In this document: positions 1 to 31,955 of the stretch, piece by piece | Layout of the letters: each line of letters opens with the position of its first letter | How positions within the stretch are numbered: the first letter of the stretch is position 1 | DNA from: a virus | Length of the DNA stretch: 31,955 nucleotides | Virus genome (UHGV): UHGV-0175171 | Reading direction: 5' to 3' (one strand) | Made by a program: the position numbers and the translations under genes | The notes under the pieces: generated by a model | Database searches by the model: none | What the model was told of the DNA's origin: nothing | What the model saw: the letters and a program-made list of their open reading frames with translations, nothing else

Positions 1-1
1 G

Positions 2-1738
2 GCGGAAAACTTAAATCTGTATGTGAAAAGGATACGTTTACTTGAAACAATGGATGATCCAGAAGCTGTAATTCTGTGTGATCAGGGGGTATCAGCTTTT
101 AAGGGTCTGAATATATCTGAAGGTGAGCTTGGGCGATGGATGGAACAAGTACAGGCTGGTATGTGGGACGGTTCACATTTAGTACTGGAATCGATCGATA
201 GGTTCAGCCGCCAAAACCCCTTTACCCTTGTAGGTTATCTTTCACGTTTGGTTGAACATGATATCACGCTACATGATGTGTCCCTAAACCTGCTGATTAA
301 CCGTTCTAACAGTGCGATGTTACCAATCGTTACTATGTCAGCACAGCGTGCATATGAGGAATCGAAAATCAAAAGTGATCGTATACGCGATGGGTGGAGA
401 CGGAAGAGGGAACAGGCATTCAATAACGGTACAATCGTTACTAACAAGCGTCCACAGTGGATTGATATTCGTGATGATCAATATGTATTGAATGATAAAG
501 TGCATATAGTAAAAGAAGTATTTCGCCTCGCACAGTCCGGTATTGGTACACCTACTATTGCCAAGATACTAAATGCAAAGGGTGATGACTGGCTTTTCGA
601 AAGTGGGCGGCAGTGGCGGGGTGAATCAGTACATAAGCTTTTAAAGAATAAGCGTGTGACTGGTTCAATTTTTATTAGTGAAATTATTCGTGATTATAAT
701 AGTACTTCAAATCCAGTAGACCAGAAACGATATGAAATGGACGTGTACCCAATAGTCATATCAAAGGAAGAGTTTAATTTAGTACAGCAATTACTACGCT
801 CACGACGTGCCAACACTGGACGAATTAGTACGAATAAAGATACTGATGAATTGAAGAAGTCAAATATCTTTAATAGTATCTGTAGGTGTGGGAAATGTGG
901 TGAGGCAATGTATCATAATGTTGTTAAGTCTCACCGCAACTCAAAAAAGAATGGTAAGTTCACTGAAGAGTATAGATACATTCGGTGTCTTGGGGAACGT
1001 GATAATCTATGTGACAATAAAGCACTACGTTATGAGGTAGTAGAGCAGTTTGTTCTTGAATACCTAAAAGGTATGGATTTTTCCCGTATATTAAAACCCA
1101 ATAACCACAAAAGTGAGATTGATGTACTGAGACTCAATATCGATGAAGAGAAGAAGCATATCAGGGAATACCGTCAGGGGATTGAAAAATTAAAATCAAT
1201 GGGGAAGAAGGTTCCCTTTGATGTGCTGGTAGAGCTTGAGGAATCGCAGAAGCGACTAAGTGACCTTGAAGAAAAAGAAAGTAAGTATACAGATTTAACT
1301 GTTGATACTGAGTACTTAAAATCTGTTGATCCTTCTGTACTATTTGATCAGGGTAACATTGAAGTACGTTCCAGGATTGAAAAGGAATTATCAATGCTAC
1401 TGGAGAGTATCGTACTACATAGACTTGATAAGCACTATATAATCACCCTTGAATATACACAGGTCAACATACTTAAACATGTACTTTTTATTGAGGCTGG
1501 AAAGATTCCAGTACTAATGTCTACTCTTAGTATTGAGAAGTACAATGATGAACATATCTATACTATGCCTTCTTTTTCTATAAGGTGCGGAGAGGGAGTG
1601 CCAGAAATTCATGGTGAGGCTATAAGCCTGGTAGATTACTCCCTTCTATTAAACTACATAGATGGTGTTGATGGTTCAGAGTATGTTTCGGAGTGGATGC
1701 GAACAAATCAAAATTTTATCTTTAGTAAAGAAACTTGA
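2..1738 (+). CDS. large serine recombinase (phage integrase type), 5'-partial: reading frame is open to the window edge
   Basis: ORF 23..1738 has no stop upstream in frame (frame opens at nt 2). Resolvase-type motif ESIDRFSRQ, a recombinase domain, a Cys-rich zinc ribbon (CRCGKCGEAMYH...IRCLGERDNLCDN) and a C-terminal coiled-coil region, the layout of large serine recombinases. The catalytic-Ser N-terminus is expected upstream of the window. Confidence 0.85.
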   Translation, partial: AENLNLYVKRIRLLETMDDPEAVILCDQGVSAFKGLNISEGELGRWMEQVQAGMWDGSHLVLESIDRFSRQNPFTLVGYLSRLVEHDITLHDVSLNLLINRSNSAMLPIVTMSAQRAYEESKIKSDRIRDGWRRKREQAFNNGTIVTNKRPQWIDIRDDQYVLNDKVHIVKEVFRLAQSGIGTPTIAKILNAKGDDWLFESGRQWRGESVHKLLKNKRVTGSIFISEIIRDYNSTSNPVDQKRYEMDVYPIVISKEEFNLVQQLLRSRRANTGRISTNKDTDELKKSNIFNSICRCGKCGEAMYHNVVKSHRNSKKNGKFTEEYRYIRCLGERDNLCDNKALRYEVVEQFVLEYLKGMDFSRILKPNNHKSEIDVLRLNIDEEKKHIREYRQGIEKLKSMGKKVPFDVLVELEESQKRLSDLEEKESKYTDLTVDTEYLKSVDPSVLFDQGNIEVRSRIEKELSMLLESIVLHRLDKHYIITLEYTQVNILKHVLFIEAGKIPVLMSTLSIEKYNDEHIYTMPSFSIRCGEGVPEIHGEAISLVDYSLLLNYIDGVDGSEYVSEWMRTNQNFIFSKET

Positions 1739-1792
1739 TCGGTCGGGCATATTATTACTATAAGAAAGAAACAACTAGACCGATAAACAATC

Positions 1793-1819
1793 AGCCTCCA
1801 TTATCGGGGGGCTTTTTTA
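1793..1819 (+). terminator. putative intrinsic terminator after the recombinase gene
   Basis: Hairpin agccucc/ggggggcu (7 bp with one G-U pair) followed by TTTTTTA, 55 nt after the stop codon. Confidence 0.5.
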
Positions 1820-1874
1820 TGTCTTTTGCTAAATAAACCAAAGAGTAGGGGTTACATATTAATAAGGATATAAA

Positions 1875-2192
1875 ATGATACTAATAAAAACCGAAGACAG
1901 AAAATCATTCATGCAATACCACTATAGTAACGGGGCCGTCATAACGCACTTCTATACCAGTACTATCTACTTTCATGAACGCGTCCGCGTCATGTATGAG
2001 AAGGCACATAAGCGATTCACCTATACATCAGTACATTCCCGTGACTTTGCATACCTAAAGGAAGAGATGATGTCCCTACCAGATTTCACTCTATGCGGTG
2101 AGGATCAGCTATTTCAGTACTCGCTACTATATGATGTAGATGTGCTACTACCAATTCAGATGGAAATTAAAGAGATTAACAAGTCACGGTGA
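1875..2192 (+). CDS. hypothetical protein (105 aa)
   Basis: ORF with an AAGGA-type RBS 6-7 nt upstream of the ATG; preceded by a duplicated leader element (see findings). No recognisable domain. Confidence 0.45.
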   Translation: MILIKTEDRKSFMQYHYSNGAVITHFYTSTIYFHERVRVMYEKAHKRFTYTSVHSRDFAYLKEEMMSLPDFTLCGEDQLFQYSLLYDVDVLLPIQMEIKEINKSR

Positions 2193-2344
2193 GGGTTTGT
2201 ATCTGGTAAGTCGGGTAGTGTTAGTATGTCGTGTTTCTCAATTAGCTGGTAATCAAGACCAAGTACTTCTACAGTTCCTTTCTTGTAATCAATCTCATAG
2301 ATGTACTCTCCGAAGTTGTGATGCATGAAGTTAATTCCTTTCAT
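2156..2344 (-). CDS. hypothetical small protein (62 aa), convergent with and overlapping the 3' end of 1875..2192
   Basis: ORF with a strong RBS on the minus strand (AAGAGGA, 9-nt spacer, ATG). No recognisable domain; either this or the overlapping + ORF could be spurious. Confidence 0.35.
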   Translation of the reverse strand: MKGINFMHHNFGEYIYEIDYKKGTVEVLGLDYQLIEKHDILTLPDLPDTNPHRDLLISLISI

Positions 2345-2471
2345 TATATAAAGTCCTCTTTTGTATGGTTGGGTATGGGGTATTTATAACCGCTACCGCA
2401 AACCTAATTGCCTTCTATTTTTAACTCTTTTGACTAAATACCAAAGTACATTAATAAGAGGGAATCATATA

Positions 2472-2630
2472 ATGGAATGGCTAGTAACTATGTTTGTAAT
2501 GGTAGTTGGTATGTTATTAATGGTATCTGGGATAATTAAAGTAGTATTTCCGGTAGTAATACTTTTTATGTCGTTTTATGCGGTTGGATGCCTTTTTACC
2601 TGCTTTCTGATAAATAAACGTGATAAATAA
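2472..2630 (+). CDS. small hydrophobic membrane peptide (52 aa, two predicted TM helices)
   Basis: Internal ATG of ORF 2361..2630, preceded by a GAGGGA RBS. Sequence MEWLVTMFVMVVGMLLMVSGIIKVVFPVVILFMSFYAVGCLFTCFLINKRDK is almost entirely hydrophobic with a basic C-terminus. Confidence 0.5.
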   Translation: MEWLVTMFVMVVGMLLMVSGIIKVVFPVVILFMSFYAVGCLFTCFLINKRDK

Positions 2631-2697
2631 TAAGATTTTTGGGATGCCTCATTTTTAGGTGATATAATAAGGGTATCTCCATGAAAAAATAAACAAA

Positions 2698-2728
2698 CCC
2701 CCTTTGCAGTTTTAAGGGGGATGTTTTT
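2698..2728. terminator. intrinsic terminator, probably bidirectional
   Basis: Stem ccccctt/aaggggg with a 9-nt loop, flanked by an A-run upstream and TGTTTTT downstream. Confidence 0.6.
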
Positions 2729-2781
2729 GCTTTGAGAAAACCGCAAAACGAAATCATTCCATTAGAGGAGGTAATAAGCCT

Positions 2782-2940
2782 ATGGGTAAACCCATAAAAA
2801 GTAAAACTATTACAGTACGGATTACAGAGGAACAACAGCAGTACATTGACATGCTGATAGTACAAGGTAATGGAAAAACTAATGCCGCTGCTATTCAGTA
2901 TCTTATAAACAAACATATCGTACTACATCCAAAAGGATAA
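2782..2940 (+). CDS. ribbon-helix-helix (CopG/Arc-like) DNA-binding protein, 52 aa; not in the supplied ORF track
   Basis: ATG at 2782 preceded by AGAGGAGG. Translation MGKPIKSKTITVRITEEQQQYIDMLIVQGNGKTNAAAIQYLINKHIVLHPKG shows the beta-strand (TITVRI), helix A and helix B pattern of RHH repressors. The overlapping minus ORF 2596..2916 runs through a terminator and is low-complexity. Confidence 0.55.
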   Translation: MGKPIKSKTITVRITEEQQQYIDMLIVQGNGKTNAAAIQYLINKHIVLHPKG

Positions 2941-2952
2941 AAACAAAATCAT

Positions 2953-2975
2953 AGTACTTCAAGGATTGAAGTACT
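2953..2975. promoter_or_regulatory. perfect 23-bp palindrome AGTACTTCAA-GGA-TTGAAGTACT (putative operator)
   Basis: 10-bp perfect inverted arms around a 3-bp centre, located between the RHH gene stop (2940) and the AP2 gene start (2998). Confidence 0.55.
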
Positions 2976-2997
2976 TCACGTATAAGGATATACAATA

Positions 2998-3501
2998 ATG
3001 AAAAAGGTAAATGACCTAAAAGGAAAAAACAAAAATCTACCACTCGCAAAAAAAGCACTGAAACGTTGGAATACGATTCACAACCGCGTAGCGAGCAACA
3101 AAAACTATACTAACGTCACTATTTGTGATGAGTGGTACACATTCAGCGAATTCTACGAATGGTTCAAAGAGAACTATGTTGAAGATTGGGACATTGATAA
3201 AGATATTTGTGGTTCAAAAGAATATAGTCCTAAGACAAGTATTTTCGTACCACACTTCATCAATCTGATGTTCAGGGATGTGAATAATATTCACGGGAAA
3301 GGTGTTTCAATAACCAGAAATGGGAAATACCAAGCACAAGCAAAATGGAATGGTATTCCCCAAAAATTCGGGACGTTCAACAGTTGCCAGGAAGCTACAG
3401 CAGCATATGAGGCAGAGCGTAAACAGTATCTTTATCAACTATCCGTAGACTATGGTTCATATACAGAGCTAAGTAATCTACTCCGAAAACACTCAAAGTA
3501 A
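2998..3501 (+). CDS. AP2-domain DNA-binding protein (phage HNH-associated AP2 type)
   Basis: C-terminal GVSITRNGKYQAQAKWNGIPQKFGTFNSCQEATAAYEAERKQYL matches the AP2 pattern (GV..-.-G.W.A.I..NG....LG.F...EEAA.AY). N-terminal W-x-R-x-N-x-Y...C-DEW...F-x-W segment is typical of phage AP2 proteins. Confidence 0.6.
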   Translation: MKKVNDLKGKNKNLPLAKKALKRWNTIHNRVASNKNYTNVTICDEWYTFSEFYEWFKENYVEDWDIDKDICGSKEYSPKTSIFVPHFINLMFRDVNNIHGKGVSITRNGKYQAQAKWNGIPQKFGTFNSCQEATAAYEAERKQYLYQLSVDYGSYTELSNLLRKHSK

Positions 3502-3508
3502 TAAAAAA

Positions 3509-3533
3509 GGGCATACATTGTGAGTGTATGCCC
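3509..3533. other. 9-bp perfect hairpin (gggcataca / tgtatgccc) between the AP2 gene and the next gene
   Basis: Inverted repeat with a 7-nt loop. An A6 run lies upstream; there is no T-run downstream, so it would only terminate in the minus direction or act as a processing or regulatory stem. Confidence 0.35.
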
Positions 3534-3567
3534 AATTAACAAAATACATTTTACAAGGATATTTATC

Positions 3568-4044
3568 ATGGCAAGAACACCAACAAAAACAGACAATACA
3601 CCATTTATCAAAATCGCTGGAAACTTTAAAAAGTACAGTGATCTTACACAGGAAGGAAAAAACATAGTACTGGATATTATCAGTGAAAGTGCTGGTGAAA
3701 AGAAATATCCAGCAAAGAAAGCATACTATGTTCTATTCAATTGCACTGAAATTAGTAAGGAAACGGTTAAGTACTGGTTACAGCGTTACTATGCAGAAAA
3801 CTCCAATGAGTCAGCACCAACTGACAGTACTGTGCGTAAGTTTCTAACCATAACAAAAAAACTATCTGTTGCCTTAGTAGATGCCCACAGTAGAGGTGTG
3901 AAGCTTTTCAAGGTGGCTAAAGATGGCATGTGTTACTTATCACCAGTACAGAAGTATACAATCGATAAGATGTATAACAATGGTGCATCGGCAGAGGAAT
4001 TGATTATTGAACTACAGAAAATCATAGATAATAATGCGAACTAA
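3568..4044 (+). CDS. hypothetical protein (158 aa), possible DNA-binding protein
   Basis: Internal ATG of ORF 3520..4044 with an AAGGA RBS; the track start at 3520 is a GTG inside the hairpin. The 3' end overlaps the first copy of the TTCGCATAAT-type repeats. No confident domain call. Confidence 0.5.
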   Translation: MARTPTKTDNTPFIKIAGNFKKYSDLTQEGKNIVLDIISESAGEKKYPAKKAYYVLFNCTEISKETVKYWLQRYYAENSNESAPTDSTVRKFLTITKKLSVALVDAHSRGVKLFKVAKDGMCYLSPVQKYTIDKMYNNGASAEELIIELQKIIDNNAN

Positions 4045-4159
4045 ATGGTTCGCATAATACCCGTTTAGTTCGCATAATAGGGCATAATGCGACTTTTGCG
4101 ATCCTCTGTAACCCTTGGTATGACTGGGTTTGTCAATTATGCGAACCATTATGCGACCT
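4031..4159. repeat. cluster of at least five copies of a ~10-bp motif TTCGCATAAT / ATTATGCGAA in both orientations (iteron- or operator-like)
   Basis: Copies at ~4031-4041 (degenerate), 4048-4059, 4067-4078, 4136-4148 and 4148-4159, plus the related GCATAATGCGAC at 4082-4093; followed by a very AT-rich segment (4160-4225). Confidence 0.6.
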
Positions 4160-4695
4160 TATTATAATTATATTTTTCTATTTGATATTTTAAGTATATG
4201 TAATCGCCATATTATCATATGAAGTGATAATGCTCGTAAACTCGCATCATCACTTAAAATAAAAATAAGGGATAAACTTGCGTTTTTTGCAGTCCCTTAC
4301 GGAACTACAAAAGCACGCCCGGTTTCCTGACTCGCTGTAGCTCAGACAACAAAAGTGATTTGGGTAGTACAGTACTGACTTAAAGTGTTTGGGGTCGGAC
4401 TGACGTCCTAAAGTATTAGTGAGTTCTACGCGTCGCATAGCTCCTTGTCTGGGTCGTTCGCTGTTAAAGCTCACTAAGGTACTCAGGGACTTCAGTACTG
4501 ACATACTATCAATTAAGTACTCCCATGTACTCAAACCCAATGTAATTAATACAGTGTGACGCCGCGAAGACGGAGGAACACGCCACCCGCCGAAAGGCAT
4601 ACTATGAGGAAATGAAAGTGAGTAGGGGAACAGTGTAAACCAATCAGACAAGGAAATAAACTGACCTTTTGCACCTAGATATTACTAATAGAACT

Positions 4696-4731
4696 TTATT
4701 CAAAACACCAGATGCAATTAAAAATCTGGTG
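4696..4731 (-). terminator. intrinsic terminator of the minus-strand cassette
   Basis: Stem caccagat/atctggtg (8 bp, 10-nt loop) followed on the minus strand by TTTTG, immediately downstream of the stop of gene 4747..5343. Confidence 0.55.
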
Positions 4732-4746
4732 CTTGAGGTCTCATGC

Positions 4747-5343
4747 TTATTTGGGAAAGGTAAAAATTTCTTCAATATTCATCTTTAATGATTTTGAGTC
4801 GAGGATTATTTTATCTTTGAGGTCATTGAGACTGGAAATCATCAACTCAGGTCTATCATCAGAGACTACTGATCTAAAAACAATAATACCAAAGGCTTCA
4901 TTATAGTATTCCGTTAATCTGTAAAATGACTCTTTTAATTCTTTTGGATATGTTATTTTCCAACGTGCACATGATGATAGTTTTGATGATAATTCAAACG
5001 TTTCATATATCTGTTTAGATATTTGTGAGGACAAATTCTCAAATTTTGATTCTGACGAACGAACAGTAATGATATCAAAATGCAATTCTTGTATCTTTAA
5101 TACCTGTTGGTCATATTCAGCCATAACAGCGGTTACATGATTAAACCCTGCTTCATTGTTCTTTGTCTGTAGCCAATGAGGGGCTGCTTTGAATGCTTTA
5201 TAAGCAACCCAAGCAGTAAAGGCCGTACTGGATGCACTAATCCAATCCGTGAAACTCCCCCATTCAACATCATTGAAAATATATTTTATCAAAGAGGCAC
5301 CTAAAAGTAGAAAAAGTATTATTTTTAGGGTTGATTTATTCAT
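4747..5343 (-). CDS. membrane protein with two N-terminal TM helices and a helical cytoplasmic domain; paralog of 5355..6065
   Basis: ORF; N-terminus MNKSTLKIILFLLLGASLIKYIFNDVEWGSFTDWISASSTAFTAWVAYKAF shares the inter-helix motif (F/V)EWGSFTDWISASS with the adjacent gene. Confidence 0.6.
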   Translation of the reverse strand: MNKSTLKIILFLLLGASLIKYIFNDVEWGSFTDWISASSTAFTAWVAYKAFKAAPHWLQTKNNEAGFNHVTAVMAEYDQQVLKIQELHFDIITVRSSESKFENLSSQISKQIYETFELSSKLSSCARWKITYPKELKESFYRLTEYYNEAFGIIVFRSVVSDDRPELMISSLNDLKDKIILDSKSLKMNIEEIFTFPK

Positions 5344-5354
5344 TGTCTAATGCC

Positions 5355-6065
5355 TTAAAAATAAATGAAAAGTGTATTTAATGCACGATTATTTGAAAAA
5401 ATGTAGGTTTTGGCTTCTGATAGATGCGTTGATAATCTAATTGTATTAGGGATTAAGCTATCAAAAGTGTTATACATCTTGCGTCTTACGTGGTCAAACT
5501 CAGACATTTTTAAACCCCGCAATAAAGCTATTATATTACTAATGTGTCGAATTAATAATTCGACGGTATTTGTGACCGCAGTACATATTTTTTCAAATTC
5601 AGATGTAGGCTTGTAACGAAATAACTTCATTACATTAATGTCATTTTCTAACTGCTGAGATGTAACTTCCAACTCAGTAATGGCATCAAGTAAATATGCT
5701 TGCATTGACTCTAAAACAGAGTCTTTAAGATGGTGATCATATCCATTAACTCTATGCCTATAGTTTTTTAGTTTGAATTCAATTTTCTCAATAGTAATGA
5801 ATAGTTTTGGGTAATGCTGTGTAATAATTTGTTTTTGCAGCAAGTAAGCATCATCTCTATATTTGTCTTTTTGCCAACGAGAGTAGACATAGAATGCAAA
5901 AATCAAAGTGATAATACTGGAACTTGCACTGATCCAATCGGTGAAACTACCCCATTCAAATCCCTTACTACCAGAAAATAGAATCTTAACGAGAACTAAG
6001 ATAGCTACAAATAAAAGTAGCGAGACTAGGCCAATAAGGGTAGTGTTTGCAATTTTAATATTCAT
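5355..6065 (-). CDS. membrane protein with two N-terminal TM helices and a helical cytoplasmic domain; paralog of 4747..5343
   Basis: ORF; motif GFEWGSFTDWISASSSIITLIFAFYVY. Its start overlaps the stop of the upstream gene (ATGA at 6062-6065), suggesting translational coupling. Confidence 0.6.
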   Translation of the reverse strand: MNIKIANTTLIGLVSLLLFVAILVLVKILFSGSKGFEWGSFTDWISASSSIITLIFAFYVYSRWQKDKYRDDAYLLQKQIITQHYPKLFITIEKIEFKLKNYRHRVNGYDHHLKDSVLESMQAYLLDAITELEVTSQQLENDINVMKLFRYKPTSEFEKICTAVTNTVELLIRHISNIIALLRGLKMSEFDHVRRKMYNTFDSLIPNTIRLSTHLSEAKTYIFSNNRALNTLFIYF

Positions 6066-6613
6066 AATTTATCAGCTATGTTAATTTCACTATAGAGTAA
6101 GTCTTTCAATTTAATCAAAGCTTCCCAAATTTCAGTTGGCTTATTGCTGCAATTTCTTAGTAATATTTCATCATTTTCATATTTACTCAATGATGGATCA
6201 TAAAACCGTGTTCCTAATTCTTGAAAATCATTGATAGCATTAGTAACCGTCCAAATCGCATCATGCATTTGTGGTGTCATGTATAATGTATAATCAAGAA
6301 GGAAGTCACTTGCTTTACTTTTAATTAAATCCTGTTTATAAAGCATAATTTGATCTAAAAGATCACCATCATCATAAAAATTAAAATTTGCTGGAAGATT
6401 CAGGGAATTAATGAACTGAATGAAAGGTTTAATAATTTGCTTTTTTTCTTTCAATTCATCTTCGAGTACTTTGAATAATAGTTGCTTTTTAATCTTTTCG
6501 TTTTCAGATTTTTTAGTGATGAGTTGACTTGCCAATGTTACACCCGCAGCTATTAAAGCACCGCCTAAAGTACCGCCGACTGCAATGAGTTGTGTAATGG
6601 TTTCAGCTTCCAT
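6062..6613 (-). CDS. membrane-anchored protein (one N-terminal TM helix, helical soluble domain), unknown function
   Basis: ORF; N-terminal ITQLIAVGGTLGGALIAAGVTLASQLI hydrophobic segment followed by a KE-rich helical region. Confidence 0.55.
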   Translation of the reverse strand: MEAETITQLIAVGGTLGGALIAAGVTLASQLITKKSENEKIKKQLLFKVLEDELKEKKQIIKPFIQFINSLNLPANFNFYDDGDLLDQIMLYKQDLIKSKASDFLLDYTLYMTPQMHDAIWTVTNAINDFQELGTRFYDPSLSKYENDEILLRNCSNKPTEIWEALIKLKDLLYSEINIADKL

Positions 6614-6680
6614 GATTTTAGAAATCCAATATATAAACGTGAAAAAAGAATTTTACCATAATAACCAATTTGACGTAAAC

Positions 6681-6757
6681 TATCAGCGATATCCCCCTCC
6701 CATAAAGGGTAGGTGGTTTGTTTAGTTTGTTGGTGTGTGAGGGGGATATCGCTGATA
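6681..6757. repeat. perfect 19-bp inverted repeat (TATCAGCGATATCCCCCTC ... GAGGGGGATATCGCTGATA) with a 39-nt G/T-rich spacer
   Basis: Read directly: arms at 6681-6699 and 6739-6757. A second hairpin (gtgctgc/gcagcac, 6761-6780) follows immediately. Confidence 0.7.
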
Positions 6758-6820
6758 GAAGTGCTGCCAGTTAGCAGCACTGAGTAATGTATGGTGGGTC
6801 TGCGTTAGTACACTTAACGT

Positions 6821-6846
6821 TTGGTTATGGTTATGGTTATGGTTGA
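6821..6846. repeat. hexamer tandem repeat (GGTTAT)x3 + GGTTGA
   Basis: ttggttatggttatggttatggttga read directly, ~20 nt downstream (in coordinates below) of the stop of gene 6864..7778 on the minus strand. Confidence 0.7.
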
Positions 6847-6863
6847 GATTGACTCAATATATT

Positions 6864-7778
6864 TCAGCAGTTTCTTACGATTCTATCGTATCGTTCTACA
6901 AAAGTTATTATTTTCAACTGATCTTGATTATATGTATCAACCCATTTCTTCATAGCATCTTCTATTATGTAGAGAAAATCAACAAGGTTAAAGTAGGTCG
7001 TATCCCCAATAGTGGTTGTCTTAAATGAATTTCTTTGATGTATTGCAAAACTAATTCGTCTCACCTTCTCTTGTTTTACTTTCTGACTATCAAGATTAGA
7101 CATATGTATTAATGAATTGCGGAGTTCCCAAAGCTCATCAGAAGTAACTTCCAAAGAAGATAAATCTGCATAGGTGTTAAGCCATTTTGTAAAGTTATGG
7201 TGCTGACCAAAATCAACCCAGGCAATTGTATCAATGAATGAAAAAAGTAACTTTATGCAGCTTAAGTAATGTTTATTATTAAATAGATAGTGAATTGGTT
7301 CAAAATGATCATCCTTAAGAAGTTGAGCCATGTCAAAAGTATTACCGACATAGTATTTTGAAAGATAATCATTATGATTTGAAAATTCGTATCCTGAGAA
7401 TTTATCAATATGATGTTGACGAAGTGGTTCAAAATCTAAACGATGTTGGTTCATTATTTTACCGTTCTGGATTGGGGTAATCAAATGTAAGCAGTCATCA
7501 CCAAGATTATAAGGTGCTAAAACATCAGAGAAAATTAAAGTCAAATTGTCTGTACGCATCATTGCATTAATTTTTGCTAATGAAACTCCATTTTCTTTAT
7601 CTTTGATTTCTTGTGGAATATCACCAAAATTTGCATCTGAAAGGTCAAGGCCAACTTTAGATAAGAGGAAATGACACATTTCCTCTTCTGTTCCTGAATG
7701 CTCATACAGTACAAAAGCAACATGTGTTATTAAATCATCAGTTGCGAAGTAATATAAGTTAAGAAGTTTATGTTTCAT
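6864..7778 (-). CDS. hypothetical protein with an R-N-x3-H (HEPN-like) motif; candidate abortive-infection or RNase-type effector
   Basis: Start moved to the ATG at 7778 (GGAGGA RBS, 5-nt spacer); the track start at 7790 is a GTG. Motif ELRNSLIHM at residues ~220-225 fits the HEPN R-[N]-x3-H signature. No other domain recognised. Confidence 0.5.
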   Translation of the reverse strand: MKHKLLNLYYFATDDLITHVAFVLYEHSGTEEEMCHFLLSKVGLDLSDANFGDIPQEIKDKENGVSLAKINAMMRTDNLTLIFSDVLAPYNLGDDCLHLITPIQNGKIMNQHRLDFEPLRQHHIDKFSGYEFSNHNDYLSKYYVGNTFDMAQLLKDDHFEPIHYLFNNKHYLSCIKLLFSFIDTIAWVDFGQHHNFTKWLNTYADLSSLEVTSDELWELRNSLIHMSNLDSQKVKQEKVRRISFAIHQRNSFKTTTIGDTTYFNLVDFLYIIEDAMKKWVDTYNQDQLKIITFVERYDRIVRNC

Positions 7779-7790
7779 AAGTTCCTCCAC

Positions 7791-14781
<6,991 letters not shown>

Positions 14782-14782
<1 letters not shown>

Positions 14783-15219
14783 TGCGAACTTCAGACTACA
14801 CAATACGGAAATTTTTGATTAATAATCTCAATACTTTGGTAAATCTTCAATATCCATCGAAAGCAACGGTAGACGACAAACCAATGTTATACATCGGTGA
14901 CAGTACTGTAACACGTTCACGCATTCAAAAAGCAAATACATTAATTAATGGTCAATTAATACCAAGTGAGATTAATTATCTCTGTGAATTTAGAGTGGAC
15001 TTTGTAGCAGTAGGTGAAAATTATAAACTTGCATCTGATGAAATTAGTAAAGTACTTGATGCAATCTATGCAAGTGGTTTTATTAATGAATTGAACAAAC
15101 TACTTCCAATGGATGTTTTCAATGTTGTTCTGGAAGAGAGCTTAATGACTACCCAGGCCGAAGCAACTAATACGATGTATGTGCATACACAAACTATATC
15201 TTTTAGCTATGGGGAATAA
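14782..15219 (+). CDS. tail terminator protein (gpU-like, putative)
   Basis: 145-aa ORF with a TAATG overlap with the upstream gene; C-terminus ...TISFSYGE resembles the lambda gpU end ...VITYEM; position before the tail tube genes. Confidence 0.45.
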
Positions 15220-15222
15220 TTT

Positions 15223-16905
15223 ATGGCTTTTATTACTAACAACACAAGTGTATGGATTAACACCGACACATTAAACAGTGATCCCAAATCTAAGGGATTT
15301 AAAGAAGTACCAGAATTAAGCGGATTCCCTTCATTCGGTCACAGTACTGAAACCCTTGCCATTGAAACATATGACTCTGAATACATCGAAAAGGTAGTAG
15401 GTAATAGCACCTATGGCGATGTCACTATTACGGTTAACTGGGTTCCATCAAAACATAAGTTTCTCGATGACATCGTAAAAAGTCGCCAATTAGTACAAAT
15501 GAAGGTAGAGATCCCCGATGAAGGACAGAATGACCTTACGGTTAACTATGCACTTTATAATGGTTATCTGGCTTCTGTATCTACCAGTGGTGATTATGAT
15601 TCTGTTACTTCCCGTTCCTATGTATTCACCCCAAACGAACAACTTTCTGCGGGTATTCTTGACAGTACGATAGTCCCTCTAAATCGCGGAGACTGGGGCG
15701 TAGGTGCAAACGGTATTGAGTTTCCAAGTTATCAGGGGCGTGATGGTAACGCTTTTATTAAGATCCCAGGTGCAGGTTCACCAACAGGGACAGATGTACT
15801 TGGTATTAATAACCTTGATTCTAACTTTGGTACACAACTGGTTATCAGTAAGACAGGTACGCCAATAATTAACGTGCGTAACTATGGTGCATCTATGGGG
15901 GCATGGTACAAGGTCTATACCAGTGCTGATAAACCTACACTGGCAGAACTGGGTGCTGCATCAAGTGCATCTCTTGCAGACTACGTACCGATTACCCGTA
16001 CCATCAATAGCAAACCACTAACTGGTAATATTACACTACTGGCTTCTGATATCGCTGATGTATACAGTAAGACGTATATAGATCAGAACGTAGTCCCAAA
16101 AGTATTCCAGTTAAACGGTCATGCACTATCCGGTACGGCATTAAACTTAGTTGCCGCAGATATTCTTGATGTGTATTCACAGACTCAGGTTGATACGTCA
16201 TTTGTAAAAAAAACAACTACTGTTAACGGTTTAAGCCTTTCCCAGAATATAACACTGACAGCCGCACAACTCCCAGACATGGCGAGTATTGTTTTTACTA
16301 ATAACACATATGTACCAAAAACATACTTAATCAACAATAAGCCATTAACAGGAACTAACATTCAATTAGTTGCTGCTGATATTCCTGATGTGTACTCACG
16401 TACTCAGTCAAATGATCTATTTGCACTACGTATCACCACTATTAACGGGTATGCTCTTAACAGCAATATAGTACTGAATTTTGATGATGTAGGAACATAT
16501 TCAAAGAAACAGATCGATGACAAAGACAAGGTACTAAAGGAAGAGATTGATACGAAGGTAACAATTGTAGATGATATTCTTAAACTAAATACCCTTGTAA
16601 ATAATTCATTAGAAATAGATTTGAGTGATAGTAAAACTACATTCACAGTGACTCTATCACAACCAACGTCAAACTTCTCTGTACTAAATGCAAGTGGTAA
16701 TGACAAAAAGAGTCAAACATTTCAGGTGCTTATTAAACAGGGTACAGGGGCAAATAAAATATCCTGGCCTACAAACATTTTATGGTCTTATGGGCGTGTT
16801 CCAGTATTAACCTTTACAAAAGATTCTACTGATGTATTTCAGTTTGTCACAGTAGACGGGGGTAGTACTTGGTACGGCTCTCTACTAATGGCAGATATGA
16901 AATAA
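15223..16905 (+). CDS. tail tube protein paralog with a long C-terminal extension carrying ~5 phage-tail-fibre-type repeats
   Basis: N-terminal ~150 aa are clearly homologous to the protein at 19814..20290 (shared VNW.P, Q.KV, NGY..S...GD.DSV..R..V.T pattern). C-terminal repeats such as NSKPLTGNITLLASDIADVYSKT, NGHALSGTALNLVAADILDVYSQT and NNKPLTGTNIQLVAADIPDVYSRT. Confidence 0.6.
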   Translation: MAFITNNTSVWINTDTLNSDPKSKGFKEVPELSGFPSFGHSTETLAIETYDSEYIEKVVGNSTYGDVTITVNWVPSKHKFLDDIVKSRQLVQMKVEIPDEGQNDLTVNYALYNGYLASVSTSGDYDSVTSRSYVFTPNEQLSAGILDSTIVPLNRGDWGVGANGIEFPSYQGRDGNAFIKIPGAGSPTGTDVLGINNLDSNFGTQLVISKTGTPIINVRNYGASMGAWYKVYTSADKPTLAELGAASSASLADYVPITRTINSKPLTGNITLLASDIADVYSKTYIDQNVVPKVFQLNGHALSGTALNLVAADILDVYSQTQVDTSFVKKTTTVNGLSLSQNITLTAAQLPDMASIVFTNNTYVPKTYLINNKPLTGTNIQLVAADIPDVYSRTQSNDLFALRITTINGYALNSNIVLNFDDVGTYSKKQIDDKDKVLKEEIDTKVTIVDDILKLNTLVNNSLEIDLSDSKTTFTVTLSQPTSNFSVLNASGNDKKSQTFQVLIKQGTGANKISWPTNILWSYGRVPVLTFTKDSTDVFQFVTVDGGSTWYGSLLMADMK

Positions 16906-19763
16906 TGAAACCACACAATATAGATAATGCATATCAAATGATCGAAGGTCAGTTTAAGTTCTTGGCACGTAATACTGGCCTTACAACAAATAATAAGACA
17001 CAGCACTACGTATTAAACCCGGATAATGTACTTGCAAATAACCGTCACTTTATTGCAGAAACTGGATGGGAAGCACAGCCGGAAGGTGACGCAACTACAG
17101 AAGGTCAAAGCCTCCAGATTCTGGGGGCAATATATGTGTATCAGGCAACTAAAGACCCTTTCTATCTACAGAAGGCAAAAGAGTACTTTAATGCATATCA
17201 CAAGGCGTTCTATCGTGGTGCAGCATTTCCAGATCCACCGAGTTCATCACTACGCTGTAACTGGATTTGTAATGGAAAGGCTCCAGTACTGGCACACTAC
17301 CCATTAGATCCCGAATATCCGACGCATGGTGGATTTAAAGGGACACTATTCACATGGGCTAATGGCCTTACAAAGATCCCACATGGTGCTCCACACTGGG
17401 GTGAATACCTCGATGCAGTATGGTTTGCCTTCCCTAAGCGTGCGGGACTTGGTTGGAATCAGGTTAACGCAACCGCTTATATGTGGCTTACCAATGAAGA
17501 CTCAATAGACTGGGACACAAAAGCACCAACCTATGACGTCGAATGGATCATTGATCGTACCGGACGTAAGGTAGACTCAAACGGCACAGTACTGCAATCC
17601 GGTCTTACAGGTCAGGAAGGTACAGTACAGTTAAAGAATAAAACCATTACTGGTGAATATCGTTTTAACTATGCAACCCGAAACCCTGTAGAACATGGCG
17701 GGTATATGTTCAAGCGTAATGAACGCTGGCATAACCGACCTGTACACGTACCGATTGATAACTATGGTTCTTTGGACTTCTCTGATAATGCATCAGATGC
17801 CGAATTATGGTTTTGTCAGGCAGCCAAGTTACTTTGGGATATTACAGGAGAACGCCAGTATTATCTTGCGTGGCAATGTGCACTATTAACCTGTTATGGT
17901 TATTCAGATATTGACAAGTACGATATGTTCTTTCGTAAATCTACTATTGCCGTAACACCTTTTACTGATGGTATTTCATACGACTACTTCTACCCAAGTG
18001 AGCAAGTAGCATCATATTCCCGTGATGCACAGGGTTATATTGTAATAAATCAAAGTGCATCCGCACAGACGATGTTAGAACAACAATCAATCTGGTTTAA
18101 ATTCAATAATAACTCAAAATTTCACATTGAATATGGTGGTGTTGATAATACCAGTACTGCAATGTCAGTATCTGCTGAAGTCACAGTGAATAAAACAAAG
18201 ACAGAAGAGGGTGCAATTGATTATCGGTGTGGCTTACCAATGACTAATCCAGATGGATCTATTACTACAATGGACATTCCTATGAATCGTTTCACACGTG
18301 TGATGAAACCAGATGGCTCTAATTATATGACTGCCGATCTACGTATGATTGCCGATTATGGAGATAACACGGTAACAAACTTTGAATATCAGAGTGGAGT
18401 ACTTGGGAAGTATTACGATAACGTCGTGTCTACAACAATGGATGGTGACGGGGGACAGGTGGTGGGGTTTTGGATATTCACACCAGAGACTGCCAATATT
18501 CAGTCTTTTACCTATCGTTCATATGATGATGATTTTAACTTTCGTATAAGTGATGATAATAAATGGCGTTGGTGGGCTATGCTCCCTGCAACAAATGGTG
18601 AATGGGTTACAAAGACTTTTACTATTGCTGACTTCAAACTAAACGGTTATCAACCAGATCACCCCGAAATTGAAGATCCAGATAACCCAGGAGAATGGAT
18701 TCAACCAGATCCAATTCCAGCAAGCCCAGTACTAACGAACCGTGAATCTTTCACACTGCTACTTGATACAGATCCAGTAAATGGTGTGAATGGAAAGATT
18801 GACTGGTATTGTATTAATGATTTGCCTGCGATGTATACAGATGCTGGGACAGGTGATTATTCGGTCACAGTACTGCTTACGTTTAACGACACAACTGGTA
18901 ATGGATACACAGCACGATTAGGTGACTGTACTATTAAAGATTATATGTTAGATAGTCTTGCGTATACTCCCGGTTTAATTCCGTTCTCTAACATTACCGA
19001 TCCCTATGCCCAGTTATATTCTGGCTGGCGTGGTCTACCGTATCCTGGTTATCAACTACCGGCGATCTGGTGCTTTAAAGGAACAGAAATAGATCATACT
19101 CGCTTAAATAACAGTATCAATTTTCTATATGATTCTCAGGCATGGTTTAAAAATAAATTTAAACCATCTTTACCAGGACCATGTGCACAGGCTTTCGTAT
19201 GGAACAGACAGGACGCTTTAGCATATGCTCCTGATGGTAAACCAGATCAATTCATAATGCAGCACTGGTACGCCGAAGCATGGAGTGGATACGAACCAAG
19301 GGCTTTCTTTGGTGGGTGTGATGCAGTACATGAATTATGGTCACGACAAGACAGTACTGTAATACCTCCTAAACTAATATCTTTCTGTCAGAACTGGATG
19401 AACTATCTAAAATGGTTCATGAAAAATAATGTCGGTAAAGCTCCTACCTATTTTAGGGATAATGGTTCTGTAGAATATGATGGCTTTACCCCTCATATGT
19501 CAGGTCTATGGTTAGCAGGGGCATGCATGATGGCTATCGCCGGATATCCAGACCATGAGCTAATTCAATTACTATTTGATGAAATACAACTTAACTATGC
19601 AGTTATTTCACCAAATCATGTAATGAATGGTACATGGCCTGCGTCAATCAGAACAGGTAATGAAACAACTGCCGAAAACAATAGTATGTTCTTTAGTTTC
19701 TATTCGGGTGAACTTTTACGCGGATTGGGGCTATATGTGCAGTACTACAATCTTCATAAATAA
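16905..19763 (+). CDS. large Trp/Tyr-rich protein of unknown function (951 aa), located between the two tail-tube paralogs
   Basis: Long ORF; ATG at 16905 in a TAATG overlap (the track start at 16869 is a TTG). Sequence is aromatic-rich, like carbohydrate-active or binding proteins, but no motif I can name with confidence. Confidence 0.5.
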   Translation: MKPHNIDNAYQMIEGQFKFLARNTGLTTNNKTQHYVLNPDNVLANNRHFIAETGWEAQPEGDATTEGQSLQILGAIYVYQATKDPFYLQKAKEYFNAYHKAFYRGAAFPDPPSSSLRCNWICNGKAPVLAHYPLDPEYPTHGGFKGTLFTWANGLTKIPHGAPHWGEYLDAVWFAFPKRAGLGWNQVNATAYMWLTNEDSIDWDTKAPTYDVEWIIDRTGRKVDSNGTVLQSGLTGQEGTVQLKNKTITGEYRFNYATRNPVEHGGYMFKRNERWHNRPVHVPIDNYGSLDFSDNASDAELWFCQAAKLLWDITGERQYYLAWQCALLTCYGYSDIDKYDMFFRKSTIAVTPFTDGISYDYFYPSEQVASYSRDAQGYIVINQSASAQTMLEQQSIWFKFNNNSKFHIEYGGVDNTSTAMSVSAEVTVNKTKTEEGAIDYRCGLPMTNPDGSITTMDIPMNRFTRVMKPDGSNYMTADLRMIADYGDNTVTNFEYQSGVLGKYYDNVVSTTMDGDGGQVVGFWIFTPETANIQSFTYRSYDDDFNFRISDDNKWRWWAMLPATNGEWVTKTFTIADFKLNGYQPDHPEIEDPDNPGEWIQPDPIPASPVLTNRESFTLLLDTDPVNGVNGKIDWYCINDLPAMYTDAGTGDYSVTVLLTFNDTTGNGYTARLGDCTIKDYMLDSLAYTPGLIPFSNITDPYAQLYSGWRGLPYPGYQLPAIWCFKGTEIDHTRLNNSINFLYDSQAWFKNKFKPSLPGPCAQAFVWNRQDALAYAPDGKPDQFIMQHWYAEAWSGYEPRAFFGGCDAVHELWSRQDSTVIPPKLISFCQNWMNYLKWFMKNNVGKAPTYFRDNGSVEYDGFTPHMSGLWLAGACMMAIAGYPDHELIQLLFDEIQLNYAVISPNHVMNGTWPASIRTGNETTAENNSMFFSFYSGELLRGLGLYVQYYNLHK

Positions 19764-19773
19764 AAAAGGAAAC

Positions 19774-19792
19774 GGGTAACAGGACGTTACCC
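19774..19792 (+). other. short hairpin (gggtaac / gttaccc) between the 951-aa gene and the tail tube gene; possible attenuator
   Basis: 7-bp stem with a 5-nt loop, followed by A/T-rich sequence without a clean T-run. Confidence 0.3.
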
Positions 19793-19813
19793 TAATTAAA
19801 TAAGGAAATTAAA

Positions 19814-20290
19814 ATGGCTTTTAATCGAATTTTCGCAGCGAATAACGTTGTAGTAGAAATTGCAGAAGCACCAGCAGGTGGTGGTCAGGCAACCACTTAT
19901 ACAGTAATTGAAGAAGTTGCAGCTTTCCCATCAGCAGCAGGTGCCGAGAGTACAATCATTTCAGTAAATACATTTGGTAAGCAGTACGCACAGAAGCTAT
20001 TAGGTTCTCGTTCTGTACCCGATCTAACCCTATCTGTGAACTGGAAACCAGGGGCAGTAGGACAGGAGATGTTAGTTACCGCAGCTCAAAAACAGACGCT
20101 TATGCAGGTAAAAGTAACCTATTACGAAAACATCGCTGATACCGATGGTGCGGGTTATTACTCTGTAGTTAATGGCTATATCAGTTCTGATGTTGTCGGT
20201 GGGGATTTTGATTCTGTCGCGACACGTGAATTCGTCATGACAATTACGGGACAACCTGTAGCAGTTGGTGAAATCGCAGCAAAACCATAA
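19814..20290 (+). CDS. major tail tube protein (lambda gpV N-domain-like)
   Basis: 158-aa ORF immediately upstream of the G/G-T chaperone pair and the tape measure gene; paralogous to the N-terminus of 15223..16905. Confidence 0.65.
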   Translation: MAFNRIFAANNVVVEIAEAPAGGGQATTYTVIEEVAAFPSAAGAESTIISVNTFGKQYAQKLLGSRSVPDLTLSVNWKPGAVGQEMLVTAAQKQTLMQVKVTYYENIADTDGAGYYSVVNGYISSDVVGGDFDSVATREFVMTITGQPVAVGEIAAKP

Positions 20291-20322
20291 TATAAAATAA
20301 TCATAATAAGGAAAAAATACAC

Positions 20323-20613
20323 ATGGATCTATCTAATCTAATGACAGCAATTGGTGTCAAAAAACATGCCTTTGAACTTGCTCCGGGGTTTACTGTTTAT
20401 ATTCGTCTTCCAGCTATTTCTAAGTATAGTGAATGTAGTGACCCGTACACTACAATTCATTACTGTGTAGTTGATGTCGATGGCAAACAACTTTTTAAAT
20501 CACCAGAACAGGTAGAAAGCGAAATTGACATGGTTTATCAAATCAAACTTAATACCGAAATCACGCGTATTTTTACCGAAGCTATGAATATTGAAGAAAT
20601 TGAAAAAAAGTAA
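20323..20613 (+). CDS. tail assembly chaperone (gpG-like)
   Basis: 96-aa acidic ORF between the tail tube and tape measure genes, ending ...gaa aaa aag taa with the A_AAA_AAG heptamer at 20604-20610. Confidence 0.6.
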   Translation: MDLSNLMTAIGVKKHAFELAPGFTVYIRLPAISKYSECSDPYTTIHYCVVDVDGKQLFKSPEQVESEIDMVYQIKLNTEITRIFTEAMNIEEIEKK

Positions 20614-20966
20614 GAGGCGATCCGTTTCTTAAACTTTCTCTAAAAATGCTGATGACAAAAGGGTGTGGTGTGGAAGATCTCTGCACCATGCCCTTTTCGC
20701 TTTTTATCTATCTATTTGTATATGACACTTTTGTAGAACCAAATTCTTCCCGAATTGAACAGGTAAGACATACCGAAATACTCCAGGCTATATGGCTCAG
20801 TACTGGGAATATTAAGAAGGAAGACTTAAAGAAATTCAGTATCACAGAATTGGACTCTCTTAATATCATCAACAATAAGACCATTAAAGAACAAGCCGAA
20901 GAGAGAGAGAAACGGATCGCCGAAGAACAGAGAGCAAACATGTTAAACTGGATGGGAAGAAAATAA
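20323..20966 (+). CDS. tail assembly chaperone G-T fusion made by a -1 programmed frameshift (predicted)
   Basis: The -1 frame is open from 20604 through 20966 (track ORF 20646..20966 lies in that frame); slippery heptamer A_AAA_AAG sits at the G stop; the frame ends 1 nt before the tape measure ATG. Confidence 0.55.
20604..20610 (+). promoter_or_regulatory. -1 ribosomal frameshift slippery site A_AAA_AAG
   Basis: Read directly in the zero frame of the gpG-like ORF; same heptamer class as the E. coli dnaX site. Confidence 0.6.
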
Positions 20967-20967
20967 T

Positions 20968-23229
20968 ATGGCAGGGAATAAACAACAGATGATTTTTGAA
21001 ATCACAGGTGATGAATCTGGGTTACAAAAATCTTTAAAAAGTGCTGGCAATGGACTTGCCGACTTTGGTGATCGTGCTGGTAGTGTATTTGGTGGTATTA
21101 GTGGTGGCCTAAGTTCAATGGCAACTGGTCTTGGTGGTGTTGGTAATGCGGCAACAATGGCAATTACAGCTATTACAGCACTGACCACATATACAATTGG
21201 ACTTGCAAACGACATCAACGCATTGACACGCACAACCGGACTAAGTGCCGAGCAACTCCAGCAGTGGTCAGGGGCATTCAAAACCATAGGATTATCTATG
21301 GAAGAAGTTGGTTCGATTAACGAAGCAGTGATGGATCAACTTGGTATTGCGTCTGCGGACGGTTCTGGCGTTGGCGGTGACTTGAAAACATTCGGCGTAG
21401 ATGTAAAGAGCCTAATACCAACATTAAAACAGGCTGATGGTGGTTTACAGGCATTGTCAAAAGTCTTTTTTGAGATGAAAAAGAATGGTGCAAATCTTGC
21501 CGAAATTACAAACATGATTAATGCTCTCGGTGGTGATGCTGCAAAACTAATACCTACATTCAACTCTTTTAATAGTGAGATTGAATTTAATAACTCTCTT
21601 GCAGCCCAGAACGTAGCAATGACTAATGAACAGGCAAAAACATTTGATCTGTTAAGTCAGAATACTTCAGGTCTTGGTAACGGACTGAAAACTCTTGCAT
21701 TTGAAATTGTTACACCCCTCATTGATATTTTTAATGGACTCGTAAAAGCCTGTAAGGAAATATATCAATGGTTTGACAACCTCAAAACAAAAGCAGTTGA
21801 GTTTATTAATTCATTCTTTAACTGGGATTCAAAAAACACGATCATACAGTCGTTATACGATCAGGTAGTTAAATTCTATGACATGATCCGTAATTTAGGA
21901 TCAAAGATTGGCCTTGAATTACCCGAGTTTACACCCGAGCAAATAGCAAAAGGACGTAAACACGTACAGACAGCAGCCGATGCAGTTTTTTCACCACTTG
22001 GACCAGGTATTGGTGGTCTTGCTGCCTTTGCCCGTGAATATTCACAGGAAGACTATAAACCAACTACAAAGGCATATACAGGAACGACAAAAGAGCGTTC
22101 TAACTTCGATGATGGTAAAGCAGGGGAAGAAGCGAAAAAAGCCAGTGATAAGGCCGCAAAGGATCGTATCCAGGCTGCCAAAGTACTGGAACAGACTATG
22201 AATGGTATTGCAGGTAATGGTGCTGCCCTACAGCTACAACAATTTAATAAGACCCAGGATGAAATAGAACAACGCATTAAAATAAGTGCAGATACTCTTG
22301 GTAAAACTGAAGCTGAAAAGACTGAACTATTAAGAAAGCAGACTGATTCACGTAAACGCCTGTATAAAGAAATGGTTAATTCAATGCTCACTGAAAGTGA
22401 TCCACTTAAACTTGCCCAGAATATTTCGGCAATTGGTGGTTCTATGTCAGGAAAAGACCTTAATTCAGTACTGGCAGGTCAAAACGAACGTATGGGACTT
22501 AATCAAGATCCATTAAATATGAGTGCCGATCAGAACACGCTCGATACATTAGCAACAGAAGGACAGGCCGAATTAGCACTGAATCAAAGTCTGTATGAAC
22601 AGAAGTTATTAAGTTATCAGGATTACCAAGATCGCATGGTAGCAATTCAACAATCTACTACAGACAAAATGAGTCAGGCTAATATTGATGCCCAGCAAAA
22701 GACACTTTCTATGTATGCAACGGGTGCTCAGGATCTCGGTACTACTCTTGCAGGTGTATTTGGTGAAAGTAATGCTATGGCAAAAGCTGCATTTGCAATG
22801 AGCAAAGGGATCGCAGTTGCCCAGTCTATTATCAATATTCAGCAGGGTATTTCTGAGGCTATGAAGCTTGGCTGGCCTACAGGCATCGCTGCGGGTATTA
22901 AGGTTGCAGCCGAAGGTGCCAATATTGTCAGTACGATTAAGGGTACAAAGATTGAAGGTCAGGCACATGATGGTTGGGACTCACTACCGAAGACTGGTAC
23001 ATATAATCTTGAAAAAGGTGAACGTGTTGTAGGTAAATCTCTGAACCAGGACTTAACACAGTACTTGAATAATAAGGGGAGTGATAAAGGTGGTGATATT
23101 AAAATTGATGCCCCTTTAATTATTCAGGGTGCCGGAGAACTCACAGATTCAAAATTCCAGAGTATGTGTGATAAACACGCCGATACTATCACCCAGGCAG
23201 TACGTAAAAGCCAACAGAGGAACGTCTAA
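20968..23229 (+). CDS. tail tape measure protein
   Basis: 753-aa ORF, Gly/Ala-rich N-terminus with a hydrophobic segment and long helical coiled-coil-like regions; position after G/G-T. Confidence 0.85.
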   Translation: MAGNKQQMIFEITGDESGLQKSLKSAGNGLADFGDRAGSVFGGISGGLSSMATGLGGVGNAATMAITAITALTTYTIGLANDINALTRTTGLSAEQLQQWSGAFKTIGLSMEEVGSINEAVMDQLGIASADGSGVGGDLKTFGVDVKSLIPTLKQADGGLQALSKVFFEMKKNGANLAEITNMINALGGDAAKLIPTFNSFNSEIEFNNSLAAQNVAMTNEQAKTFDLLSQNTSGLGNGLKTLAFEIVTPLIDIFNGLVKACKEIYQWFDNLKTKAVEFINSFFNWDSKNTIIQSLYDQVVKFYDMIRNLGSKIGLELPEFTPEQIAKGRKHVQTAADAVFSPLGPGIGGLAAFAREYSQEDYKPTTKAYTGTTKERSNFDDGKAGEEAKKASDKAAKDRIQAAKVLEQTMNGIAGNGAALQLQQFNKTQDEIEQRIKISADTLGKTEAEKTELLRKQTDSRKRLYKEMVNSMLTESDPLKLAQNISAIGGSMSGKDLNSVLAGQNERMGLNQDPLNMSADQNTLDTLATEGQAELALNQSLYEQKLLSYQDYQDRMVAIQQSTTDKMSQANIDAQQKTLSMYATGAQDLGTTLAGVFGESNAMAKAAFAMSKGIAVAQSIINIQQGISEAMKLGWPTGIAAGIKVAAEGANIVSTIKGTKIEGQAHDGWDSLPKTGTYNLEKGERVVGKSLNQDLTQYLNNKGSDKGGDIKIDAPLIIQGAGELTDSKFQSMCDKHADTITQAVRKSQQRNV

Positions 23230-23242
23230 GTAAATACAGTAT

Positions 23243-23266
23243 GCCCACATTCATGTGGGCTTTATA
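23243..23266 (+). terminator. weak intrinsic terminator or attenuator after the tape measure gene
   Basis: Stem gcccaca/tgtgggc with a 4-nt loop, followed by TTTATA. Confidence 0.35.
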
Positions 23267-23276
23267 AGGAAAATAT

Positions 23277-23831
23277 ATGTTTAATAACTCTCTAATAAGT
23301 GATTTTGTACTTTCTGATAATATCCCCCAATACCAAAACAAAACATGGTCTGGTGAGGTAATTACCCGTATTGTCGGAACACAGTACTTCAGCATAAGTT
23401 TTAAGGTTACAACAAGTAAAAAATACAGAACCGATTTAACAAACTTTCTTGCACTCTATTCCAATGGCAGACCTTTTGATATGTCTCTTGGTTGGTGGGG
23501 TGATTATTCAGGTAATCAGGCGACAGGTGTACAGGTAACAGCAGCCCGTACAGCCGGGGCTACATCTATTCAGACCAATACTAATAACCTTTCCCCAGGT
23601 GATTTAATTCAATTCTCAGGACACAAAAAACTCTATCGTGTTATTGCCCGTAGTGGAACGACTCTGAATATCTACCCAGGACTGATCCGAAATATCCAGA
23701 TAGGGGAAACAGTAAAATACGATAATCTAATGGGTTCTTTTATTCTTACACCTGCTAACTCTACATATGACTTACCAAGTACGAATATTATTGAAATGAC
23801 AATTACGGCAACAGAGAATATAAGGGGATAA
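23277..23831 (+). CDS. minor tail protein (distal tail / gpM position)
   Basis: 184-aa ORF immediately after the tape measure gene; call is by position. Confidence 0.5.
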   Translation: MFNNSLISDFVLSDNIPQYQNKTWSGEVITRIVGTQYFSISFKVTTSKKYRTDLTNFLALYSNGRPFDMSLGWWGDYSGNQATGVQVTAARTAGATSIQTNTNNLSPGDLIQFSGHKKLYRVIARSGTTLNIYPGLIRNIQIGETVKYDNLMGSFILTPANSTYDLPSTNIIEMTITATENIRG

Positions 23832-23832
23832 T

Positions 23833-24477
23833 ATGGCAATTCCAAACAATGTACTAAGTAACCCAGAATTAGTAAAGTACTGGAATCTAATGCGGGGTGA
23901 TAATAAGTCAGTTCTTACAGAAAGGGAATTATACCAGTGTGGAATCATGGTAAAACTGATTGATCTATTACCTCCTACAGGAAGTAATCTATACCTTACT
24001 GATGCAGTAGTAGAACAGAATATCAATGGCATTGTATATAAACCAATTCCAGATCTAATTGATTCATCCTTTGCGAACTATGTAGAAAAGAATCAGATCA
24101 ATAATACCGGTACTACGTTTAAGATTAGTAACGTAAGCCAGGATTATCTTTCCCTTGCTTTAAGAGGATTGTGGAAAGATGCCAAAGTTAATATCTGGAT
24201 GGGGATCGTTAACCCTGCAACAGGTGCACTTCTTTACCGTTATCGTATTTTTAGTGGATATATAGATTATTTTAGCAGTGATTTTTCTGTAGATGGAACT
24301 AACACACAGAATGAAACCACTGTTAATCTCAATTCCATATGGAAGAAATTAGACCAGACACAACGTCTACTATCAAGTACATCAATTCACCAATCAACCC
24401 ATAAGGGTGATAAGTTCTTTGATCTAATCGGAATACTAAATAGTTCAGAGCAGTTTTGGCAAGCGAGTAAAAAATAA
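23833..24477 (+). CDS. minor tail protein (gpL-like N-terminal region, lacking a Cys cluster)
   Basis: Weak similarity to the lambda gpL N-terminus (YKPIPDL vs YQPYPI; TFKISN vs TLTVSN, recalled); position and TAATG coupling. Confidence 0.45.
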   Translation: MAIPNNVLSNPELVKYWNLMRGDNKSVLTERELYQCGIMVKLIDLLPPTGSNLYLTDAVVEQNINGIVYKPIPDLIDSSFANYVEKNQINNTGTTFKISNVSQDYLSLALRGLWKDAKVNIWMGIVNPATGALLYRYRIFSGYIDYFSSDFSVDGTNTQNETTVNLNSIWKKLDQTQRLLSSTSIHQSTHKGDKFFDLIGILNSSEQFWQASKK

Positions 24478-24866
24478 TGAATGGATTTATTACAGAATAT
24501 CTTAGTACTCTAATCGGTCAGCCAATTGTATACGGTGAAAATGATTGTCATATCATGTCTCTGACTGTTATTGATATGCATCTTGGTACAAATTACAGGG
24601 ACGAAATCTATCAGAAATATACGTCACCTACTGGCGGTCGAAAGTACGCAAAAGAACATTGTTCATATAAATCACTAAATGCCCTATGTAATGATCTGGG
24701 TATAAAACAAGTAGAACCATTTGATGGGGATATCCTAATTACTGGCTCCCAATCTACTGTGTACTGGAGAGGTAAAGTAATCATTTTAATCGATGGTGTC
24801 TATACAGTAATGAAATATGAACCAATAGAAAACAATTATAAAATTTATAGATTCGGAGGGAAATAA
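24477..24866 (+). CDS. tail tip assembly protein (gpK-like position; possible Cys-containing peptidase-like motif)
   Basis: 129-aa ORF with TAATG coupling; motif GENDCHIM; call is by position only. Confidence 0.35.
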   Translation: MNGFITEYLSTLIGQPIVYGENDCHIMSLTVIDMHLGTNYRDEIYQKYTSPTGGRKYAKEHCSYKSLNALCNDLGIKQVEPFDGDILITGSQSTVYWRGKVIILIDGVYTVMKYEPIENNYKIYRFGGK

Positions 24867-24867
24867 C

Positions 24868-27800
24868 ATGGCAGTAGCAGCCGTATTAACAGCAGTAATA
24901 GCAGGTGCATCAGCCGCCGCCGCAGCTTACGCAGCAGTGGGTCTTGCAGCATCTATCGCTATTGGTGTTGGTGTAGCAGCATTATCCTATGTTGCATCCT
25001 CCCAGATGATGCGTGTTGGAGATCAGGGGGTAAACTATCCCAGTACTGGAACGGTTAACTCTCGAAGTACTTCACCCAGTACTGGGATACCGATTGTATA
25101 TGGCGGTACTAATAGAAGCCTGACCGAAGAATCATTTGTTAAGGTAGGTTCCATTGTCGTATGGCAGAACGTCTATAAGGGACAAAGTAACCAACTATGC
25201 ACAGTGCATGCTATTAGTATCGGGGAGATCGGACGTGCTCCAGGTGCACAATCTGGTGCCGTAATTAAACAGGTATACTTTGATAACAGTCCAATCTTAC
25301 TAGATGATGCCGAAATAACCAGTGAGGGTATTGTTTCTACATCCCTTATGCGTGAGAAGTATCGTAACTTCCTCCAGCTCGAAATTCGTTTTGGAAAGCC
25401 GTCTTATGGTGGTTCTATGACACTTGCCCGGCAATATGGCGGATCTCGCTGGACTGATGAAATGCGTGGTGATGGATTAGTACAGGTTTGTTCGGTTATC
25501 CGTAAGACTAATGGTAGTCTGACTGATGGTATTTTAGTGAATCAAAACTATGCACTTTCATTGGAGATGAAAGGACGTCTAATTTATGACCTTACTGATA
25601 ACATTCGTAAACCCTCCAGTAATCCACCGAGTCAGTTATATGACTTTATCACAAATAATGAATTTGGTTTCAACACTGATCCTAATGATATTGATATTGC
25701 ATCATTTCGTAATTGTGCAATGTACTGTAAGAATAATGAACTATATTCAAATGGTGCTATTGCCTATGATAAGTCATATAAAGAAAACCTTGAAAGCATC
25801 TTGTCTACATTCGGTGGTGTAATATATGAATCGAATGGTATTATGTATCTCACCGTAGATACTGCCGATGTCCCACTATATCATTTTGATGAAAAAAACA
25901 TTCTCGGTACTGTGAATATCACAACTGGTTCTAATACGGATTATGCGAACGTATTCGATGTGACCTATACAAACCCAGGCGGTGATTACTCAGAAGATAT
26001 TATTCGTTATCCAAGTGATACGCTTACAAATGAAACAGTGGTACGGGATGGTTTAATCATTAAAAAAGACCTTAATCTAAAATGGATTCAGGACAAAAAA
26101 CAACTTGCTAAAATGGCTAATACCGAACTATTAAAATCTAAGTATGTTCTTAATAGTATAACTTTTAACACATACGTTACCGATCTCACAGTCTACGATG
26201 TTTTTACACTCAGTTTCAAAGAAGCCGGATTTGTTAATAATAAGTTCCGTGTAATACAACGTACTGTACCGATGACCGTAGATAAGACTGGTGTCGTACA
26301 GATTACCGCTATAGCCTATGCGGACGGCATATATCAGGGGAAAGACCATGGACGATTCCCACAGGACGGGATCACAAATCTACCAAACGCGACATACGTA
26401 GAACCTCCATCAAACTTGCAGGTGCAGAAACTTGGTGCAACCGTTAACGGTAATGCCGTGCTTATGACATGGGATTTAAGCCAGGATTCAAGCGTACGGG
26501 GTTATAAGATTAGATATAAACGCAGTGATTCGAATACATGGATCTCGATTGGTAACGTAGGACAGTACACCACAGAGTTTCAGATACTGAATCTAATCCA
26601 CGGTGTTAAATATGATTTTGGTATTGAGGCGTATAACACTCTCGGTTATTCATCTGAGTTAGTTGCAATTTATAATCAAACTCCACAGGTGATTTTTGCC
26701 CTACCAAAGATTACTAATCTTGATATGACTAACGATAATATGGGATTGAACCAGACTTATTCACAAGATTTTATATTCAGATGGGATGAACAAAGTACTT
26801 TGCCAGTAAATGGAAAACGATTCTCTGATTTTTTCAAATATTATGAAATTCGTGTGTATGACCGTTATCGTACATATATTAAGTCGTACTTTACAACGGA
26901 CTTTAACTGGACATATACCTTTGCAATGAATCAATCTGATGGACTTAACAGATATCGTGTAATTGGTATTATTGCCCACGGTCACGGTACTGGAATTTAT
27001 TCAGAAGAAGTACAGATTGAAGTAAGTAACCCACAGCACCCCCAATTACTTGGTGTACGTTTGCGTAATGGCTATGATAATGTGTTCTTAGAATGGGATG
27101 AATCAAACGTACCAGACTATTCTGGTGTAGTGTTCCAGTGTGCTAAGGATGAGGGTTTTAGTTCGGATGTTCACTATTTCAGTTCTTCTAACCGCTTCTC
27201 AGCTTCATTTGGGATAGAGGATGGATCGTGGTTCGGACGTCTTGCAGCATATGATGTAATGGGACAGGATGAATTAGTATGGTCGCCAACTATTGGTTTT
27301 AACCAGAATACTAAAGTTCCGTACTCAAAGCTAAATGATGATGTTGTAGATGAATTACTGAATTCAGATGTTGCCACAGGCATTATTGAGAAACATATTG
27401 TTGATGACCTTGGTTCACGCTGGCAGGTTCAGGTGACGAATAACGGCAACGTGTCAGGTGTATCACTTGCTAATGACGGGAAAAACTCAGCATTTACGGT
27501 AATGGCAGATCGTTTCAGTATTATTTCTACTGACAGTGCTAAACAGACTGATAAGGTATATCCGTTTGTAGTTCAGAATGGTAAGACTTATATCAATAGT
27601 GCGGTCATTGGAGACGCGAGTATAAACACAGGGCAGATAAATGACCTTGCCGTTTCGCGTGCGAAAATTCAGATAGCAGCAATCGACTCAGCTCGCATAG
27701 CCAATGCTTCAATCCTTAATGGACACATAGTTAACGGGGTTATCGACTCAGCAAAAATATCCCAGCAAATTCAATCTACAAACTGGAATGGTAGTACAGG

Positions 27801-28425
27801 CTGGATGATCAATAAGAATGGTAAGGCAAGCTTCCAGGACGTATCAGTACGGGGTAATATTCAGGCAACCAGTGGAACCATGAATAATGTTACTATTAAC
27901 CAGGACTGTACAATTCTTGGTACTCTTAATGCATCACGTATTGTTGGTGATCAGTGCAGACCTCAAAGTACTGGAGTTAATCGACAGGGGAACGTATGGG
28001 CACCTCCTGGGGTAGAATTCCCAGAAAACTATAGACCAGAACCAGGTCGACTATATGTAGGATTGCGTATTAAAGGGGAGGACTTTGCAAGGACTCTGAA
28101 TAGTAATATGAGTTTTTATTTTACATGCTGGAAGTGGAACTATTTTCAAGTGTTTGTTGGTGGGGATGGAATAGCAAACCGTCTATTATGGGGTTATGAT
28201 GCAGGTTCCGGTGGTGAAGATACGCCAGTTTCATATAAAATTGATAATATTCAAATTCCTGCTGTAGGTAGGGGTAAGATGAATTATCTATATGTAATGG
28301 CTTCAGATGGCCGTAGTGGTTCATGTGGACTGGATATAGGCGAACATCAGGGAAACAATAATCTACCAGGTGACAGACTTGATCTCTTCTTATTCCGTAG
28401 TGGTGAGAACCCCGTTAGTAACTAA
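24868..28425 (+). CDS. central tail fibre / host specificity protein (lambda gpJ-like) with an N-terminal gpI-like hydrophobic region and a fibronectin type III domain
   Basis: C-terminal SGTMNNVTINQDCTILGTLNASRIVGDQ matches lambda gpJ SGTLSNVTIAENCTINGTLRAEKIVGDI (recalled). N-terminal Ala/Gly-rich hydrophobic stretch and GIPIVYGG resemble the gpI C-terminus. FN3-like segment around nt 26400-26670 (YKIRYKRSDSNTWISIG...YDFGIEAYN). Confidence 0.85.
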   Translation: MAVAAVLTAVIAGASAAAAAYAAVGLAASIAIGVGVAALSYVASSQMMRVGDQGVNYPSTGTVNSRSTSPSTGIPIVYGGTNRSLTEESFVKVGSIVVWQNVYKGQSNQLCTVHAISIGEIGRAPGAQSGAVIKQVYFDNSPILLDDAEITSEGIVSTSLMREKYRNFLQLEIRFGKPSYGGSMTLARQYGGSRWTDEMRGDGLVQVCSVIRKTNGSLTDGILVNQNYALSLEMKGRLIYDLTDNIRKPSSNPPSQLYDFITNNEFGFNTDPNDIDIASFRNCAMYCKNNELYSNGAIAYDKSYKENLESILSTFGGVIYESNGIMYLTVDTADVPLYHFDEKNILGTVNITTGSNTDYANVFDVTYTNPGGDYSEDIIRYPSDTLTNETVVRDGLIIKKDLNLKWIQDKKQLAKMANTELLKSKYVLNSITFNTYVTDLTVYDVFTLSFKEAGFVNNKFRVIQRTVPMTVDKTGVVQITAIAYADGIYQGKDHGRFPQDGITNLPNATYVEPPSNLQVQKLGATVNGNAVLMTWDLSQDSSVRGYKIRYKRSDSNTWISIGNVGQYTTEFQILNLIHGVKYDFGIEAYNTLGYSSELVAIYNQTPQVIFALPKITNLDMTNDNMGLNQTYSQDFIFRWDEQSTLPVNGKRFSDFFKYYEIRVYDRYRTYIKSYFTTDFNWTYTFAMNQSDGLNRYRVIGIIAHGHGTGIYSEEVQIEVSNPQHPQLLGVRLRNGYDNVFLEWDESNVPDYSGVVFQCAKDEGFSSDVHYFSSSNRFSASFGIEDGSWFGRLAAYDVMGQDELVWSPTIGFNQNTKVPYSKLNDDVVDELLNSDVATGIIEKHIVDDLGSRWQVQVTNNGNVSGVSLANDGKNSAFTVMADRFSIISTDSAKQTDKVYPFVVQNGKTYINSAVIGDASINTGQINDLAVSRAKIQIAAIDSARIANASILNGHIVNGVIDSAKISQQIQSTNWNGSTGWMINKNGKASFQDVSVRGNIQATSGTMNNVTINQDCTILGTLNASRIVGDQCRPQSTGVNRQGNVWAPPGVEFPENYRPEPGRLYVGLRIKGEDFARTLNSNMSFYFTCWKWNYFQVFVGGDGIANRLLWGYDAGSGGEDTPVSYKIDNIQIPAVGRGKMNYLYVMASDGRSGSCGLDIGEHQGNNNLPGDRLDLFLFRSGENPVSN

Positions 28426-28487
28426 AACTAAATAAATATGGGTAGCCTAAAAACTACCTATAATAATTAAAAAGGGAACTAAAGGGA

Positions 28488-28754
28488 ATGGTAGAATTGG
28501 TAATTGCAGGGATTGCAGTTTTTCTAACTTTTGTAGCATTAATCTGGACTATCATTCGTGATAATAAGACTGATGATGCAGAAATAGAAGCACGTCTTGC
28601 CTCAGTAGAAACACGACTTGCACTTGTAGAACAATCTGTTACTACATTACGAAGTGAGCATGAAGCTATGAAGATTACTCTTAAGTCAGTTGATGAATCA
28701 ATCAGACGACTTGAAGTAGATATTGCACGTATTCTTGTGATACTTGAAAAATAA
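28488..28754 (+). CDS. small protein with an N-terminal TM helix and a coiled coil (unknown function)
   Basis: 88-aa ORF with an AAGGGAA RBS; hydrophobic N-terminus then heptad-like helix; ends at a strong terminator. Confidence 0.45.
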   Translation: MVELVIAGIAVFLTFVALIWTIIRDNKTDDAEIEARLASVETRLALVEQSVTTLRSEHEAMKITLKSVDESIRRLEVDIARILVILEK

Positions 28755-28779
28755 AAAGGGGCTTAATGCCCCTTTTTTA
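28754..28779. terminator. strong bidirectional intrinsic terminator
   Basis: Perfect stem aaaaggggc/gcccctttt with a 5-nt loop, between the convergent stop codons at 28752-28754 (+) and 28777-28779 (-); T-runs on both sides. Confidence 0.8.
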
Positions 28780-29223
28780 TTTGTTAATTAAATCTTTAAT
28801 CATTTGGTCAAGTCTATTCGGTGTCTGACGATACCATAAACTATCCTTTGCCTGTTTAATTGCTTCTGTATAATTATTGTTTTGTAATGCAATGATCATC
28901 TTTTTAAACTTCTTAGTACCACCTAAGCCTAACTGAAAAATCATAATAACCATGAAGTCTTCCCAGTCCTGTGGTAATTTCAAATTTAAGGTAGATAAAT
29001 CACGTTTGGCAATGCCAATATCTTTATCCAGTAGTTTATCTGCTTCATCCTCGTTAATGCCGTTAGAGAACGATTCAGAGGCTTTTAGTAGATGTCCATA
29101 TCCAATCGTATCTTTGTTCTCACTACATTTATACACCCAGAATTTACCATTGCGATAATAACCCATATGGGCTTGGTATTCTTTCGTACCTTCATATACT
29201 TTTAATTTTTCTCTTAAACACAT
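28777..29223 (-). CDS. endolysin, T4-type lysozyme (glycoside hydrolase family 24)
   Basis: LKVYEGTKEY...TIGYGHLL and SLWYRQTPNRLDQM match T4 lysozyme LKIYKDTEGYYTIGIGHLL and SRWYNQTPNRAKRV (recalled). Start placed at the ATG at 29223 (GAGG RBS); the ORF is open to 29277. Confidence 0.85.
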   Translation of the reverse strand: MCLREKLKVYEGTKEYQAHMGYYRNGKFWVYKCSENKDTIGYGHLLKASESFSNGINEDEADKLLDKDIGIAKRDLSTLNLKLPQDWEDFMVIMIFQLGLGGTKKFKKMIIALQNNNYTEAIKQAKDSLWYRQTPNRLDQMIKDLINK

Positions 29224-29259
29224 AAATACCTCATAAATTATTGTTTGTGGGGTATTTAT

Positions 29260-29688
29260 ATGAAATGGACAATGCATGATCCTGAGACATGGGATTATGA
29301 AGATATAAATGACGGGAGGTATGCAGCTTTTGTATATATGATCACTTTTGACGATGGTTCATATTATTTTGGTGTAAAGTCAATCTTCAAAGGTATTCGG
29401 GATGTAAAGAAGCTGAAGCCAACTACAAAGGAATCCAACTGGGAGAATTATTATTCTTCCTCAAAGAAAGTGCAGGCAATGGTCGATTCAGGTCTGAACT
29501 ATGAAAAACAAATACTATGGTGTTTCAGTACGACGAATGAAGCCGAGCAGGTAGAAGCGGCGTTGATTCTATTCTTAGGACAGCAATCAAATAATTTGAA
29601 TCTTGCCGTGATGTGTAAAGTACGGCTTGGTAAAAATCGTTCTGAAACATTCAAAGTACTGCAACAATTATTAGAGAGGTTATCATGA
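29260..29688 (+). CDS. free-standing GIY-YIG nuclease domain protein
   Basis: AAFVYMITFDDGSYYFGVKS (GIY...YIG motifs), downstream conserved Arg and an acidic NEAEQVE segment with a terminal Asn; ~143 aa with no obvious DNA-binding extension. Confidence 0.55.
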   Translation: MKWTMHDPETWDYEDINDGRYAAFVYMITFDDGSYYFGVKSIFKGIRDVKKLKPTTKESNWENYYSSSKKVQAMVDSGLNYEKQILWCFSTTNEAEQVEAALILFLGQQSNNLNLAVMCKVRLGKNRSETFKVLQQLLERLS

Positions 29689-30278
29689 AATGGAAGAATG
29701 GTCATTCACCAGATGATATGAAAAAATTTGTTAATAAAAATTCCCCAAAGATCGGTAAACACTTCAAAAAAGAACTAAGTAATCGTATGCGTAATGTTAC
29801 CCAACAGATACAGCATAAAATTAACCAGGAAGTAGATGGTGGTGTAATTCCATATACGGGTAGAGCGATGTACTTTAATTTTAAACGGCTTAATGAATTT
29901 GAGAGTGTAAACCAGATTATAGTACTGGGAAATCAGGCGAGATACTTAAAGCATATTATTGACCCTGATTATGTAGGGAATAAGGAATATAAAGCGATCC
30001 CATACCAAAACGCCAAGAAGACAAAACAGGGTAATATAAGTCAACTTAAATCAAAGCGTAAGAACGATAAATATAAAAAAGTGAAGAGTAAGACGTCTGG
30101 AAAGACATATCTAATCGACACTACCAAGAAGACGAAAACGAGTAAGGAACGTGTTATTGGTTATTATGGAAGTGTTGGAAGAAAACCAATATTTGATTTT
30201 TATGACACAACCGAAAAAATGGTATTACGACAACTTCAAACTATGAGTGGTACATTCGAATATAAATGGAGAAAATAA
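29685..30278 (+). CDS. hypothetical Lys-rich basic protein
   Basis: ORF coupled to the upstream gene (ATGA overlap); highly basic C-terminal half. Confidence 0.5.
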   Translation: MKWKNGHSPDDMKKFVNKNSPKIGKHFKKELSNRMRNVTQQIQHKINQEVDGGVIPYTGRAMYFNFKRLNEFESVNQIIVLGNQARYLKHIIDPDYVGNKEYKAIPYQNAKKTKQGNISQLKSKRKNDKYKKVKSKTSGKTYLIDTTKKTKTSKERVIGYYGSVGRKPIFDFYDTTEKMVLRQLQTMSGTFEYKWRK

Positions 30279-30598
30279 TGAATATACTTGATCAATATCC
30301 CTGTTATGACCATACCGTACTGGATGAATTCCTATTTCAAAACGTCAAACCTGTAAGTGTTACTTTGCCATATGACAAAGTGTTTTCGGGTAGCAAGTTA
30401 ATTAAAAAGAAGGTAGATAAGAGTAAAGGGGATTTGATTGTATTCAGTTTCAATCTAAACAATATTCCGAATGTTAATGATGGTGATGTACTCGATACCG
30501 TATGTCTTGGTGATAATAAGACAGTAGCAGTACTGTCATGTTTTAATCAAGTCTACAAAGGTCATCGCGTTTGGTCAGTCGTATGCCAGTTACAATAA
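30278..30598 (+). CDS. hypothetical protein
   Basis: ORF with a TAATG overlap and a GGAG RBS; the track start at 30266 is less likely. Confidence 0.5.
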   Translation: MNILDQYPCYDHTVLDEFLFQNVKPVSVTLPYDKVFSGSKLIKKKVDKSKGDLIVFSFNLNNIPNVNDGDVLDTVCLGDNKTVAVLSCFNQVYKGHRVWSVVCQLQ

Positions 30599-30609
30599 GG
30601 AAATGAAAT

Positions 30610-30900
30610 ATGATAAATGCAATCTCCGTATTAATTAGTACGATAATGAGTCTTTTTACAAAGACAAAAATAATTGAAAAAGAGGAACATAAAACTAACA
30701 CTGATGGACAGATTGAGACAAATAAAATTGAAATTGAGCAAAACACCTTTCACTGGAGAAACTTCCTTGGTTTTGTACTTTCCCTAATCATTTTATATAA
30801 TTGGATAATTGTTCCTGTTCTTGATGCGTTTGGTATTGTATTAATACAAATTCCACTAGGTGAGCTACTACAGATACTTTTAATCATGGTGGGTGGTTGA
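30610..30900 (+). CDS. small membrane protein (2-3 TM helices), holin-like
   Basis: 96-aa ORF with an AAGGAAA RBS; hydrophobic N-terminus and two C-terminal hydrophobic helices; in the neighbourhood of the endolysin. Confidence 0.4.
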   Translation: MINAISVLISTIMSLFTKTKIIEKEEHKTNTDGQIETNKIEIEQNTFHWRNFLGFVLSLIILYNWIIVPVLDAFGIVLIQIPLGELLQILLIMVGG

Positions 30901-31584
30901 CTTAGTAATTACAAATAATGACCTCCAGGTGTTCATCCAAGATGTAGATAGAATCTGTGTTAAGGCATAGCATTGATTGAAGCTAATTTGATTGAACTCA
31001 TATGATTTTTTACGAGCCATGCCATTAACATCTTTATATGAAAAGATCATCATTTGGCTAAGCTCTGAAAATTTATATAAAGTACTAATGTACTGGGTTA
31101 TGCCATCTCGTTGATCTGGTCTTATTTCGATTTCCCAAACTTTTAATATGTCTTTTTGTGAAGAAAGCACAGATAAATGAGTTTTAAAATCTAACCATAA
31201 TGTCTCAATTTCATTATTGAGTTTTTCATAATGTGGGTCTGTTTTTCCCAAATTTTTGGTGCCTAAATAGCAATACATATTCATTATGTGCTCAAATACT
31301 TTTTCTGACTTTAATTTAGCATCGGATAAATGAACAATAAAATTATTTGCTTGTTCGAATCCTTTCGTATGTGTCTTTTCATTGTACCAATTTTTGACTT
31401 TATATAGTGTATAAGTAGCAATGCTTGCCAATACTGTATCCATAATGGCAGATACAGTAGAACTATTAAATTCATGAAAACCTAAGACATCTATATATAT
31501 CGGGATCAGTATTCCGACTGCTAAACAAGCTATATGAGAAAATTTAATTTGTTTAACTAATTTTTTAAAATGATGTTTTTTCAT
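30880..31584 (-). CDS. membrane protein with two N-terminal TM helices; third member of the 2-TM family seen at 4747..6065
   Basis: Inter-helix segment GFHEFNSSTVSAIMDTVLASIATYTLY resembles GFEWGSFTDWISASSSIITLIFAFYVY of 5355..6065. Start uncertain (ATG at 31584 preferred over the TTG at 31626; no clear RBS). Confidence 0.5.
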   Translation of the reverse strand: MKKHHFKKLVKQIKFSHIACLAVGILIPIYIDVLGFHEFNSSTVSAIMDTVLASIATYTLYKVKNWYNEKTHTKGFEQANNFIVHLSDAKLKSEKVFEHIMNMYCYLGTKNLGKTDPHYEKLNNEIETLWLDFKTHLSVLSSQKDILKVWEIEIRPDQRDGITQYISTLYKFSELSQMMIFSYKDVNGMARKKSYEFNQISFNQCYALTQILSTSWMNTWRSLFVITKSTTHHD

Positions 31585-31653
31585 ATAAGAGATTTTAATC
31601 ACCGATGAATAGATTGTCGAATTCAAGAGTTCTCAGATAATCTTATGATCTAC

Positions 31654-31688
31654 AAAGCCCGCAGTAAATTGAGCGGGCTTTATTTTTG
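31654..31688 (+). terminator. intrinsic terminator-like hairpin
   Basis: Stem aaagcccgc/gcgggcttt with a 10-nt loop, followed by ATTTTTG; lies between two minus-strand genes, so the strand served is uncertain. Confidence 0.45.
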
Positions 31689-31695
31689 CTAATCA

Positions 31696-31905
31696 TTACC
31701 AATCCCAGTTAACTGTAGTGTTTAAACCACGCAGATTAGTATGTTCTGTTCGTGTCGCTGTGAGCACAACTTCACCAGTACCTTTTGTGACAATATCAAA
31801 GACTTCAATTTCTGTTTGTCCCATTGTCCCTTTGGTTCTAAAGCTCTTACGTACGTAGCTATATTGATCTCTTGGATAGTTATTTTCAAATTGTTCATCT
31901 GTCAT
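31696..31905 (-). CDS. hypothetical small protein (69 aa)
   Basis: ORF with a strong minus-strand RBS (AGGAGA, 8-nt spacer, ATG). Confidence 0.5.
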   Translation of the reverse strand: MTDEQFENNYPRDQYSYVRKSFRTKGTMGQTEIEVFDIVTKGTGEVVLTATRTEHTNLRGLNTTVNWDW

Positions 31906-31955
31906 TGGTCAACTCTCCTAGTAGTTTCAAAATCATAAAACATTTTGTGCAGGTA

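Follow-up and report, generated by a model that had tools for sequence, protein, structure and literature searches.

In an E. coli prophage, the gene for a 158-residue protein (p158; 3568–4044, plus strand) and an array of short repeats lying across and beyond its 3′ end (4031–4157) appear, by strong inference from sequence comparison, to form one conserved cassette in which the sites co-evolve with the protein. The repeats are very probably binding sites of p158. A multi-site operator with an AT palindrome at a point of sense and antisense transcription is the reading tentatively favored for the array; it falls short of being probable, and is placed slightly ahead of an iteron-type replication origin. 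The two functions may hold together. The window analyzed here, the whole stretch of 31,955 nt (UHGV-0175171), represents a prophage of ~31 kb that is inserted in ybhA and carries a large serine recombinase. A frameshift in its terL (9141–9152) may leave this copy defective. Prophages of this kind, ~30 kb long and found in E. coli, Klebsiella, Enterobacter and Serratia, have a fully recognizable virion module and an early region without any known protein family; a family scan of the early proteins next to p158 gave nothing usable. The cassette is the largest conserved non-structural feature found, which makes it an obvious entry point to replication and lysogeny.

The array comprises six copies and one partial copy of G(T)TCGCATWAT in both orientations. 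Allowing at most one mismatch, a motif search places TTCGCATAAT at 4031–4040 (minus), 4049–4058 (plus), 4069–4078 (plus), 4136–4145 (minus) and 4148–4157 (minus), and only twice more in the remaining 31.8 kb (14779 and 25940). Five matches within 127 bp compare with 0.012 expected from the shuffle rate (Poisson P(≥5) ~2e-12). Every copy is preceded by G, so the repeat unit is about 11–12 nt long. Copy 0 (minus strand, TTCGCATTAT) overlaps the final codons of p158 and forms, together with the exact copy 1, an 11-nt inverted repeat around the stop codon (4042–4044). Copy 2, also exact and recovered by a repeat search, lies 20 bp from copy 1, and this direct-pair spacing of 20–21 bp is kept in relatives. 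Copy 3 (GTCGCATTAT; 4084–4093, minus, two mismatches) was read from the sequence and from repeat families, and the partial copy TTGCGA that follows it (4096–4101) from the sequence, as was the spacer (4102–4135) separating this proximal group from the distal one. The distal group consists of copy 4 (exact) and copy 5 (one mismatch), in tandem on the minus strand (4136–4157), 12 bp apart and abutting AT-rich DNA. In total the window has two exact direct copies 20 bp apart and four inverted copies; in some relatives the direct copies number three. An exact IHF consensus, WATCAANNNNTTR, occurs in the spacer of five of 15 relatives and is absent from the window.

The first-pass annotation had described at least five motif copies in both orientations within ~130 bp, the first overlapping the 3′ end of the gene, and both statements hold, with a sixth copy added to the five; the genome-wide motif search it proposed found no similar density elsewhere. 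Its coordinates for the feature, 4031–4230, capture the array and understate the extent, which reaches left to 3509, taking in the p158 gene and a terminator at 3509–3533, and right through conserved structured non-coding DNA to ~4700.

The gene and the array are kept together in ~35 related loci, except for the disrupted L005 and L033. Among 22 relatives scanned de novo, three distant clades and the lytic jumbo phage RaK2, whose p158 homolog is 27% identical, the same layout recurs: one site at the stop codon or immediately ahead of it, a pair or trio of direct copies spaced by ~20 bp, then a spacer, and finally a distal copy that abuts TATA-rich DNA. The motif itself differs. Compared with TTCGCATAAT in the window, it is CTTCGCAAGATGG in the main clade, GTTCTCGTTTT in L001, TCCATTAATGGA in L010 and L035, AATTAGCGTAAC in L038, TTCCGATAAT in L039, AATTAGGGCAAC in L041 and AATTAGGGACAC in RaK2; the p158 proteins of the last two are each other's closer relatives. 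Every clade has a copy of its own motif at the stop codon, and the C-terminal codons of p158 alter along with it. That the repeat varies by protein clade argues strongly for binding of the array by p158. The cassette has also moved between very different phages. A megablast search of 3000–7000 against phage records returned no close DNA relative, scans of a genome contig collection gave no matches, and a 25-nt conserved word matched one viral contig, which was already known.

The clade pattern also bears on the view that the repeats make up the arms of stem-loops in RNA or DNA, serving as terminators or processing structures where transcription converges (for example 4044–4058 with 4136–4150), in which case covariation between clades would merely preserve pairing. 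Copies 1 and 4 are complementary over 15 nt (100%), the hairpin of copies 0 and 1 encloses the stop codon and is flagged as terminator-like on the minus strand, and converging genes flank the array in both the window and RaK2. However, in every clade the direct copies are near-identical and at least as numerous as the inverted ones, neither of which is needed for pairing alone. The stop-codon and distal copies of L038 have the same orientation and cannot pair, each site of L010 and L035 is itself a 12-bp palindrome, and the array is always found together with p158. Stem-loops are the least probable explanation considered, and a very improbable one.

With its repeats in both orientations around a bendable spacer, the array also resembles lambda cosB and P1 parS, and may be compared with these as some other nucleoprotein site: a cos/pac packaging site, a partition centromere, an accessory site for recombination or a mobile-cassette end. 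In many relatives the cassette has a gene for an HNH-type homing endonuclease beside it, and the mobility of the cassette is likewise compatible with such a site, to which little probability is given overall. A packaging site was rejected, the array being 4.2 kb from terS (8234). Between the window and the 90%-identical L009, homology is interrupted within the N-terminal portion of terS; just upstream of that gene is a conserved block of short length (8148–8175). Such a pattern would be expected of cos and its binding domain being located there. A ParB/parS-type partition site was also rejected, since neither the window nor the related loci encode a ParA-type NTPase/ATPase. As for recombination, the adjoining integrases are 24–34% identical while the p158 proteins are ~60% identical; with integrases so much more divergent than p158, a role for it as their directionality factor is unlikely and was rejected.

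The presumed binder of the repeats is an all-helical orphan, predicted to fold as a long helix joining two small helical modules. Its best fold matches, all weak, are Myb-like SANT-SLIDE DNA-binding modules; a Foldseek search of the PDB gave nothing with E below 1, and matches in BFVD are uncharacterized phage proteins only. The structure prediction suggested earlier as a check for helix-turn-helix folds thus yields helical modules of weak SANT-SLIDE likeness and no recognizable HTH family signature. Comparison with repressor families (HTH_3/CI-Cro, Cox, Arc/MetJ) gave no match, and comparison with initiator families (Rep_3, RepA_N, lambda O, DnaD-like and others) gave no similarity in sequence or fold. 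Family searches of the window found no recognizable repressor gene. The statement that no replication initiator gene is evident there also stands: Pfam, PHROGs and NCBIfam searches detected no initiator, helicase, primase or loader.

AT-rich DNA follows the repeats, as had been claimed. The stretch at 4158–4231 is 82% A+T (4158–4230) compared with 62% for the window, and its best 50-mer reaches 86%, a value within the top 0.1% for the window and higher than anywhere else in the prophage proper. By composition, a candidate unwinding element adjoins the repeats, as in iteron origins. The stretch also holds a palindrome, TATAATTATA, at 4163–4172, and consensus −10 hexamers at 4163–4168 on the plus strand and at 4172–4167 and 4166–4161 on the minus strand. 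At this offset, relatives carry TTAATATTAA or TATAAT: 1–5 bp past the distal copy, all clades have −10-like hexamers on both strands, with a near-consensus one that matches TATAAT perfectly in the window and L010. In most loci promoter-like matches occur at matching relative positions on both strands, with weak −35 matches.

On the other side of the gene, a terminator scan found an intrinsic-terminator-like hairpin (9 bp, five G-C) followed by T6 on the minus strand at 3509–3533, 35 nt upstream of the p158 start. A minus-strand hairpin and T-run within 150 nt upstream of the start is present in 13 of 20 relatives (plus strand, two of 20), and the stems are unrelated in sequence between clades. 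A minus-strand terminator just upstream of p158 implies an antisense transcript, and its recurrence implies that a minus-strand transcript crossing p158 is conserved. These predicted terminators would give the cassette the opposing transcription units of a phage switch. No positionally conserved minus-strand promoter was found inside p158.

The fixed offset of the −10-like hexamers and the conserved minus-strand terminator are what make us lean to the operator. In this mechanism, the AT palindrome would provide back-to-back, overlapping −10 elements. Transcription from the rightward promoter would enter the structured non-coding DNA and, in most relatives, continue to the early genes; the leftward promoter would direct transcription through the array and antisense over p158, ending at the terminator at 3509–3533. 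Bound to the distal copies (4136–4157), p158 would occlude both promoters, these copies covering, for the rightward promoter, its spacer and −35 zone and, for the leftward promoter, its start site. The proximal copies (4031–4093), with their 20-bp phasing, may add cooperativity through looping over the spacer. If antisense RNA lowers p158 and p158 blocks antisense RNA, the circuit would be self-reinforcing and would act as a switch. The same nucleoprotein complex may serve replication too.

Several features sit uneasily with an operator. The sites are mostly non-palindromic, number five to seven, extend over 130–170 bp and include one inside the 3′ end of the gene, an arrangement more like iterons. 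The protein has no recognizable HTH family signature, and the cassette also occurs in a lytic jumbo phage, for which a lysogeny switch would serve no purpose. The promoters are predictions, with weak −35 matches, and hexamers of this kind are common by chance in AT-rich DNA (seven in 3400–5000 against 5.4 expected). In addition, the G-U pattern of two hairpins downstream mildly favors a minus-strand RNA that starts to the right of the AT palindrome.

These hairpins open a long stretch of conserved structured DNA. The first, H1 (4222–4255, minus strand), has a 12-bp stem and a conserved loop (TCGTAAACTC on the plus strand), and is defined by covariation: counted pair by pair on a hand-trimmed alignment, eight of 12 pairs are changed on both sides, and none of 500 shuffles attains the observed covariation score. 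On the minus strand 93.8% of its cells are paired, compared with 86.3% on the plus strand. The second, H2 (4280–4318, minus strand), identified from alignments and folding, has a conserved GCGTT...AACGC base and a variable top, which in the window forms 12 contiguous pairs, including two G-U pairs, on the minus strand only. Alignments further show a conserved block, ACTCGCTGTAGCTCAGACAAC, at 4330–4350, whose CTCGC...GCTC motif recurs in the H1 loops of relatives. An nhmmer profile of H1–H2 reaches L039 and L040 (E 1e-4) and has no match in RaK2, L010, L038 or L041; the likeness of RaK2 in this part is an alignment by eye only. A larger non-coding block (4381–4669) is 71% identical to prophages of E. 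albertii and E. coli N61, although their p158 is just 43% identical, and its folding beats shuffles on both strands (z −3.6 and −2.9). The consensus of 4375–4700 folds alike on both strands (−28.9 vs −33.0 kcal/mol, from three effective sequences). Rfam gave no gathering-score match in the whole window and chance-level hits only in 3900–4900, and no tRNA or tmRNA was found. A 133-aa ORF at 4250–4651 (minus) was rejected as a gene; it is unannotated and not kept in an 87%-identical relative. The right edge of the region, read from the sequence, is a minus-strand hairpin with a T-run (4706–4731) that ends a cargo operon (7790–4747, minus). In most relatives the genes beyond the region are on the plus strand, as far as terS and terL.

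The same architecture can be read as an iteron-type origin, a possibility we regard with more doubt than the operator. Here p158 would be a new kind of origin-binding initiator that loads on the phased repeats and melts the AT-rich element; H1 and H2 would either serve single-strand initiation as priming signals or belong to a primer RNA, and the antisense transcript would set the level of the initiator, as counter-transcripts do in plasmids. Two helical turns (20–21 bp) separate the direct copies, other copies occur in both orientations, the array adjoins the DNA richest in A+T in the prophage, which has covarying hairpins next to it, and an exact IHF consensus stands in the spacer of a third of the relatives compared. 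Lambda O and SaPI rep/ori are familiar cases of an origin inside or beside the gene for the initiator, and one site here lies within the gene itself. Neither the ~31-kb phage nor its relatives contain another replication gene or origin candidate. Short islands without virion genes still keep the int–p158–array–non-coding module, and in the lytic jumbo phage an origin makes sense where a lysogeny switch does not. Prophage origins that depend on non-coding RNA also have precedent (PMC7157519).

Against an origin, p158 is unlike any initiator family, helicase and primase fusions are absent throughout its family, and among 72,556 plasmids there is not a single homolog. No conserved DnaA box (TTWTNCACA, at most one mismatch) was found near the array in 15 loci. 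The direct repeats lie 80–100 bp from the AT-rich element, the copies touching it being inverted, and that element is kept as a specific short palindrome starting with a −10-like hexamer instead of a long low-melting run. The original suggestion of an origin or an operator fares accordingly: the pairing of p158 with the array, which both readings share, gains strong support from their joint travel, the clade-tracking motif and the stop-codon copy, while the origin itself was not confirmed. In its fullest form, the origin proposal would make the cassette (p158, array, AT palindrome and covarying hairpins with CTCG-rich loops) an undescribed, horizontally mobile phage replicon, with p158 as an origin binder of new fold acting with strand-specific single-strand or RNA priming signals, the sole replication function of ~30-kb Enterobacteriaceae serine-integrase prophages, captured by RaK2-like jumbo phages. 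This we consider rather unlikely.

Among known systems, the SANT-SLIDE modules of ISWI and Chd1 share a weak fold-level likeness with p158 (7–10% identity), with no sign of common descent or function. T4 oriF and oriG each combine a promoter with an unwinding element. Together with ColE1 RNA II/RNA I and the non-RepA origins of mycobacteriophage prophages (PMC7157519), they belong to RNA-dependent origins, in which, as here, several hundred bases of conserved and structured non-coding sequence come after an element resembling a promoter; a phage without a recognizable initiator and an inferred antisense transcript are further points in common. In contrast to these, the cassette includes a dedicated, presumed DNA-binding protein with its site array, and neither sequence nor Rfam comparison shows similarity to RNA I or RNA II.

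Iteron origins such as lambda ori in gene O, the SaPI ori just 3′ of rep, and P1 oriR and incA flanking repA also consist of short repeats for the product of an adjacent gene (binding here being presumed), with direct copies about two helical turns apart, an adjoining AT-rich element, and repeat and protein co-varying between relatives. However, p158 is unlike O, Rep_3, RepA_N and the SaPI Rep helicases, the cassette has neither a helicase loader nor DnaA boxes, there are only two or three direct copies, and those at the AT-rich DNA are inverted; its role in replication is that of a candidate. Should the array prove to be an origin, it would establish both a new family of initiators and a compact replicon, possibly useful as a tool.

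Phage switches with several repressor sites and convergent or overlapping promoters, for instance coliphage 186 pR/pL with CI and Apl, the C and Cox boxes of P2, and Mu c with O1–O3 and an IHF site, likewise place several short sites around promoter elements, with a possible bendable spacer and opposing transcripts that suggest a self-reinforcing circuit. The p158 gene differs in pointing toward its own sites, one of them within its own 3′ end, and its product lacks HTH_3, Cro/CI and Cox signatures; the promoters here are predicted. If the array is a switch, it would be built from an orphan DNA-binding fold and antisense transcription. Under either reading, the clade-specific pairs of protein and site would constitute a natural set of orthogonal DNA-binding specificities.

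Five copies of the motif TTCGCATAAT, at no more than one mismatch, occur between 4031 and 4157, and a motif search found only two matches in the rest of the window (31.8 kb). A shuffle-derived rate predicts 0.012 matches by chance in 127 bp, giving five a P of ~2e-12. The first copy (4031, minus strand) overlaps the final codons of gene 3568..4044, whose stop codon lies at 4042-4044 and whose 158-aa product is here called p158. It is followed by two exact direct repeats on the plus strand at 4049 and 4069, spaced 20 bp apart, and, from direct reading, by a sixth copy with two mismatches on the minus strand (4084-4093) and a partial copy, TTGCGA (4096-4101). Two tandem minus-strand copies (4136 and 4148), inverted relative to the direct repeats, adjoin AT-rich DNA. 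The repeat unit comes to ~11-12 nt, because a G precedes each copy. A+T content reaches 82% at 4158-4230, where the top 50-mer (86%) is the highest in the prophage proper. The first-pass annotation had described an iteron-like cluster that begins in the 3′ end of this gene and runs into AT-rich DNA, and had proposed a whole-genome motif search; layout and clustering both hold.

Homologues of p158 occur in prophages or islands of Klebsiella, Serratia, Enterobacter, Kluyvera, E. albertii and E. coli, and in metagenomes. Each of them sits between a large serine recombinase, 0.2-2.3 kb upstream, and a gene-free stretch of 400-940 nt. When the DNA around the p158 stop codon was searched de novo for its most repeated 10-mer, 22 loci showed the same array plan: one copy overlaps the stop codon (-10 to -14 relative to it), direct copies follow at ~+1 to +4 and +21 to +24, sometimes with a third, and a distal copy at +91 to +134 gives way at once to TATA-rich DNA, often (C)TTATATTAATATTAA. 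The motif itself is TTCGCATAAT in the window and L009 (p158 99-100% identical to that of the window), CTTCGCAAGATGG in the main clade (57-67%), GTTCTCGTTTT in the L001 clade (43%) and the palindromic TCCATTAATGGA in L010/L035 (43%). Three more distant clades, found by full-library profile search, behave in the same way, with AATTAGCGTAAC in L038, TTCCGATAAT in L039 and AATTAGGGCAAC in L041. The C-terminal codons of p158 also vary with clade and carry the clade's own motif, for instance GATAATAATGCGAAC-TAA in the window and GATAAAAACGAGAAC-CAA-TAG in L001. This co-change of motif and protein clade within a fixed layout argues strongly that the repeats are recognised by p158-family proteins, and the array is very probably a protein-binding locus for p158. 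That the repeats might be purely structural, serving as stem arms, is unlikely: direct copies are conserved as direct copies, and the stop-codon and distal copies of L038 share one orientation.

Pfam, PHROGs, NCBIfam and PDB sequences contain no match to p158. A confident AlphaFold2 model (pLDDT 86) predicts seven helices: four form an N-terminal module and two a C-terminal one, with a long helix connecting them. Foldseek returned no PDB match at E <1. The family is small (30 clusters among 1.84 billion representatives), and its members are stand-alone proteins of ~150-180 aa, the exceptions being some fragments and two long, repetitive proteins that match spuriously over short stretches. The lytic jumbo phage RaK2 and its relatives also encode a homologue (27% identity to p158, Foldseek E 1e-8). 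In the RaK2 locus (NC_019526 65235-66300), a 13-mer recurs five times in both orientations after ORF075; its first copy falls within the 3′ end of this gene, and the entire array lies between converging genes. A single transposition separates the RaK2 motif, AATTAGGGACAC, from that of L041, the locus with the more closely related protein (31% identity). Aligned by eye, a hairpin and a TTTGCGTTTT...CTCG segment 3′ of the array resemble those of the prophages; nhmmer did not reach the RaK2 non-coding segment. Two small annotated ORFs of RaK2, 076w and 077w, may not code for protein.

The chromosomes of E. coli FDN-24 and FDN-9 are 100% identical to the window, which is a prophage of ~31 kb splitting ybhA (pyridoxal phosphate/fructose-1,6-bisphosphate phosphatase; window 1-1738 and 30880-31626); the window starts 77 nt inside the integrase gene. 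Relatives are inserted between yggS and ruvX, beside msyB, or beside an arnT-region NlpC/P60 gene, and their serine recombinases are only 24-34% identical. From the left end, the large serine recombinase and a few small genes precede an HNH-endonuclease-like gene (2998..3501) and p158. To the right lie ~700 nt without a credible gene and then four minus-strand genes (4747..7790). Beyond them come terS, a lambda GpA-type terL, portal, a capsid-protease fusion, tail genes and lysis genes. Searches of Pfam, PHROGs and NCBIfam detected no replication or repressor family among the early genes, in line with the first-pass annotation, which saw no initiator. The interval 4747-7790, which separates the non-coding region from terS, holds variable cargo and is probably a hotspot for anti-phage defence: L009, the 90%-identical relative, has an OLD-family nuclease there (12664-14484), and L010/L035 have SMODS/SLATT genes. 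The window's own four cargo genes match no family.

Homing-endonuclease-type genes recur on either side of the p158 cassette (L041 2428-2940; L004 8964-9707) and may be homing into conserved non-coding DNA. The window's HNH-like gene has no detectable catalytic domain, genes in relatives carry HNH_3+NUMOD4 or HNH, and a SegE-like GIY-YIG gene lies near the right end (29245-29688). terL, an intact 599-aa gene in L009, is split in the window (8706..9158, 9208..10620) where the frame shifts by +1 within an A7 run (9141-9152). A frameshift mutation, programmed slippage or a sequencing error in the homopolymer could explain this; the prophage may be defective. A role of the array as cos, parS or a similar site is unlikely. 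terS lies 4.2 kb away, the homology between window and L009 breaks within the terS N-terminal region, beside a conserved block at 8148-8175, and there is no ParA gene. This block, GCGTAGTTTCAGGCACGTTTTCATTCAT, lies ~60 nt upstream of terS and is the only part of that intergenic region common to L009, homology resuming only inside terS; it is a candidate part of cos.

To the right of the AT-rich element (4158-4231) lie ~500 nt of conserved, structured non-coding sequence. Hairpin H1 (4222-4255) has a 12-bp stem and a conserved CTCG-rich loop; both sides change at 8 of its 12 pairs, and its covariation score was reached by none of 500 shuffles. It pairs better on the minus strand (93.8% vs 86.3% on the plus), because A·C mismatches on the plus strand become G·U pairs on the minus. 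Hairpin H2 (4280-4318) has a conserved GCGTT/AACGC base, and in the window its top is fully paired only on the minus strand; we lean towards the minus strand for both hairpins. One metagenomic copy, L005 (8560-9850), carries an IS3-family element inside the H1 loop and lacks 9 bp where the distal repeat meets the AT-rich DNA; since its integrase is also truncated, it is a decaying copy. Further conserved blocks span 4330-4350 and 4381-4669, the latter keeping 71% identity to prophages in which p158 identity drops to 43%, and folding better than shuffles on each strand (z -3.6 and -2.9). The region matches no Rfam family; it may be a new ncRNA or a set of single-strand DNA signals.

Transcription signals surround the array. 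In every clade a near-consensus -10 hexamer opens the AT-rich element 1-5 bp past the distal copy; in the window, the palindrome TATAATTATA (4163-4172) presents perfect TATAAT on both strands, at 4163-4168 on the plus and at 4172-4167 and 4166-4161 on the minus. Two promoter-like combinations recur in corresponding positions: the distal copy occupies the spacer and -35 zone of the rightward one, and the predicted start of the leftward one falls at the array edge. As signs of transcription these are weak evidence: matches number 7 against 5.4 expected, are common in AT-rich DNA and have poor -35 elements. Stronger evidence is a G+C-rich hairpin after an A-run that 13 of 20 loci carry 40-85 nt ahead of the p158 start codon (window 3509-3533; L003, L004, L009, L010, L013, L016, L022, L023, L025, L028, L039, L041). 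It is a Rho-independent terminator for the minus strand only, a plus-strand terminator being present in 2 of the 20, and its stem sequences are unrelated between clades. Such a terminator, where downstream genes are nearly all on the plus strand, implies a conserved leftward transcript that would start in the non-coding region and run antisense across p158.

Small DNA-binding proteins of phages are more often regulators than initiators, and for this reason an operator with an antisense switch is ranked first, tentatively, above an iteron origin. In its favour, the -10-like palindrome is conserved at a fixed offset from the distal site, the antisense terminator is conserved too, and early genes lie downstream on the plus strand in most relatives. 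The p158 locus also shows no initiator-like feature, DnaA box, domain fusion (none among the 30 clusters) or plasmid homologue (0 of 72,556). An origin, ranked second and somewhat less probable, is favoured by the number, asymmetry and 20-bp phasing of the sites, one of them inside the p158 gene's own end, and by the extreme AT content adjoining them. It gains further from the absence of any other recognisable replication function in these phages and from the module being kept in short islands and present in a lytic phage. Binding by the upstream gene product, as first proposed, is the part of the initial claim that comparison of relatives argues for, while the origin and operator readings stand close; one complex could serve both roles.

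By analogy, the locus works like an iteron/operator cassette. It belongs to none of the defined families tested and matches no initiator, repressor or Rfam family. The nearest known systems are of three kinds: origins of lambda or SaPI type, which adjoin their own initiator genes; switches with multiple sites and convergent promoters, as in 186, P2 and Mu; and RNA-dependent origins, among them the non-RepA origins of mycobacteriophage prophages (PMC7157519). The principle of the locus is familiar; new are the p158 protein family with its fixed gene-site architecture and the spread of this arrangement from serine-integrase siphoviruses to jumbo myoviruses.

Follow-up and report, generated by a model that had tools for sequence, protein, structure and literature searches.

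What does a stretch of phage DNA do when it carries no recognizable gene and differs from its surroundings in base composition? The question is raised by positions 4300–4660 of the window, by which we mean the whole 31,955-nt stretch that was analyzed. The first-pass annotation described this segment as GC-rich and non-coding, with a structured RNA or a binding-site array as possible explanations. Its composition is as described, with 46.0% GC compared to 37.7% for the window and 34–36% for the flanks, which corresponds to the 97th percentile among 361-nt windows. The judgment that no credible ORF is present also stands, as the sole long ORF (4250–4651, minus strand, 133 aa) shows no conservation and is unique to the window. 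In the homologous regions of 15 relatives, the longest stop-free stretches are 43–88 aa and vary in strand and frame, and no frame is conserved among homologues.

The segment belongs to a prophage of ~33 kb that encodes a large serine recombinase integrase and is inserted at ybhA in the chromosomes of E. coli FDN-24 and FDN-9; window positions 4000–4750 (751 nt queried) are 100% identical to both. No replication gene (initiator, helicase, primase or polymerase) was recognized in the 33-kb prophage, nor was any N/Q-type antiterminator or CI/Cro-type gene. No cultured phage has a capsid protein more than 34% identical to the one encoded here, and blastn against the INPHARED phage collection gave zero matches. 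The prophage belongs to an uncharacterized lineage of small (~33 kb) serine-integrase phages. A cos site is expected ~3.5 kb away from the segment, upstream of the small terminase gene. The features discussed below are collected in the table.

Features of the prophage region, with positions in the window
Feature	Position	Strand	Description
Integrase	23–1738		
Small ORFs	between integrase and HNH/AP2-type gene		
HNH/AP2-type protein	2998–3501		
Leftward intrinsic terminator	3509–3533	minus	9-bp stem, U-run, tail TTTTTTATTA; immediately before the RBS of ORF158
ORF158	3568–4044	+	small all-helical protein, 158 aa; 3520–4044 if GTG start
Gene-free stretch	4045–4746		
Iterons TTCGCATAAT	4049–4058 and 4069–4078		
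Iteron ATAATGCGA	4084–4092		
Iterons, inverted ATTATGCGA	4136–4144 and 4148–4156		
AT-rich -10-like box TTATAATTATA	4162–4172	+	abuts last iteron
Whole element	~4175–4670		follows ORF158 gene, iterons and AT box
Hairpin H1	4222–4255	+	loop CTCGTAAACTCG / CUCGUAAACUCG; family motif CUCG-N-CUCGC
Hairpin H2	4280–4318	+	GCGUUUUUU...AAAAGCACGC, variable distal stem; preceded by A-rich linker
Motif M2 ACTCGCTGTAGCTCAGAC	4330–4347	+	family consensus ACUCGCUNUCGCUCAGAC; first TCGCTGT..AGCTCA copy
Linker	4352–4396	+	AAAGU-rich; CAGTACTGAC at 4370–4379, CAGUACUGAC; ends UUUGGGGUC
Hairpin P1 (GGAC-UGAC-GUCC)	4397–4408	+	followed by UAAAGU
GUGAGU and hairpin P2 (GAGUU...AGCUC)	4419–4443	+	conserved loop CUACGCG(G)UCG
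Near-invariant 27-mer GGGTCGTTCGCTGTTAAAGCTCACTAA (motif M3)	4451–4477	+	mini-hairpin GCU-GUUAA-AGC
Variable insert	4478–4550	+	GTACTC x3, second CAGTACTGAC (4493–4502)
3' domain	4551–4627	+	GNRA-capped hairpin HP3 (GCC-GAAA-GGC) at 4589–4598
Tail (..AAATAAACTGRCCTTT)	4628–4670	+	conserved with N61; end of conserved block
Hairpin CACCAGAT..ATCTGGTG	4706–4731		terminator of convergent minus-strand accessory cassette; U-run on minus strand
Four accessory genes	4747–7790	minus	
Small and large terminase, portal, capsid, tail and lysis genes	after accessory cassette	nearly all +	

A gene-free block shared by enterobacterial prophages

The same layout was found in at least 25 distinct Enterobacteriaceae prophages with serine integrases. 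Loci were recovered by pattern scans and protein-anchored searches from IMG/VR contigs, one metagenome contig and at least 20 assemblies reached via 37 clusters of homologues of the upstream protein. The assemblies reached via these clusters were all from Enterobacteriaceae (Escherichia, Enterobacter, Klebsiella, Serratia, Citrobacter, Raoultella and Kosakonia). Every homologue that was fetched from the 37 clusters was followed by a gene-free stretch of 420–700 nt with the same module order. At every locus this order is the protein gene, repeats of 10–14 bp, an AT box, a structured gene-free region of 250–500 nt and variable genes. An exact-pattern scan of species-representative genomes returned only an unrelated IS element (one MAG), and the metagenome scan gave one true match (L031) and two chance matches. 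Searching viral contigs for close relatives with a single protein yielded nothing; an alignment-based search added one locus.

The limits given in the first-pass annotation were too narrow. The conserved element spans ~4175–4670, and the flagged block is its middle and 3' part. A homologous gene-free block lies in the same place in the related prophage of E. coli N61, whose upstream repeats differ. Homologues are 71–86% identical with a mosaic structure, and are not recent copies of one sequence. Between the window and L058, the leaders share 76% identity over 365 nt and the adjacent proteins are 21% identical. Judged from such alignments, conservation of the predicted RNA modules far exceeds that of their neighbors. 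The modules are also gained and lost: some members lack the core of P1, P2 and the 27-mer and pass directly to the 3' domain, L098 carries a duplicated H2-M2 module, L059 has several (~3) copies of a AGTACTATCAAAGTAAT unit, and in L090 a terminator cuts the element short at P1.

Gene-free DNA of this kind could be the functionless remains of decayed genes. The plus-strand ORFs located after the element in relatives are missing here, and homologues of two of these ORFs are found rearranged in the window at 1875–2344. However, the block has been kept in at least 25 distinct prophages of several genera with no conserved frame, and the compensatory changes and near-invariant motifs described below already contradict decay, which we consider extremely unlikely.

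Hairpins, conserved motifs and palindromes

Compensatory changes among the related prophages were found in hairpins P1, P2, H0, H1 and H2. For P1, all 47 of 47 cells are paired across 11 sequences, with seven stem variants that are all complementary and 11 compensatory cells. The P1 covariation score was reached by none of 500 shuffles, and slid controls were 15–49% paired. When P1 and P2 were taken together in 8 sequences, 95% of cells were paired and again none of 500 shuffles reached the score; for P2 itself, 90% of cells are paired, with changes of the type U-A/U-G and A-U/U-A. The alignments for P1 and for P1 with P2 were structure-guided and registered by hand, because RNAalifold on plain MAFFT alignments missed the covarying hairpins as a result of register shifts.

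The arms of H0, H1 and H2, as located by a strand-symmetric helix finder, are wholly different between subtypes but still complementary, and the loop motifs are kept. A single pair of H1 arms provides an example (AAGATCAAA/TTTGATCTT vs AAGGTCAAA/TTTGACCTT). Sixteen sequences have H2, with distal stems that have been replaced, and the N61 hairpin is formed from unrelated sequence. HP3 is kept in 8 members with different stems and loops. Syntenic conservation in many prophages, the lack of a conserved ORF and compensatory hairpin changes support the structured RNA that had been suggested for the segment. We conclude that this is very probably a real, conserved, structured non-coding element.

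Several motifs between the hairpins are conserved as well. M2 is kept in nearly all members. The repeat TCGCTGT..AGCTCA occurs twice, as had been observed (4332/4339 and 4458/4468, 126 nt apart), and represents a family-wide motif, UCGC-N-GCUC, present in at least three copies. Elsewhere in the window, TCGCTGT and AGCTCA are each found at 0.02 per 361 nt and GGGTCG at 0.00. The 27-mer is nearly identical in the window, N61, L011, L019, L023, L031 and L058 despite very different flanks; it varies at the R position between A and G only, and L024 deviates. One variant form, GGGCUGUUGAAGCCC, makes a 5-bp stem. Positions 4596–4627 form a 32-nt block identical to N61. The insert at 4478–4550 is common to L058 only, and is absent or different in N61 and L031. 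Because GUGAGU is the complement of the CUCGC/CUCAC motifs as well, it may pair in alternative ways.

The GTACT motifs noted in the segment are present as described, but most reflect a palindrome excess that runs through the whole phage and is not specific to the segment. GTACTC occurs three times (4479, 4517 and 4527), and CAGTACTGAC occurs twice, in each case one base away from where it had first been placed. AGTACT is the commonest hexamer of the window (57 copies compared to ~11 expected), and CAGTACTG is its commonest octamer (19 copies compared to ~0.4 expected). Since these two top the whole-window counts, the GTACT motifs are best regarded as a local peak, ~5-fold in height, of the genome-wide AGTACT/CAGTACTG excess. 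CAGTACTGAC/CAGTACTG recurs just after M2 in many relatives (L042, L047, L075, L080, L090 and L098) and is displaced by ~20 nt in the window; the CAGTACTGAC copy at 4493 is common to L058 only. AAAGT has 4 copies in the segment compared to 0.73 expected, and ACTTT has none.

The palindromes bear on whether the element works as DNA and yields no functional transcript, either as an array of protein sites or through hairpins that single-stranded DNA extrudes as a signal for priming or packaging. AGTACT/CAGTACTG palindromes are concentrated in the element, and their genome-wide excess extends to at least two reading frames, an indication of selection at the DNA level; read as DNA, G.T and A.C oppositions are equally frequent, and the element adjoins the iterons. 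Double-stranded sites, however, need neither compensatory stems nor variable loops, whereas GNRA-type loops and SD-containing hairpins fit an RNA. The cos site, moreover, is expected ~3.5 kb away. A role as DNA alone is thus quite improbable. The binding-site array that had been proposed for 4300–4660 lies instead upstream of it, as the iterons at 4049–4156.

Putative promoter, strand and possible functions

The iteron array comprises five sites in both orientations, and the ORF158 protein is presumed to bind these repeats. The repeats differ in sequence from one protein subtype to another (CTTCGCAAGATGG, TTCCATTAATGGAA, TTCCGATAATGGAA, TAATTCGGGT and ATAACCGTAAC). Fold searches with ORF158 gave weak SANT/Myb-like matches and uncharacterized phage proteins only, and no detectable match to Q proteins; its model is all-helical and SANT/Myb-like, and no winged-helix Rep fold was found in it. 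Next to the last iteron is the -10-like box, and an equivalent box (TATAAT, TATATTAATATTA or TATATAGTA) occupies the same place at all loci. No convincing -35 was found for the 4162–4172 box and the promoter scan did not call it, so the rightward promoter is inferred only. The last two repeats overlap its spacer and -35 region, which suggests that the ORF158 protein probably gates this promoter.

Rightward transcription of the element as an untranslated RNA is suggested by the -10-like box, by the downstream ribosome-binding sites of the relatives and by plus-strand terminators. In L034, L037, L042, L050, L054, L058 and L059, the RBS and ATG of plus-strand ORFs abut or lie within HP3, and terminator-like hairpins on the plus strand, identified by eye, mark the end of the element in both L054 and L090. 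The hairpin at 4706–4731, also kept in N61, is likely to stop the rightward RNA.

Leftward transcription was considered as well. The terminator at 3509–3533, whose A-run and covarying hairpin are kept in 12 of the 12 relatives inspected, precedes the protein gene and shows that some leftward transcription takes place nearby. N61-type members carry a small H0 hairpin with a minus-strand U-tail near the presumed plus-strand start. Inspection by eye revealed no convincing minus-strand sigma-70 promoter. The mean folding z-score of 16 leaders is -1.0 for the plus strand and -1.8 for the minus strand, and that of sub-segment 4280–4680 is -2.8 for the plus strand and -1.6 for the minus strand. The helices contain 45 A.C and 23 G.U oppositions. 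The element may have a sense/antisense arrangement.

We tentatively regard a cis-acting regulatory leader, of the antitermination or attenuation type, as the best reading of the element. The ORF158 protein would bind the array at 4049–4156 and control the rightward promoter with the -10-like box at 4162–4172. This promoter would produce a plus-strand untranslated RNA of ~500 nt (~4175–4670), which in relatives would form the long 5' leader of variable small plus-strand ORFs. In the window these ORFs would have been lost, leaving the RNA alone and facing the convergent accessory cassette. The RNA is envisaged as a chain of hairpins (H1, H2, P1, P2, the M3 mini-hairpin and HP3), each kept by compensatory change, with near-invariant motifs that would be single-stranded between them (three copies of UCGC-N-GCUC, AAAGU, GUGAGU and the 27-mer). 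It would influence, in cis, the complex engaged in its own transcription or translation, and would set whether transcription passes into the downstream morons and 20-kb late operon on the same strand. Switching could occur if GUGAGU paired alternatively with several of the CUCGC/CUCAC copies, and the invariant motifs might contact a conserved host factor.

The argument for a cis-acting leader is one of position: on one side of the element is a controlled promoter, on the other a long operon of the same strand, the phage has neither N nor Q, and HP3 is coupled to the RBS. There are, however, findings that count against it. The folding energies do not favor the plus strand, and an A.C count equal to or above that of G.U is unusual for an RNA acting from one strand. 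A scan for an attenuator-type terminator inside the leader found none. The RNA is also intact in the window and in L054, where there is nothing to regulate directly downstream, which suggests a function beyond that of a simple mRNA leader.

The same observation is used in support of an RNA component of a replication origin, which we consider unlikely but nevertheless the main rival to the leader. The iterons and AT-rich stretch would be the origin and the ORF158 protein its binder; the structured transcript would prime DNA synthesis or activate the origin, and a leftward complementary RNA might provide control. Possible models are ColE1 RNA II, the T4 R-loop origins and the RNA-based origins of RepA-less mycobacteriophages. 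Consistent with an origin, no initiator, helicase, primase or polymerase gene is recognizable in the 33-kb prophage, and beside a stretch of 34% GC (4045–4299) lie five repeats in both orientations; the RNA remains intact even without a following ORF. G.U and A.C appear to be about equally tolerated, as expected if the hairpins matter on both strands, and there are leftward terminators (3533–3509 in all loci; H0 and its U-tail in N61-type loci). What marks an iteron origin, at least three sites beside the gene of a presumed binder together with an AT-rich stretch, is found at 4049–4215 and not in the flagged RNA. There is precedent for RNA-based origins in prophages (PMC7157519).

Other observations do not agree with an origin. 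Iteron origins normally need no primer RNA, and ColE1-type origins are without iterons. No zero-mismatch DnaA box was found in 4000–4700 (the nearest one-mismatch site is at 4696), and the fold of the protein is not that of a winged-helix Rep. No convincing antisense promoter was seen by eye, the RNAI model is unmatched, and the GC skew has no inflection at the element. In relatives, ribosome-binding sites follow directly on the 3' end of the element, as is expected of an mRNA leader. A hybrid origin in an integrating siphophage without replication enzymes, in which the helical protein gates the promoter and the 500-nt transcript primes or activates host-driven synthesis under ColE1-like antisense control, is in our view more doubtful still; if true, this RNA-based origin would have no described precedent among temperate phages of enterobacteria.

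The RNA could instead act in trans, as a protein sponge or scaffold or as an anti-defense RNA, with motifs that bind a host or phage factor or phage transcripts. The candidate motifs for such binding are UCGC-N-GCUC, AAAGU and the self-complementary CAGUACUG. In keeping with action in trans, the motifs are short, repeated and strand-asymmetric, with some in hairpin loops; the RNA stands alone in the window beside a variable accessory/defense cassette; and the self-complementary CAGTACTG occurs 19 times across the phage genome. However, the conserved single-stranded blocks have no complementarity of at least 10 nt to the rest of the window beyond chance. The sole 10-nt internal pairing (4442–4451 with 4645–4654) is not conserved in N61. 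GGA motifs, counted by eye, are not enriched, the element is contiguous with the RBS of an ORF in most relatives, and no partner protein co-varies with it except the upstream DNA binder. Overall, a trans-acting RNA is improbable.

The element, its partner protein and the site array are a prime candidate for a control or replication module, since no replication, antitermination or CI/Cro-type genes have been recognized in this lineage. Because the phages exchange the element hairpin by hairpin, in mosaic fashion, variants for structure-function work are also available in nature.

Comparison with known RNAs and replicons

Covariance models identified no known family. Rfam 15 gave zero matches at the gathering threshold over the whole window, a permissive search of 3900–4900 gave noise only (E >= 2.8), and the leaders of 12 homologous loci had no match. 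The families covered include RNAI, C4, IsrK, 6S, ROOL, GOLLD, HEARO, RNase P and riboswitches. ARAGORN found no tRNA or tmRNA gene in the window. Likewise, no boxA of a lambda-type nut site (YGCTCTTTAACAA-like, up to 3 mismatches) is present on the plus strand of 4175–4670; a minus-strand match with 3 mismatches lies at 4461–4473, and the window-wide count is below chance. A search of the published literature for the motifs of the element and for the 13-mer found nothing relevant.

The HK022 put RNAs are ~70 nt in length with two stem-loops; acting in cis, they render the host RNA polymerase by which they are transcribed resistant to terminators and require no antiterminator protein from the phage. 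EAR is another leader for processive antitermination. The element resembles these in being a structured RNA just downstream of a phage promoter, here an inferred one. A put-type mechanism would suit a phage like this, which lacks an N- or Q-like gene and has a single long operon on the same strand. The difference is one of scale, ~70 nt and two stem-loops compared to ~500 nt, at least six hairpins and repeated motifs, and we know of no sequence similarity between HK022 put and the element. The lambda Q/PR'/6S region also has a similar order, with a regulator gene, sites at a promoter downstream, an untranslated leader, morons and late genes. However, Q has a single binding element, whereas the prophage has five sites over 110 bp, and a scan for a tR'-like terminator as in the lambda arrangement found none.

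ColE1 RNA II/RNA I resembles the predicted rightward RNA in being an untranslated multi-hairpin transcript of ~500 nt in a replicon without replication enzymes. In ColE1, the antisense RNA I has a promoter and terminator of its own and is complementary to the 5' part of the primer RNA. The hairpins of the element would be usable on both strands, and N61-type members have a leftward terminator-like hairpin near the presumed start of the rightward RNA. Unlike ColE1, all members have iterons and an adjacent protein of DNA-binding type; the Rfam RNAI model does not match, and the antisense promoter was not found. In the prophages of RepA-less mycobacteriophages, a gene-free transcribed region is the replication determinant and there is no initiator gene (Wetzel et al. 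2020, PMC7157519). Those prophages are extrachromosomal, carry parABS and reside in Actinobacteria (PMC7157519), whereas this phage integrates by a serine recombinase; the comparison concerns context alone.

ROOL and GOLLD are similar to the element in exceeding 400 nt, in being ornate and prophage-borne, and in having been found by comparative genomics. They differ in that their Rfam models do not match, and in having other hosts, a typical position near tRNA genes and no operator array. To our knowledge, structured RNAs of more than 400 nt and unknown function are rare, and most of them are known from organisms that are hard to handle. The present element resides in prophages of E. coli, Enterobacter, Klebsiella, Serratia and related genera, and is therefore directly testable. 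It is a new RNA family, in which the size, the assembly from modules, the repetition of motifs and the association with an iteron array have not previously been described, and it belongs to a general kind, the promoter-proximal structured RNA of phages, that is already known.

Overrepresentation of the AGTACT palindrome

The palindrome AGTACT, extended to CAGTACTG, is strikingly overrepresented throughout the window, with examples at positions 3825, 9076, 13445, 25041 and 30528. AGTACT is the top hexamer (57 observed vs about 11 expected) and CAGTACTG the top octamer (19 vs about 0.4), and the core GTAC occurs 215 times where about 111 would be expected. Within genes, 8 of the CAGTACTG sites share one reading phase and 9 another, and the third phase has no sites. 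Because the intragenic sites occupy two reading phases, the excess points to selection on the DNA itself. Related prophages (L003, L019, L023 and L035) also show an excess, of 4-10 fold for AGTACT or 2-3 fold for GTAC. In contrast, these words are depleted in the E. coli flanks. As a separate observation, L023 encodes a DNA methyltransferase-like protein directly after the structured RNA.

Transcription signals and module variation around the RNA

The 158-aa gene, whose product is the presumed iteron binder, is preceded by a leftward intrinsic terminator placed directly 5' of its RBS and found at the same position in every relative inspected (L002, L035-L059). Since this terminator is kept among relatives, a conserved leftward transcript antisense to the 158-aa gene is implied by the sequence; no promoter for it was found. 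Iteron sequence varies with the subtype of the upstream protein, giving at least seven specificities (window 4049-4156 compared with L002, L034-L059 and L073-L101), and each array in this set stops against the same kind of AT-rich, -10-like box. The arrays and protein subtypes form a natural specificity-swap series.

Features of the left part of the window
Feature	Position	Strand	Description
ORF	1875-2192	+	homologue of an N61 gene downstream of the RNA
ORF	2156-2344	-	homologue of an N61 gene downstream of the RNA
RHH protein	2782-2940		
Leftward intrinsic terminator	3509-3533	-	covarying hairpin and U-run
Accessory cassette	4747-6065	-	paralogous membrane proteins sharing the motif EWGS(F/V)TDWISA; adjoins the RNA (also in L019, L023, L042, L054)

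The RNA itself varies in its modules. The H2-M2 module (hairpin H2 with motif M2) occurs twice in L098, several AGTACTATCAAAGTAAT units are present in L059, and a terminator cuts the RNA short at P1 in L090. Such natural duplications, expansions and truncations are helpful for judging which parts are essential. Read on the minus strand (4461-4473), the near-invariant 27-mer holds CUUUAACA, an exact match to 8 nt of rrn boxA; this match is without significance, as 15 were found window-wide vs 22.7 expected at three or fewer mismatches.

Prophage integrity and the genes beside the RNA

No replication, recombination, antitermination or CI/Cro genes were recognisable in the ~33-kb prophage (window plus L032 1-10700). 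The large terminase is apparently split in the window (ORFs 8706-9158, 150 aa, and 9208-10620, 470 aa) and is one ORF of 631-639 aa in L019 and L003. The window lacks an IS3 element that the FDN-24 chromosomal copy carries in its head/tail region. The prophage is possibly defective. It also encodes a SegE-like GIY-YIG endonuclease and a protein weakly matching a 3TM GTA-type holin, below the Pfam cut-off, and a full-length, ybhA-like pyridoxal phosphatase gene lies at its right end, beside the disrupted host ybhA.

In the N61 prophage (L002), the two tabulated ORFs have counterparts on the + strand, one starting near 8319 and the other at 8626-8826. Their homologues in the window are convergent and overlapping, between the integrase and HNH genes (1739-2781), which suggests that the RNA was orphaned by a rearrangement or inversion. 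The corresponding FDN-24 stretch has no PGAP annotation.

On the other side of the RNA, relatives of the cassette membrane proteins match Pfam PF24838 (8xMP). The same hotspot in N61 carries a SMODS-SLATT pair as well. The cassette site resembles a variable hotspot for defence genes or morons.

Follow-up and report, generated by a model that had tools for sequence, protein, structure and literature searches.

The stretch of DNA analysed here (the window; 31,955 nt of the viral genome UHGV-0175171) carries four adjacent minus-strand genes, A to D, between the early region of a temperate phage and its terS gene. Their positions, together with those of the flanking genes, the associated regulatory-type signals and a distant paralogue, are as follows.

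2998-3501, plus strand: HNH-like gene, immediate flank
3520-4044, plus strand: ORF, immediate flank
4703-4734, minus strand: terminator-like hairpin plus TTTT after D (dG -14.1 kcal/mol, z -2.1; inverted repeat I9)
4747-5343, minus strand: gene D, 198 aa (ORF list)
5227-5265, minus strand: joint motif EWGSFTDWISASS in D, the same motif as in C
5355-6065, minus strand: gene C, 236 aa (ORF list)
5919-5957, minus strand: joint motif EWGSFTDWISASS in C, recurrent recombination breakpoint
6062-6613, minus strand: gene B, 183 aa (ORF list)
6650-6679, minus strand: promoter-like site for B-C-D, TTTACG-18-TAAAAT with TG, directly past the long hairpin (consensus match only)
6680-6758, minus strand: long hairpin with a 20-bp perfect stem and a ~39-nt CA-rich loop, 5' boundary of the B module
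6760-6781, minus strand: short GC-rich hairpin 3' of A, AGTGCTGC-loop-GCAGCACT, found by folding, part of the A module
6864-7778, minus strand: gene A, 304 aa (ORF list)
7883-7910, minus strand: promoter-like site upstream of A, TTGAAA-16-TATATT, 10/12 matches in a consensus scan (consensus match only)
8234-8791, plus strand: terS, immediate flank; the GpA-type terL and the portal gene are also on the plus strand
30880-31626, minus strand: third C/D paralogue, at the attR-proximal end

All four minus-strand ORFs described in an earlier note on this DNA were recovered, and the opposite orientation that it ascribed to all flanking genes holds for the immediate flanks but not further out, where another minus-strand ORF lies at 2596-2916. 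The genes are evidently real, given dN/dS values of 0.17-0.22 for B, C and D (0.19 for B and 0.22 for D) and a pN of 0.12-0.22 well below a pS of 0.76-0.85 for A, all four being under purifying selection; their GC content is 31-33% versus 39% in the phage structural genes. The start of A is placed at the ATG at 7778 rather than at the GTG at 7790, since the former is preceded by GGAGGA, a strong ribosome-binding site. The ATGA overlap from which translational coupling of B and C had been proposed was confirmed, C and D are spaced by 11 nt, and the cassette's own terminator, previously placed at 4696-4731, corresponds to the hairpin plus TTTT at 4703-4734, which is missing from the scanner output because its 10-nt loop exceeds the scanner limit. 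As the earlier note had anticipated, none of the four proteins belongs to a named family: searches against Pfam, NCBIfam, PADLOC and PHROGs returned noise or PHROGs of unknown function only, and PADLOC-DB 2.0 gave no match to A-D. In addition, an Rfam scan of window positions 3900-8300 yielded no credible match, and a phage genome collection contained no DNA or protein match to the region, A or C.

The setting of these genes is a variable slot. Constant flanks (serine recombinase, early genes, terS/GpA terL) enclose differing contents in the window and in loci L002, L015, L019, L022, L026 and L031, and genes A-D fill the slot between the early region and terS, consistent with the proposal that they are non-core, AT-rich cargo. 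Recognised defence genes occur in related positions, as expected if this cargo is of the defence type: SMODS+SLATT in the corresponding slot of Escherichia coli 55989 (L002), and, near distant homologues of A, Hachiman (twice), TIR+SIR2+DUF4365 and an 'Abi family protein', along with integrases and recombinases. Sister prophages also carry DUF3800 and 8xMP genes in the slot, as well as Hcp, DUF1493, DUF8209 and DUF4225 genes of the type VI secretion cargo type, and an EAL gene in the Enterobacter slot indicates that non-defence cargo is present too. A fixed slot holding varied cargo that includes known defence genes thus marks a prophage anti-phage hotspot. The fuller reading, in which a temperate phage that integrates into E. 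coli ybhA with a large serine recombinase carries its variable cargo in this region, as a slot of independently assorting units, is given an even chance of being correct. Anti-phage hotspots have been described in P2-like phages and P4-like satellites (PMC9122126), and the present slot resembles them in its fixed position, conserved bounding genes and differing cargo including recognised defence genes. In contrast to those hotspots, it belongs to another phage family, one that has a serine recombinase, the ybhA site and a lambda-type GpA terminase and is not represented among deposited phage genomes; it extends from the early region to terS, and it holds a recurring, lineage-specific membrane-protein family. 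The hotspot of this ybhA-integrating serine-recombinase prophage family, which has no relative among deposited phage genomes, is new, and it is open to systematic mining, as has been done for the P2 and P4 hotspots.

Gene A encodes a protein of two predicted domains, an N-terminal alpha/beta domain (residues ~1-135) and a C-terminal HEPN-like helical domain with R220-N-S-L-I-H225; the ELRNSLIHM string noticed earlier lies at residues 218-226. Since Rx4H arises by chance at a rate of ~0.26 per 304 aa in the ORFs of the window, and the 964-aa ORF 16869-19763 has two copies of RNxxxH as well, the motif is insignificant in one sequence. It carries weight through the invariance of R220 and H225 in 85 A homologues of 32-82% identity, in which this block is the best conserved of the family and N221 is at least 90% conserved, so that the family displays the conserved Rx4-6H motif of HEPN proteins with a polar residue after the arginine. 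The family spans Enterobacteria to Verrucomicrobia and Planctomycetes. Solved HEPN domains are all-alpha, up-down helical bundles, and their metal-independent RNase activity comes from a composite site to which two such domains contribute. HEPN proteins were strongly enriched among the top matches of A in a search of 48,164 chains, the predicted structure of A having a pLDDT of 91.4. A Foldseek search of the model against the PDB gave no significant match, PDB sequence searches using either the whole A profile or one of its halves found none, and A together with 26 family members matched no Pfam, NCBIfam or PADLOC entry and no described HEPN family. Overall, A appears to be a stand-alone, previously undescribed HEPN-like gene whose product is probably an RNase.

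Among known systems, A most resembles the solo HEPN abortive-infection proteins HepS and Tha. HepS, a 'HEPN solo' abortive-infection protein of the Salmonella prophage Gifsy-1, is triggered by the tail-tip protein J and targets tRNA anticodon loops, both established experimentally, and its homologues are defined as shorter than 250 aa, with no extra domain and with the motif R100-H105 (PMC13043305). Like HepS, A is a single prophage-encoded HEPN-motif protein without a conserved partner gene, and both are found on prophages across diverse bacteria; A differs in its 304-aa length, added N-terminal alpha/beta domain and motif at 220-225, which place it outside the HepS family as defined, and it has no PDB sequence match at E <= 10. 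Tha-1/Tha-2 form a tail-activated HEPN system of Staphylococcus aureus prophages, and Tha-1 of phage 80alpha is a 301-aa protein whose N-terminal part is unassigned and whose C-terminal HEPN domain carries RNSIMH (PMC11087260). The layout of A is nearly the same, E-x-R-N-S-x-x-H is common to the two, and both are prophage cargo transcribed against their neighbours. However, A and Tha are not homologues: the BLASTP alignment is confined to the 8-residue motif (E 2.4), and hhalign, run with the 85-sequence A profile and Tha-1, gives a probability of 0.55%. The distance from motif to C-terminus is ~30 residues in Tha versus 79 in A, and Tha is paired with the inhibitor Ith, whereas no such gene was seen beside A. 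A is also unlike HEPN-MNT (HepT/MntA), being twice the size and having an N-terminal domain, and no adjacent nucleotidyltransferase (MNT) gene was seen in any of the loci examined.

These comparisons bear on the alternative that the arginine and histidine of A do not form an RNase site, and that A, as a helical-bundle protein, has some different activity or serves purely in binding, its likeness to HEPN being convergent. Such a reading would accommodate the negative results of Foldseek and all sequence methods and the unusually long C-terminal extension past the motif, but it is unlikely in view of the HEPN enrichment at the top of the 48,164-chain search, the invariance over 85 diverse sequences of the exact RNxxxH form typical of HEPN, and the parallels in architecture and genomic setting with Tha and HepS.

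A second question is whether A acts together with its neighbours, as held in the earlier note, which envisaged a single membrane-RNase machine of four genes. No conserved co-occurrence supports this, an outcome that the note itself had named as refuting its reading: only the present prophage lineage has the full set, and A without B/C/D, B plus a C-type gene without A, and C+D without A or B all occur. Outside the prophage family, no B or C/D-type neighbour of A was seen in any examined locus (Colwellia, Opitutus, Pseudomonas, a metagenome contig, an enterobacterial island, three plasmids and five viral contigs). Conversely, B plus a C-type gene is present without A in 88 E. coli genomes; homology of the window to this 55989-type locus spans only window positions 5950-6755, starting exactly at the long hairpin in the A-B spacer. 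Citrobacter koseri carries C+D without A or B, with the D-like partner following C; A with a single C/D-type gene and without B also occurs, and C/D-type genes occupy the slot with or without A. In Enterobacter, an oppositely oriented EAL gene lies between A and the C/D genes. Locus L009, which could be taken for B-C-D without A, was ruled out as such an example because IS1 disrupts A there and the A 3' end is still present; L009 and L019, where a 189-aa gene is a truncated A, were left out of the evidence for separation of A from B-C-D.

The A-B gap itself, whose contents had escaped the earlier note, is 250 nt long and holds the short hairpin, the 20-bp-stem hairpin and the promoter-like site for B-C-D. 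The short hairpin is kept with the A 3' end in L019/L021 and is absent from the A-less 55989 locus. The long hairpin (dG -39.6 kcal/mol, z -5.0; 0/200 shuffles as stable) shows four compensatory changes in its stem relative to E. coli 55989, its stem being partly degraded in L019, and the promoter-like site past it is conserved in the 55989 alignment. An interpretation of the long hairpin as an attC-like integron site was dropped, as the sequence shows no R'/R'' core sites. With its own promoter-like site, ribosome-binding site and 3' hairpin, and with no B or C/D-type neighbours in the loci examined outside the prophage family, A is separable from the membrane genes, and what lies beside terS is a cargo hotspot of mosaic make-up rather than a machine coupling membrane proteins to an RNase.

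One integrated defence system, with the HEPN protein as effector and the membrane proteins as sensors or anchors, is accordingly improbable, given the spacer with its hairpins and promoter-like site and the independent occurrence of its parts, although several features favour it. A-D are adjacent on one strand; A and B are also neighbours in a second lineage, L019-21, which is 80.6% identical over window positions 5947-8298; and none of the five enterobacterial prophage lineages with A lacks a membrane gene of C/D type or 8xMP type in the slot, so that A may be functionally linked to membrane genes within enterics. The closest known parallel is the HEPN-TM system of phage-inducible chromosomal islands (PICIs), in which, as here, a HEPN protein reportedly accompanies a membrane protein close to the packaging region of an element related to enterobacterial phages; that such a system exists is mentioned in a review. 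In the present slot, by contrast, A assorts independently of the membrane genes. Neighbouring same-strand genes in a prophage slot thus need not form an operon-level system.

The membrane genes form a distinct part of the mosaic. The N-terminal TM helices and cytoplasmic helical domains attributed to B, C and D were borne out, with one TM helix in B and two in C and D (TM1 and a second hydrophobic helix), and the charges on either side of the helices indicate that the C-terminal domains are cytoplasmic, in agreement with the predicted structure of C. B is predicted to have one glycine-rich TM helix (residues 9-27) and a ~150-aa cytoplasmic domain. It has only 8 homologues, all enterobacterial, and the gene is always followed at once by a C-type gene that it overlaps; its identity is 91% in 55989 and 75% in an E. 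fergusonii-type locus, and the ATGA overlap is retained. A diverged C/D origin of B was rejected (HMM E 0.9). C is a member of a 2-TM plus four-helix-bundle superfamily, and D is its paralogue with a different C-terminal domain, matching C in the N-terminal region only (E 8e-7) and the superfamily HMM with E 5e-46. The superfamily comprises 311 clusters, limited to Enterobacterales prophage slots, with one to three or more copies per prophage, and its mean pairwise identity is 36% in the N-terminal 66 residues versus 14.7% in the remainder.

In this fast-diversifying C/D superfamily, a conserved 2-TM anchor carries a cytoplasmic four-helix bundle that is highly variable and is swapped at a recurrent joint. 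The motif shared by C and D, already noticed in the first reading, marks this joint; the two copies are identical at 32/35 nt and differ only synonymously. Homology to L002, L019-21 and L022-25 stops at window positions 5950, 5947 and 5934, respectively, members P0116/P0117 are chimeras of a C N-terminus and a D C-terminus, and anchor-less orphan genes in Enterobacter begin at the joint motif. Comparable mechanics are known from the polymorphic toxin loci CDI and Rhs with their orphan C-terminal cassettes, which likewise have a conserved N-terminus, a sharp junction motif, unrelated C-terminal domains, chimeras and orphans starting at the junction. The likeness is one of evolutionary mechanics only, as C and D are cytoplasmic-facing membrane proteins of 200-250 aa with no secretion apparatus and no immunity genes, and their orphans lie upstream of the full-length gene, unlike those of CDI/Rhs, which come after it. 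The 2-TM defence effectors SLATT and 8xMP/RipA-like and the membrane exclusion proteins RexB, SieB and HK97 gp15 share with C and D an N-terminal TM hairpin, a cytoplasmic helical part and location in prophage cargo, and 8xMP genes not only occur in the slot, but an 8xMP domain is also fused to one superfamily member (P0225). In contrast to SLATT/8xMP effectors, C and D have no significant sequence match and no adjacent nucleotide-signalling partner gene: neither matched SLATT/8xMP models (SLATT_1 reached E 0.086 in one family member only), 65 C/D members were negative against Pfam, PADLOC and PHROGs apart from the other half of P0225, which gives the 8xMP match, B, C and D showed no homology or specific fold match, and a literature search on 8xMP/RipA found nothing.

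It is plausible that A-D are all candidate anti-phage genes, and for B, C and D location and evolutionary pattern are the two lines that point to defence. In the reading preferred here, a second unit, or chassis, consisting of the long hairpin, the promoter-like site, B and the initial ~40 codons of C travels as a whole, and different cytoplasmic four-helix-bundle domains are recombined onto it at the EWGSxxDW joint, C, D and 30880-31626 representing three versions. The B/C/D-type products would be membrane-anchored phage-exclusion proteins (abortive infection or superinfection exclusion), in which recognition of a phage component would fall to the variable cytoplasmic domain, while the conserved TM hairpin, partnered by B, would act on the membrane. 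The boldest form of this proposal is advanced tentatively, as something well short of probable: C, D and 30880-31626 would represent a new exclusion class of Enterobacterales prophages, with a 2-TM chassis (partnered by B in some lineages) re-armed by homologous recombination at EWGSxxDW from a library of four-helix-bundle sensor domains including orphan cassettes, and A would found a new, widespread two-domain HEPN abortive-infection family. If C/D-type proteins do serve in defence, the joint would show prophages re-targeting a membrane effector through domain swaps, and if the re-arming holds, prophage immunity would possess a built-in specificity-swapping mechanism. The locus offers two cloneable candidates for undescribed E. 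coli anti-phage genes, namely the A-type HEPN-like family, unrecognised by any domain or defence database, and the 311-cluster membrane family, missed entirely by current defence finders.

Alternatively, B, C and D might serve the phage itself in lysis or lysis timing (holin, antiholin, spanin-like) or in induction control. An N-terminal TM helix with a soluble helical domain resembles large holins, antiholins and i-spanins; a C/D-type gene occurs in most sister prophages examined and is almost a lineage core gene; the third paralogue lies near the lysis region; and one family member has a faint holin_phiLC3 match (E 0.08). Nevertheless, B-D lie far from the late/lysis genes and in the opposite orientation, some 21 kb from a lysozyme and small TM ORFs (28488-30900) that offer other lysis candidates (lysozyme 28777-29277, a 96-aa multi-TM ORF at 30610-30900 and an 88-aa TM plus coiled-coil ORF at 28488-28754). 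Charges put the large domain in the cytoplasm, the varying copy number and extreme domain variability are unusual in lysis genes, no PHROG holin/spanin match was found in the 65 C/D members, and B, C and D, which are not in the lysis cassette, have no PHROG, Pfam or NCBIfam lysis match, making this role distinctly doubtful. Least probable is a role as lysogenic-conversion or inter-bacterial conflict factors at the host envelope, for example immunity-like proteins against membrane-targeting toxins: diversified membrane-paralogue arrays with orphans do resemble immunity-gene arrays, and the type VI-type genes in sister slots and the Enterobacter EAL gene fit it, but C/D genes occupy slots without a type VI gene (window, L015 and L026), their variable part is cytoplasmic rather than periplasmic, and no cognate toxin gene is adjacent.

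The third member of the C/D superfamily in the window, also overlooked at first, matches the superfamily HMM over model positions 5-208 (E 5e-12, 36 bits), has a GC content of 30%, and probably starts at an internal ATG at ~31584.

The cassette at 4747-7778 comprises four minus-strand open reading frames, whose coordinates in the earlier note match exactly, and it is flanked, as that note had reported, by plus-strand phage genes, which also include an HNH-like gene, a lambda-type GpA terL and the portal gene.

Cassette genes and flanking phage genes
23-1738, plus strand: large serine recombinase, flanking phage gene
4747-5343, minus strand: gene D, ORF of 198 aa
5355-6065, minus strand: gene C, ORF of 236 aa
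6062-6613, minus strand: gene B, ORF of 183 aa
6864-7778, minus strand: gene A, ORF of 304 aa
8234-8791, plus strand: terS, flanking phage gene

Gene A, which encodes the HEPN-like protein, has GGAGGA upstream of its ATG; among the three membrane-protein genes, B and C overlap at ATGA, as had been claimed, and C and D are separated by 11 nt. The terminator attributed to the cassette corresponds to a terminator-like hairpin followed by TTTT after D (4703-4734; dG -14.1 kcal/mol, z -2.1). GC content is 31-33% in the cassette compared with 39% in the packaging and head genes. Purifying selection acts on all four genes, with dN/dS of 0.17-0.22 for B, C and D and, for A, pN of 0.12-0.22 against pS saturated at 0.76-0.85. 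The reading frames, signals, flanks, base composition and selection therefore confirm the observation of the cassette.

Sister prophages have the serine recombinase, early genes and terS/terL in common; what differs is the cargo in the interval from the early region to terS, referred to here as the slot.

Slot cargo in the window and in compared loci
Window: A, B, C, D
L002 (E. coli 55989): SMODS+SLATT, several unknowns, B, C'
L022-25: DUF3800, 8xMP, Hcp module, one C/D-type gene
L026: HNH, C, D-like gene
L031: 136-aa gene, A, EAL, three C/D-type genes

The arrangement of L022-25 is common in E. coli, being indexed in 274 collection blocks. The locus of strain 55989 (NC_011748, 4976258-4993056) is a degraded copy of the phage slot: beside a remnant of terS/terL that IS100 has cut lie an SMODS nucleotidyltransferase and SLATT pair, a 267-aa Cys-rich gene, B with a C-type gene, a gene of 273 aa and one more gene of C/D type. 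The slot is a cargo hotspot like those of P2 and P4 as outlined in PMC9122126, although it belongs to another phage family and lies at another position than the hotspots covered there. Both the slot and the C/D superfamily, defined by a two-TM anchor and a variable four-helix bundle, are undescribed, and both are in keeping with what is known of prophage cargo hotspots.

Gene A has no match in Pfam, NCBIfam or PADLOC and weakly matches two PHROGs of unannotated function. Its family consists of proteins of ~300 aa (100 matches, identity down to 32%, none with a Pfam domain) from Enterobacteria, Colwellia, Methylobacter, Pseudomonas, Opitutus, Planctomycetes and Bryobacterales. In an alignment of 85 sequences, R220 and H225 are invariant within the block ELWELRNSLxHMSNLDSRKV, and the N-terminal half has further conserved residues in D45, R75 and T101, D45 being invariant among 26 aligned sequences and at least 90% conserved among the 85. 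Since 0.26 Rx4H motifs are expected by chance per 304 aa in this window, the HEPN case rests on the invariance of these residues rather than on occurrence of the motif. The AlphaFold2 model is confident (pLDDT 91.4, pTM 0.85) and comprises two domains, alpha/beta at ~1-135 and helical at ~138-301, the latter with a small beta insert; the invariant RNxxxH would lie in a putative HEPN-like fold. Foldseek with this model and PDB sequence and profile searches gave no significant match. A HEPN-like domain with a catalytic-type RNxxxH is rated likely. A is new at the family level and of a known type, that of stand-alone HEPN defence candidates. In Colwellia (L004, 4911-5747) and Pseudomonas (L007, 4466-5680), the gene immediately 5' of the A homologue carries an RNxxxH motif of its own, RNHSFH and RNDLLH, respectively; these two genes share no relationship with A or with one another, and they may represent extra unannotated HEPN proteins clustered with A.

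Two characterized proteins offer precedents for the action of A. HepS is made constitutively as an inactive tetramer, which is opened by the invader's tail-tip protein and then cuts tRNA anticodon loops (PMC13043305), and Tha-1, with 301 aa, combines an N-terminal part lacking assignment with a C-terminal HEPN domain carrying RNSIMH and has a minor tail protein as its trigger (PMC11087260). By analogy, A would work as a solo HEPN abortive-infection protein, with RNxxxH as the RNase site and the N-terminal domain as a sensor or auto-inhibitor, although it is not homologous to Tha and falls outside the published HepS definition (PMC13043305).

B has a single glycine-rich TM segment (residues 9-27), and a TM hairpin is present in both C and D; the remaining ~150 aa of each protein are predicted from charge distribution to be cytoplasmic. 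In the model of C (pLDDT 78), TM1 is followed by a helix (41-108) running from the membrane into a four-helix bundle. The eight B homologues are all enterobacterial, and in 3/3 lineages seen B immediately precedes a C-type gene, with which it overlaps. Paralogy of C and D is confined to the first ~65 residues. An exhaustive profile search retrieved 311 representative C/D clusters (164 at E <= 1e-10), mostly of 200-250 aa, whose named members, from E. coli, Enterobacter, Citrobacter, Lelliottia and Serratia, are all "hypothetical protein"; the family is not represented in PHROGs or PADLOC. Mean pairwise identity among 65 members is 36% over the N-terminal 66 residues compared with 14.7% over the rest, a conserved anchor joined to a variable domain. 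Recombination has recurred at the joint between the two: DNA homology to three independent lineages stops at 5934-5950, within the EWGSFTDW motif of C, and the family proteins P0116 and P0117 are chimeras with a C head and a D tail. Two tandem Enterobacter genes (L031, 9229-10407; 187 and 201 aa) start at the joint motif without TM1 and resemble orphan cassettes. In a Serratia protein (P0225), an 8xMP domain is joined to a half of C/D type, and in viral contig L038 an 8xMP-type (RipA-like octameric) membrane protein gene (5998-6756) follows an A homologue (57% identity) by 89 nt; the fusion and this neighbour hint that the two membrane families are linked. A third C/D paralogue of the window (30880-31626, minus strand; HMM E 5e-12, GC 30%) lies at the attR-proximal prophage end, and the prophage therefore bears the family at both cargo positions.

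We infer that B, C and D would be membrane-anchored exclusion proteins, in which the variable cytoplasmic bundle of C/D proteins recognises a phage component and the conserved TM hairpin acts on the membrane, by either abortive infection or superinfection exclusion. B is proposed as a partner of the C-type hairpin, since it is inherited in a single block with the C N-terminus. Non-defence roles for B, C and D, taken jointly, are rather improbable; lysis functions appear to be covered outside the cassette, by the lysozyme gene and two TM-protein ORFs at 28488-30900.

Genes of the lysis region
28488-28754: 88-aa ORF with TM and coiled coil
28777-29277, minus strand: lysozyme
29245-29688, plus strand: GIY-YIG (SegE-like) homing-endonuclease-type gene
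30610-30900: 96-aa multi-TM holin-like ORF

These analyses yield testable defence candidates and a domain-swapping family, whose predicted roles lie within known principles.

The earlier note had read the cassette as a single four-gene membrane-RNase system, naming absent conserved co-occurrence as an outcome against it; the gene-neighbourhood check it proposed, once run, found no conserved co-occurrence across the loci examined, and the claimed system is not supported; the structure of the cassette is modular. A is associated with mobile elements and defence islands.

Neighbours of A homologues
L004, Colwellia: integrase, P4-type replication gene, Hachiman
L006, Opitutus: DUF4365, TIR, SIR2
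L007, Pseudomonas: recombinases
L008, metagenome contig: transposases
L016, enterobacterial island: Hachiman, Hcp, Hha
L028-L030, Pantoea, P. syringae and Bosea plasmids: IS elements, integrase, "Abi family protein", MobQ
L039-L043, distant viral contigs: none recurrent

None of these loci has a B or C/D-type gene beside A, and no recurring partner was found across the A-homologue contexts examined. Conversely, 5950-6755 is the sole part of the window matched in 88 complete E. coli genomes including 55989 (88.6% identity), and it spans the long hairpin of the A-B spacer, B and the opening ~40 codons of C; in 55989, this segment sits after the different, Cys-rich 267-aa gene. Citrobacter koseri prophages carry C (63% identity) and a D-like gene without A or B, Citrobacter freundii has A (82%) followed by a single C/D-type gene without B, and in Enterobacter the order is A, an oppositely oriented EAL gene and three C/D-type genes. 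The A-B spacer of 250 nt holds three elements.

Elements of the A-B spacer
6760-6781: short hairpin, belonging with A
6680-6758: long hairpin, 20-bp perfect stem (dG -39.6 kcal/mol, z -5.0)
Immediately 3' of the 20-bp stem: promoter-like TTTACG-18-TAAAAT (consensus scan)

DNA homology to 55989 starts exactly at the 20-bp stem, which differs between the two copies by four compensatory changes. Two apparent cases of A/B separation were ruled out: A is disrupted by IS1 in L009, and a truncated A lies upstream of B in L019-21. In one sub-lineage, the neighbouring position of A and B is therefore ancestral. A CCATAA microsatellite of three to four units (6826-6848) stands immediately 3' of the A stop codon and is one unit longer in L009. 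Every A-bearing enterobacterial prophage lineage has a membrane-protein gene in the slot (C/D-type, or 8xMP-type in L038), which would favour a functional link between them; however, such genes fill the slot whether or not A is present, and a link is quite unlikely.

The region is 100% identical to a prophage of the chicken E. coli genomes FDN-24 and FDN-9, which is integrated in ybhA, adjoining modABC. The region has no DNA or protein relatives among 50,697 deposited phage genomes; the exact C sequence is indexed in 165 blocks, and many draft assemblies carry the prophage. An A7 run (9143-9149) breaks terL (8706-10620) into two ORFs (8706-9158 and 9208-10620), and the FDN-24 annotation shows the identical split; in sister prophages L001, L011 and L013 the run is A6 and the gene intact (638 aa). 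The split is either a genuine inactivating frameshift or a homopolymer sequencing error. In the lysis region, a plus-strand block including the GIY-YIG gene stands between lysozyme and the holin-like ORF and resembles an insert within the lysis cassette. Just 3' of the gene at 3520-4044, the 11-mer GTTCGCATAAT or its complement occurs in at least six copies in both orientations (4030-4160); this array, the "iteron block" of the earlier note, looks like an operator or origin array. The ~450 nt at 4250-4700 are non-coding and GC-richer, with internal repeats (GTACTGAC) and inverted repeats, and have no Rfam match; they could be an unrecognised RNA or cis-acting site, and within them 4371-4476 shows 85% conservation in prophages of Citrobacter koseri despite differing flanks.

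Follow-up and report, generated by a model that had tools for sequence, protein, structure and literature searches.

The 250-bp spacer at positions 6614-6863 of the window (the whole 31,955-nucleotide stretch of viral genome UHGV-0175171 that was analysed) is best explained as a composite of several elements, whose core, at 6652-6758, would be one copy of a conserved prophage element. At this core, a sigma-70-type promoter would start + strand transcription that runs rightward and immediately enters a long hairpin. From the comparison of related sequences, we hold with moderate confidence that the element is a promoter-driven 5' hairpin RNA of the prophage backbone, which would modulate rightward transcription into cargo genes while competing with a leftward cargo promoter.

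The prophage and the genes flanking the spacer

The window is an Escherichia coli siphovirus-like prophage integrated in ybhA, and its spacer region is 100% identical to E. coli strain FDN-24, NZ_CP158147. A serine recombinase lies at the left end (Table 1), and the attachment site of this integrase abuts its own gene. Past the recombinase, the window encodes a lambda-type terminase, a portal protein and then a protease-capsid fusion; siphovirus-type tail genes come next. The terminase large subunit is split in the window; the prophage may therefore be decaying. The terminase is at most 33% identical to that of any deposited phage, and DNA searches of the phage collection with window positions 6400-7000 (601 bases) and 4000-9000 (5 kb) return no match.

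The spacer separates a 304-aa gene from the 183-aa gene that opens a three-protein operon, and these gene borders are those given by an earlier reading made from the sequence alone (hereafter the sequence-only reading). The 304-, 183-, 236- and 198-aa proteins have no significant Pfam match and no PADLOC match, and their PHROGs matches are weak (E ~2e-4) and lead to families of unknown function. Only eight related clusters of the 183-aa protein are found among 5.8 billion. The 236- and 198-aa proteins represent the family most often located to the left of the hairpin in related phages, where the neighbouring gene families are likewise uninformative on function. Together, the leftward genes (4747-7778) sit between the integrase and the small terminase gene. 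The equivalent slot in relatives holds an OLD-family nuclease, or SMODS and SLATT genes, which marks this slot as a cargo hotspot.

Table 1. Features of the window discussed in the text, in window coordinates.
Feature	Position	Strand	Remarks
Serine recombinase	23-1738		Left end of window; Pfam; sole recombinase found
Three-protein operon (183, 236, 198 aa)	4747..6613	-	N-terminal membrane segments
183-aa gene	6062-6613	-	First gene of operon
Predicted promoter of 183/236/198-aa operon	6650..6679	-	-35 TTTACG 6679-6674; 18-nt spacer; extended -10 TGgTAAAAT 6658-6650
Predicted rightward promoter of hairpin RNA	6652..6681	+	-35 TTTACC 6652-6657; 18-nt spacer; -10 TAAACT 6676-6681
Hairpin (HP) element	6680..6758	+	Stem 6680-6699 / 6739-6758; loop 6700-6738
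Family loop motif in window	6707-6723	+	GGGTAGGTGGTTTGTTT; carries GGT insertion
Second hairpin	6760-6767 / 6774-6781	-	8-bp stem, 6-nt loop
Hexanucleotide microsatellite	6822..6844	.	(GGTTAT)n on +, (CCATAA)n on gene strand
304-aa gene	6864-7778	-	Convergent with predicted hairpin RNA

The inverted repeat of the window

The sequence-only reading had described a 19-bp perfect inverted repeat at 6681-6757 with a 39-nt loop. The repeat and its loop length are borne out, whereas its extent needs correction: the arms are perfect over 20 bp (6680-6758) and reach 23 bp if one mismatch is allowed. The 20-mer arm has only two sites in the window at up to three mismatches, and 0.00 are expected from shuffles. 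RNA folding, proposed in that reading as a check, places the region 6680-6782 far from shuffled sequence on either strand, with -57.0 kcal/mol (z = -9.4) on the + strand and -51.4 kcal/mol (z = -9.7) on the - strand. Searches of the window for tRNA, tmRNA and Rfam families find none, and Rfam at E values up to 10 yields only chance microRNA or snoRNA matches of 13-16 bits.

A version of the hairpin region with ~87% identity is present in 88 of 5426 complete E. coli genomes, strain 55989 among them. It adjoins a homologous 183-aa gene but has another gene, of 267 aa, upstream of it. Homology with the window spans the 183-aa gene and the promoter region and ends at the outer base of the far arm. 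Five differences separate the arms of the two versions. Four of them are compensated on the opposite arm (GATATCCCCCTC versus GACACGCCCCAC), and the fifth gives T·G on the + strand. Counted over all 5426 genomes, the element occupies a single place per genome in 90, always beside the 183-aa gene; with one copy per genome and a fixed context, a dispersed repeat or MITE of the host was rejected. In the viral collection, a 16-mer arm pattern gives single-arm matches only, which were taken as chance. Finally, one relative (L031; L numbers denote the related loci described below) carries a 33-bp repeat with unrelated arm sequence and the same loop core, between its 183-aa and 236-aa genes.

A hairpin family with variable stems and a conserved loop

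Related prophages were collected as 73 loci, fetched by homology of their small terminase subunit and turned so that its gene reads on the + strand. These loci were scanned for perfect inverted repeats and then searched for stems anchored on the loop motif. The scan found many stems of 13-23 bp whose arms share no sequence and whose loops have a motif in common, GGGT(A/T)GGTTTGTT, usually with GG before the 3' arm. The family comprises at least 35 distinct hairpin sequences, and at least one hairpin is found in about two-thirds (39/60) of the loci having at least 4 kb upstream of the terminase gene. Plain alignment with MAFFT brought the loops into register but not the stems, so a three-sequence seed and model-based realignment were used instead. 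A covariance model seeded with these three members recovered 29 sites, and a second model (R2), built from the 29, recovered 35. Among these 35 is the element of the window, which R2, although trained without it, matches at 6695-6743 on the + strand (23.1 bits, E = 0.007). In the window copy, the motif carries a GGT insertion, the loop is expanded and the model score is low.

A scan of one genome per species for the canonical promoter plus loop, a pattern that excludes the window's own variant, returned three genomes (one Mangrovibacter, two Enterobacter), and on this count the family looks confined to prophages of Enterobacterales. Eight typical related loci have no match to Rfam, tRNA or tmRNA models. 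A literature search on the loop motif retrieves only human mitochondrial primers, and one on CAGTACTG retrieves nothing relevant. The hairpin thus appears to represent an undescribed structured family. Likeness of the loop or arms to KOPS, Chi, IHF or CRP sites was considered and dropped, as family variants break each consensus.

Selection on a single strand

Pairing within the stems is maintained while their sequence changes. In the model-based alignment, 94.5% of cells pair, versus 64% in shuffled and 43-57% in slid controls, and all eight stem pairs have changed on both sides; as the stems were found by complementarity and the alignment was fitted to the structure, these figures lean towards structure. 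A less circular and independent view comes from the mismatches left by a stem search that penalises all mismatches equally. On the terminase strand, all ten transition-type mismatches pair a T of the 5' arm with a G of the 3' arm, and none is A·C (binomial p = 0.002); four further mismatches are uninformative on strand. Folding energies agree with this asymmetry, at -28.6 versus -24.1 kcal/mol for L092 and -59.3 versus -49.0 kcal/mol for L031. The loop motif lies on the terminase strand in 39 of 43 instances, as do all model matches in the terminase-oriented loci (L035-L107) except that in L053.

The confinement of mismatches to T·G and the strand of the loop motif indicate that the hairpin is selected as a single strand of + polarity. 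In the window, this strand is antisense to the genes flanking the element. Such selection argues against both a duplex operator and a terminator on the - strand. G·T pairs are tolerated in single-stranded DNA too. A strand-biased rate of C-to-T mutation could contribute to the mismatch asymmetry.

The sequence-only reading had judged the stem to be well beyond what a terminator needs, and the stem does behave as a selected single-stranded structure, as seen in its compensatory changes, covariation and U·G asymmetry. The two roles suggested for it fare worse. A protein-binding site on the arms is at odds with arms that are not conserved and a loop that is, and a regulatory RNA stem, if it belonged to the flanking operon, would lie on the strand opposite to the selected one.

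Predicted promoters at the stem base

A TANNNT hexamer on the + strand, with its end between -12 and +4 of the stem base, accompanies 28 of 34 distinct members. The control, on the opposite side and strand, has the hexamer in 13 of 34, mostly as poorer matches. These -10 hexamers (TATAAT, TATGAT, TAAAAT, TACAAT, TAGAAT, TATACT and TACACT) occur in left flanks that are mutually non-homologous. In the largest subgroup, the -10 box is part of TTTACC-N18-TA(C/A)ACT, and 20 of the 24 matches to TTTACC-N17-19-TAHAMT in related loci lie just upstream of the hairpin. With a -10 box at the stem base, transcription would start at or just inside the stem, and the hairpin would thus form the 5' end of a rightward RNA.

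The predicted rightward promoter of the window is weak, matching at 8 of 12 positions, and is unlisted by the promoter scan, which requires 9 of 12. The start of the hairpin RNA is predicted near 6688. The same DNA, read back to back with it, also holds the predicted leftward promoter, which scores 9 of 12 with TG in the scan and is the sole promoter candidate of the 183-aa operon. Among relatives of the largest subgroup, the TGGTAAA box of this leftward promoter is as well conserved as the rightward boxes. Both promoters are consensus predictions. In the window, in L025/L032 and in L031, the perfect DNA repeat reaches 2-17 bp outside the predicted RNA start. The extension is 17 bp in L031 and includes the -10 box there. 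This feature is not accounted for by the RNA model.

Proposed role of the hairpin RNA

The product of the rightward promoter would start with the hairpin and be either a non-coding RNA or a 5' transcript leader. We infer from the boxes at the stem base that the hairpin is transcribed. The stem is free to vary as long as pairing is kept, whereas the G/U-rich loop, GGGU(A/U)GGUUUGUU..GG, is conserved. Lying on the terminase strand, the RNA would be antisense to the 304-aa gene at its right. Read leftward, the same DNA would serve as the extended -10 promoter of the 183/236/198-aa operon, and the two promoters should compete for RNA polymerase.

Conservation of the loop implies a conserved partner, which it would contact and which may be a second RNA or a host factor, for instance RNA polymerase. 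The 19 loci searched contain no sequence complementary to the loop at up to two mismatches, and the best RNA duplexes of the loop there are scattered and take no conserved position. The outcome would be control of rightward transcription into or through the accessory genes, whether by antisense action, by protection of the 5' end or by a modification of the polymerase like that caused by put RNA (see the final section). Any one of these downstream mechanisms is put forward with much less confidence than the RNA itself.

Gene neighbourhoods and mosaic junctions

Clustering of the ORFs around 27 members reveals no obligatory neighbour. The right-hand gene is convergent in ~20 of the 27 contexts (window included) and co-directional in seven, and no single downstream function suits all copies. 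Many of the convergent cases involve a conserved 103-aa gene that ends with its stop codon 2-10 nt from the stem. Among the co-directional cases, L075 and L053 have a ribosome-binding site and a start codon ~30 nt past the hairpin, and in L039 a terminator is located 26 nt downstream of it.

When two loci have near-identical hairpins, their flanks often share nothing beyond 0-1 nt from the stem base, as on the right in L097/L099 and on the left in L101/L103. The window and L025 part in the same way on the right. Gene blocks are permuted around the hairpin, two copies of which flank one block in L088. L053 contains an inverted copy with both flanks unrelated. These arrangements identify the hairpin, at the level of sequence, as a conserved island at mosaic junctions.

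The main rival to the RNA reading takes these junctions as its starting point. It holds that the hairpin is a structured single-stranded DNA site, similar to attC or to a rolling-circle origin, that marks or mediates the exchange of accessory modules, and that the promoter boxes are incidental. Abrupt loss of homology at the stem base, permuted blocks, the paired copies of L088 and the inverted copy of L053 all suit such a site, and the mismatch asymmetry fits folded single-stranded DNA as well as RNA. We nevertheless regard it as unlikely. Neither a tyrosine recombinase nor an HUH nuclease is found in the window or beside the hairpin. Conservation is distributed in the reverse of the attC pattern, and the attC core (RYYYAAC/GTTRRRY) is absent from the sequence. 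Moreover, a -10 box recurs at promoter-like distance in non-homologous left flanks, and ordinary homologous recombination also turns conserved islands into mosaic junctions.

A bolder version, rather improbable in our judgement, makes the hairpin the organising signal of an integron-like cassette system, a strand-specific fold with conservation in the loop, not the stem, at which accessory and defence blocks would be inserted, inverted and swapped between phages. It would explain the homology breaks at the stem base, the permuted blocks and the two copies flanking a block.

Terminator and operator readings of the repeat

The repeat might instead serve the leftward 304-aa gene, as its terminator, as a stabilising 3' hairpin or as a site for RNase III, and would insulate the 183-aa operon from read-through. 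Its position invites this reading: a leftward gene ends immediately ahead of it in ~20 of 27 contexts, and in the window the leftward operon promoter comes immediately after it. The - strand folds well too (z = -9.7), and a 20-bp duplex is sufficient in length for an RNase III substrate. This reading is doubtful nonetheless, since no U run follows the stem on the + strand (AAGUGCUG) or on the - strand (UUUACGUC), other members are alike in this respect, and a terminator scan finds nothing in 6614-6863. The loops, of 18-39 nt and conserved in sequence, are unlike those of terminators, and all ten transition mismatches would be A·C on the - strand. Orientation tracks the terminase strand, not the neighbour, and in seven contexts the gene is co-directional or there is none to terminate.

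A DNA operator, with a dimeric regulator on the two 20-bp arms controlling the operon promoter, is highly improbable. In its favour are the perfect match of the two arms and the exact coincidence of the end of the promoter-proximal arm with the leftward -35 box, but the arms are unrelated among members while a 13-nt loop core is conserved, the half-sites would be 59 bp apart, centre to centre, and a duplex site would not yield strand-asymmetric mismatches.

The second hairpin and the microsatellite

The hairpin next to the repeat, which the sequence-only reading had placed at 6761-6780 with a 7-bp stem, is real, although its stem has 8 bp and runs from 6760 to 6781. A second small hairpin after the main one occurs in the window and a few relatives and is not conserved across the family. 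It is kept together with the end of a 304-aa-type gene in an E. fergusonii variant (L027) and is absent from L025/L032, a variant with a different upstream gene. It is probably, on this distribution, a 3'-end structure or weak terminator of the 304-aa gene.

Similarly, the hexamer repeat is confirmed with narrower borders, 6822-6844 in place of 6821-6846, and comprises 3.8 copies at 100% identity. The tract begins ~20 nt past the stop codon that ends the 304-aa gene. Comparison of copy number among isolates, as the sequence-only reading had proposed, shows that it varies from two to six: in 21 loci that encode an identical 183-aa or 304-aa protein, the spacer measures 244, 250, 256, 262 or 268 bp, and the sole difference among these is the presence of 2, 3, 4, 5 or 6 CCATAA units, plus one SNP in L009. 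The contrary case raised in that reading, an invariant repeat beside a plain terminator, is therefore not what these loci display. Over 3.1 kb of flanking DNA, 0 SNPs separate a 5-copy allele from the 3-copy window allele, 1 SNP separates a 4-copy allele from it, and 5 SNPs separate the 2-copy lineage. A span of 2-6 copies, with 0-1 SNPs between the 3-, 4- and 5-copy alleles, marks the tract as hypermutable, its copy number changing faster than point mutations accumulate.

The sequence-only reading had proposed that slippage alters the promoter spacing of the downstream operon, which would make the tract a phase-variation switch. The rapid change in copy number speaks for a switch; the location of the tract makes this role very unlikely. 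Downstream of the tract, ~140 bp with both hairpins intervene before the -35 box of the operon promoter is reached, and the promoter scan and inspection find no promoter-like hexamer pair flanking it on either strand. It is also outside every plausible reading frame, and the E. fergusonii variant, with a single degenerate hexamer unit, keeps the same layout. A 61-aa + strand ORF that starts in the microsatellite and would encode (Met-Val)n was rejected, being interrupted in the same variant. From their position, the microsatellite and the small hairpin are best assigned to the 304-aa gene, as parts of its 3' untranslated end. For all its frequent slippage, the tract falls in no predicted promoter spacer or reading frame. 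The tract serves as a caution that a truly hypervariable repeat need not be a switch.

Significance

If transcribed as predicted, the hairpin would define a new family of structured RNAs, restricted to a group of enterobacterial prophages without a cultured representative. The position of the element coincides exactly with the slot in which these phages carry exchangeable accessory and defence genes. It would show how cargo expression is tied to the phage backbone, by divergent promoters that overlap and by a hairpin in an antisense or leader RNA. In addition, the element is a sequence landmark for locating cargo hotspots.

Comparison with known systems

Bacterial contingency repeats are located within reading frames or in the spacer that separates a -35 box from its -10 box. 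The hexamer tract resembles these loci in that its copy number outpaces point mutation. In contrast to them, it is located in a 3' untranslated spacer.

The attC sites of integrons have conserved R and L boxes at the stem base and a variable loop, are acted upon by the tyrosine recombinase IntI and accompany co-oriented, mostly promoterless cassettes. The hairpin family shares with them strand-specific folding, variable sequence and length, a position at the borders of exchangeable cassettes and the possibility of several copies flanking blocks. It differs in its conserved loop and variable stem base, in the lack of an IntI-type recombinase and in neighbouring genes that point in either direction. 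The stem base of the window, CTATCAG...CTGATAG with flanks GTAAA and AAGTG, does not contain RYYYAAC ... GTTRRRY, and the stem bases of the members are unrelated to one another. As for an integron integrase, Pfam finds only the serine recombinase in the window, and no recombinase is present among the neighbouring gene families.

Lambda OOP, acting against cII, and E. coli GadY, acting on the gadX-gadW spacer, are transcribed from their own small promoters on the opposite strand and have a stable 5' hairpin. Both have defined terminators and function through antisense overlap. The hairpin RNA would resemble them in having its own (predicted) promoter, an initial hairpin and a transcript that enters the 3' end or spacer of a convergent gene. 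Unlike OOP and GadY, it has no + strand terminator-like site in a scan of 6758-7790 of the window, and conservation is lost past the hairpin even when close relatives are compared. What is conserved is the loop, and antisense action in cis, as in the overlap function of OOP and GadY, would not need this.

Intrinsic terminators with long stems that resist antitermination exist (PMC10325885). The hairpin shares with intrinsic terminators a stable, G+C-containing intergenic stem-loop. However, their loops have 3-8 nt, whereas that of the hairpin has 39 nt in the window and 18-39 nt in the family and is conserved in sequence. Moreover, the hairpin is selected on the strand opposite to the flanking genes.

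The put RNAs of phage HK022, which act within the nascent transcript as antitermination elements independent of factors, offer, together with the convergent antisense RNAs above, the closest functional parallels to the preferred reading of a promoter-driven hairpin RNA. The putL RNA pairs from transcript position 3, just downstream of PL; a put RNA has ~70 nt and forms two stem-loops and a triplex; and its partner is a conserved host protein, the zinc-binding domain of the RNA polymerase beta' subunit (PMC9378689). As with put, the hairpin would be a structured phage RNA at or within a few nucleotides of a transcription start, which in this case is predicted, and it has one working orientation and a structure conserved together with specific unpaired residues. 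In contrast to the two stem-loops and triplex of put, it consists of one long stem, of 9-23 bp in most copies, and a G/U-rich loop of 18-39 nt. Most copies face a convergent gene, not an operon. Model R2 finds no significant match in the immunity region of HK022 (24000-31000), where its best hit, of 9.8 bits, falls inside IS903. A conserved host partner of the put type would explain why the loop is conserved across divergent phages. By this analogy, the hairpin may be a one-hairpin, factor-independent antitermination RNA, a functional analogue of HK022 put that is unrelated to it in sequence.

Probable selection on the AGTACT palindrome

The palindrome AGTACT, frequently embedded in CAGTACTG, is in strong excess throughout this prophage family, both in the window and in the related loci L040-L103. 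The window carries 57 AGTACT sites against an expectation of 10.6, and 19 copies of CAGTACTG against 0.4; L099, a related locus, has 83 and 35 of them, where 5.2 and 0.2 are expected. All three codon phases are represented among the sites, as is intergenic DNA, a distribution that points to selection on the DNA itself. A single AGTACT site lies in the window's accessory region (4516-8491), which therefore looks foreign to the prophage backbone. AGTACT also adjoins many of the predicted hairpin promoters and, in the L097 group of loci, forms the hairpin stems.

Neighbours and decay of the hairpin

Among the ORFs surrounding 27 members of the hairpin family, the most frequent left-hand neighbour (18 loci) is family F3, to which the products of 4747-6065 in the window belong. 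These proteins of about 200-250 aa have one N-terminal membrane segment followed by a long helical tail, and their genes sometimes occur as two or three paralogues in tandem, as in the window.

A decayed copy of the hairpin lies upstream of the 183-aa gene in the E. fergusonii-type locus (L027, L028 and L029). About 10 bp of its stem are left, and the loop motif is gone. The upstream gene of the 304-aa type has been cut short at 189 aa, and one degenerate unit is all that is left of the (GGTTAT)n microsatellite.

Other repeats and the structural genes

Past the end of the plus-strand gene at 3520-4044 lies a cluster of TTCGCATAAT / ATTATGCGAA motifs, which includes a 15-bp perfect inverted repeat (4044-4058 / 4136-4150) and could serve as an array of operators or as a complex terminator. 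The core of a second inverted repeat, in the tail-fibre-like gene, is the over-represented CAGTACTG palindrome. Nested tandem repeats in the gene for the protease-capsid fusion specify a stretch that is acidic and rich in Glu. In the window, two separate ORFs make up the terminase large subunit, which is intact (627-638 aa) in several loci with identical neighbours, so the window prophage may be defective.

Repeats, terminase ORFs and cargo genes in the window and related loci
Feature	Locus	Coordinates	Details
TTCGCATAAT / ATTATGCGAA motif cluster	window	4031-4159	4 or 5 copies, inverted and direct
Terminase large subunit	window	8706-10620	two ORFs, 8706-9158 and 9208-10620
Nested tandem repeats	window	13147-13411	periods 6 to 48 nt; 613-aa gene
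TATCCCAGTACTGG ... CCAGTACTGGGATA	window	25036-25089	14-bp perfect inverted repeat, 26-nt loop; 1185-aa gene
Cargo-slot genes	L031	3000-4820	
Cargo-slot genes	L025	10380-11662	
Cargo-slot genes	L032	1450-2732	

A slot for cargo genes

In relatives, the slot that separates the hairpin region from the terminase gene is occupied by an OLD-family ATPase/TOPRIM nuclease, or by a SMODS nucleotidyltransferase together with a SLATT protein, gene content that marks it as a defence or cargo hotspot. None of the four genes that the window itself has here matches any known defence family.

Follow-up and report, generated by a model that had tools for sequence, protein, structure and literature searches.

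A diverged tail-tube paralogue as the probable root of a two-component side fibre in prophages of Enterobacteriaceae

Sequence comparison confirms that two of three consecutive genes in a 31,955-nucleotide viral genome (UHGV-0175171; the whole stretch is referred to here as the window) are tail-tube paralogues. We consider it probable, at roughly 60%, that the longer paralogue, ORF-A, and the gene product that separates it from the shorter one, ORF-B, together form a two-component side fibre, with ORF-C serving as the ordinary tube subunit. All three genes lie on the plus strand. ORF-A occupies 15223..16905 in the ORF list and encodes a 560-residue putative fibre protein that would be anchored by its tube-paralogue domain; ORF-B (16905..19763) encodes a gp141-family protein with a predicted GH8-like (alpha/alpha)6 barrel; and ORF-C (19814..20290) encodes a plain major tail (tube) protein of 158 residues. 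The ATG of ORF-B at 16905 overlaps the stop codon of ORF-A (TAATG, 16903-16907), so that the middle protein, initially annotated as a Trp/Tyr-rich protein of 951 residues, is 952 residues long, as it is also called in a contig 99% identical to the window (L007). Its aromatic richness stands, with 3.4% Trp, 6.3% Tyr, and 5.3% Phe, the Trp and Tyr contents being in our judgement about twice the typical values. ORF-C is followed directly by the genes for the G/T chaperones and the tape measure protein. Between ORF-B and ORF-C, the spacer contains a conserved stem-loop (19774..19792, plus strand; dG −10.4 kcal/mol, z −2.6), and a hairpin with different stem sequences occupies the same place in nine relatives (L004, L011, L012, L014, L015, L017, L018, L025, and DCP80).

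In a single BLASTP comparison of full-length ORF-A and ORF-C, residues 3-140 of ORF-A aligned with residues 7-147 of ORF-C at 28% identity and 52% positives (E = 2e-16). Both proteins start with MAF, and phrog_158, “major tail protein,” is matched by residues 3-140 of ORF-A (E = 1.2e-19) and by ORF-C (E = 8.9e-17), which bears out the paralogy that had been proposed from the DNA. The Pfam Phage_TTP_11/12 models score below their gathering thresholds in both proteins (15.2 versus 28.4 bits for ORF-A; 20.3 versus 26.1 bits for ORF-C, whose Phage_TTP_12 match at E = 5.5e-4 likewise falls short of Pfam's threshold), and a sequence search of ORF-A, ORF-B, and ORF-C against solved structures gave no meaningful matches. 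The tube-fold domain comprises residues 1-147 of ORF-A (15223..15663, plus strand), and is predicted to have the β-sandwich and flanking helix of solved tube proteins. As the AF2 monomer model of ORF-A has a mean pLDDT of 41, with the tube domain alone confidently modelled and both the shoulder and the shaft described below at values under 50, a fold is claimed here for the tube domain only. The ORF-A- and ORF-C-type tube domains, whose genes lie 2.9 kb apart, fall in separate clades. This separation rules out a recent duplication; the sequences point to an ancient one, and to an arrangement that is a conserved and widespread module.

The remainder of ORF-A resembles a fibre. Adjacent to the tube domain is a conserved “shoulder” (residues 148-245; 15664..15957, plus strand) with the motif RGDWGVG...GTQLV.SKTG...W.KVYTSADKPT.AELGA, which always accompanies the tube domain in the A family; the two are kept together in DCP80, at 27% identity over residues 3-245 of ORF-A. 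Five tandem tail-fibre repeats of 36-37 residues follow (residues ~253-436; 15979..16530, plus strand), in register at residues 262, 298, 335, 371, and 408, with the motif xxINGKPLxGNITLxAADIxDVYSKT. They are of the INGK.L..NITL.A.D type found in tandem in trimeric tail fibres, match the PHROG tail-fibre family phrog_23008 over three stretches (E = 4e-17), and align at 28-40% identity with a Phage_fiber_2-positive protein of contig L026; Pfam reported no Phage_fiber_2 match in ORF-A itself. The five fibre-type repeats assigned to the longer copy in the initial annotation are thus real units. Repeats of this type are present in 76 of the ~115 long family members and also towards the C-terminus of long gp141-like proteins. 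ORF-A ends in a gp140-like adaptor domain (residues 459-560; 16597..16902, plus strand) that carries the ~95-residue C-terminal motif Q(G/T)(S/T)G(A/G)NK(V/I).WP...W. This domain is 44% identical to a phi92-like gp140 homologue (E = 1e-31), 41% to the C-terminus of rV5 gp43, 33% to a 173-residue protein of a Pseudomonas P2/HP1-like prophage, and 29% to a 107-residue protein of a metagenomic virus, and it matches phrog_7760 (E = 1.3e-27) and phrog_9017 (E = 3.5e-27).

Full-length homologues of ORF-A (67-75% identity) occur in prophages of Enterobacter, Cronobacter, Klebsiella, E. coli, and Pantoea, where all are named “hypothetical.” Every relative inspected, whether an Enterobacteriaceae prophage or an uncultured viral contig, conserves the A-B-C trio; one intact relative is a prophage beside ybhA/pgl in E. 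coli ESBLEC_MG48. The 952-residue gene is conserved in all close relatives, which rejects a foreign insertion peculiar to the window, and the unusual local insertion first suspected is instead a widespread module. The first ~235 residues of ORF-A stand at the N-terminus of more than 100 protein clusters, whose proteins are 400-1563 residues long. Clustered at 50% identity, the A-type family amounts to ~115 clusters, almost all of them annotated as “hypothetical” or with a generic “tail fiber”; several, named tail fibres, end in an S74 chaperone, and the gp140-like adaptor end with a separate partner is found in the cluster of the window's ORF-A alone. In the phage collection, isolated phages contained no A-type protein except in the probably chimeric DCP80 record, and no DNA near-identical to the window was found among isolated phages; a scan of the genome collection with the ORF-A N-terminal profile returned two Pseudescherichia loci only. 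A search of the literature for fibre-bearing tube paralogues found none, the “two major tail proteins” it yielded being unrelated proteins or SPP1-type frameshift products. The proposed tube-paralogue-rooted fibre design is widespread in prophages of gut bacteria and previously unstudied.

ORF-B, initially taken to have no known family, belongs to the phi92 gp141/phrog_2871 family (1205.6 bits over residues 2-949). It shares 54% identity at 100% coverage with proteins of many phi92-like and related phages and 32% identity with rV5 gp42, and is more conserved than most neighbouring genes. In all five independent genomic contexts examined, a gp140-like domain is encoded immediately upstream of a gp141-like gene, in addition to the TAATG overlap in the window. 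More than 500 sequenced phages carry the gp140/gp141-type pair, among them those of the phi92 and rV5 groups, which have broad host ranges; phage W70 lacks the gp141 family. At the level of sequence, then, ORF-B and the C-terminal domain of ORF-A make up a portable two-gene unit held in common with myophages. A search for “Rosetta stone” fusions of the gp140 domain to the gp141 module found none among 120 homologues, so gene adjacency is the one line of evidence that argues for contact between ORF-A and ORF-B.

The gene context and the relatives of ORF-B bear on whether it is part of the virion. The model of ORF-B is a compact, globular, enzyme-like protein rather than a fibre or a β-helix spike, as might be expected of a soluble or lysis-released depolymerase. 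ORF-B could also be an assembly factor for ORF-A, given that a chaperone gene often comes next after tail-fibre genes; under either role the gp140-like domain of ORF-A would be the receptor tip. However, known fibre chaperones are small, and a 952-residue protein that retains 54% identity between sipho-prophages and myophages is unlikely to be one. Long relatives have the gp141 module at the N-terminus, covalently joined to the fibre repeats that come after it, so there it is part of the fibre. In addition, the family always lies within tail or tail-fibre gene blocks and is labelled “tail protein” in PHROGs. These observations make a role outside the virion very unlikely, even though the 2026 cryo-EM paper on phi92 never places or mentions gp141, treats gp140 on its own as a fibre-like candidate, and leaves one fibre unidentified. 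The proteome passage on rV5 names mainly major components, gp42 not being among them. The two-component side fibre remains the preferred reading, on which ORF-B would be incorporated into virions as part of the tail.

The ORF-B model adopts a glycoside-hydrolase-type (alpha/alpha)6 barrel interrupted by two β-rich insertions of about 155 and 320 residues. The smaller spans residues ~121-276 and the larger, delimited from the model's secondary structure, residues ~357-680 (17973..18944, plus strand). Foldseek returned weak similarity to CBM11 (TM 0.55-0.59 on the target) and to tandem CBM22 without giving the matched model residues; we infer that this likeness belongs to the β-rich insertion, and the insertions are possibly carbohydrate-binding-module-like. 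The barrel and these possible binding modules, both predicted, lend support to the carbohydrate-binding or -degrading appendage envisaged earlier. No match to a known non-structural enzyme emerged: the fold is enzyme-like, and the close homologues with inspected gene context are all in phage tail or tail-fibre loci.

Two GH8 motifs can be recognized within the barrel. Glu66, in TTEGQS (17100..17102, plus strand), occupies the catalytic-acid position of GH8, equivalent to the catalytic Glu55 in the TSEGQSY of BcsZ. Asp298, in NASDAELW...LW..ERQY (17796..17798, plus strand), falls in the GH8 signature region (SASDGDVW...LW..EQRY in BcsZ), in which the fifth signature residue is Glu in ORF-B versus Asp in GH8. 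A profile comparison of the ORF-B family with E. coli BcsZ by hhalign aligned the catalytic-acid motif segment alone and was not significant (E = 0.21). No position in ORF-B was assigned to the third GH8 catalytic residue, and invariant acidic residues such as D770 are candidates for the equivalent of the BcsZ Asp243 base. As the curated Pfam GH8 model PF01270 has no match in ORF-B, nor does any Pfam family at E up to 0.1, we call the protein GH8-like and not a GH8 member. The missed GH8 model and the catalytic base that is not pinpointed would suit a GH8-like fold acting as a lectin-like binding module without hydrolysis, as would the remodelling of the barrel by two large insertions and an aromatic enrichment that fits binding as well as catalysis. 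We find this reading rather doubtful. Catalytic residues usually drift after loss of activity, whereas E66 and Q68 of the first motif and N295, A296, D298, E300, and W302 of the second do not vary among 35 homologues at 41-78% identity, and the acid and the signature Asp/Glu positions are still present in the more distant rV5 gp42.

The location of ORF-A on the tail is best considered against the surrounding genes. GpA-type terminase and lambda-type portal domains were identified among the head genes (precomputed Pfam matches on relatives, with the terminase domains confirmed in the window itself), and the tail tip is gene-transfer-agent-like (Dit, DUF2163, DUF6950, and Phage_Tail_Tip); the gene order described initially as lambda-like is so in outline. 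The terminase gene of the window, which has a poly-A tract at 9141-9147, is frameshifted as sequenced, and this prophage copy may therefore be defective. ORFs of the left arm were rejected as known defence systems, there being no PADLOC match. Only two small ORFs, of 98 and 145 residues, separate the capsid gene from ORF-A. The 145-residue protein has no Pfam, PHROG, or NCBIfam match, its profile gave only noise against PDB sequences, and hhalign comparisons with lambda gpU and gpZ yielded probabilities below 1%.

This layout is what gives weight to a neck-proximal ring, in which ORF-A would be the tail terminator or the last tube ring below it and its fibres would be collar or whisker fibres like the T4 whiskers or the lactococcal neck passage structures. 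Relative to the tube gene, ORF-A is on the side of the head genes, right behind two small head-tail genes, the place of Z and U in lambda, and the 145-residue protein matches no connector family; moreover, some siphophages, such as JBD30, dispense with a separate terminator (PMC11445458), which fits ORF-A as a neck ring. The “neck whiskers protein gp24” of Sf11 was rejected as a pointer to a neck role, since the paper shows gp24 to be a tube protein. On balance we regard the neck ring as unlikely. Still less probable is co-polymerization of ORF-A with ORF-C along the tube, or in many rings, giving a “bottle-brush” tail with enzyme-bearing fibres comparable to SPP1 gp17.1/gp17.1* or to lambda gpV and T5 pb6 with their Ig-like decorations. 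Decorated and plain subunits have a single tube domain in common in SPP1 and lambda, unlike ORF-A and ORF-C; here the domains are only 22-33% identical and belong to long-separate lineages, as would better suit a specialised site. Should the shaft trimerise before assembly, three copies of ORF-A would arrive together, favouring whole ORF-A rings over random mixing, and with ORF-B coupled to ORF-A a 108-kDa head on each ring would be very bulky. Provided that ORF-A is in the virion, we regard a single ring at the tip-proximal end as the likeliest placement, at somewhat less than even odds, followed by a ring under the neck and, slightly less likely still, several rings along the tube.

The two-component side fibre could be assembled and used as follows. 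The N-terminal domain of ORF-A would enter the tail as one or more tube-like hexameric rings, and the rest of the protein (the shoulder, the five repeats, and a short helical segment) is assumed to exit outward and trimerise into a shaft. With six ORF-A per ring and trimeric shafts, one ring would bear two fibres (6 to 2x3). The last ~100 residues of ORF-A would act as a portable adaptor that docks ORF-B, and translational coupling through the TAATG overlap would make ORF-B probably near-stoichiometric with ORF-A. Because the gp141 module stands ahead of the repeats in the long relatives, it may be a node in the proximal part of the fibre and not a head at its distal end. ORF-B, judging by its predicted fold, would bind and probably cleave a conserved surface polysaccharide of Enterobacteriaceae, providing a reversible first contact or a path through the glycan layer, after which the gpJ-like tip fibre (24868..28425) would engage the terminal receptor. 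The greater conservation of ORF-B relative to most of its neighbours points to a conserved envelope glycan as the target.

A more far-reaching version, which we put forward tentatively, holds that the diverged tube paralogue is a dedicated ring covalently continuous with two trimeric fibres, that the gp140-like domain is a universal plug exchanging a GH8-like glycan-processing head among sipho-, myo-, and other phages, and that gp140 and gp141 constitute “fiber II” of phi92. If true, this would be a new solution for attaching receptor-binding proteins to a non-contractile tail, with the six-fold/three-fold mismatch resolved within one polypeptide. The assignment of gp140 and gp141 to the unidentified phi92 fibre becomes testable, and gp141 gains a predicted fold and candidate catalytic residues (E66 and D298). 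More broadly, a large unannotated family emerges in which a side fibre appears to be rooted in a paralogue of the tube protein. The family occurs in prophages of Enterobacteriaceae of clinical importance (Klebsiella, Enterobacter, Cronobacter, and E. coli), and its combination of an anchor with swappable distal parts would be useful for predicting prophage host range and for engineering receptor-binding modules. The gp140-like domain and gp141-like protein travel together across very different tail types, and identifying the target glycan of ORF-B would account for some of their breadth of host range.

Compared with known systems, the closest counterparts of the window's fibre module are phi92 gp140+gp141 (Justusliebigvirus) and rV5 gp43+gp42 (Vequintavirus), a conserved pair in a lateral-tail-fibre and baseplate locus. 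The order of adaptor domain followed by large protein, with genes abutting or overlapping, is the same. In those phages, however, the adaptor is a small free protein of 157-222 residues in the baseplate locus of a contractile tail, whereas in the window it is the C-terminal domain of a 560-residue fibre rooted in a tube paralogue, in a prophage with a non-contractile tail. Lambda gpV, T5 pb6, and SPP1 gp17.1* carry small Ig/FN3-like decorations on the major subunit or its frameshift product; the window instead has a separate, diverged paralogue (28% identity) that carries a ~400-residue fibre and a partner protein. T5 and DT57C have a tube-like ring at the junction of tube and tip, a dodecameric LtfC collar, and two-part LtfA/LtfB fibres held non-covalently, while the ORF-A fibre chain is fused to its tube-like domain and the stretch from the capsid gene to the tape-measure gene holds no evident collar gene. 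Relative to the GH8 enzymes E. coli BcsZ, C. thermocellum CelA, Listeria PssZ, and C. perfringens CPF_2247, ORF-B shares the (alpha/alpha)6 barrel and, despite the weak hhalign score and the PF01270 miss, the Glu and Asp motifs, but its barrel is broken by the two β-rich insertions. Finally, many relatives of ORF-A with the tube and shoulder module, often with repeats, end in S74 in the manner of fibres of the endosialidase or T5 pb1 type; the window's ORF-A has no S74 and ends instead in the gp140-like adaptor, with a separate partner.

Alignment of the two putative tube domains, residues 3–140 of ORF-A (15223..16905, + strand, 560 aa) and residues 7–147 of ORF-C (19814..20290, + strand, 158 aa), spanned C in full at 28% identity, gaps accounting for five positions (E = 2e-16). 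Both proteins matched the same PHROG, "major tail protein," in agreement with the paralogy proposed in the initial annotation. The five fiber-type repeats that it had ascribed to the longer copy were likewise recovered, in register at residues 262, 298, 335, 371, and 408 of A, and match tail-fiber families. In a neighbor-joining tree, fiber-bearing and plain tube domains fall into separate clades with each genome encoding both kinds, indicating that the duplication of the tube gene is old.

Between the two tube genes lies ORF-B (16905..19763, + strand), whose ATG at 16905 overlaps the stop codon of A as TAATG; B is thus 952 aa long, not 951 aa as first annotated, and predicted to be translationally coupled to A; its description as Trp/Tyr-rich stands (W 3.4%, Y 6.3%, and F 5.3%). 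We modeled B with AF2 from a 35-sequence alignment (41–78% identity to B). The model, which is of high confidence (pLDDT 88.4, pTM 0.83), displays an (α/α)6 barrel formed by paired helices at both chain ends and in the middle, into which two β-rich regions are inserted (approximately residues 121–276 and 357–680). TTEGQS of B (E66) matches TSEGQSY of the E. coli GH8 enzyme BcsZ, whose Glu is the catalytic acid, and NASDAELW..LW..ERQY (D298) matches SASDGDVW..LW..EQRY; E66, Q68, N295, A296, D298, E300, and W302 are invariant in the alignment. There was no Pfam GH8 match to B, an hhalign comparison of the B family with BcsZ was not significant, and the GH8 catalytic base was not located in B. 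We therefore regard B as GH8-like, and probably active, rather than as a full GH8 member. A Foldseek search of the model returned weak matches to CBM11 and to tandem CBM22 jelly rolls, which probably represent the insertions, although the output does not report the matched model residues.

In the long proteins of the phi92 gp141 family, to which B belongs (1,425–1,657 aa; 11 checked: P0209, P0220, P0224, P0225, P0227–P0230, and P0233–P0235; locus L026, 10001–14896), the GH8-like module is N-terminal. Repeats of the type found at residues 241–447 of A follow the module in 9 of the 11, suggesting that it can be a proximal node from which the fiber continues, besides a terminal head; six of the long proteins also contain a glycine-rich domain (PF21722).

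B scored 1,205 bits against phrog_2871 and shares 54% identity along its entire length with a protein in 530 phage records, mostly of phi92-like and rV5-like phages of Escherichia, Salmonella, and Cronobacter, along with Vibrio, Erwinia, and Aeromonas phages. The annotations include "tail protein," "lateral tail fiber protein," and "potential tail fiber protein with glycosidase activity." The phi92 homologue of B is gp141, and residues 459–560 of A share 44% identity (E = 1e-31) with the C-terminal two-thirds of the 157-aa gp140 homologue encoded just upstream of it. In rV5, gp43 ends in this domain, at 41% identity to A, and next comes gp42, which is 32% identical to B; a Pseudomonas P2/HP1-like prophage encodes 173-aa and 943-aa proteins between Tail_P2_I and the fiber gene, and in a metagenomic virus a 107-aa protein precedes one of 1,631 aa. 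The part preceding the domain is different in each context; that of rV5 gp43 resembles the P22 tailspike N-terminal domain (PMC3606486). We infer that the domain is an adaptor, fixed to a given virion by its N-terminal partner and holding a gp141-like protein, the latter contact being proposed because the genes are adjacent. No single-chain fusion of adaptor and gp141 module was found among 120 homologues. Next to its gp43/gp42 pair, rV5 (14693–20100) also encodes tip proteins of siphophage type (distal tail protein, tail protein, and "central tail fiber J"); hence, the exchange of tail modules between siphophages and myophages in this group seems to go beyond the gp140/gp141 unit.

The A-B-C arrangement had been taken for an unusual insertion; it is instead conserved and no accident of the window genome. 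The 98-aa and 145-aa ORFs are followed by A, B, and C and then by the chaperone and tape measure genes in all loci examined: four from chromosomes or metagenomes, a RefSeq E. coli prophage integrated next to ybhA/pgl, and eight of ten contigs of uncultured viruses, the remaining two being cut off within B or the chaperones. Many assemblies of Enterobacter, Cronobacter, Klebsiella, E. coli, Pantoea, and Raoultella encode full-length homologues of A (67–75% identity), all named "hypothetical protein." Across loci L003–L019, identities are 76–78% for B, 67–73% for A, and 57–77% for C; those of the small ORFs are 55–66% in the distant relatives. Within the structural block, B shows the highest conservation, with C reaching 77% in one sub-lineage; this is the reverse of what is usual for receptor-binding proteins, which tend to be hypervariable, and suggests that the target of B is conserved.

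A search of 1.8 billion representative proteins with the first 245 residues of A returned 142 clusters. Approximately 115 of these are long proteins (350–1,563 aa) whose common part is only about residues 3–235 of A, at or near the N-terminus; A-type fiber repeats are also present in 76, and the adaptor only in the window's own cluster. Sampled names were "pyocin knob domain-containing S74 family peptidase" (Edwardsiella, Pluralibacter), "tail fiber domain-containing protein" (Klebsiella), and "tail fiber protein" (Serratia). One Pluralibacter prophage shares the backbone of the window and lacks B; there, a 1,006-aa member ending in S74 is encoded immediately upstream of the 153-aa tube protein. 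In DCP80, a 698-aa member aligns with A over residues 3–245 only, and between it and the tube gene lies the gene of a 745-aa protein whose N-terminus is of the T4 gp37 type. Thus, the tube-plus-shoulder anchor (the shoulder being residues 148–245 of A) and its place just upstream of the tube gene are constant, while the distal fiber, encoded by one or two genes, is variable. The DCP80 record (GenBank PQ671644, Escherichia phage) is classified as Straboviridae/Gaprivervirus (T4-like), but the head and tail genes in its first ~20 kb (1–20000) are of siphophage type and related to those of the window; the record probably joins two phages in one chimeric assembly.

The 50-nt spacer between the fiber module and the tube gene contains a stem-loop, GGGTAAC-AGGAC-GTTACCC (19774–19792, dG −10.4, z −2.6), with no T-run on the + strand. 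All relatives checked, the Pluralibacter prophage among them, have a hairpin with different, compensating stems at the same place, and that of DCP80 looks like a full intrinsic terminator. The window stem-loop may set the fiber-to-tube expression ratio or stabilize the mRNA. Further downstream, a canonical −1 slippery heptamer, A_AAA_AAG, lies at the 3′ end of the 96-aa chaperone gene, in its last codons, followed by a hairpin at 20611–20631 (whole element 20604–20631), and the next ORF (106 aa) lies in the −1 frame, open from 20604. The arrangement looks like a programmed frameshift of the lambda G/GT type.

At ~32 kb, the window represents a temperate-phage genome that is nearly complete. 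It starts with a large serine recombinase (23..1738), and its + strand structural genes encode a small terminase, a GpA-type large terminase, a 179-aa ORF, a lambda-type portal, and a protease-capsid fusion, then the 98-aa and 145-aa ORFs, A, B, C, the chaperone pair, the tape measure protein, Dit, two small tip proteins, and a 1,185-aa gpJ-like tip fiber. The terminase domains were confirmed in the window itself, and the portal type comes from precomputed Pfam matches on relatives. The large terminase gene is split (8706–10620) into ORFs of 150 and 470 aa at a frameshift site near 9141–9147, where the window reads A7 (GAATTAAAAAAATGG) and a contig 99% identical to it, whose gene is intact (599 aa), reads A6 (GAACTAAAAAATGG). 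The extra A reflects either an error in sequencing or a +1 frameshift that inactivates the gene; with the gene frameshifted in this poly-A run, the window copy of the prophage may be defective, though the family is clearly maintained. Placeable relatives reside in Enterobacteriaceae chromosomes. G+C is 38% in the window and 38–40% in the prophage family including related loci, versus 47% in the single host flank measured (E. coli ESBLEC_MG48); phi92-like loci with the gp140/gp141 unit have 37%. A stretch of lower G+C (4250–7790, − strand; 31–33% over about 5–8 kb) contains ORFs that, like two + strand ORFs just upstream (2998–4044), gave no match in Pfam or PADLOC. Relatives carry the gene of an OLD-family ATP-dependent nuclease at the equivalent position, immediately before the small terminase gene. 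This region looks like a variable cargo or defense slot.

We propose that A trimerizes through its shaft, and that two trimers would contribute six tube domains to a ring that forms part of the C tube or sits at one end of it. Three adaptor domains at each fiber end would hold B, which would bind, and perhaps cleave, a conserved surface glycan before the gpJ-like tip completes adsorption. Three other ORFs can fill the lambda-like connector slots: one of 179 aa that matches a connector PHROG, one of 98 aa with weak similarity to gpFII, and one of 145 aa, in the gpU slot, whose product received no family assignment by Pfam, PHROG, NCBIfam, a PDB profile search, or hhalign against gpU/gpZ. A is therefore probably an additional ring rather than the terminator.

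Decorated tube proteins, two-part side fibers, S74 fibers, and the gp140/gp141 pair are known or at least annotated. No description of a separate tube paralogue covalently continued into a trimeric fiber, as predicted for A, was found in the literature, annotations, or isolated phages checked. In phi92, a 2026 cryo-EM study assigned no protein to "fiber II"; gp140, tried alone, gave no good fit, and gp141 is never mentioned. The closest mechanistic analogue of the A-B fiber is found in T5-like phages, where a tube-like ring beside the tip carries a collar holding two-part lateral fibers (PMC10713586), whereas gene order favors a neck-side position for the predicted A ring.

Follow-up and report, generated by a model that had tools for sequence, protein, structure and literature searches.

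Several described membrane proteins resemble the product of the gene studied here, which we call T and which lies at 30880..31584 of a 31,955-nucleotide stretch of the virus genome UHGV-0175171 (the window). Like T, the SieB protein of phages lambda and P22 (PF14163; 184 amino acids [AA] in lambda) is a small prophage protein in which two N-terminal hydrophobic segments precede a soluble C-terminal part. SieB is transcribed independently of the lytic operons. The resemblance is one of architecture and lifestyle only: hhalign of lambda SieB against the family alignments A1, A2 and A4 gave a probability of 0.1–0.2%, and PF14163 was not found at E ≤ 1 in T or in its two paralogues in the window, B and C, so that homology with SieB was rejected.

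The layout predicted for the T family, a cytoplasmic helical domain tethered by a short membrane anchor, is also that of the SLATT 2TM proteins, the transmembrane (TM) effectors of CBASS and Pycsar, RexB, Csx28 and MisC. These abortive membrane effectors are found in defence islands and are proposed to oligomerise and depolarise the membrane. In contrast with them, the family has no consistently adjacent signal-generating enzyme and carries its variable domain in the same polypeptide; the SLATT_1–6 and PADLOC effector models match neither T, B and C nor P0067 or other members. A SMODS+SLATT pair lies near family members in Escherichia coli 55989.

In structure, the matches of the family are generic four-helix bundles, namely chemoreceptor and histidine-kinase sensor domains and designed proteins. 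The likeness to 4HB_MCP domains (Tar/Tsr) and kinase sensors is one of fold class only, because identity is 3–10% and de novo designed bundles score equally. Furthermore, these sensor domains are placed in the periplasm, with a TM helix on either side, whereas the family bundle follows both helices and is predicted to be cytoplasmic. The BFVD neighbours, two paralogues from one virus (A0A8S5QRM6 and A0A8S5QRD7, Myoviridae sp. ctoNH1) and, at E 4.6e-3, an ORF of the int–cI region of HP1 (P51700) that shares a lysogeny-module position, are 13–15% identical, are themselves uncharacterised and add no mechanism. Finally, the octameric membrane protein family 8xMP (PF24838) occupies the same cargo slot as the family and often adjoins or overlaps its genes; the two are nevertheless distinct proteins, 8xMP having the larger number of TM segments. 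The 8xMP domain is missing from T, B and C, nor does an 8xMP gene neighbour them in the window. T is best classed as a member of an uncharacterised family of small inner-membrane proteins carried by one group of temperate phages.

Two cargo slots in a ybhA prophage

The window is a prophage of about 32 kb whose insertion splits the host ybhA gene. Its relevant features are the following.

23..1738, plus strand: large serine recombinase (Resolvase + Recombinase + Zn ribbon), left end
4747..5343, minus strand: paralogue C, 198 AA, 11 bp downstream of B
5355..6065, minus strand: paralogue B, 236 AA, architecture as in T, loop motif GFEWGSFTDW
6062..6613, minus strand: gene D, 183 AA, one N-terminal TM helix
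6864..7790, minus strand: gene E, 308 AA, which opens the minus-strand cluster E-D-B-C of the left cargo slot
30610..30900, plus strand: holin-like gene, 96 AA, last gene of the plus-strand operon
30880..31584, minus strand: gene T, ATG start, ORF of 234 AA
31592..31620, minus strand: promoter-like site TCGACA-17-TAAAAT, a consensus match only (10 of 12 positions)
31654..31681, minus strand: hairpin AAAGCCCGC-N10-GCGGGCTTT, read from the sequence, between the 69-AA ORF and T
31696..31905, minus strand: ORF of 69 AA, flanked by T and the phage-borne ybhA-like gene, without a family match
31933..31955, minus strand: 3' end of the ybhA-like HAD phosphatase gene, the remainder lying outside the window

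The left slot is bounded by the early genes and the small terminase gene, the right one by the holin-like gene at its inner edge and, at its outer edge, by the phage-borne ybhA replacement gene, a full-length ybhA-like HAD phosphatase gene. Relatives of the prophage were collected through unrelated anchor genes (the large terminase gene for the left slot). At least one family copy was present in 25 of 38 left-slot loci, with zero to four copies in tandem, and in 6 of 15 right-slot loci, with zero to two; it was missing from the other 13 and 9, respectively, and one relative (N61) has an unrelated gene at the place of T. This distribution bears out the proposal of the first-pass annotation that the family is accessory rather than structural. 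The same annotation had stressed that all three copies are on the strand opposite to the late operon. This holds for the window, where all are on the minus strand, but is not a rule of the family, as two relatives (L116 and L120) carry a copy on the late-operon strand, directly after the holin-like gene.

The other cargo of the two slots is rich in defence genes. In relatives, the left slot yields PADLOC matches to methyl-directed restriction enzymes, Old, RT/DRT UG17, UzuA, AriA, GajA and PDC candidates, and Pfam matches to the OLD TOPRIM domain, AAA_15, mSLOG and 8xMP; the right slot carries AbiGi (E 1.7e-50), an HNH effector-like gene (E 8e-23), a RelA_SpoT/PDC-S33 toxin-like gene and DUF3800. 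Defence types across the slots include PARIS AriA, GajA-like, Uzume and DRT. The slots also carry conflict genes other than defence genes (Hcp, Tlde1, EAL) and many uncharacterised genes. Two defence hotspots can be defined in this lineage of ybhA-integrating serine-recombinase phages, and the other uncharacterised genes found there could be mined. Megablast of the prophage DNA against the isolate collection gave no match, the large terminase of the prophage is less than 33% identical to that of any isolate, and Rfam and tRNA scans of the window were empty. The literature found on 8xMP, "octameric membrane protein", DUF4760 and ybhA prophages describes neither 8xMP, nor DUF4760, nor this lineage.

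T has a GC content of 30.1%, the lowest among the genes measured (37.7% for the window). It is convergent with the holin-like gene, which it overlaps by 21 bp, and is co-oriented with and downstream of the ybhA replacement gene, at a distance of 27 bp in the Enterobacter version of the locus, from which the 69-AA ORF is missing. The promoter-like site stops 8 nucleotides upstream of the ATG of T; it is a bare consensus match, in a region that has fewer promoter-like sites than shuffled sequence. No Shine–Dalgarno sequence is visible before T, so that the T mRNA may have little or no leader. The hairpin at 31654..31681 is terminator-like with a weak U tract, and was missed by the hairpin scan because its loop is longer than the 8 nucleotides that the scan allows; as a putative terminator it would set T apart from upstream transcription. 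The position downstream of the ybhA replacement gene and the promoter-like site make expression of T in the lysogen likely.

Kinship of T with the tandem pair

The first-pass annotation had presented T as a third paralogue of the tandem pair at 4747..6065. Pairwise BLASTP gives this claim no support, with E 1.5 for T against B and E 4.5 for T against C; only B and C recognise each other (2e-8), over their N-terminal 108 AA. The relationship appears with profiles and structures. In hhalign, A1, the alignment of the T family, matched A2, that of B/C, with a probability of 95.2% (E 2.5e-8, score 61 over 124 columns, identity 11%), where reversed alignments and 20 column-shuffled controls scored at most 24. 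Removal of the bridging sequence P0048 left 92.3%, with aligned columns 89–195, all in the soluble part. Among all window ORFs of at least 60 AA, the A1 HMM hit B (E 1.2e-7, 24 bits) and C (E 4.5e-6) and nothing else, and the A2 HMM found only T (E 6.4e-7); these bit scores are modest (19–24 bits). The bridging protein P0067 matches both T (E 6e-8 over 191 AA) and C (E 2e-9 over 142 AA) by BLASTP, and many intermediates score strongly with both HMMs, one of them (L029, 9983–10663) at 6.7e-23 with A1 and 7.3e-32 with A2.

The order of elements is identical in the AlphaFold models of the two proteins, which have pLDDT 81 for T and 88 for B: helices 15–36, 41–107 and 117–149, strand 152–154, helices 156–182 and 188–217 and strand 224–226 in T; helices 3–30, 41–105 and 115–149, strand 151–153, helices 155–187 and 191–223 and strand 233–235 in B. 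In both, a small beta-bridge joins the L-x2-W segment to the C-terminal F, and both return the two ctoNH1 proteins as their sole BFVD matches at E ≤ 1e-3. The motifs common to A1, A2 and A4 are a GF[EH] loop, S-A in helix 2, W-x3-K-x4-GF, L-x2-W and a C-terminal F. In T they include W66-x3-K-x4-GF, L-x2-W150 and F224, and residues W66, K74, E77, W150 and F224 are invariant or nearly so in A1. B carries F where the second W stands; C has the hairpin of B and shares W-x3-K-x4-GF and R-W-K-I with the T family. Because profile, bridging-protein and model evidence agree, the similarity is more than generic TM hydrophobicity, the alternative that the first-pass annotation had named. In conclusion, the kinship of T with the tandem pair is real, though very distant, and the three proteins form one family. 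That they are unrelated, and resemble each other only in generic membrane-helix composition and helical propensity, fits the insignificant BLASTP values, the 11% identity and the low HMM scores, but is scarcely credible in view of the soluble-only signal far above the controls, the intermediates strong with both HMMs, the shared order of elements and the shared sole BFVD neighbours.

At E ≤ 1e-3, a search of 1.84 billion proteins yields 186 cluster representatives of the family, none of them named and none with a Pfam domain except one fusion. T itself (RefSeq WP_131199723.1, labelled hypothetical) has 37 homologues in Enterobacteriaceae, and prophages of E. coli, Enterobacter, Klebsiella, Citrobacter, Kluyvera and Cronobacter commonly carry the family; E. 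coli 55989 has members in a degraded island. The contig collection lists P0048, one of the members, in 274 blocks. Searches of T, B, C, D and E against Pfam, PHROGs, PADLOC and NCBIfam gave nothing above threshold; weak matches of T to CdiA_C (E 0.0017) and Hydrolase_3 (E 0.02) fell short of the cut-offs and were taken as noise. The family profile had no match among PDB sequences, megablast and tblastn found no relative of T in isolated phages, and a profile search of genome contigs with A1 gave pattern matches without a confirmed relative. One UniRef relative is labelled DUF4760, but a Pfam scan of that protein and nine others gave no DUF4760.

A conserved hairpin and a variable bundle

T starts with a K-rich tail, followed by TM1 (about residues 15–36), the short loop HEFNSS and a weakly hydrophobic helix 2 (43–62) that runs on into a four-helix bundle (helices 41–107, 117–149, 156–182 and 188–217). 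The family hairpin likewise consists of TM1, a loop of 6–10 residues and a Ser/Thr/Ala-rich helix 2 with conserved polar residues; the conserved residues of the hairpin include D32, S42, T43, S45, D49 and T50. The two N-terminal TM helices that had been read from the sequence are therefore unequally supported: helix 1 is strongly hydrophobic (mean Kyte–Doolittle value of 1.82), whereas helix 2 is marginal (family mean of 1.42, about 1.15 in T). Positive charges (mean K+R in 121 sequences) are scarce in the loop (1.0) compared with the segments that precede TM1 (3.4) and follow helix 2 (3.9). This distribution fits a topology in which both ends would be cytoplasmic, which we take as the likeliest.

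Mean pairwise identity is 63% in the hairpin and 23% in the bundle. One protein, P0013, is a chimera, 96% identical to P0004 over residues 1–56 and 37% beyond, and 62% then 92% identical to P0010 over the corresponding parts. These observations uphold the view of a diversifying family. They indicate that hairpin and bundle are modules reshuffled by recombination, and the models indicate a bundle that is hypervariable in sequence and constant in fold. The divergence of the bundle could reflect weak constraint instead of an arms race. Simple in design and naturally recombined between hairpin and bundle, the family would, if it does act in defence, be a tractable model for the coupling of membrane effector and sensing, and for the diversification of a defence repertoire in temperate phages by tandem duplication.

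The family is linked to 8xMP: a same-strand family gene lies at −25 to 113 bp from 6 of 10 distinct 8xMP genes, and P0082 is a fusion of 8xMP with the family domain. As an example, L046 has a family–8xMP pair at 8575–9300 and 9301–9960. An uncharacterised Pfam family thereby gains a linked partner.

Candidate functions

The best explanation of the whole, in which we have moderate confidence, is that T, B and C are exchangeable paralogue cargo that protects the lysogen through a sensor–effector abortive mechanism. Cargo genes of this kind, in the two slots of a lineage of about 32-kb ybhA-inserting serine-recombinase phages, would be expressed in the lysogen and guard it against other phages. 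Each protein would be sensor and effector at once: its variable cytoplasmic bundle would recognise a product of the infecting phage, upon which the conserved hairpin would assemble, alone or with an 8xMP-type membrane protein, and depolarise or permeabilise the inner membrane, so that the infection would be aborted. Several paralogues per phage would then provide several specificities. The superinfection-exclusion or abortive-infection role suggested by the first-pass annotation is one that we infer from location, which is circumstantial evidence: both slots hold defence genes in relatives. No match to a known family of exclusion or abortive-infection proteins was found. If the role is correct, a candidate family of anti-phage proteins would so far have gone unrecognised: it is missing from PADLOC v2.0.0, Pfam, PHROGs annotations and NCBIfam. 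We propose only tentatively, as a rather improbable extension, that the family represents a new single-polypeptide abortive receptor, in which a conserved hairpin that forms or gates a pore would be fused to a hypervariable cytoplasmic bundle that senses phage proteins directly; phages would maintain arrays of 2–5 paralogues and recombine their modules to alter specificity, and a subset of the family would gate an octameric 8xMP channel.

An inner-membrane protein could also protect the lysogen by blocking genome injection without killing the cell, as do T4 Imm, HK97 gp15 and P22 SieA. Superinfection exclusion of this type would suit a prophage-borne inner-membrane protein encoded in cargo slots, and the hairpin with its short loop (GFEWGS or GFHEFNSS), being the most conserved part, could bind a conserved membrane component of host or phage. 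If helix 2 did not span the membrane, the bundle would be periplasmic and the injection-blocking model would therefore be favoured. However, by the positive-inside rule the fast-evolving bundle would be cytoplasmic, the predicted periplasmic loop has only 6–10 residues and is conserved rather than diversifying, and no similarity to exclusion families was found in Pfam or PHROGs. These properties make exclusion unlikely compared with the sensor–effector mechanism.

A membrane role in the phage life cycle, either in lysis timing, as an antiholin or holin partner, or in the anchoring of replication or assembly, is less probable still. T is convergent with and overlaps the holin-like gene, which in some relatives is followed by a family copy on the same strand, and this small prophage has no replication domains in a Pfam scan of its early genes. 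Against such a role, the family is dispensable across the lineage, as the empty slots and varying copy numbers counted above indicate, and members also occur in the degraded island of E. coli 55989. A spanin or holin function of T in particular was rejected, as T matches no holin or spanin family in Pfam or PHROGs and the ORFs embedded in T have no lipobox.

Lastly, T might work together with the HAD phosphatase encoded next to it, by analogy with the two genes of type II Metis. In Metis, MisB, a HAD phosphatase (PF13419), restrains the membrane effector MisC, which has three TM helices and senses a nucleotide danger signal; according to the paper on the system, the MisC–MisB operon of E. coli 2862600 had been shown earlier to defend against T7 (bioRxiv 10.1101/2025.11.05.686725). 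The membrane component of type II Metis, an unannotated protein with a predicted octameric state, is paired with a HAD phosphatase (bioRxiv 10.1101/2025.11.05.686725), and T is directly downstream of a same-strand HAD phosphatase gene, 27 bp away in Enterobacter. Nevertheless, the HAD gene encodes a YbhA homologue, 60–69% identical to the product of the split host ybhA, and stands at the prophage end with or without a family gene (L109 and L124). As its presence does not depend on a family gene, a substitute for the disrupted ybhA is its best interpretation. In addition, it is of the PF08282 type and not PF13419, T has at most two membrane helices against three in MisC, a HAD neighbour is missing from B, C and most of the family, and T has no PADLOC match despite the reported defence activity of MisC–MisB. 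We therefore consider a Metis-like pairing very unlikely.

Within the left slot, the start of B overlaps the stop of gene D (ATGA), which couples the two genes translationally. Gene D was rejected as a hidden family member (0.4% in hhalign) and as an 8xMP protein. A D homologue adjoins a B-like gene in E. coli 55989, and it is possible that D is a partner of B. A stretch of DNA that covers this D homologue and extends into the beginning of the family gene next to it is matched in 88 further complete E. coli genomes, at 88.6% identity. In gene E, the segment RNSLIH resembles, by eye only, the Rx4H motif of HEPN proteins.

Relationship of T to the tandem pair B and C

30880..31584, minus strand: T, ATG-started ORF of 234 amino acids (AA)
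5355..6065, minus strand: B, 236 AA, in tandem with C
4747..5343, minus strand: C, 198 AA, in tandem with B

T is a real gene: the E. coli FDN-24 annotation lists it (WP_131199723.1, hypothetical protein), and it has 37 homologues (E ≤ 0.01) in E. coli, Cronobacter, Klebsiella, Enterobacter, Kluyvera and Citrobacter, none of which carries a name or a Pfam domain. The first-pass annotation had proposed that T is a third paralogue of B and C. By pairwise BLASTP, T is not significantly similar to B (E 1.5) or C (E 4.5); B and C match each other over their N-terminal 108 residues (E 2e-8). The alignment of the 37 T homologues (A1) matches the 12-sequence alignment built from B and C with their homologues (A2) in hhalign with a probability of 95.2% (E 2.5e-8, 124 columns), from helix 2 onward through the soluble helices, with a score of 61 compared with 14–15 for reversed alignments and at most 24 for 20 column shuffles. 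When the bridging sequence P0048 is left out, the probability is still 92.3% and the match lies only in soluble columns 89–195, so that membrane-helix hydrophobicity alone does not account for the similarity. Among all window ORFs of at least 60 AA, the A1 HMM matches only B and C besides T, and the A2 HMM only T besides B and C, with modest cross-match scores (19–24 bits). The A1 profile retrieved 186 proteins (E ≤ 1e-3) from 1.84 billion cluster representatives, several of them also matched by B and C, and many proteins of related viral contigs score strongly with both HMMs. One protein, P0067, bridges the two groups by BLASTP (T, E 6e-8 over 191 residues; C, E 2e-9 over 142 residues), a soluble L-K-x-W-K-I segment lying inside both alignments. 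Modelled by AlphaFold, T (pLDDT 81) and B (pLDDT 88) show an identical succession of helices and a common small beta-bridge from the segment after helix 3 to the C-terminal strand, and each model retrieves only two structures from BFVD (E ≤ 1e-3), the same two. We are confident from these comparisons that T is paralogous to B and C, the relationship being remote (about 11% identity between profiles).

T consists, in order, of a lysine-rich tail (MKKHHFKKLVKQIK), a strongly hydrophobic helix 1, a short loop (HEFNSS) and a Ser/Thr/Ala-rich helix 2, which in the model is continuous with the first of the four helices that form the bundle. Of the two N-terminal transmembrane helices described at first pass, helix 2 is only marginally hydrophobic (Kyte–Doolittle about 1.15 in T and, on average, 1.42 in the family). 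Lysines plus arginines average 3.4 ahead of helix 1 and 3.9 beyond helix 2, against 1.0 in the loop (121 family members), a distribution that fits the positive-inside rule and by which both ends of the hairpin, hence the bundle, would be cytoplasmic. The hairpin and juxtamembrane region, with a mean pairwise identity of 63% against 23% in the bundle (minimum 7%), is where the residues invariant in A1 concentrate (S16, G24, Y30, D32, S42, T43, S45, A46, M48, D49, T50, V63 and W66). P0013 is chimeric: its residues 1–56 are 96% identical to P0004 and the rest 37%, while compared with P0010 it is 62% identical over the first part and 92% over the rest. Hairpin and bundle parts recombine, and the family is diversifying, as first suggested.

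Distribution and company of the family

Searches of IMG/VR with A1 and A2 gave 37 loci from phages of the same gene order, with one to three tandem copies in the left slot, between the small-terminase and early genes, and one or two in the right slot, beside the holin-like gene. Three contigs have members in both slots, since they appear in both the A1 and A2 lists. Against circularity, the lineage was re-sampled through the large terminase and a 197-AA late protein. Thirty-eight loci extend 4.5 kb or more upstream of the small-terminase gene, and the family is present in 25 of them (one copy in 18, two in five, three in one, four in one); 15 loci extend 800 bp or more past the holin-like gene, and one or two copies occupy the right slot in six of these. 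Its absence from the other 13 left and nine right loci, and its replacement in E. coli N61, where the late region is 97.7% identical and an unrelated 225-AA gene stands in the T position, mark it as variable cargo that the phage can do without, rather than a core function. The proposal that these proteins are accessory rather than structural is therefore upheld, and accessory hotspot cargo is their very probable status. T, B and C do lie opposite to the late operon, but this is not universal: the right end of some relatives (L116 6293–7870, L120 6367–8042, L020–L022) bears two convergent copies, one of which immediately follows the holin-like gene on the strand of the late operon.

The non-family ORFs of the left slot were clustered into 128 representatives. 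PADLOC recognized methyl-directed restriction enzymes, Old, reverse transcriptases (DRT UG17), UzuA, AriA, GajA-type ATPases and several PDC candidate families; Pfam found OLD TOPRIM, AAA_15, mSLOG, DUF4326 and 8xMP, as well as Hcp, Tlde1 and EAL. Among the ten representatives of the right slot are AbiGi (E 1.7e-50), two proteins resembling HNH effectors (E about 1e-22), one with a RelA/SpoT domain (PDC-S33) and two of the DUF3800 family. These contents in relatives indicate that both slots are defence or conflict hotspots. An Hcp + DUF1493 + DUF8209 module occupies the left hotspot of common E. coli relatives (L127–L131 4482–5790, alignment A3). This module, and the Tlde1 and EAL-domain genes that occur elsewhere, are cargo related to type VI secretion and signalling, and the hotspot is not purely anti-phage.

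The related loci hold ten distinct genes for 8xMP (PF24838, 'octameric membrane protein'), six of which have a same-strand family gene at -25 to 113 bp; the two adjoin, often overlapping, in L045, L046, L048, L065, L073, L091 and L127, and P0082 (461 AA) fuses 8xMP with a family domain. By gene order, 8xMP thus appears to be a recurrent partner of family genes. PADLOC matches neither, a literature search found no paper describing 8xMP, and the window has no 8xMP gene. Its left-slot cluster, E-D-B-C, opens with two other genes.

6864..7790, minus strand: E, 308 AA, first gene of the cluster
6062..6613, minus strand (also L003 8113–8664): D, 183 AA, single transmembrane segment; its stop overlaps the B start (ATGA)

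B is translationally coupled to D, which is unrelated to both the family and 8xMP and was rejected as a member of either. Counterparts of the D region (5951..6756) are present, at 88.6% identity, in 88 other complete E. coli genomes. In E. coli 55989 the island that holds it is degraded, IS-ridden and home to two family members, and a SMODS + SLATT pair is about 2.3 kb away. E has no Pfam or PADLOC match and weakly matches PHROGs families of unknown function; its homologue in L083 adjoins an 8xMP gene in the same slot. The sequence of E also includes ...ELWELRNSLIHMS..., a resemblance to the Rx4H motif of HEPN RNases.

Insertion in ybhA and the surroundings of T

23..1738: large serine recombinase, which inserts the prophage into host ybhA
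31933..31955: portion inside the window of a full-length phage-borne ybhA homologue (281 AA), otherwise just past the right end
within 31584..31620, minus strand: promoter-like site, ending 8 nt before the T ATG
L001 8934–10153 and L004 1275–1886: other coordinates tied to the ybhA split and homologue

The prophage (about 32 kb, 37.7% GC) is strongly AT-rich for an E. coli element, with cargo genes at 30–33% and structural genes at about 40% GC; among INPHARED isolated phages it has no DNA-level match, and the nearest relative of its large terminase shares 33% identity. It is flanked by ybhA fragments (N-terminal 77 AA, C-terminal 204 AA), to which the phage homologue is 60–69% identical. This homologue, found also in Enterobacter and IMG/VR-contig relatives (79–83% identity), adjoins the host ybhA promoter fragment in an orientation that would let host ybhA transcription enter, and looks like a built-in compensation for the disrupted gene. 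T is co-oriented with it and downstream; between the two, this E. coli version has a 69-AA ORF followed by a hairpin, and Enterobacter hormaechei just 27 bp. The promoter-like site is the only good one there, although weak as evidence, and no Shine-Dalgarno sequence was seen upstream of T; the T mRNA may therefore be leaderless or nearly so. T and the holin-like gene are convergent, with a 21-bp overlap.

Possible function

Within the reach of sequence analysis, the first-pass interpretation is supported. The family is uncharacterized and a good candidate for a new anti-phage membrane protein. An anti-phage function is somewhat favoured, chiefly on the circumstantial ground that both slots are defence or conflict hotspots. 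How it would act can be proposed only tentatively. Given a variable bundle predicted to lie in the cytoplasm and a conserved hairpin in the membrane, we prefer a reading in which the former would be a sensor and the latter, whose conserved small and polar residues form a stripe, an effector that aborts infection by membrane disturbance, several paralogues providing several specificities. The main alternative to such a sensor-coupled effector is an exclusion protein that blocks entry, which would gain if helix 2 does not span the membrane. A Metis-II-like pairing of T with the adjacent ybhA-like (HAD) phosphatase gene, prompted by a preprint (bioRxiv 10.1101/2025.11.05.686725), is unlikely, as that gene seems to be a constant ybhA replacement, present also without the family. 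A role in lysis or the life cycle is improbable for proteins dispensable in the lineage.

Two other regions of the window deserve mention. A 700-bp gap between convergent genes (4045..4746), of higher GC content (40%) than its neighbours, opens with operator- or iteron-like repeats of the motifs GCATAAT / TATGCGA; it has no Rfam or tRNA match, the ORF listed within it (4250..4651) looks spurious, and about 100 bp (4371..4470) are 82% conserved in L044. Within the plus-strand late region, a phage lysozyme gene on the minus strand (28777..29277) overlaps a gene for a SegE-like GIY-YIG endonuclease (29245..29688, Pfam E 1.2e-16) at the start of the latter, an arrangement (28777..29688) kept across the lineage.
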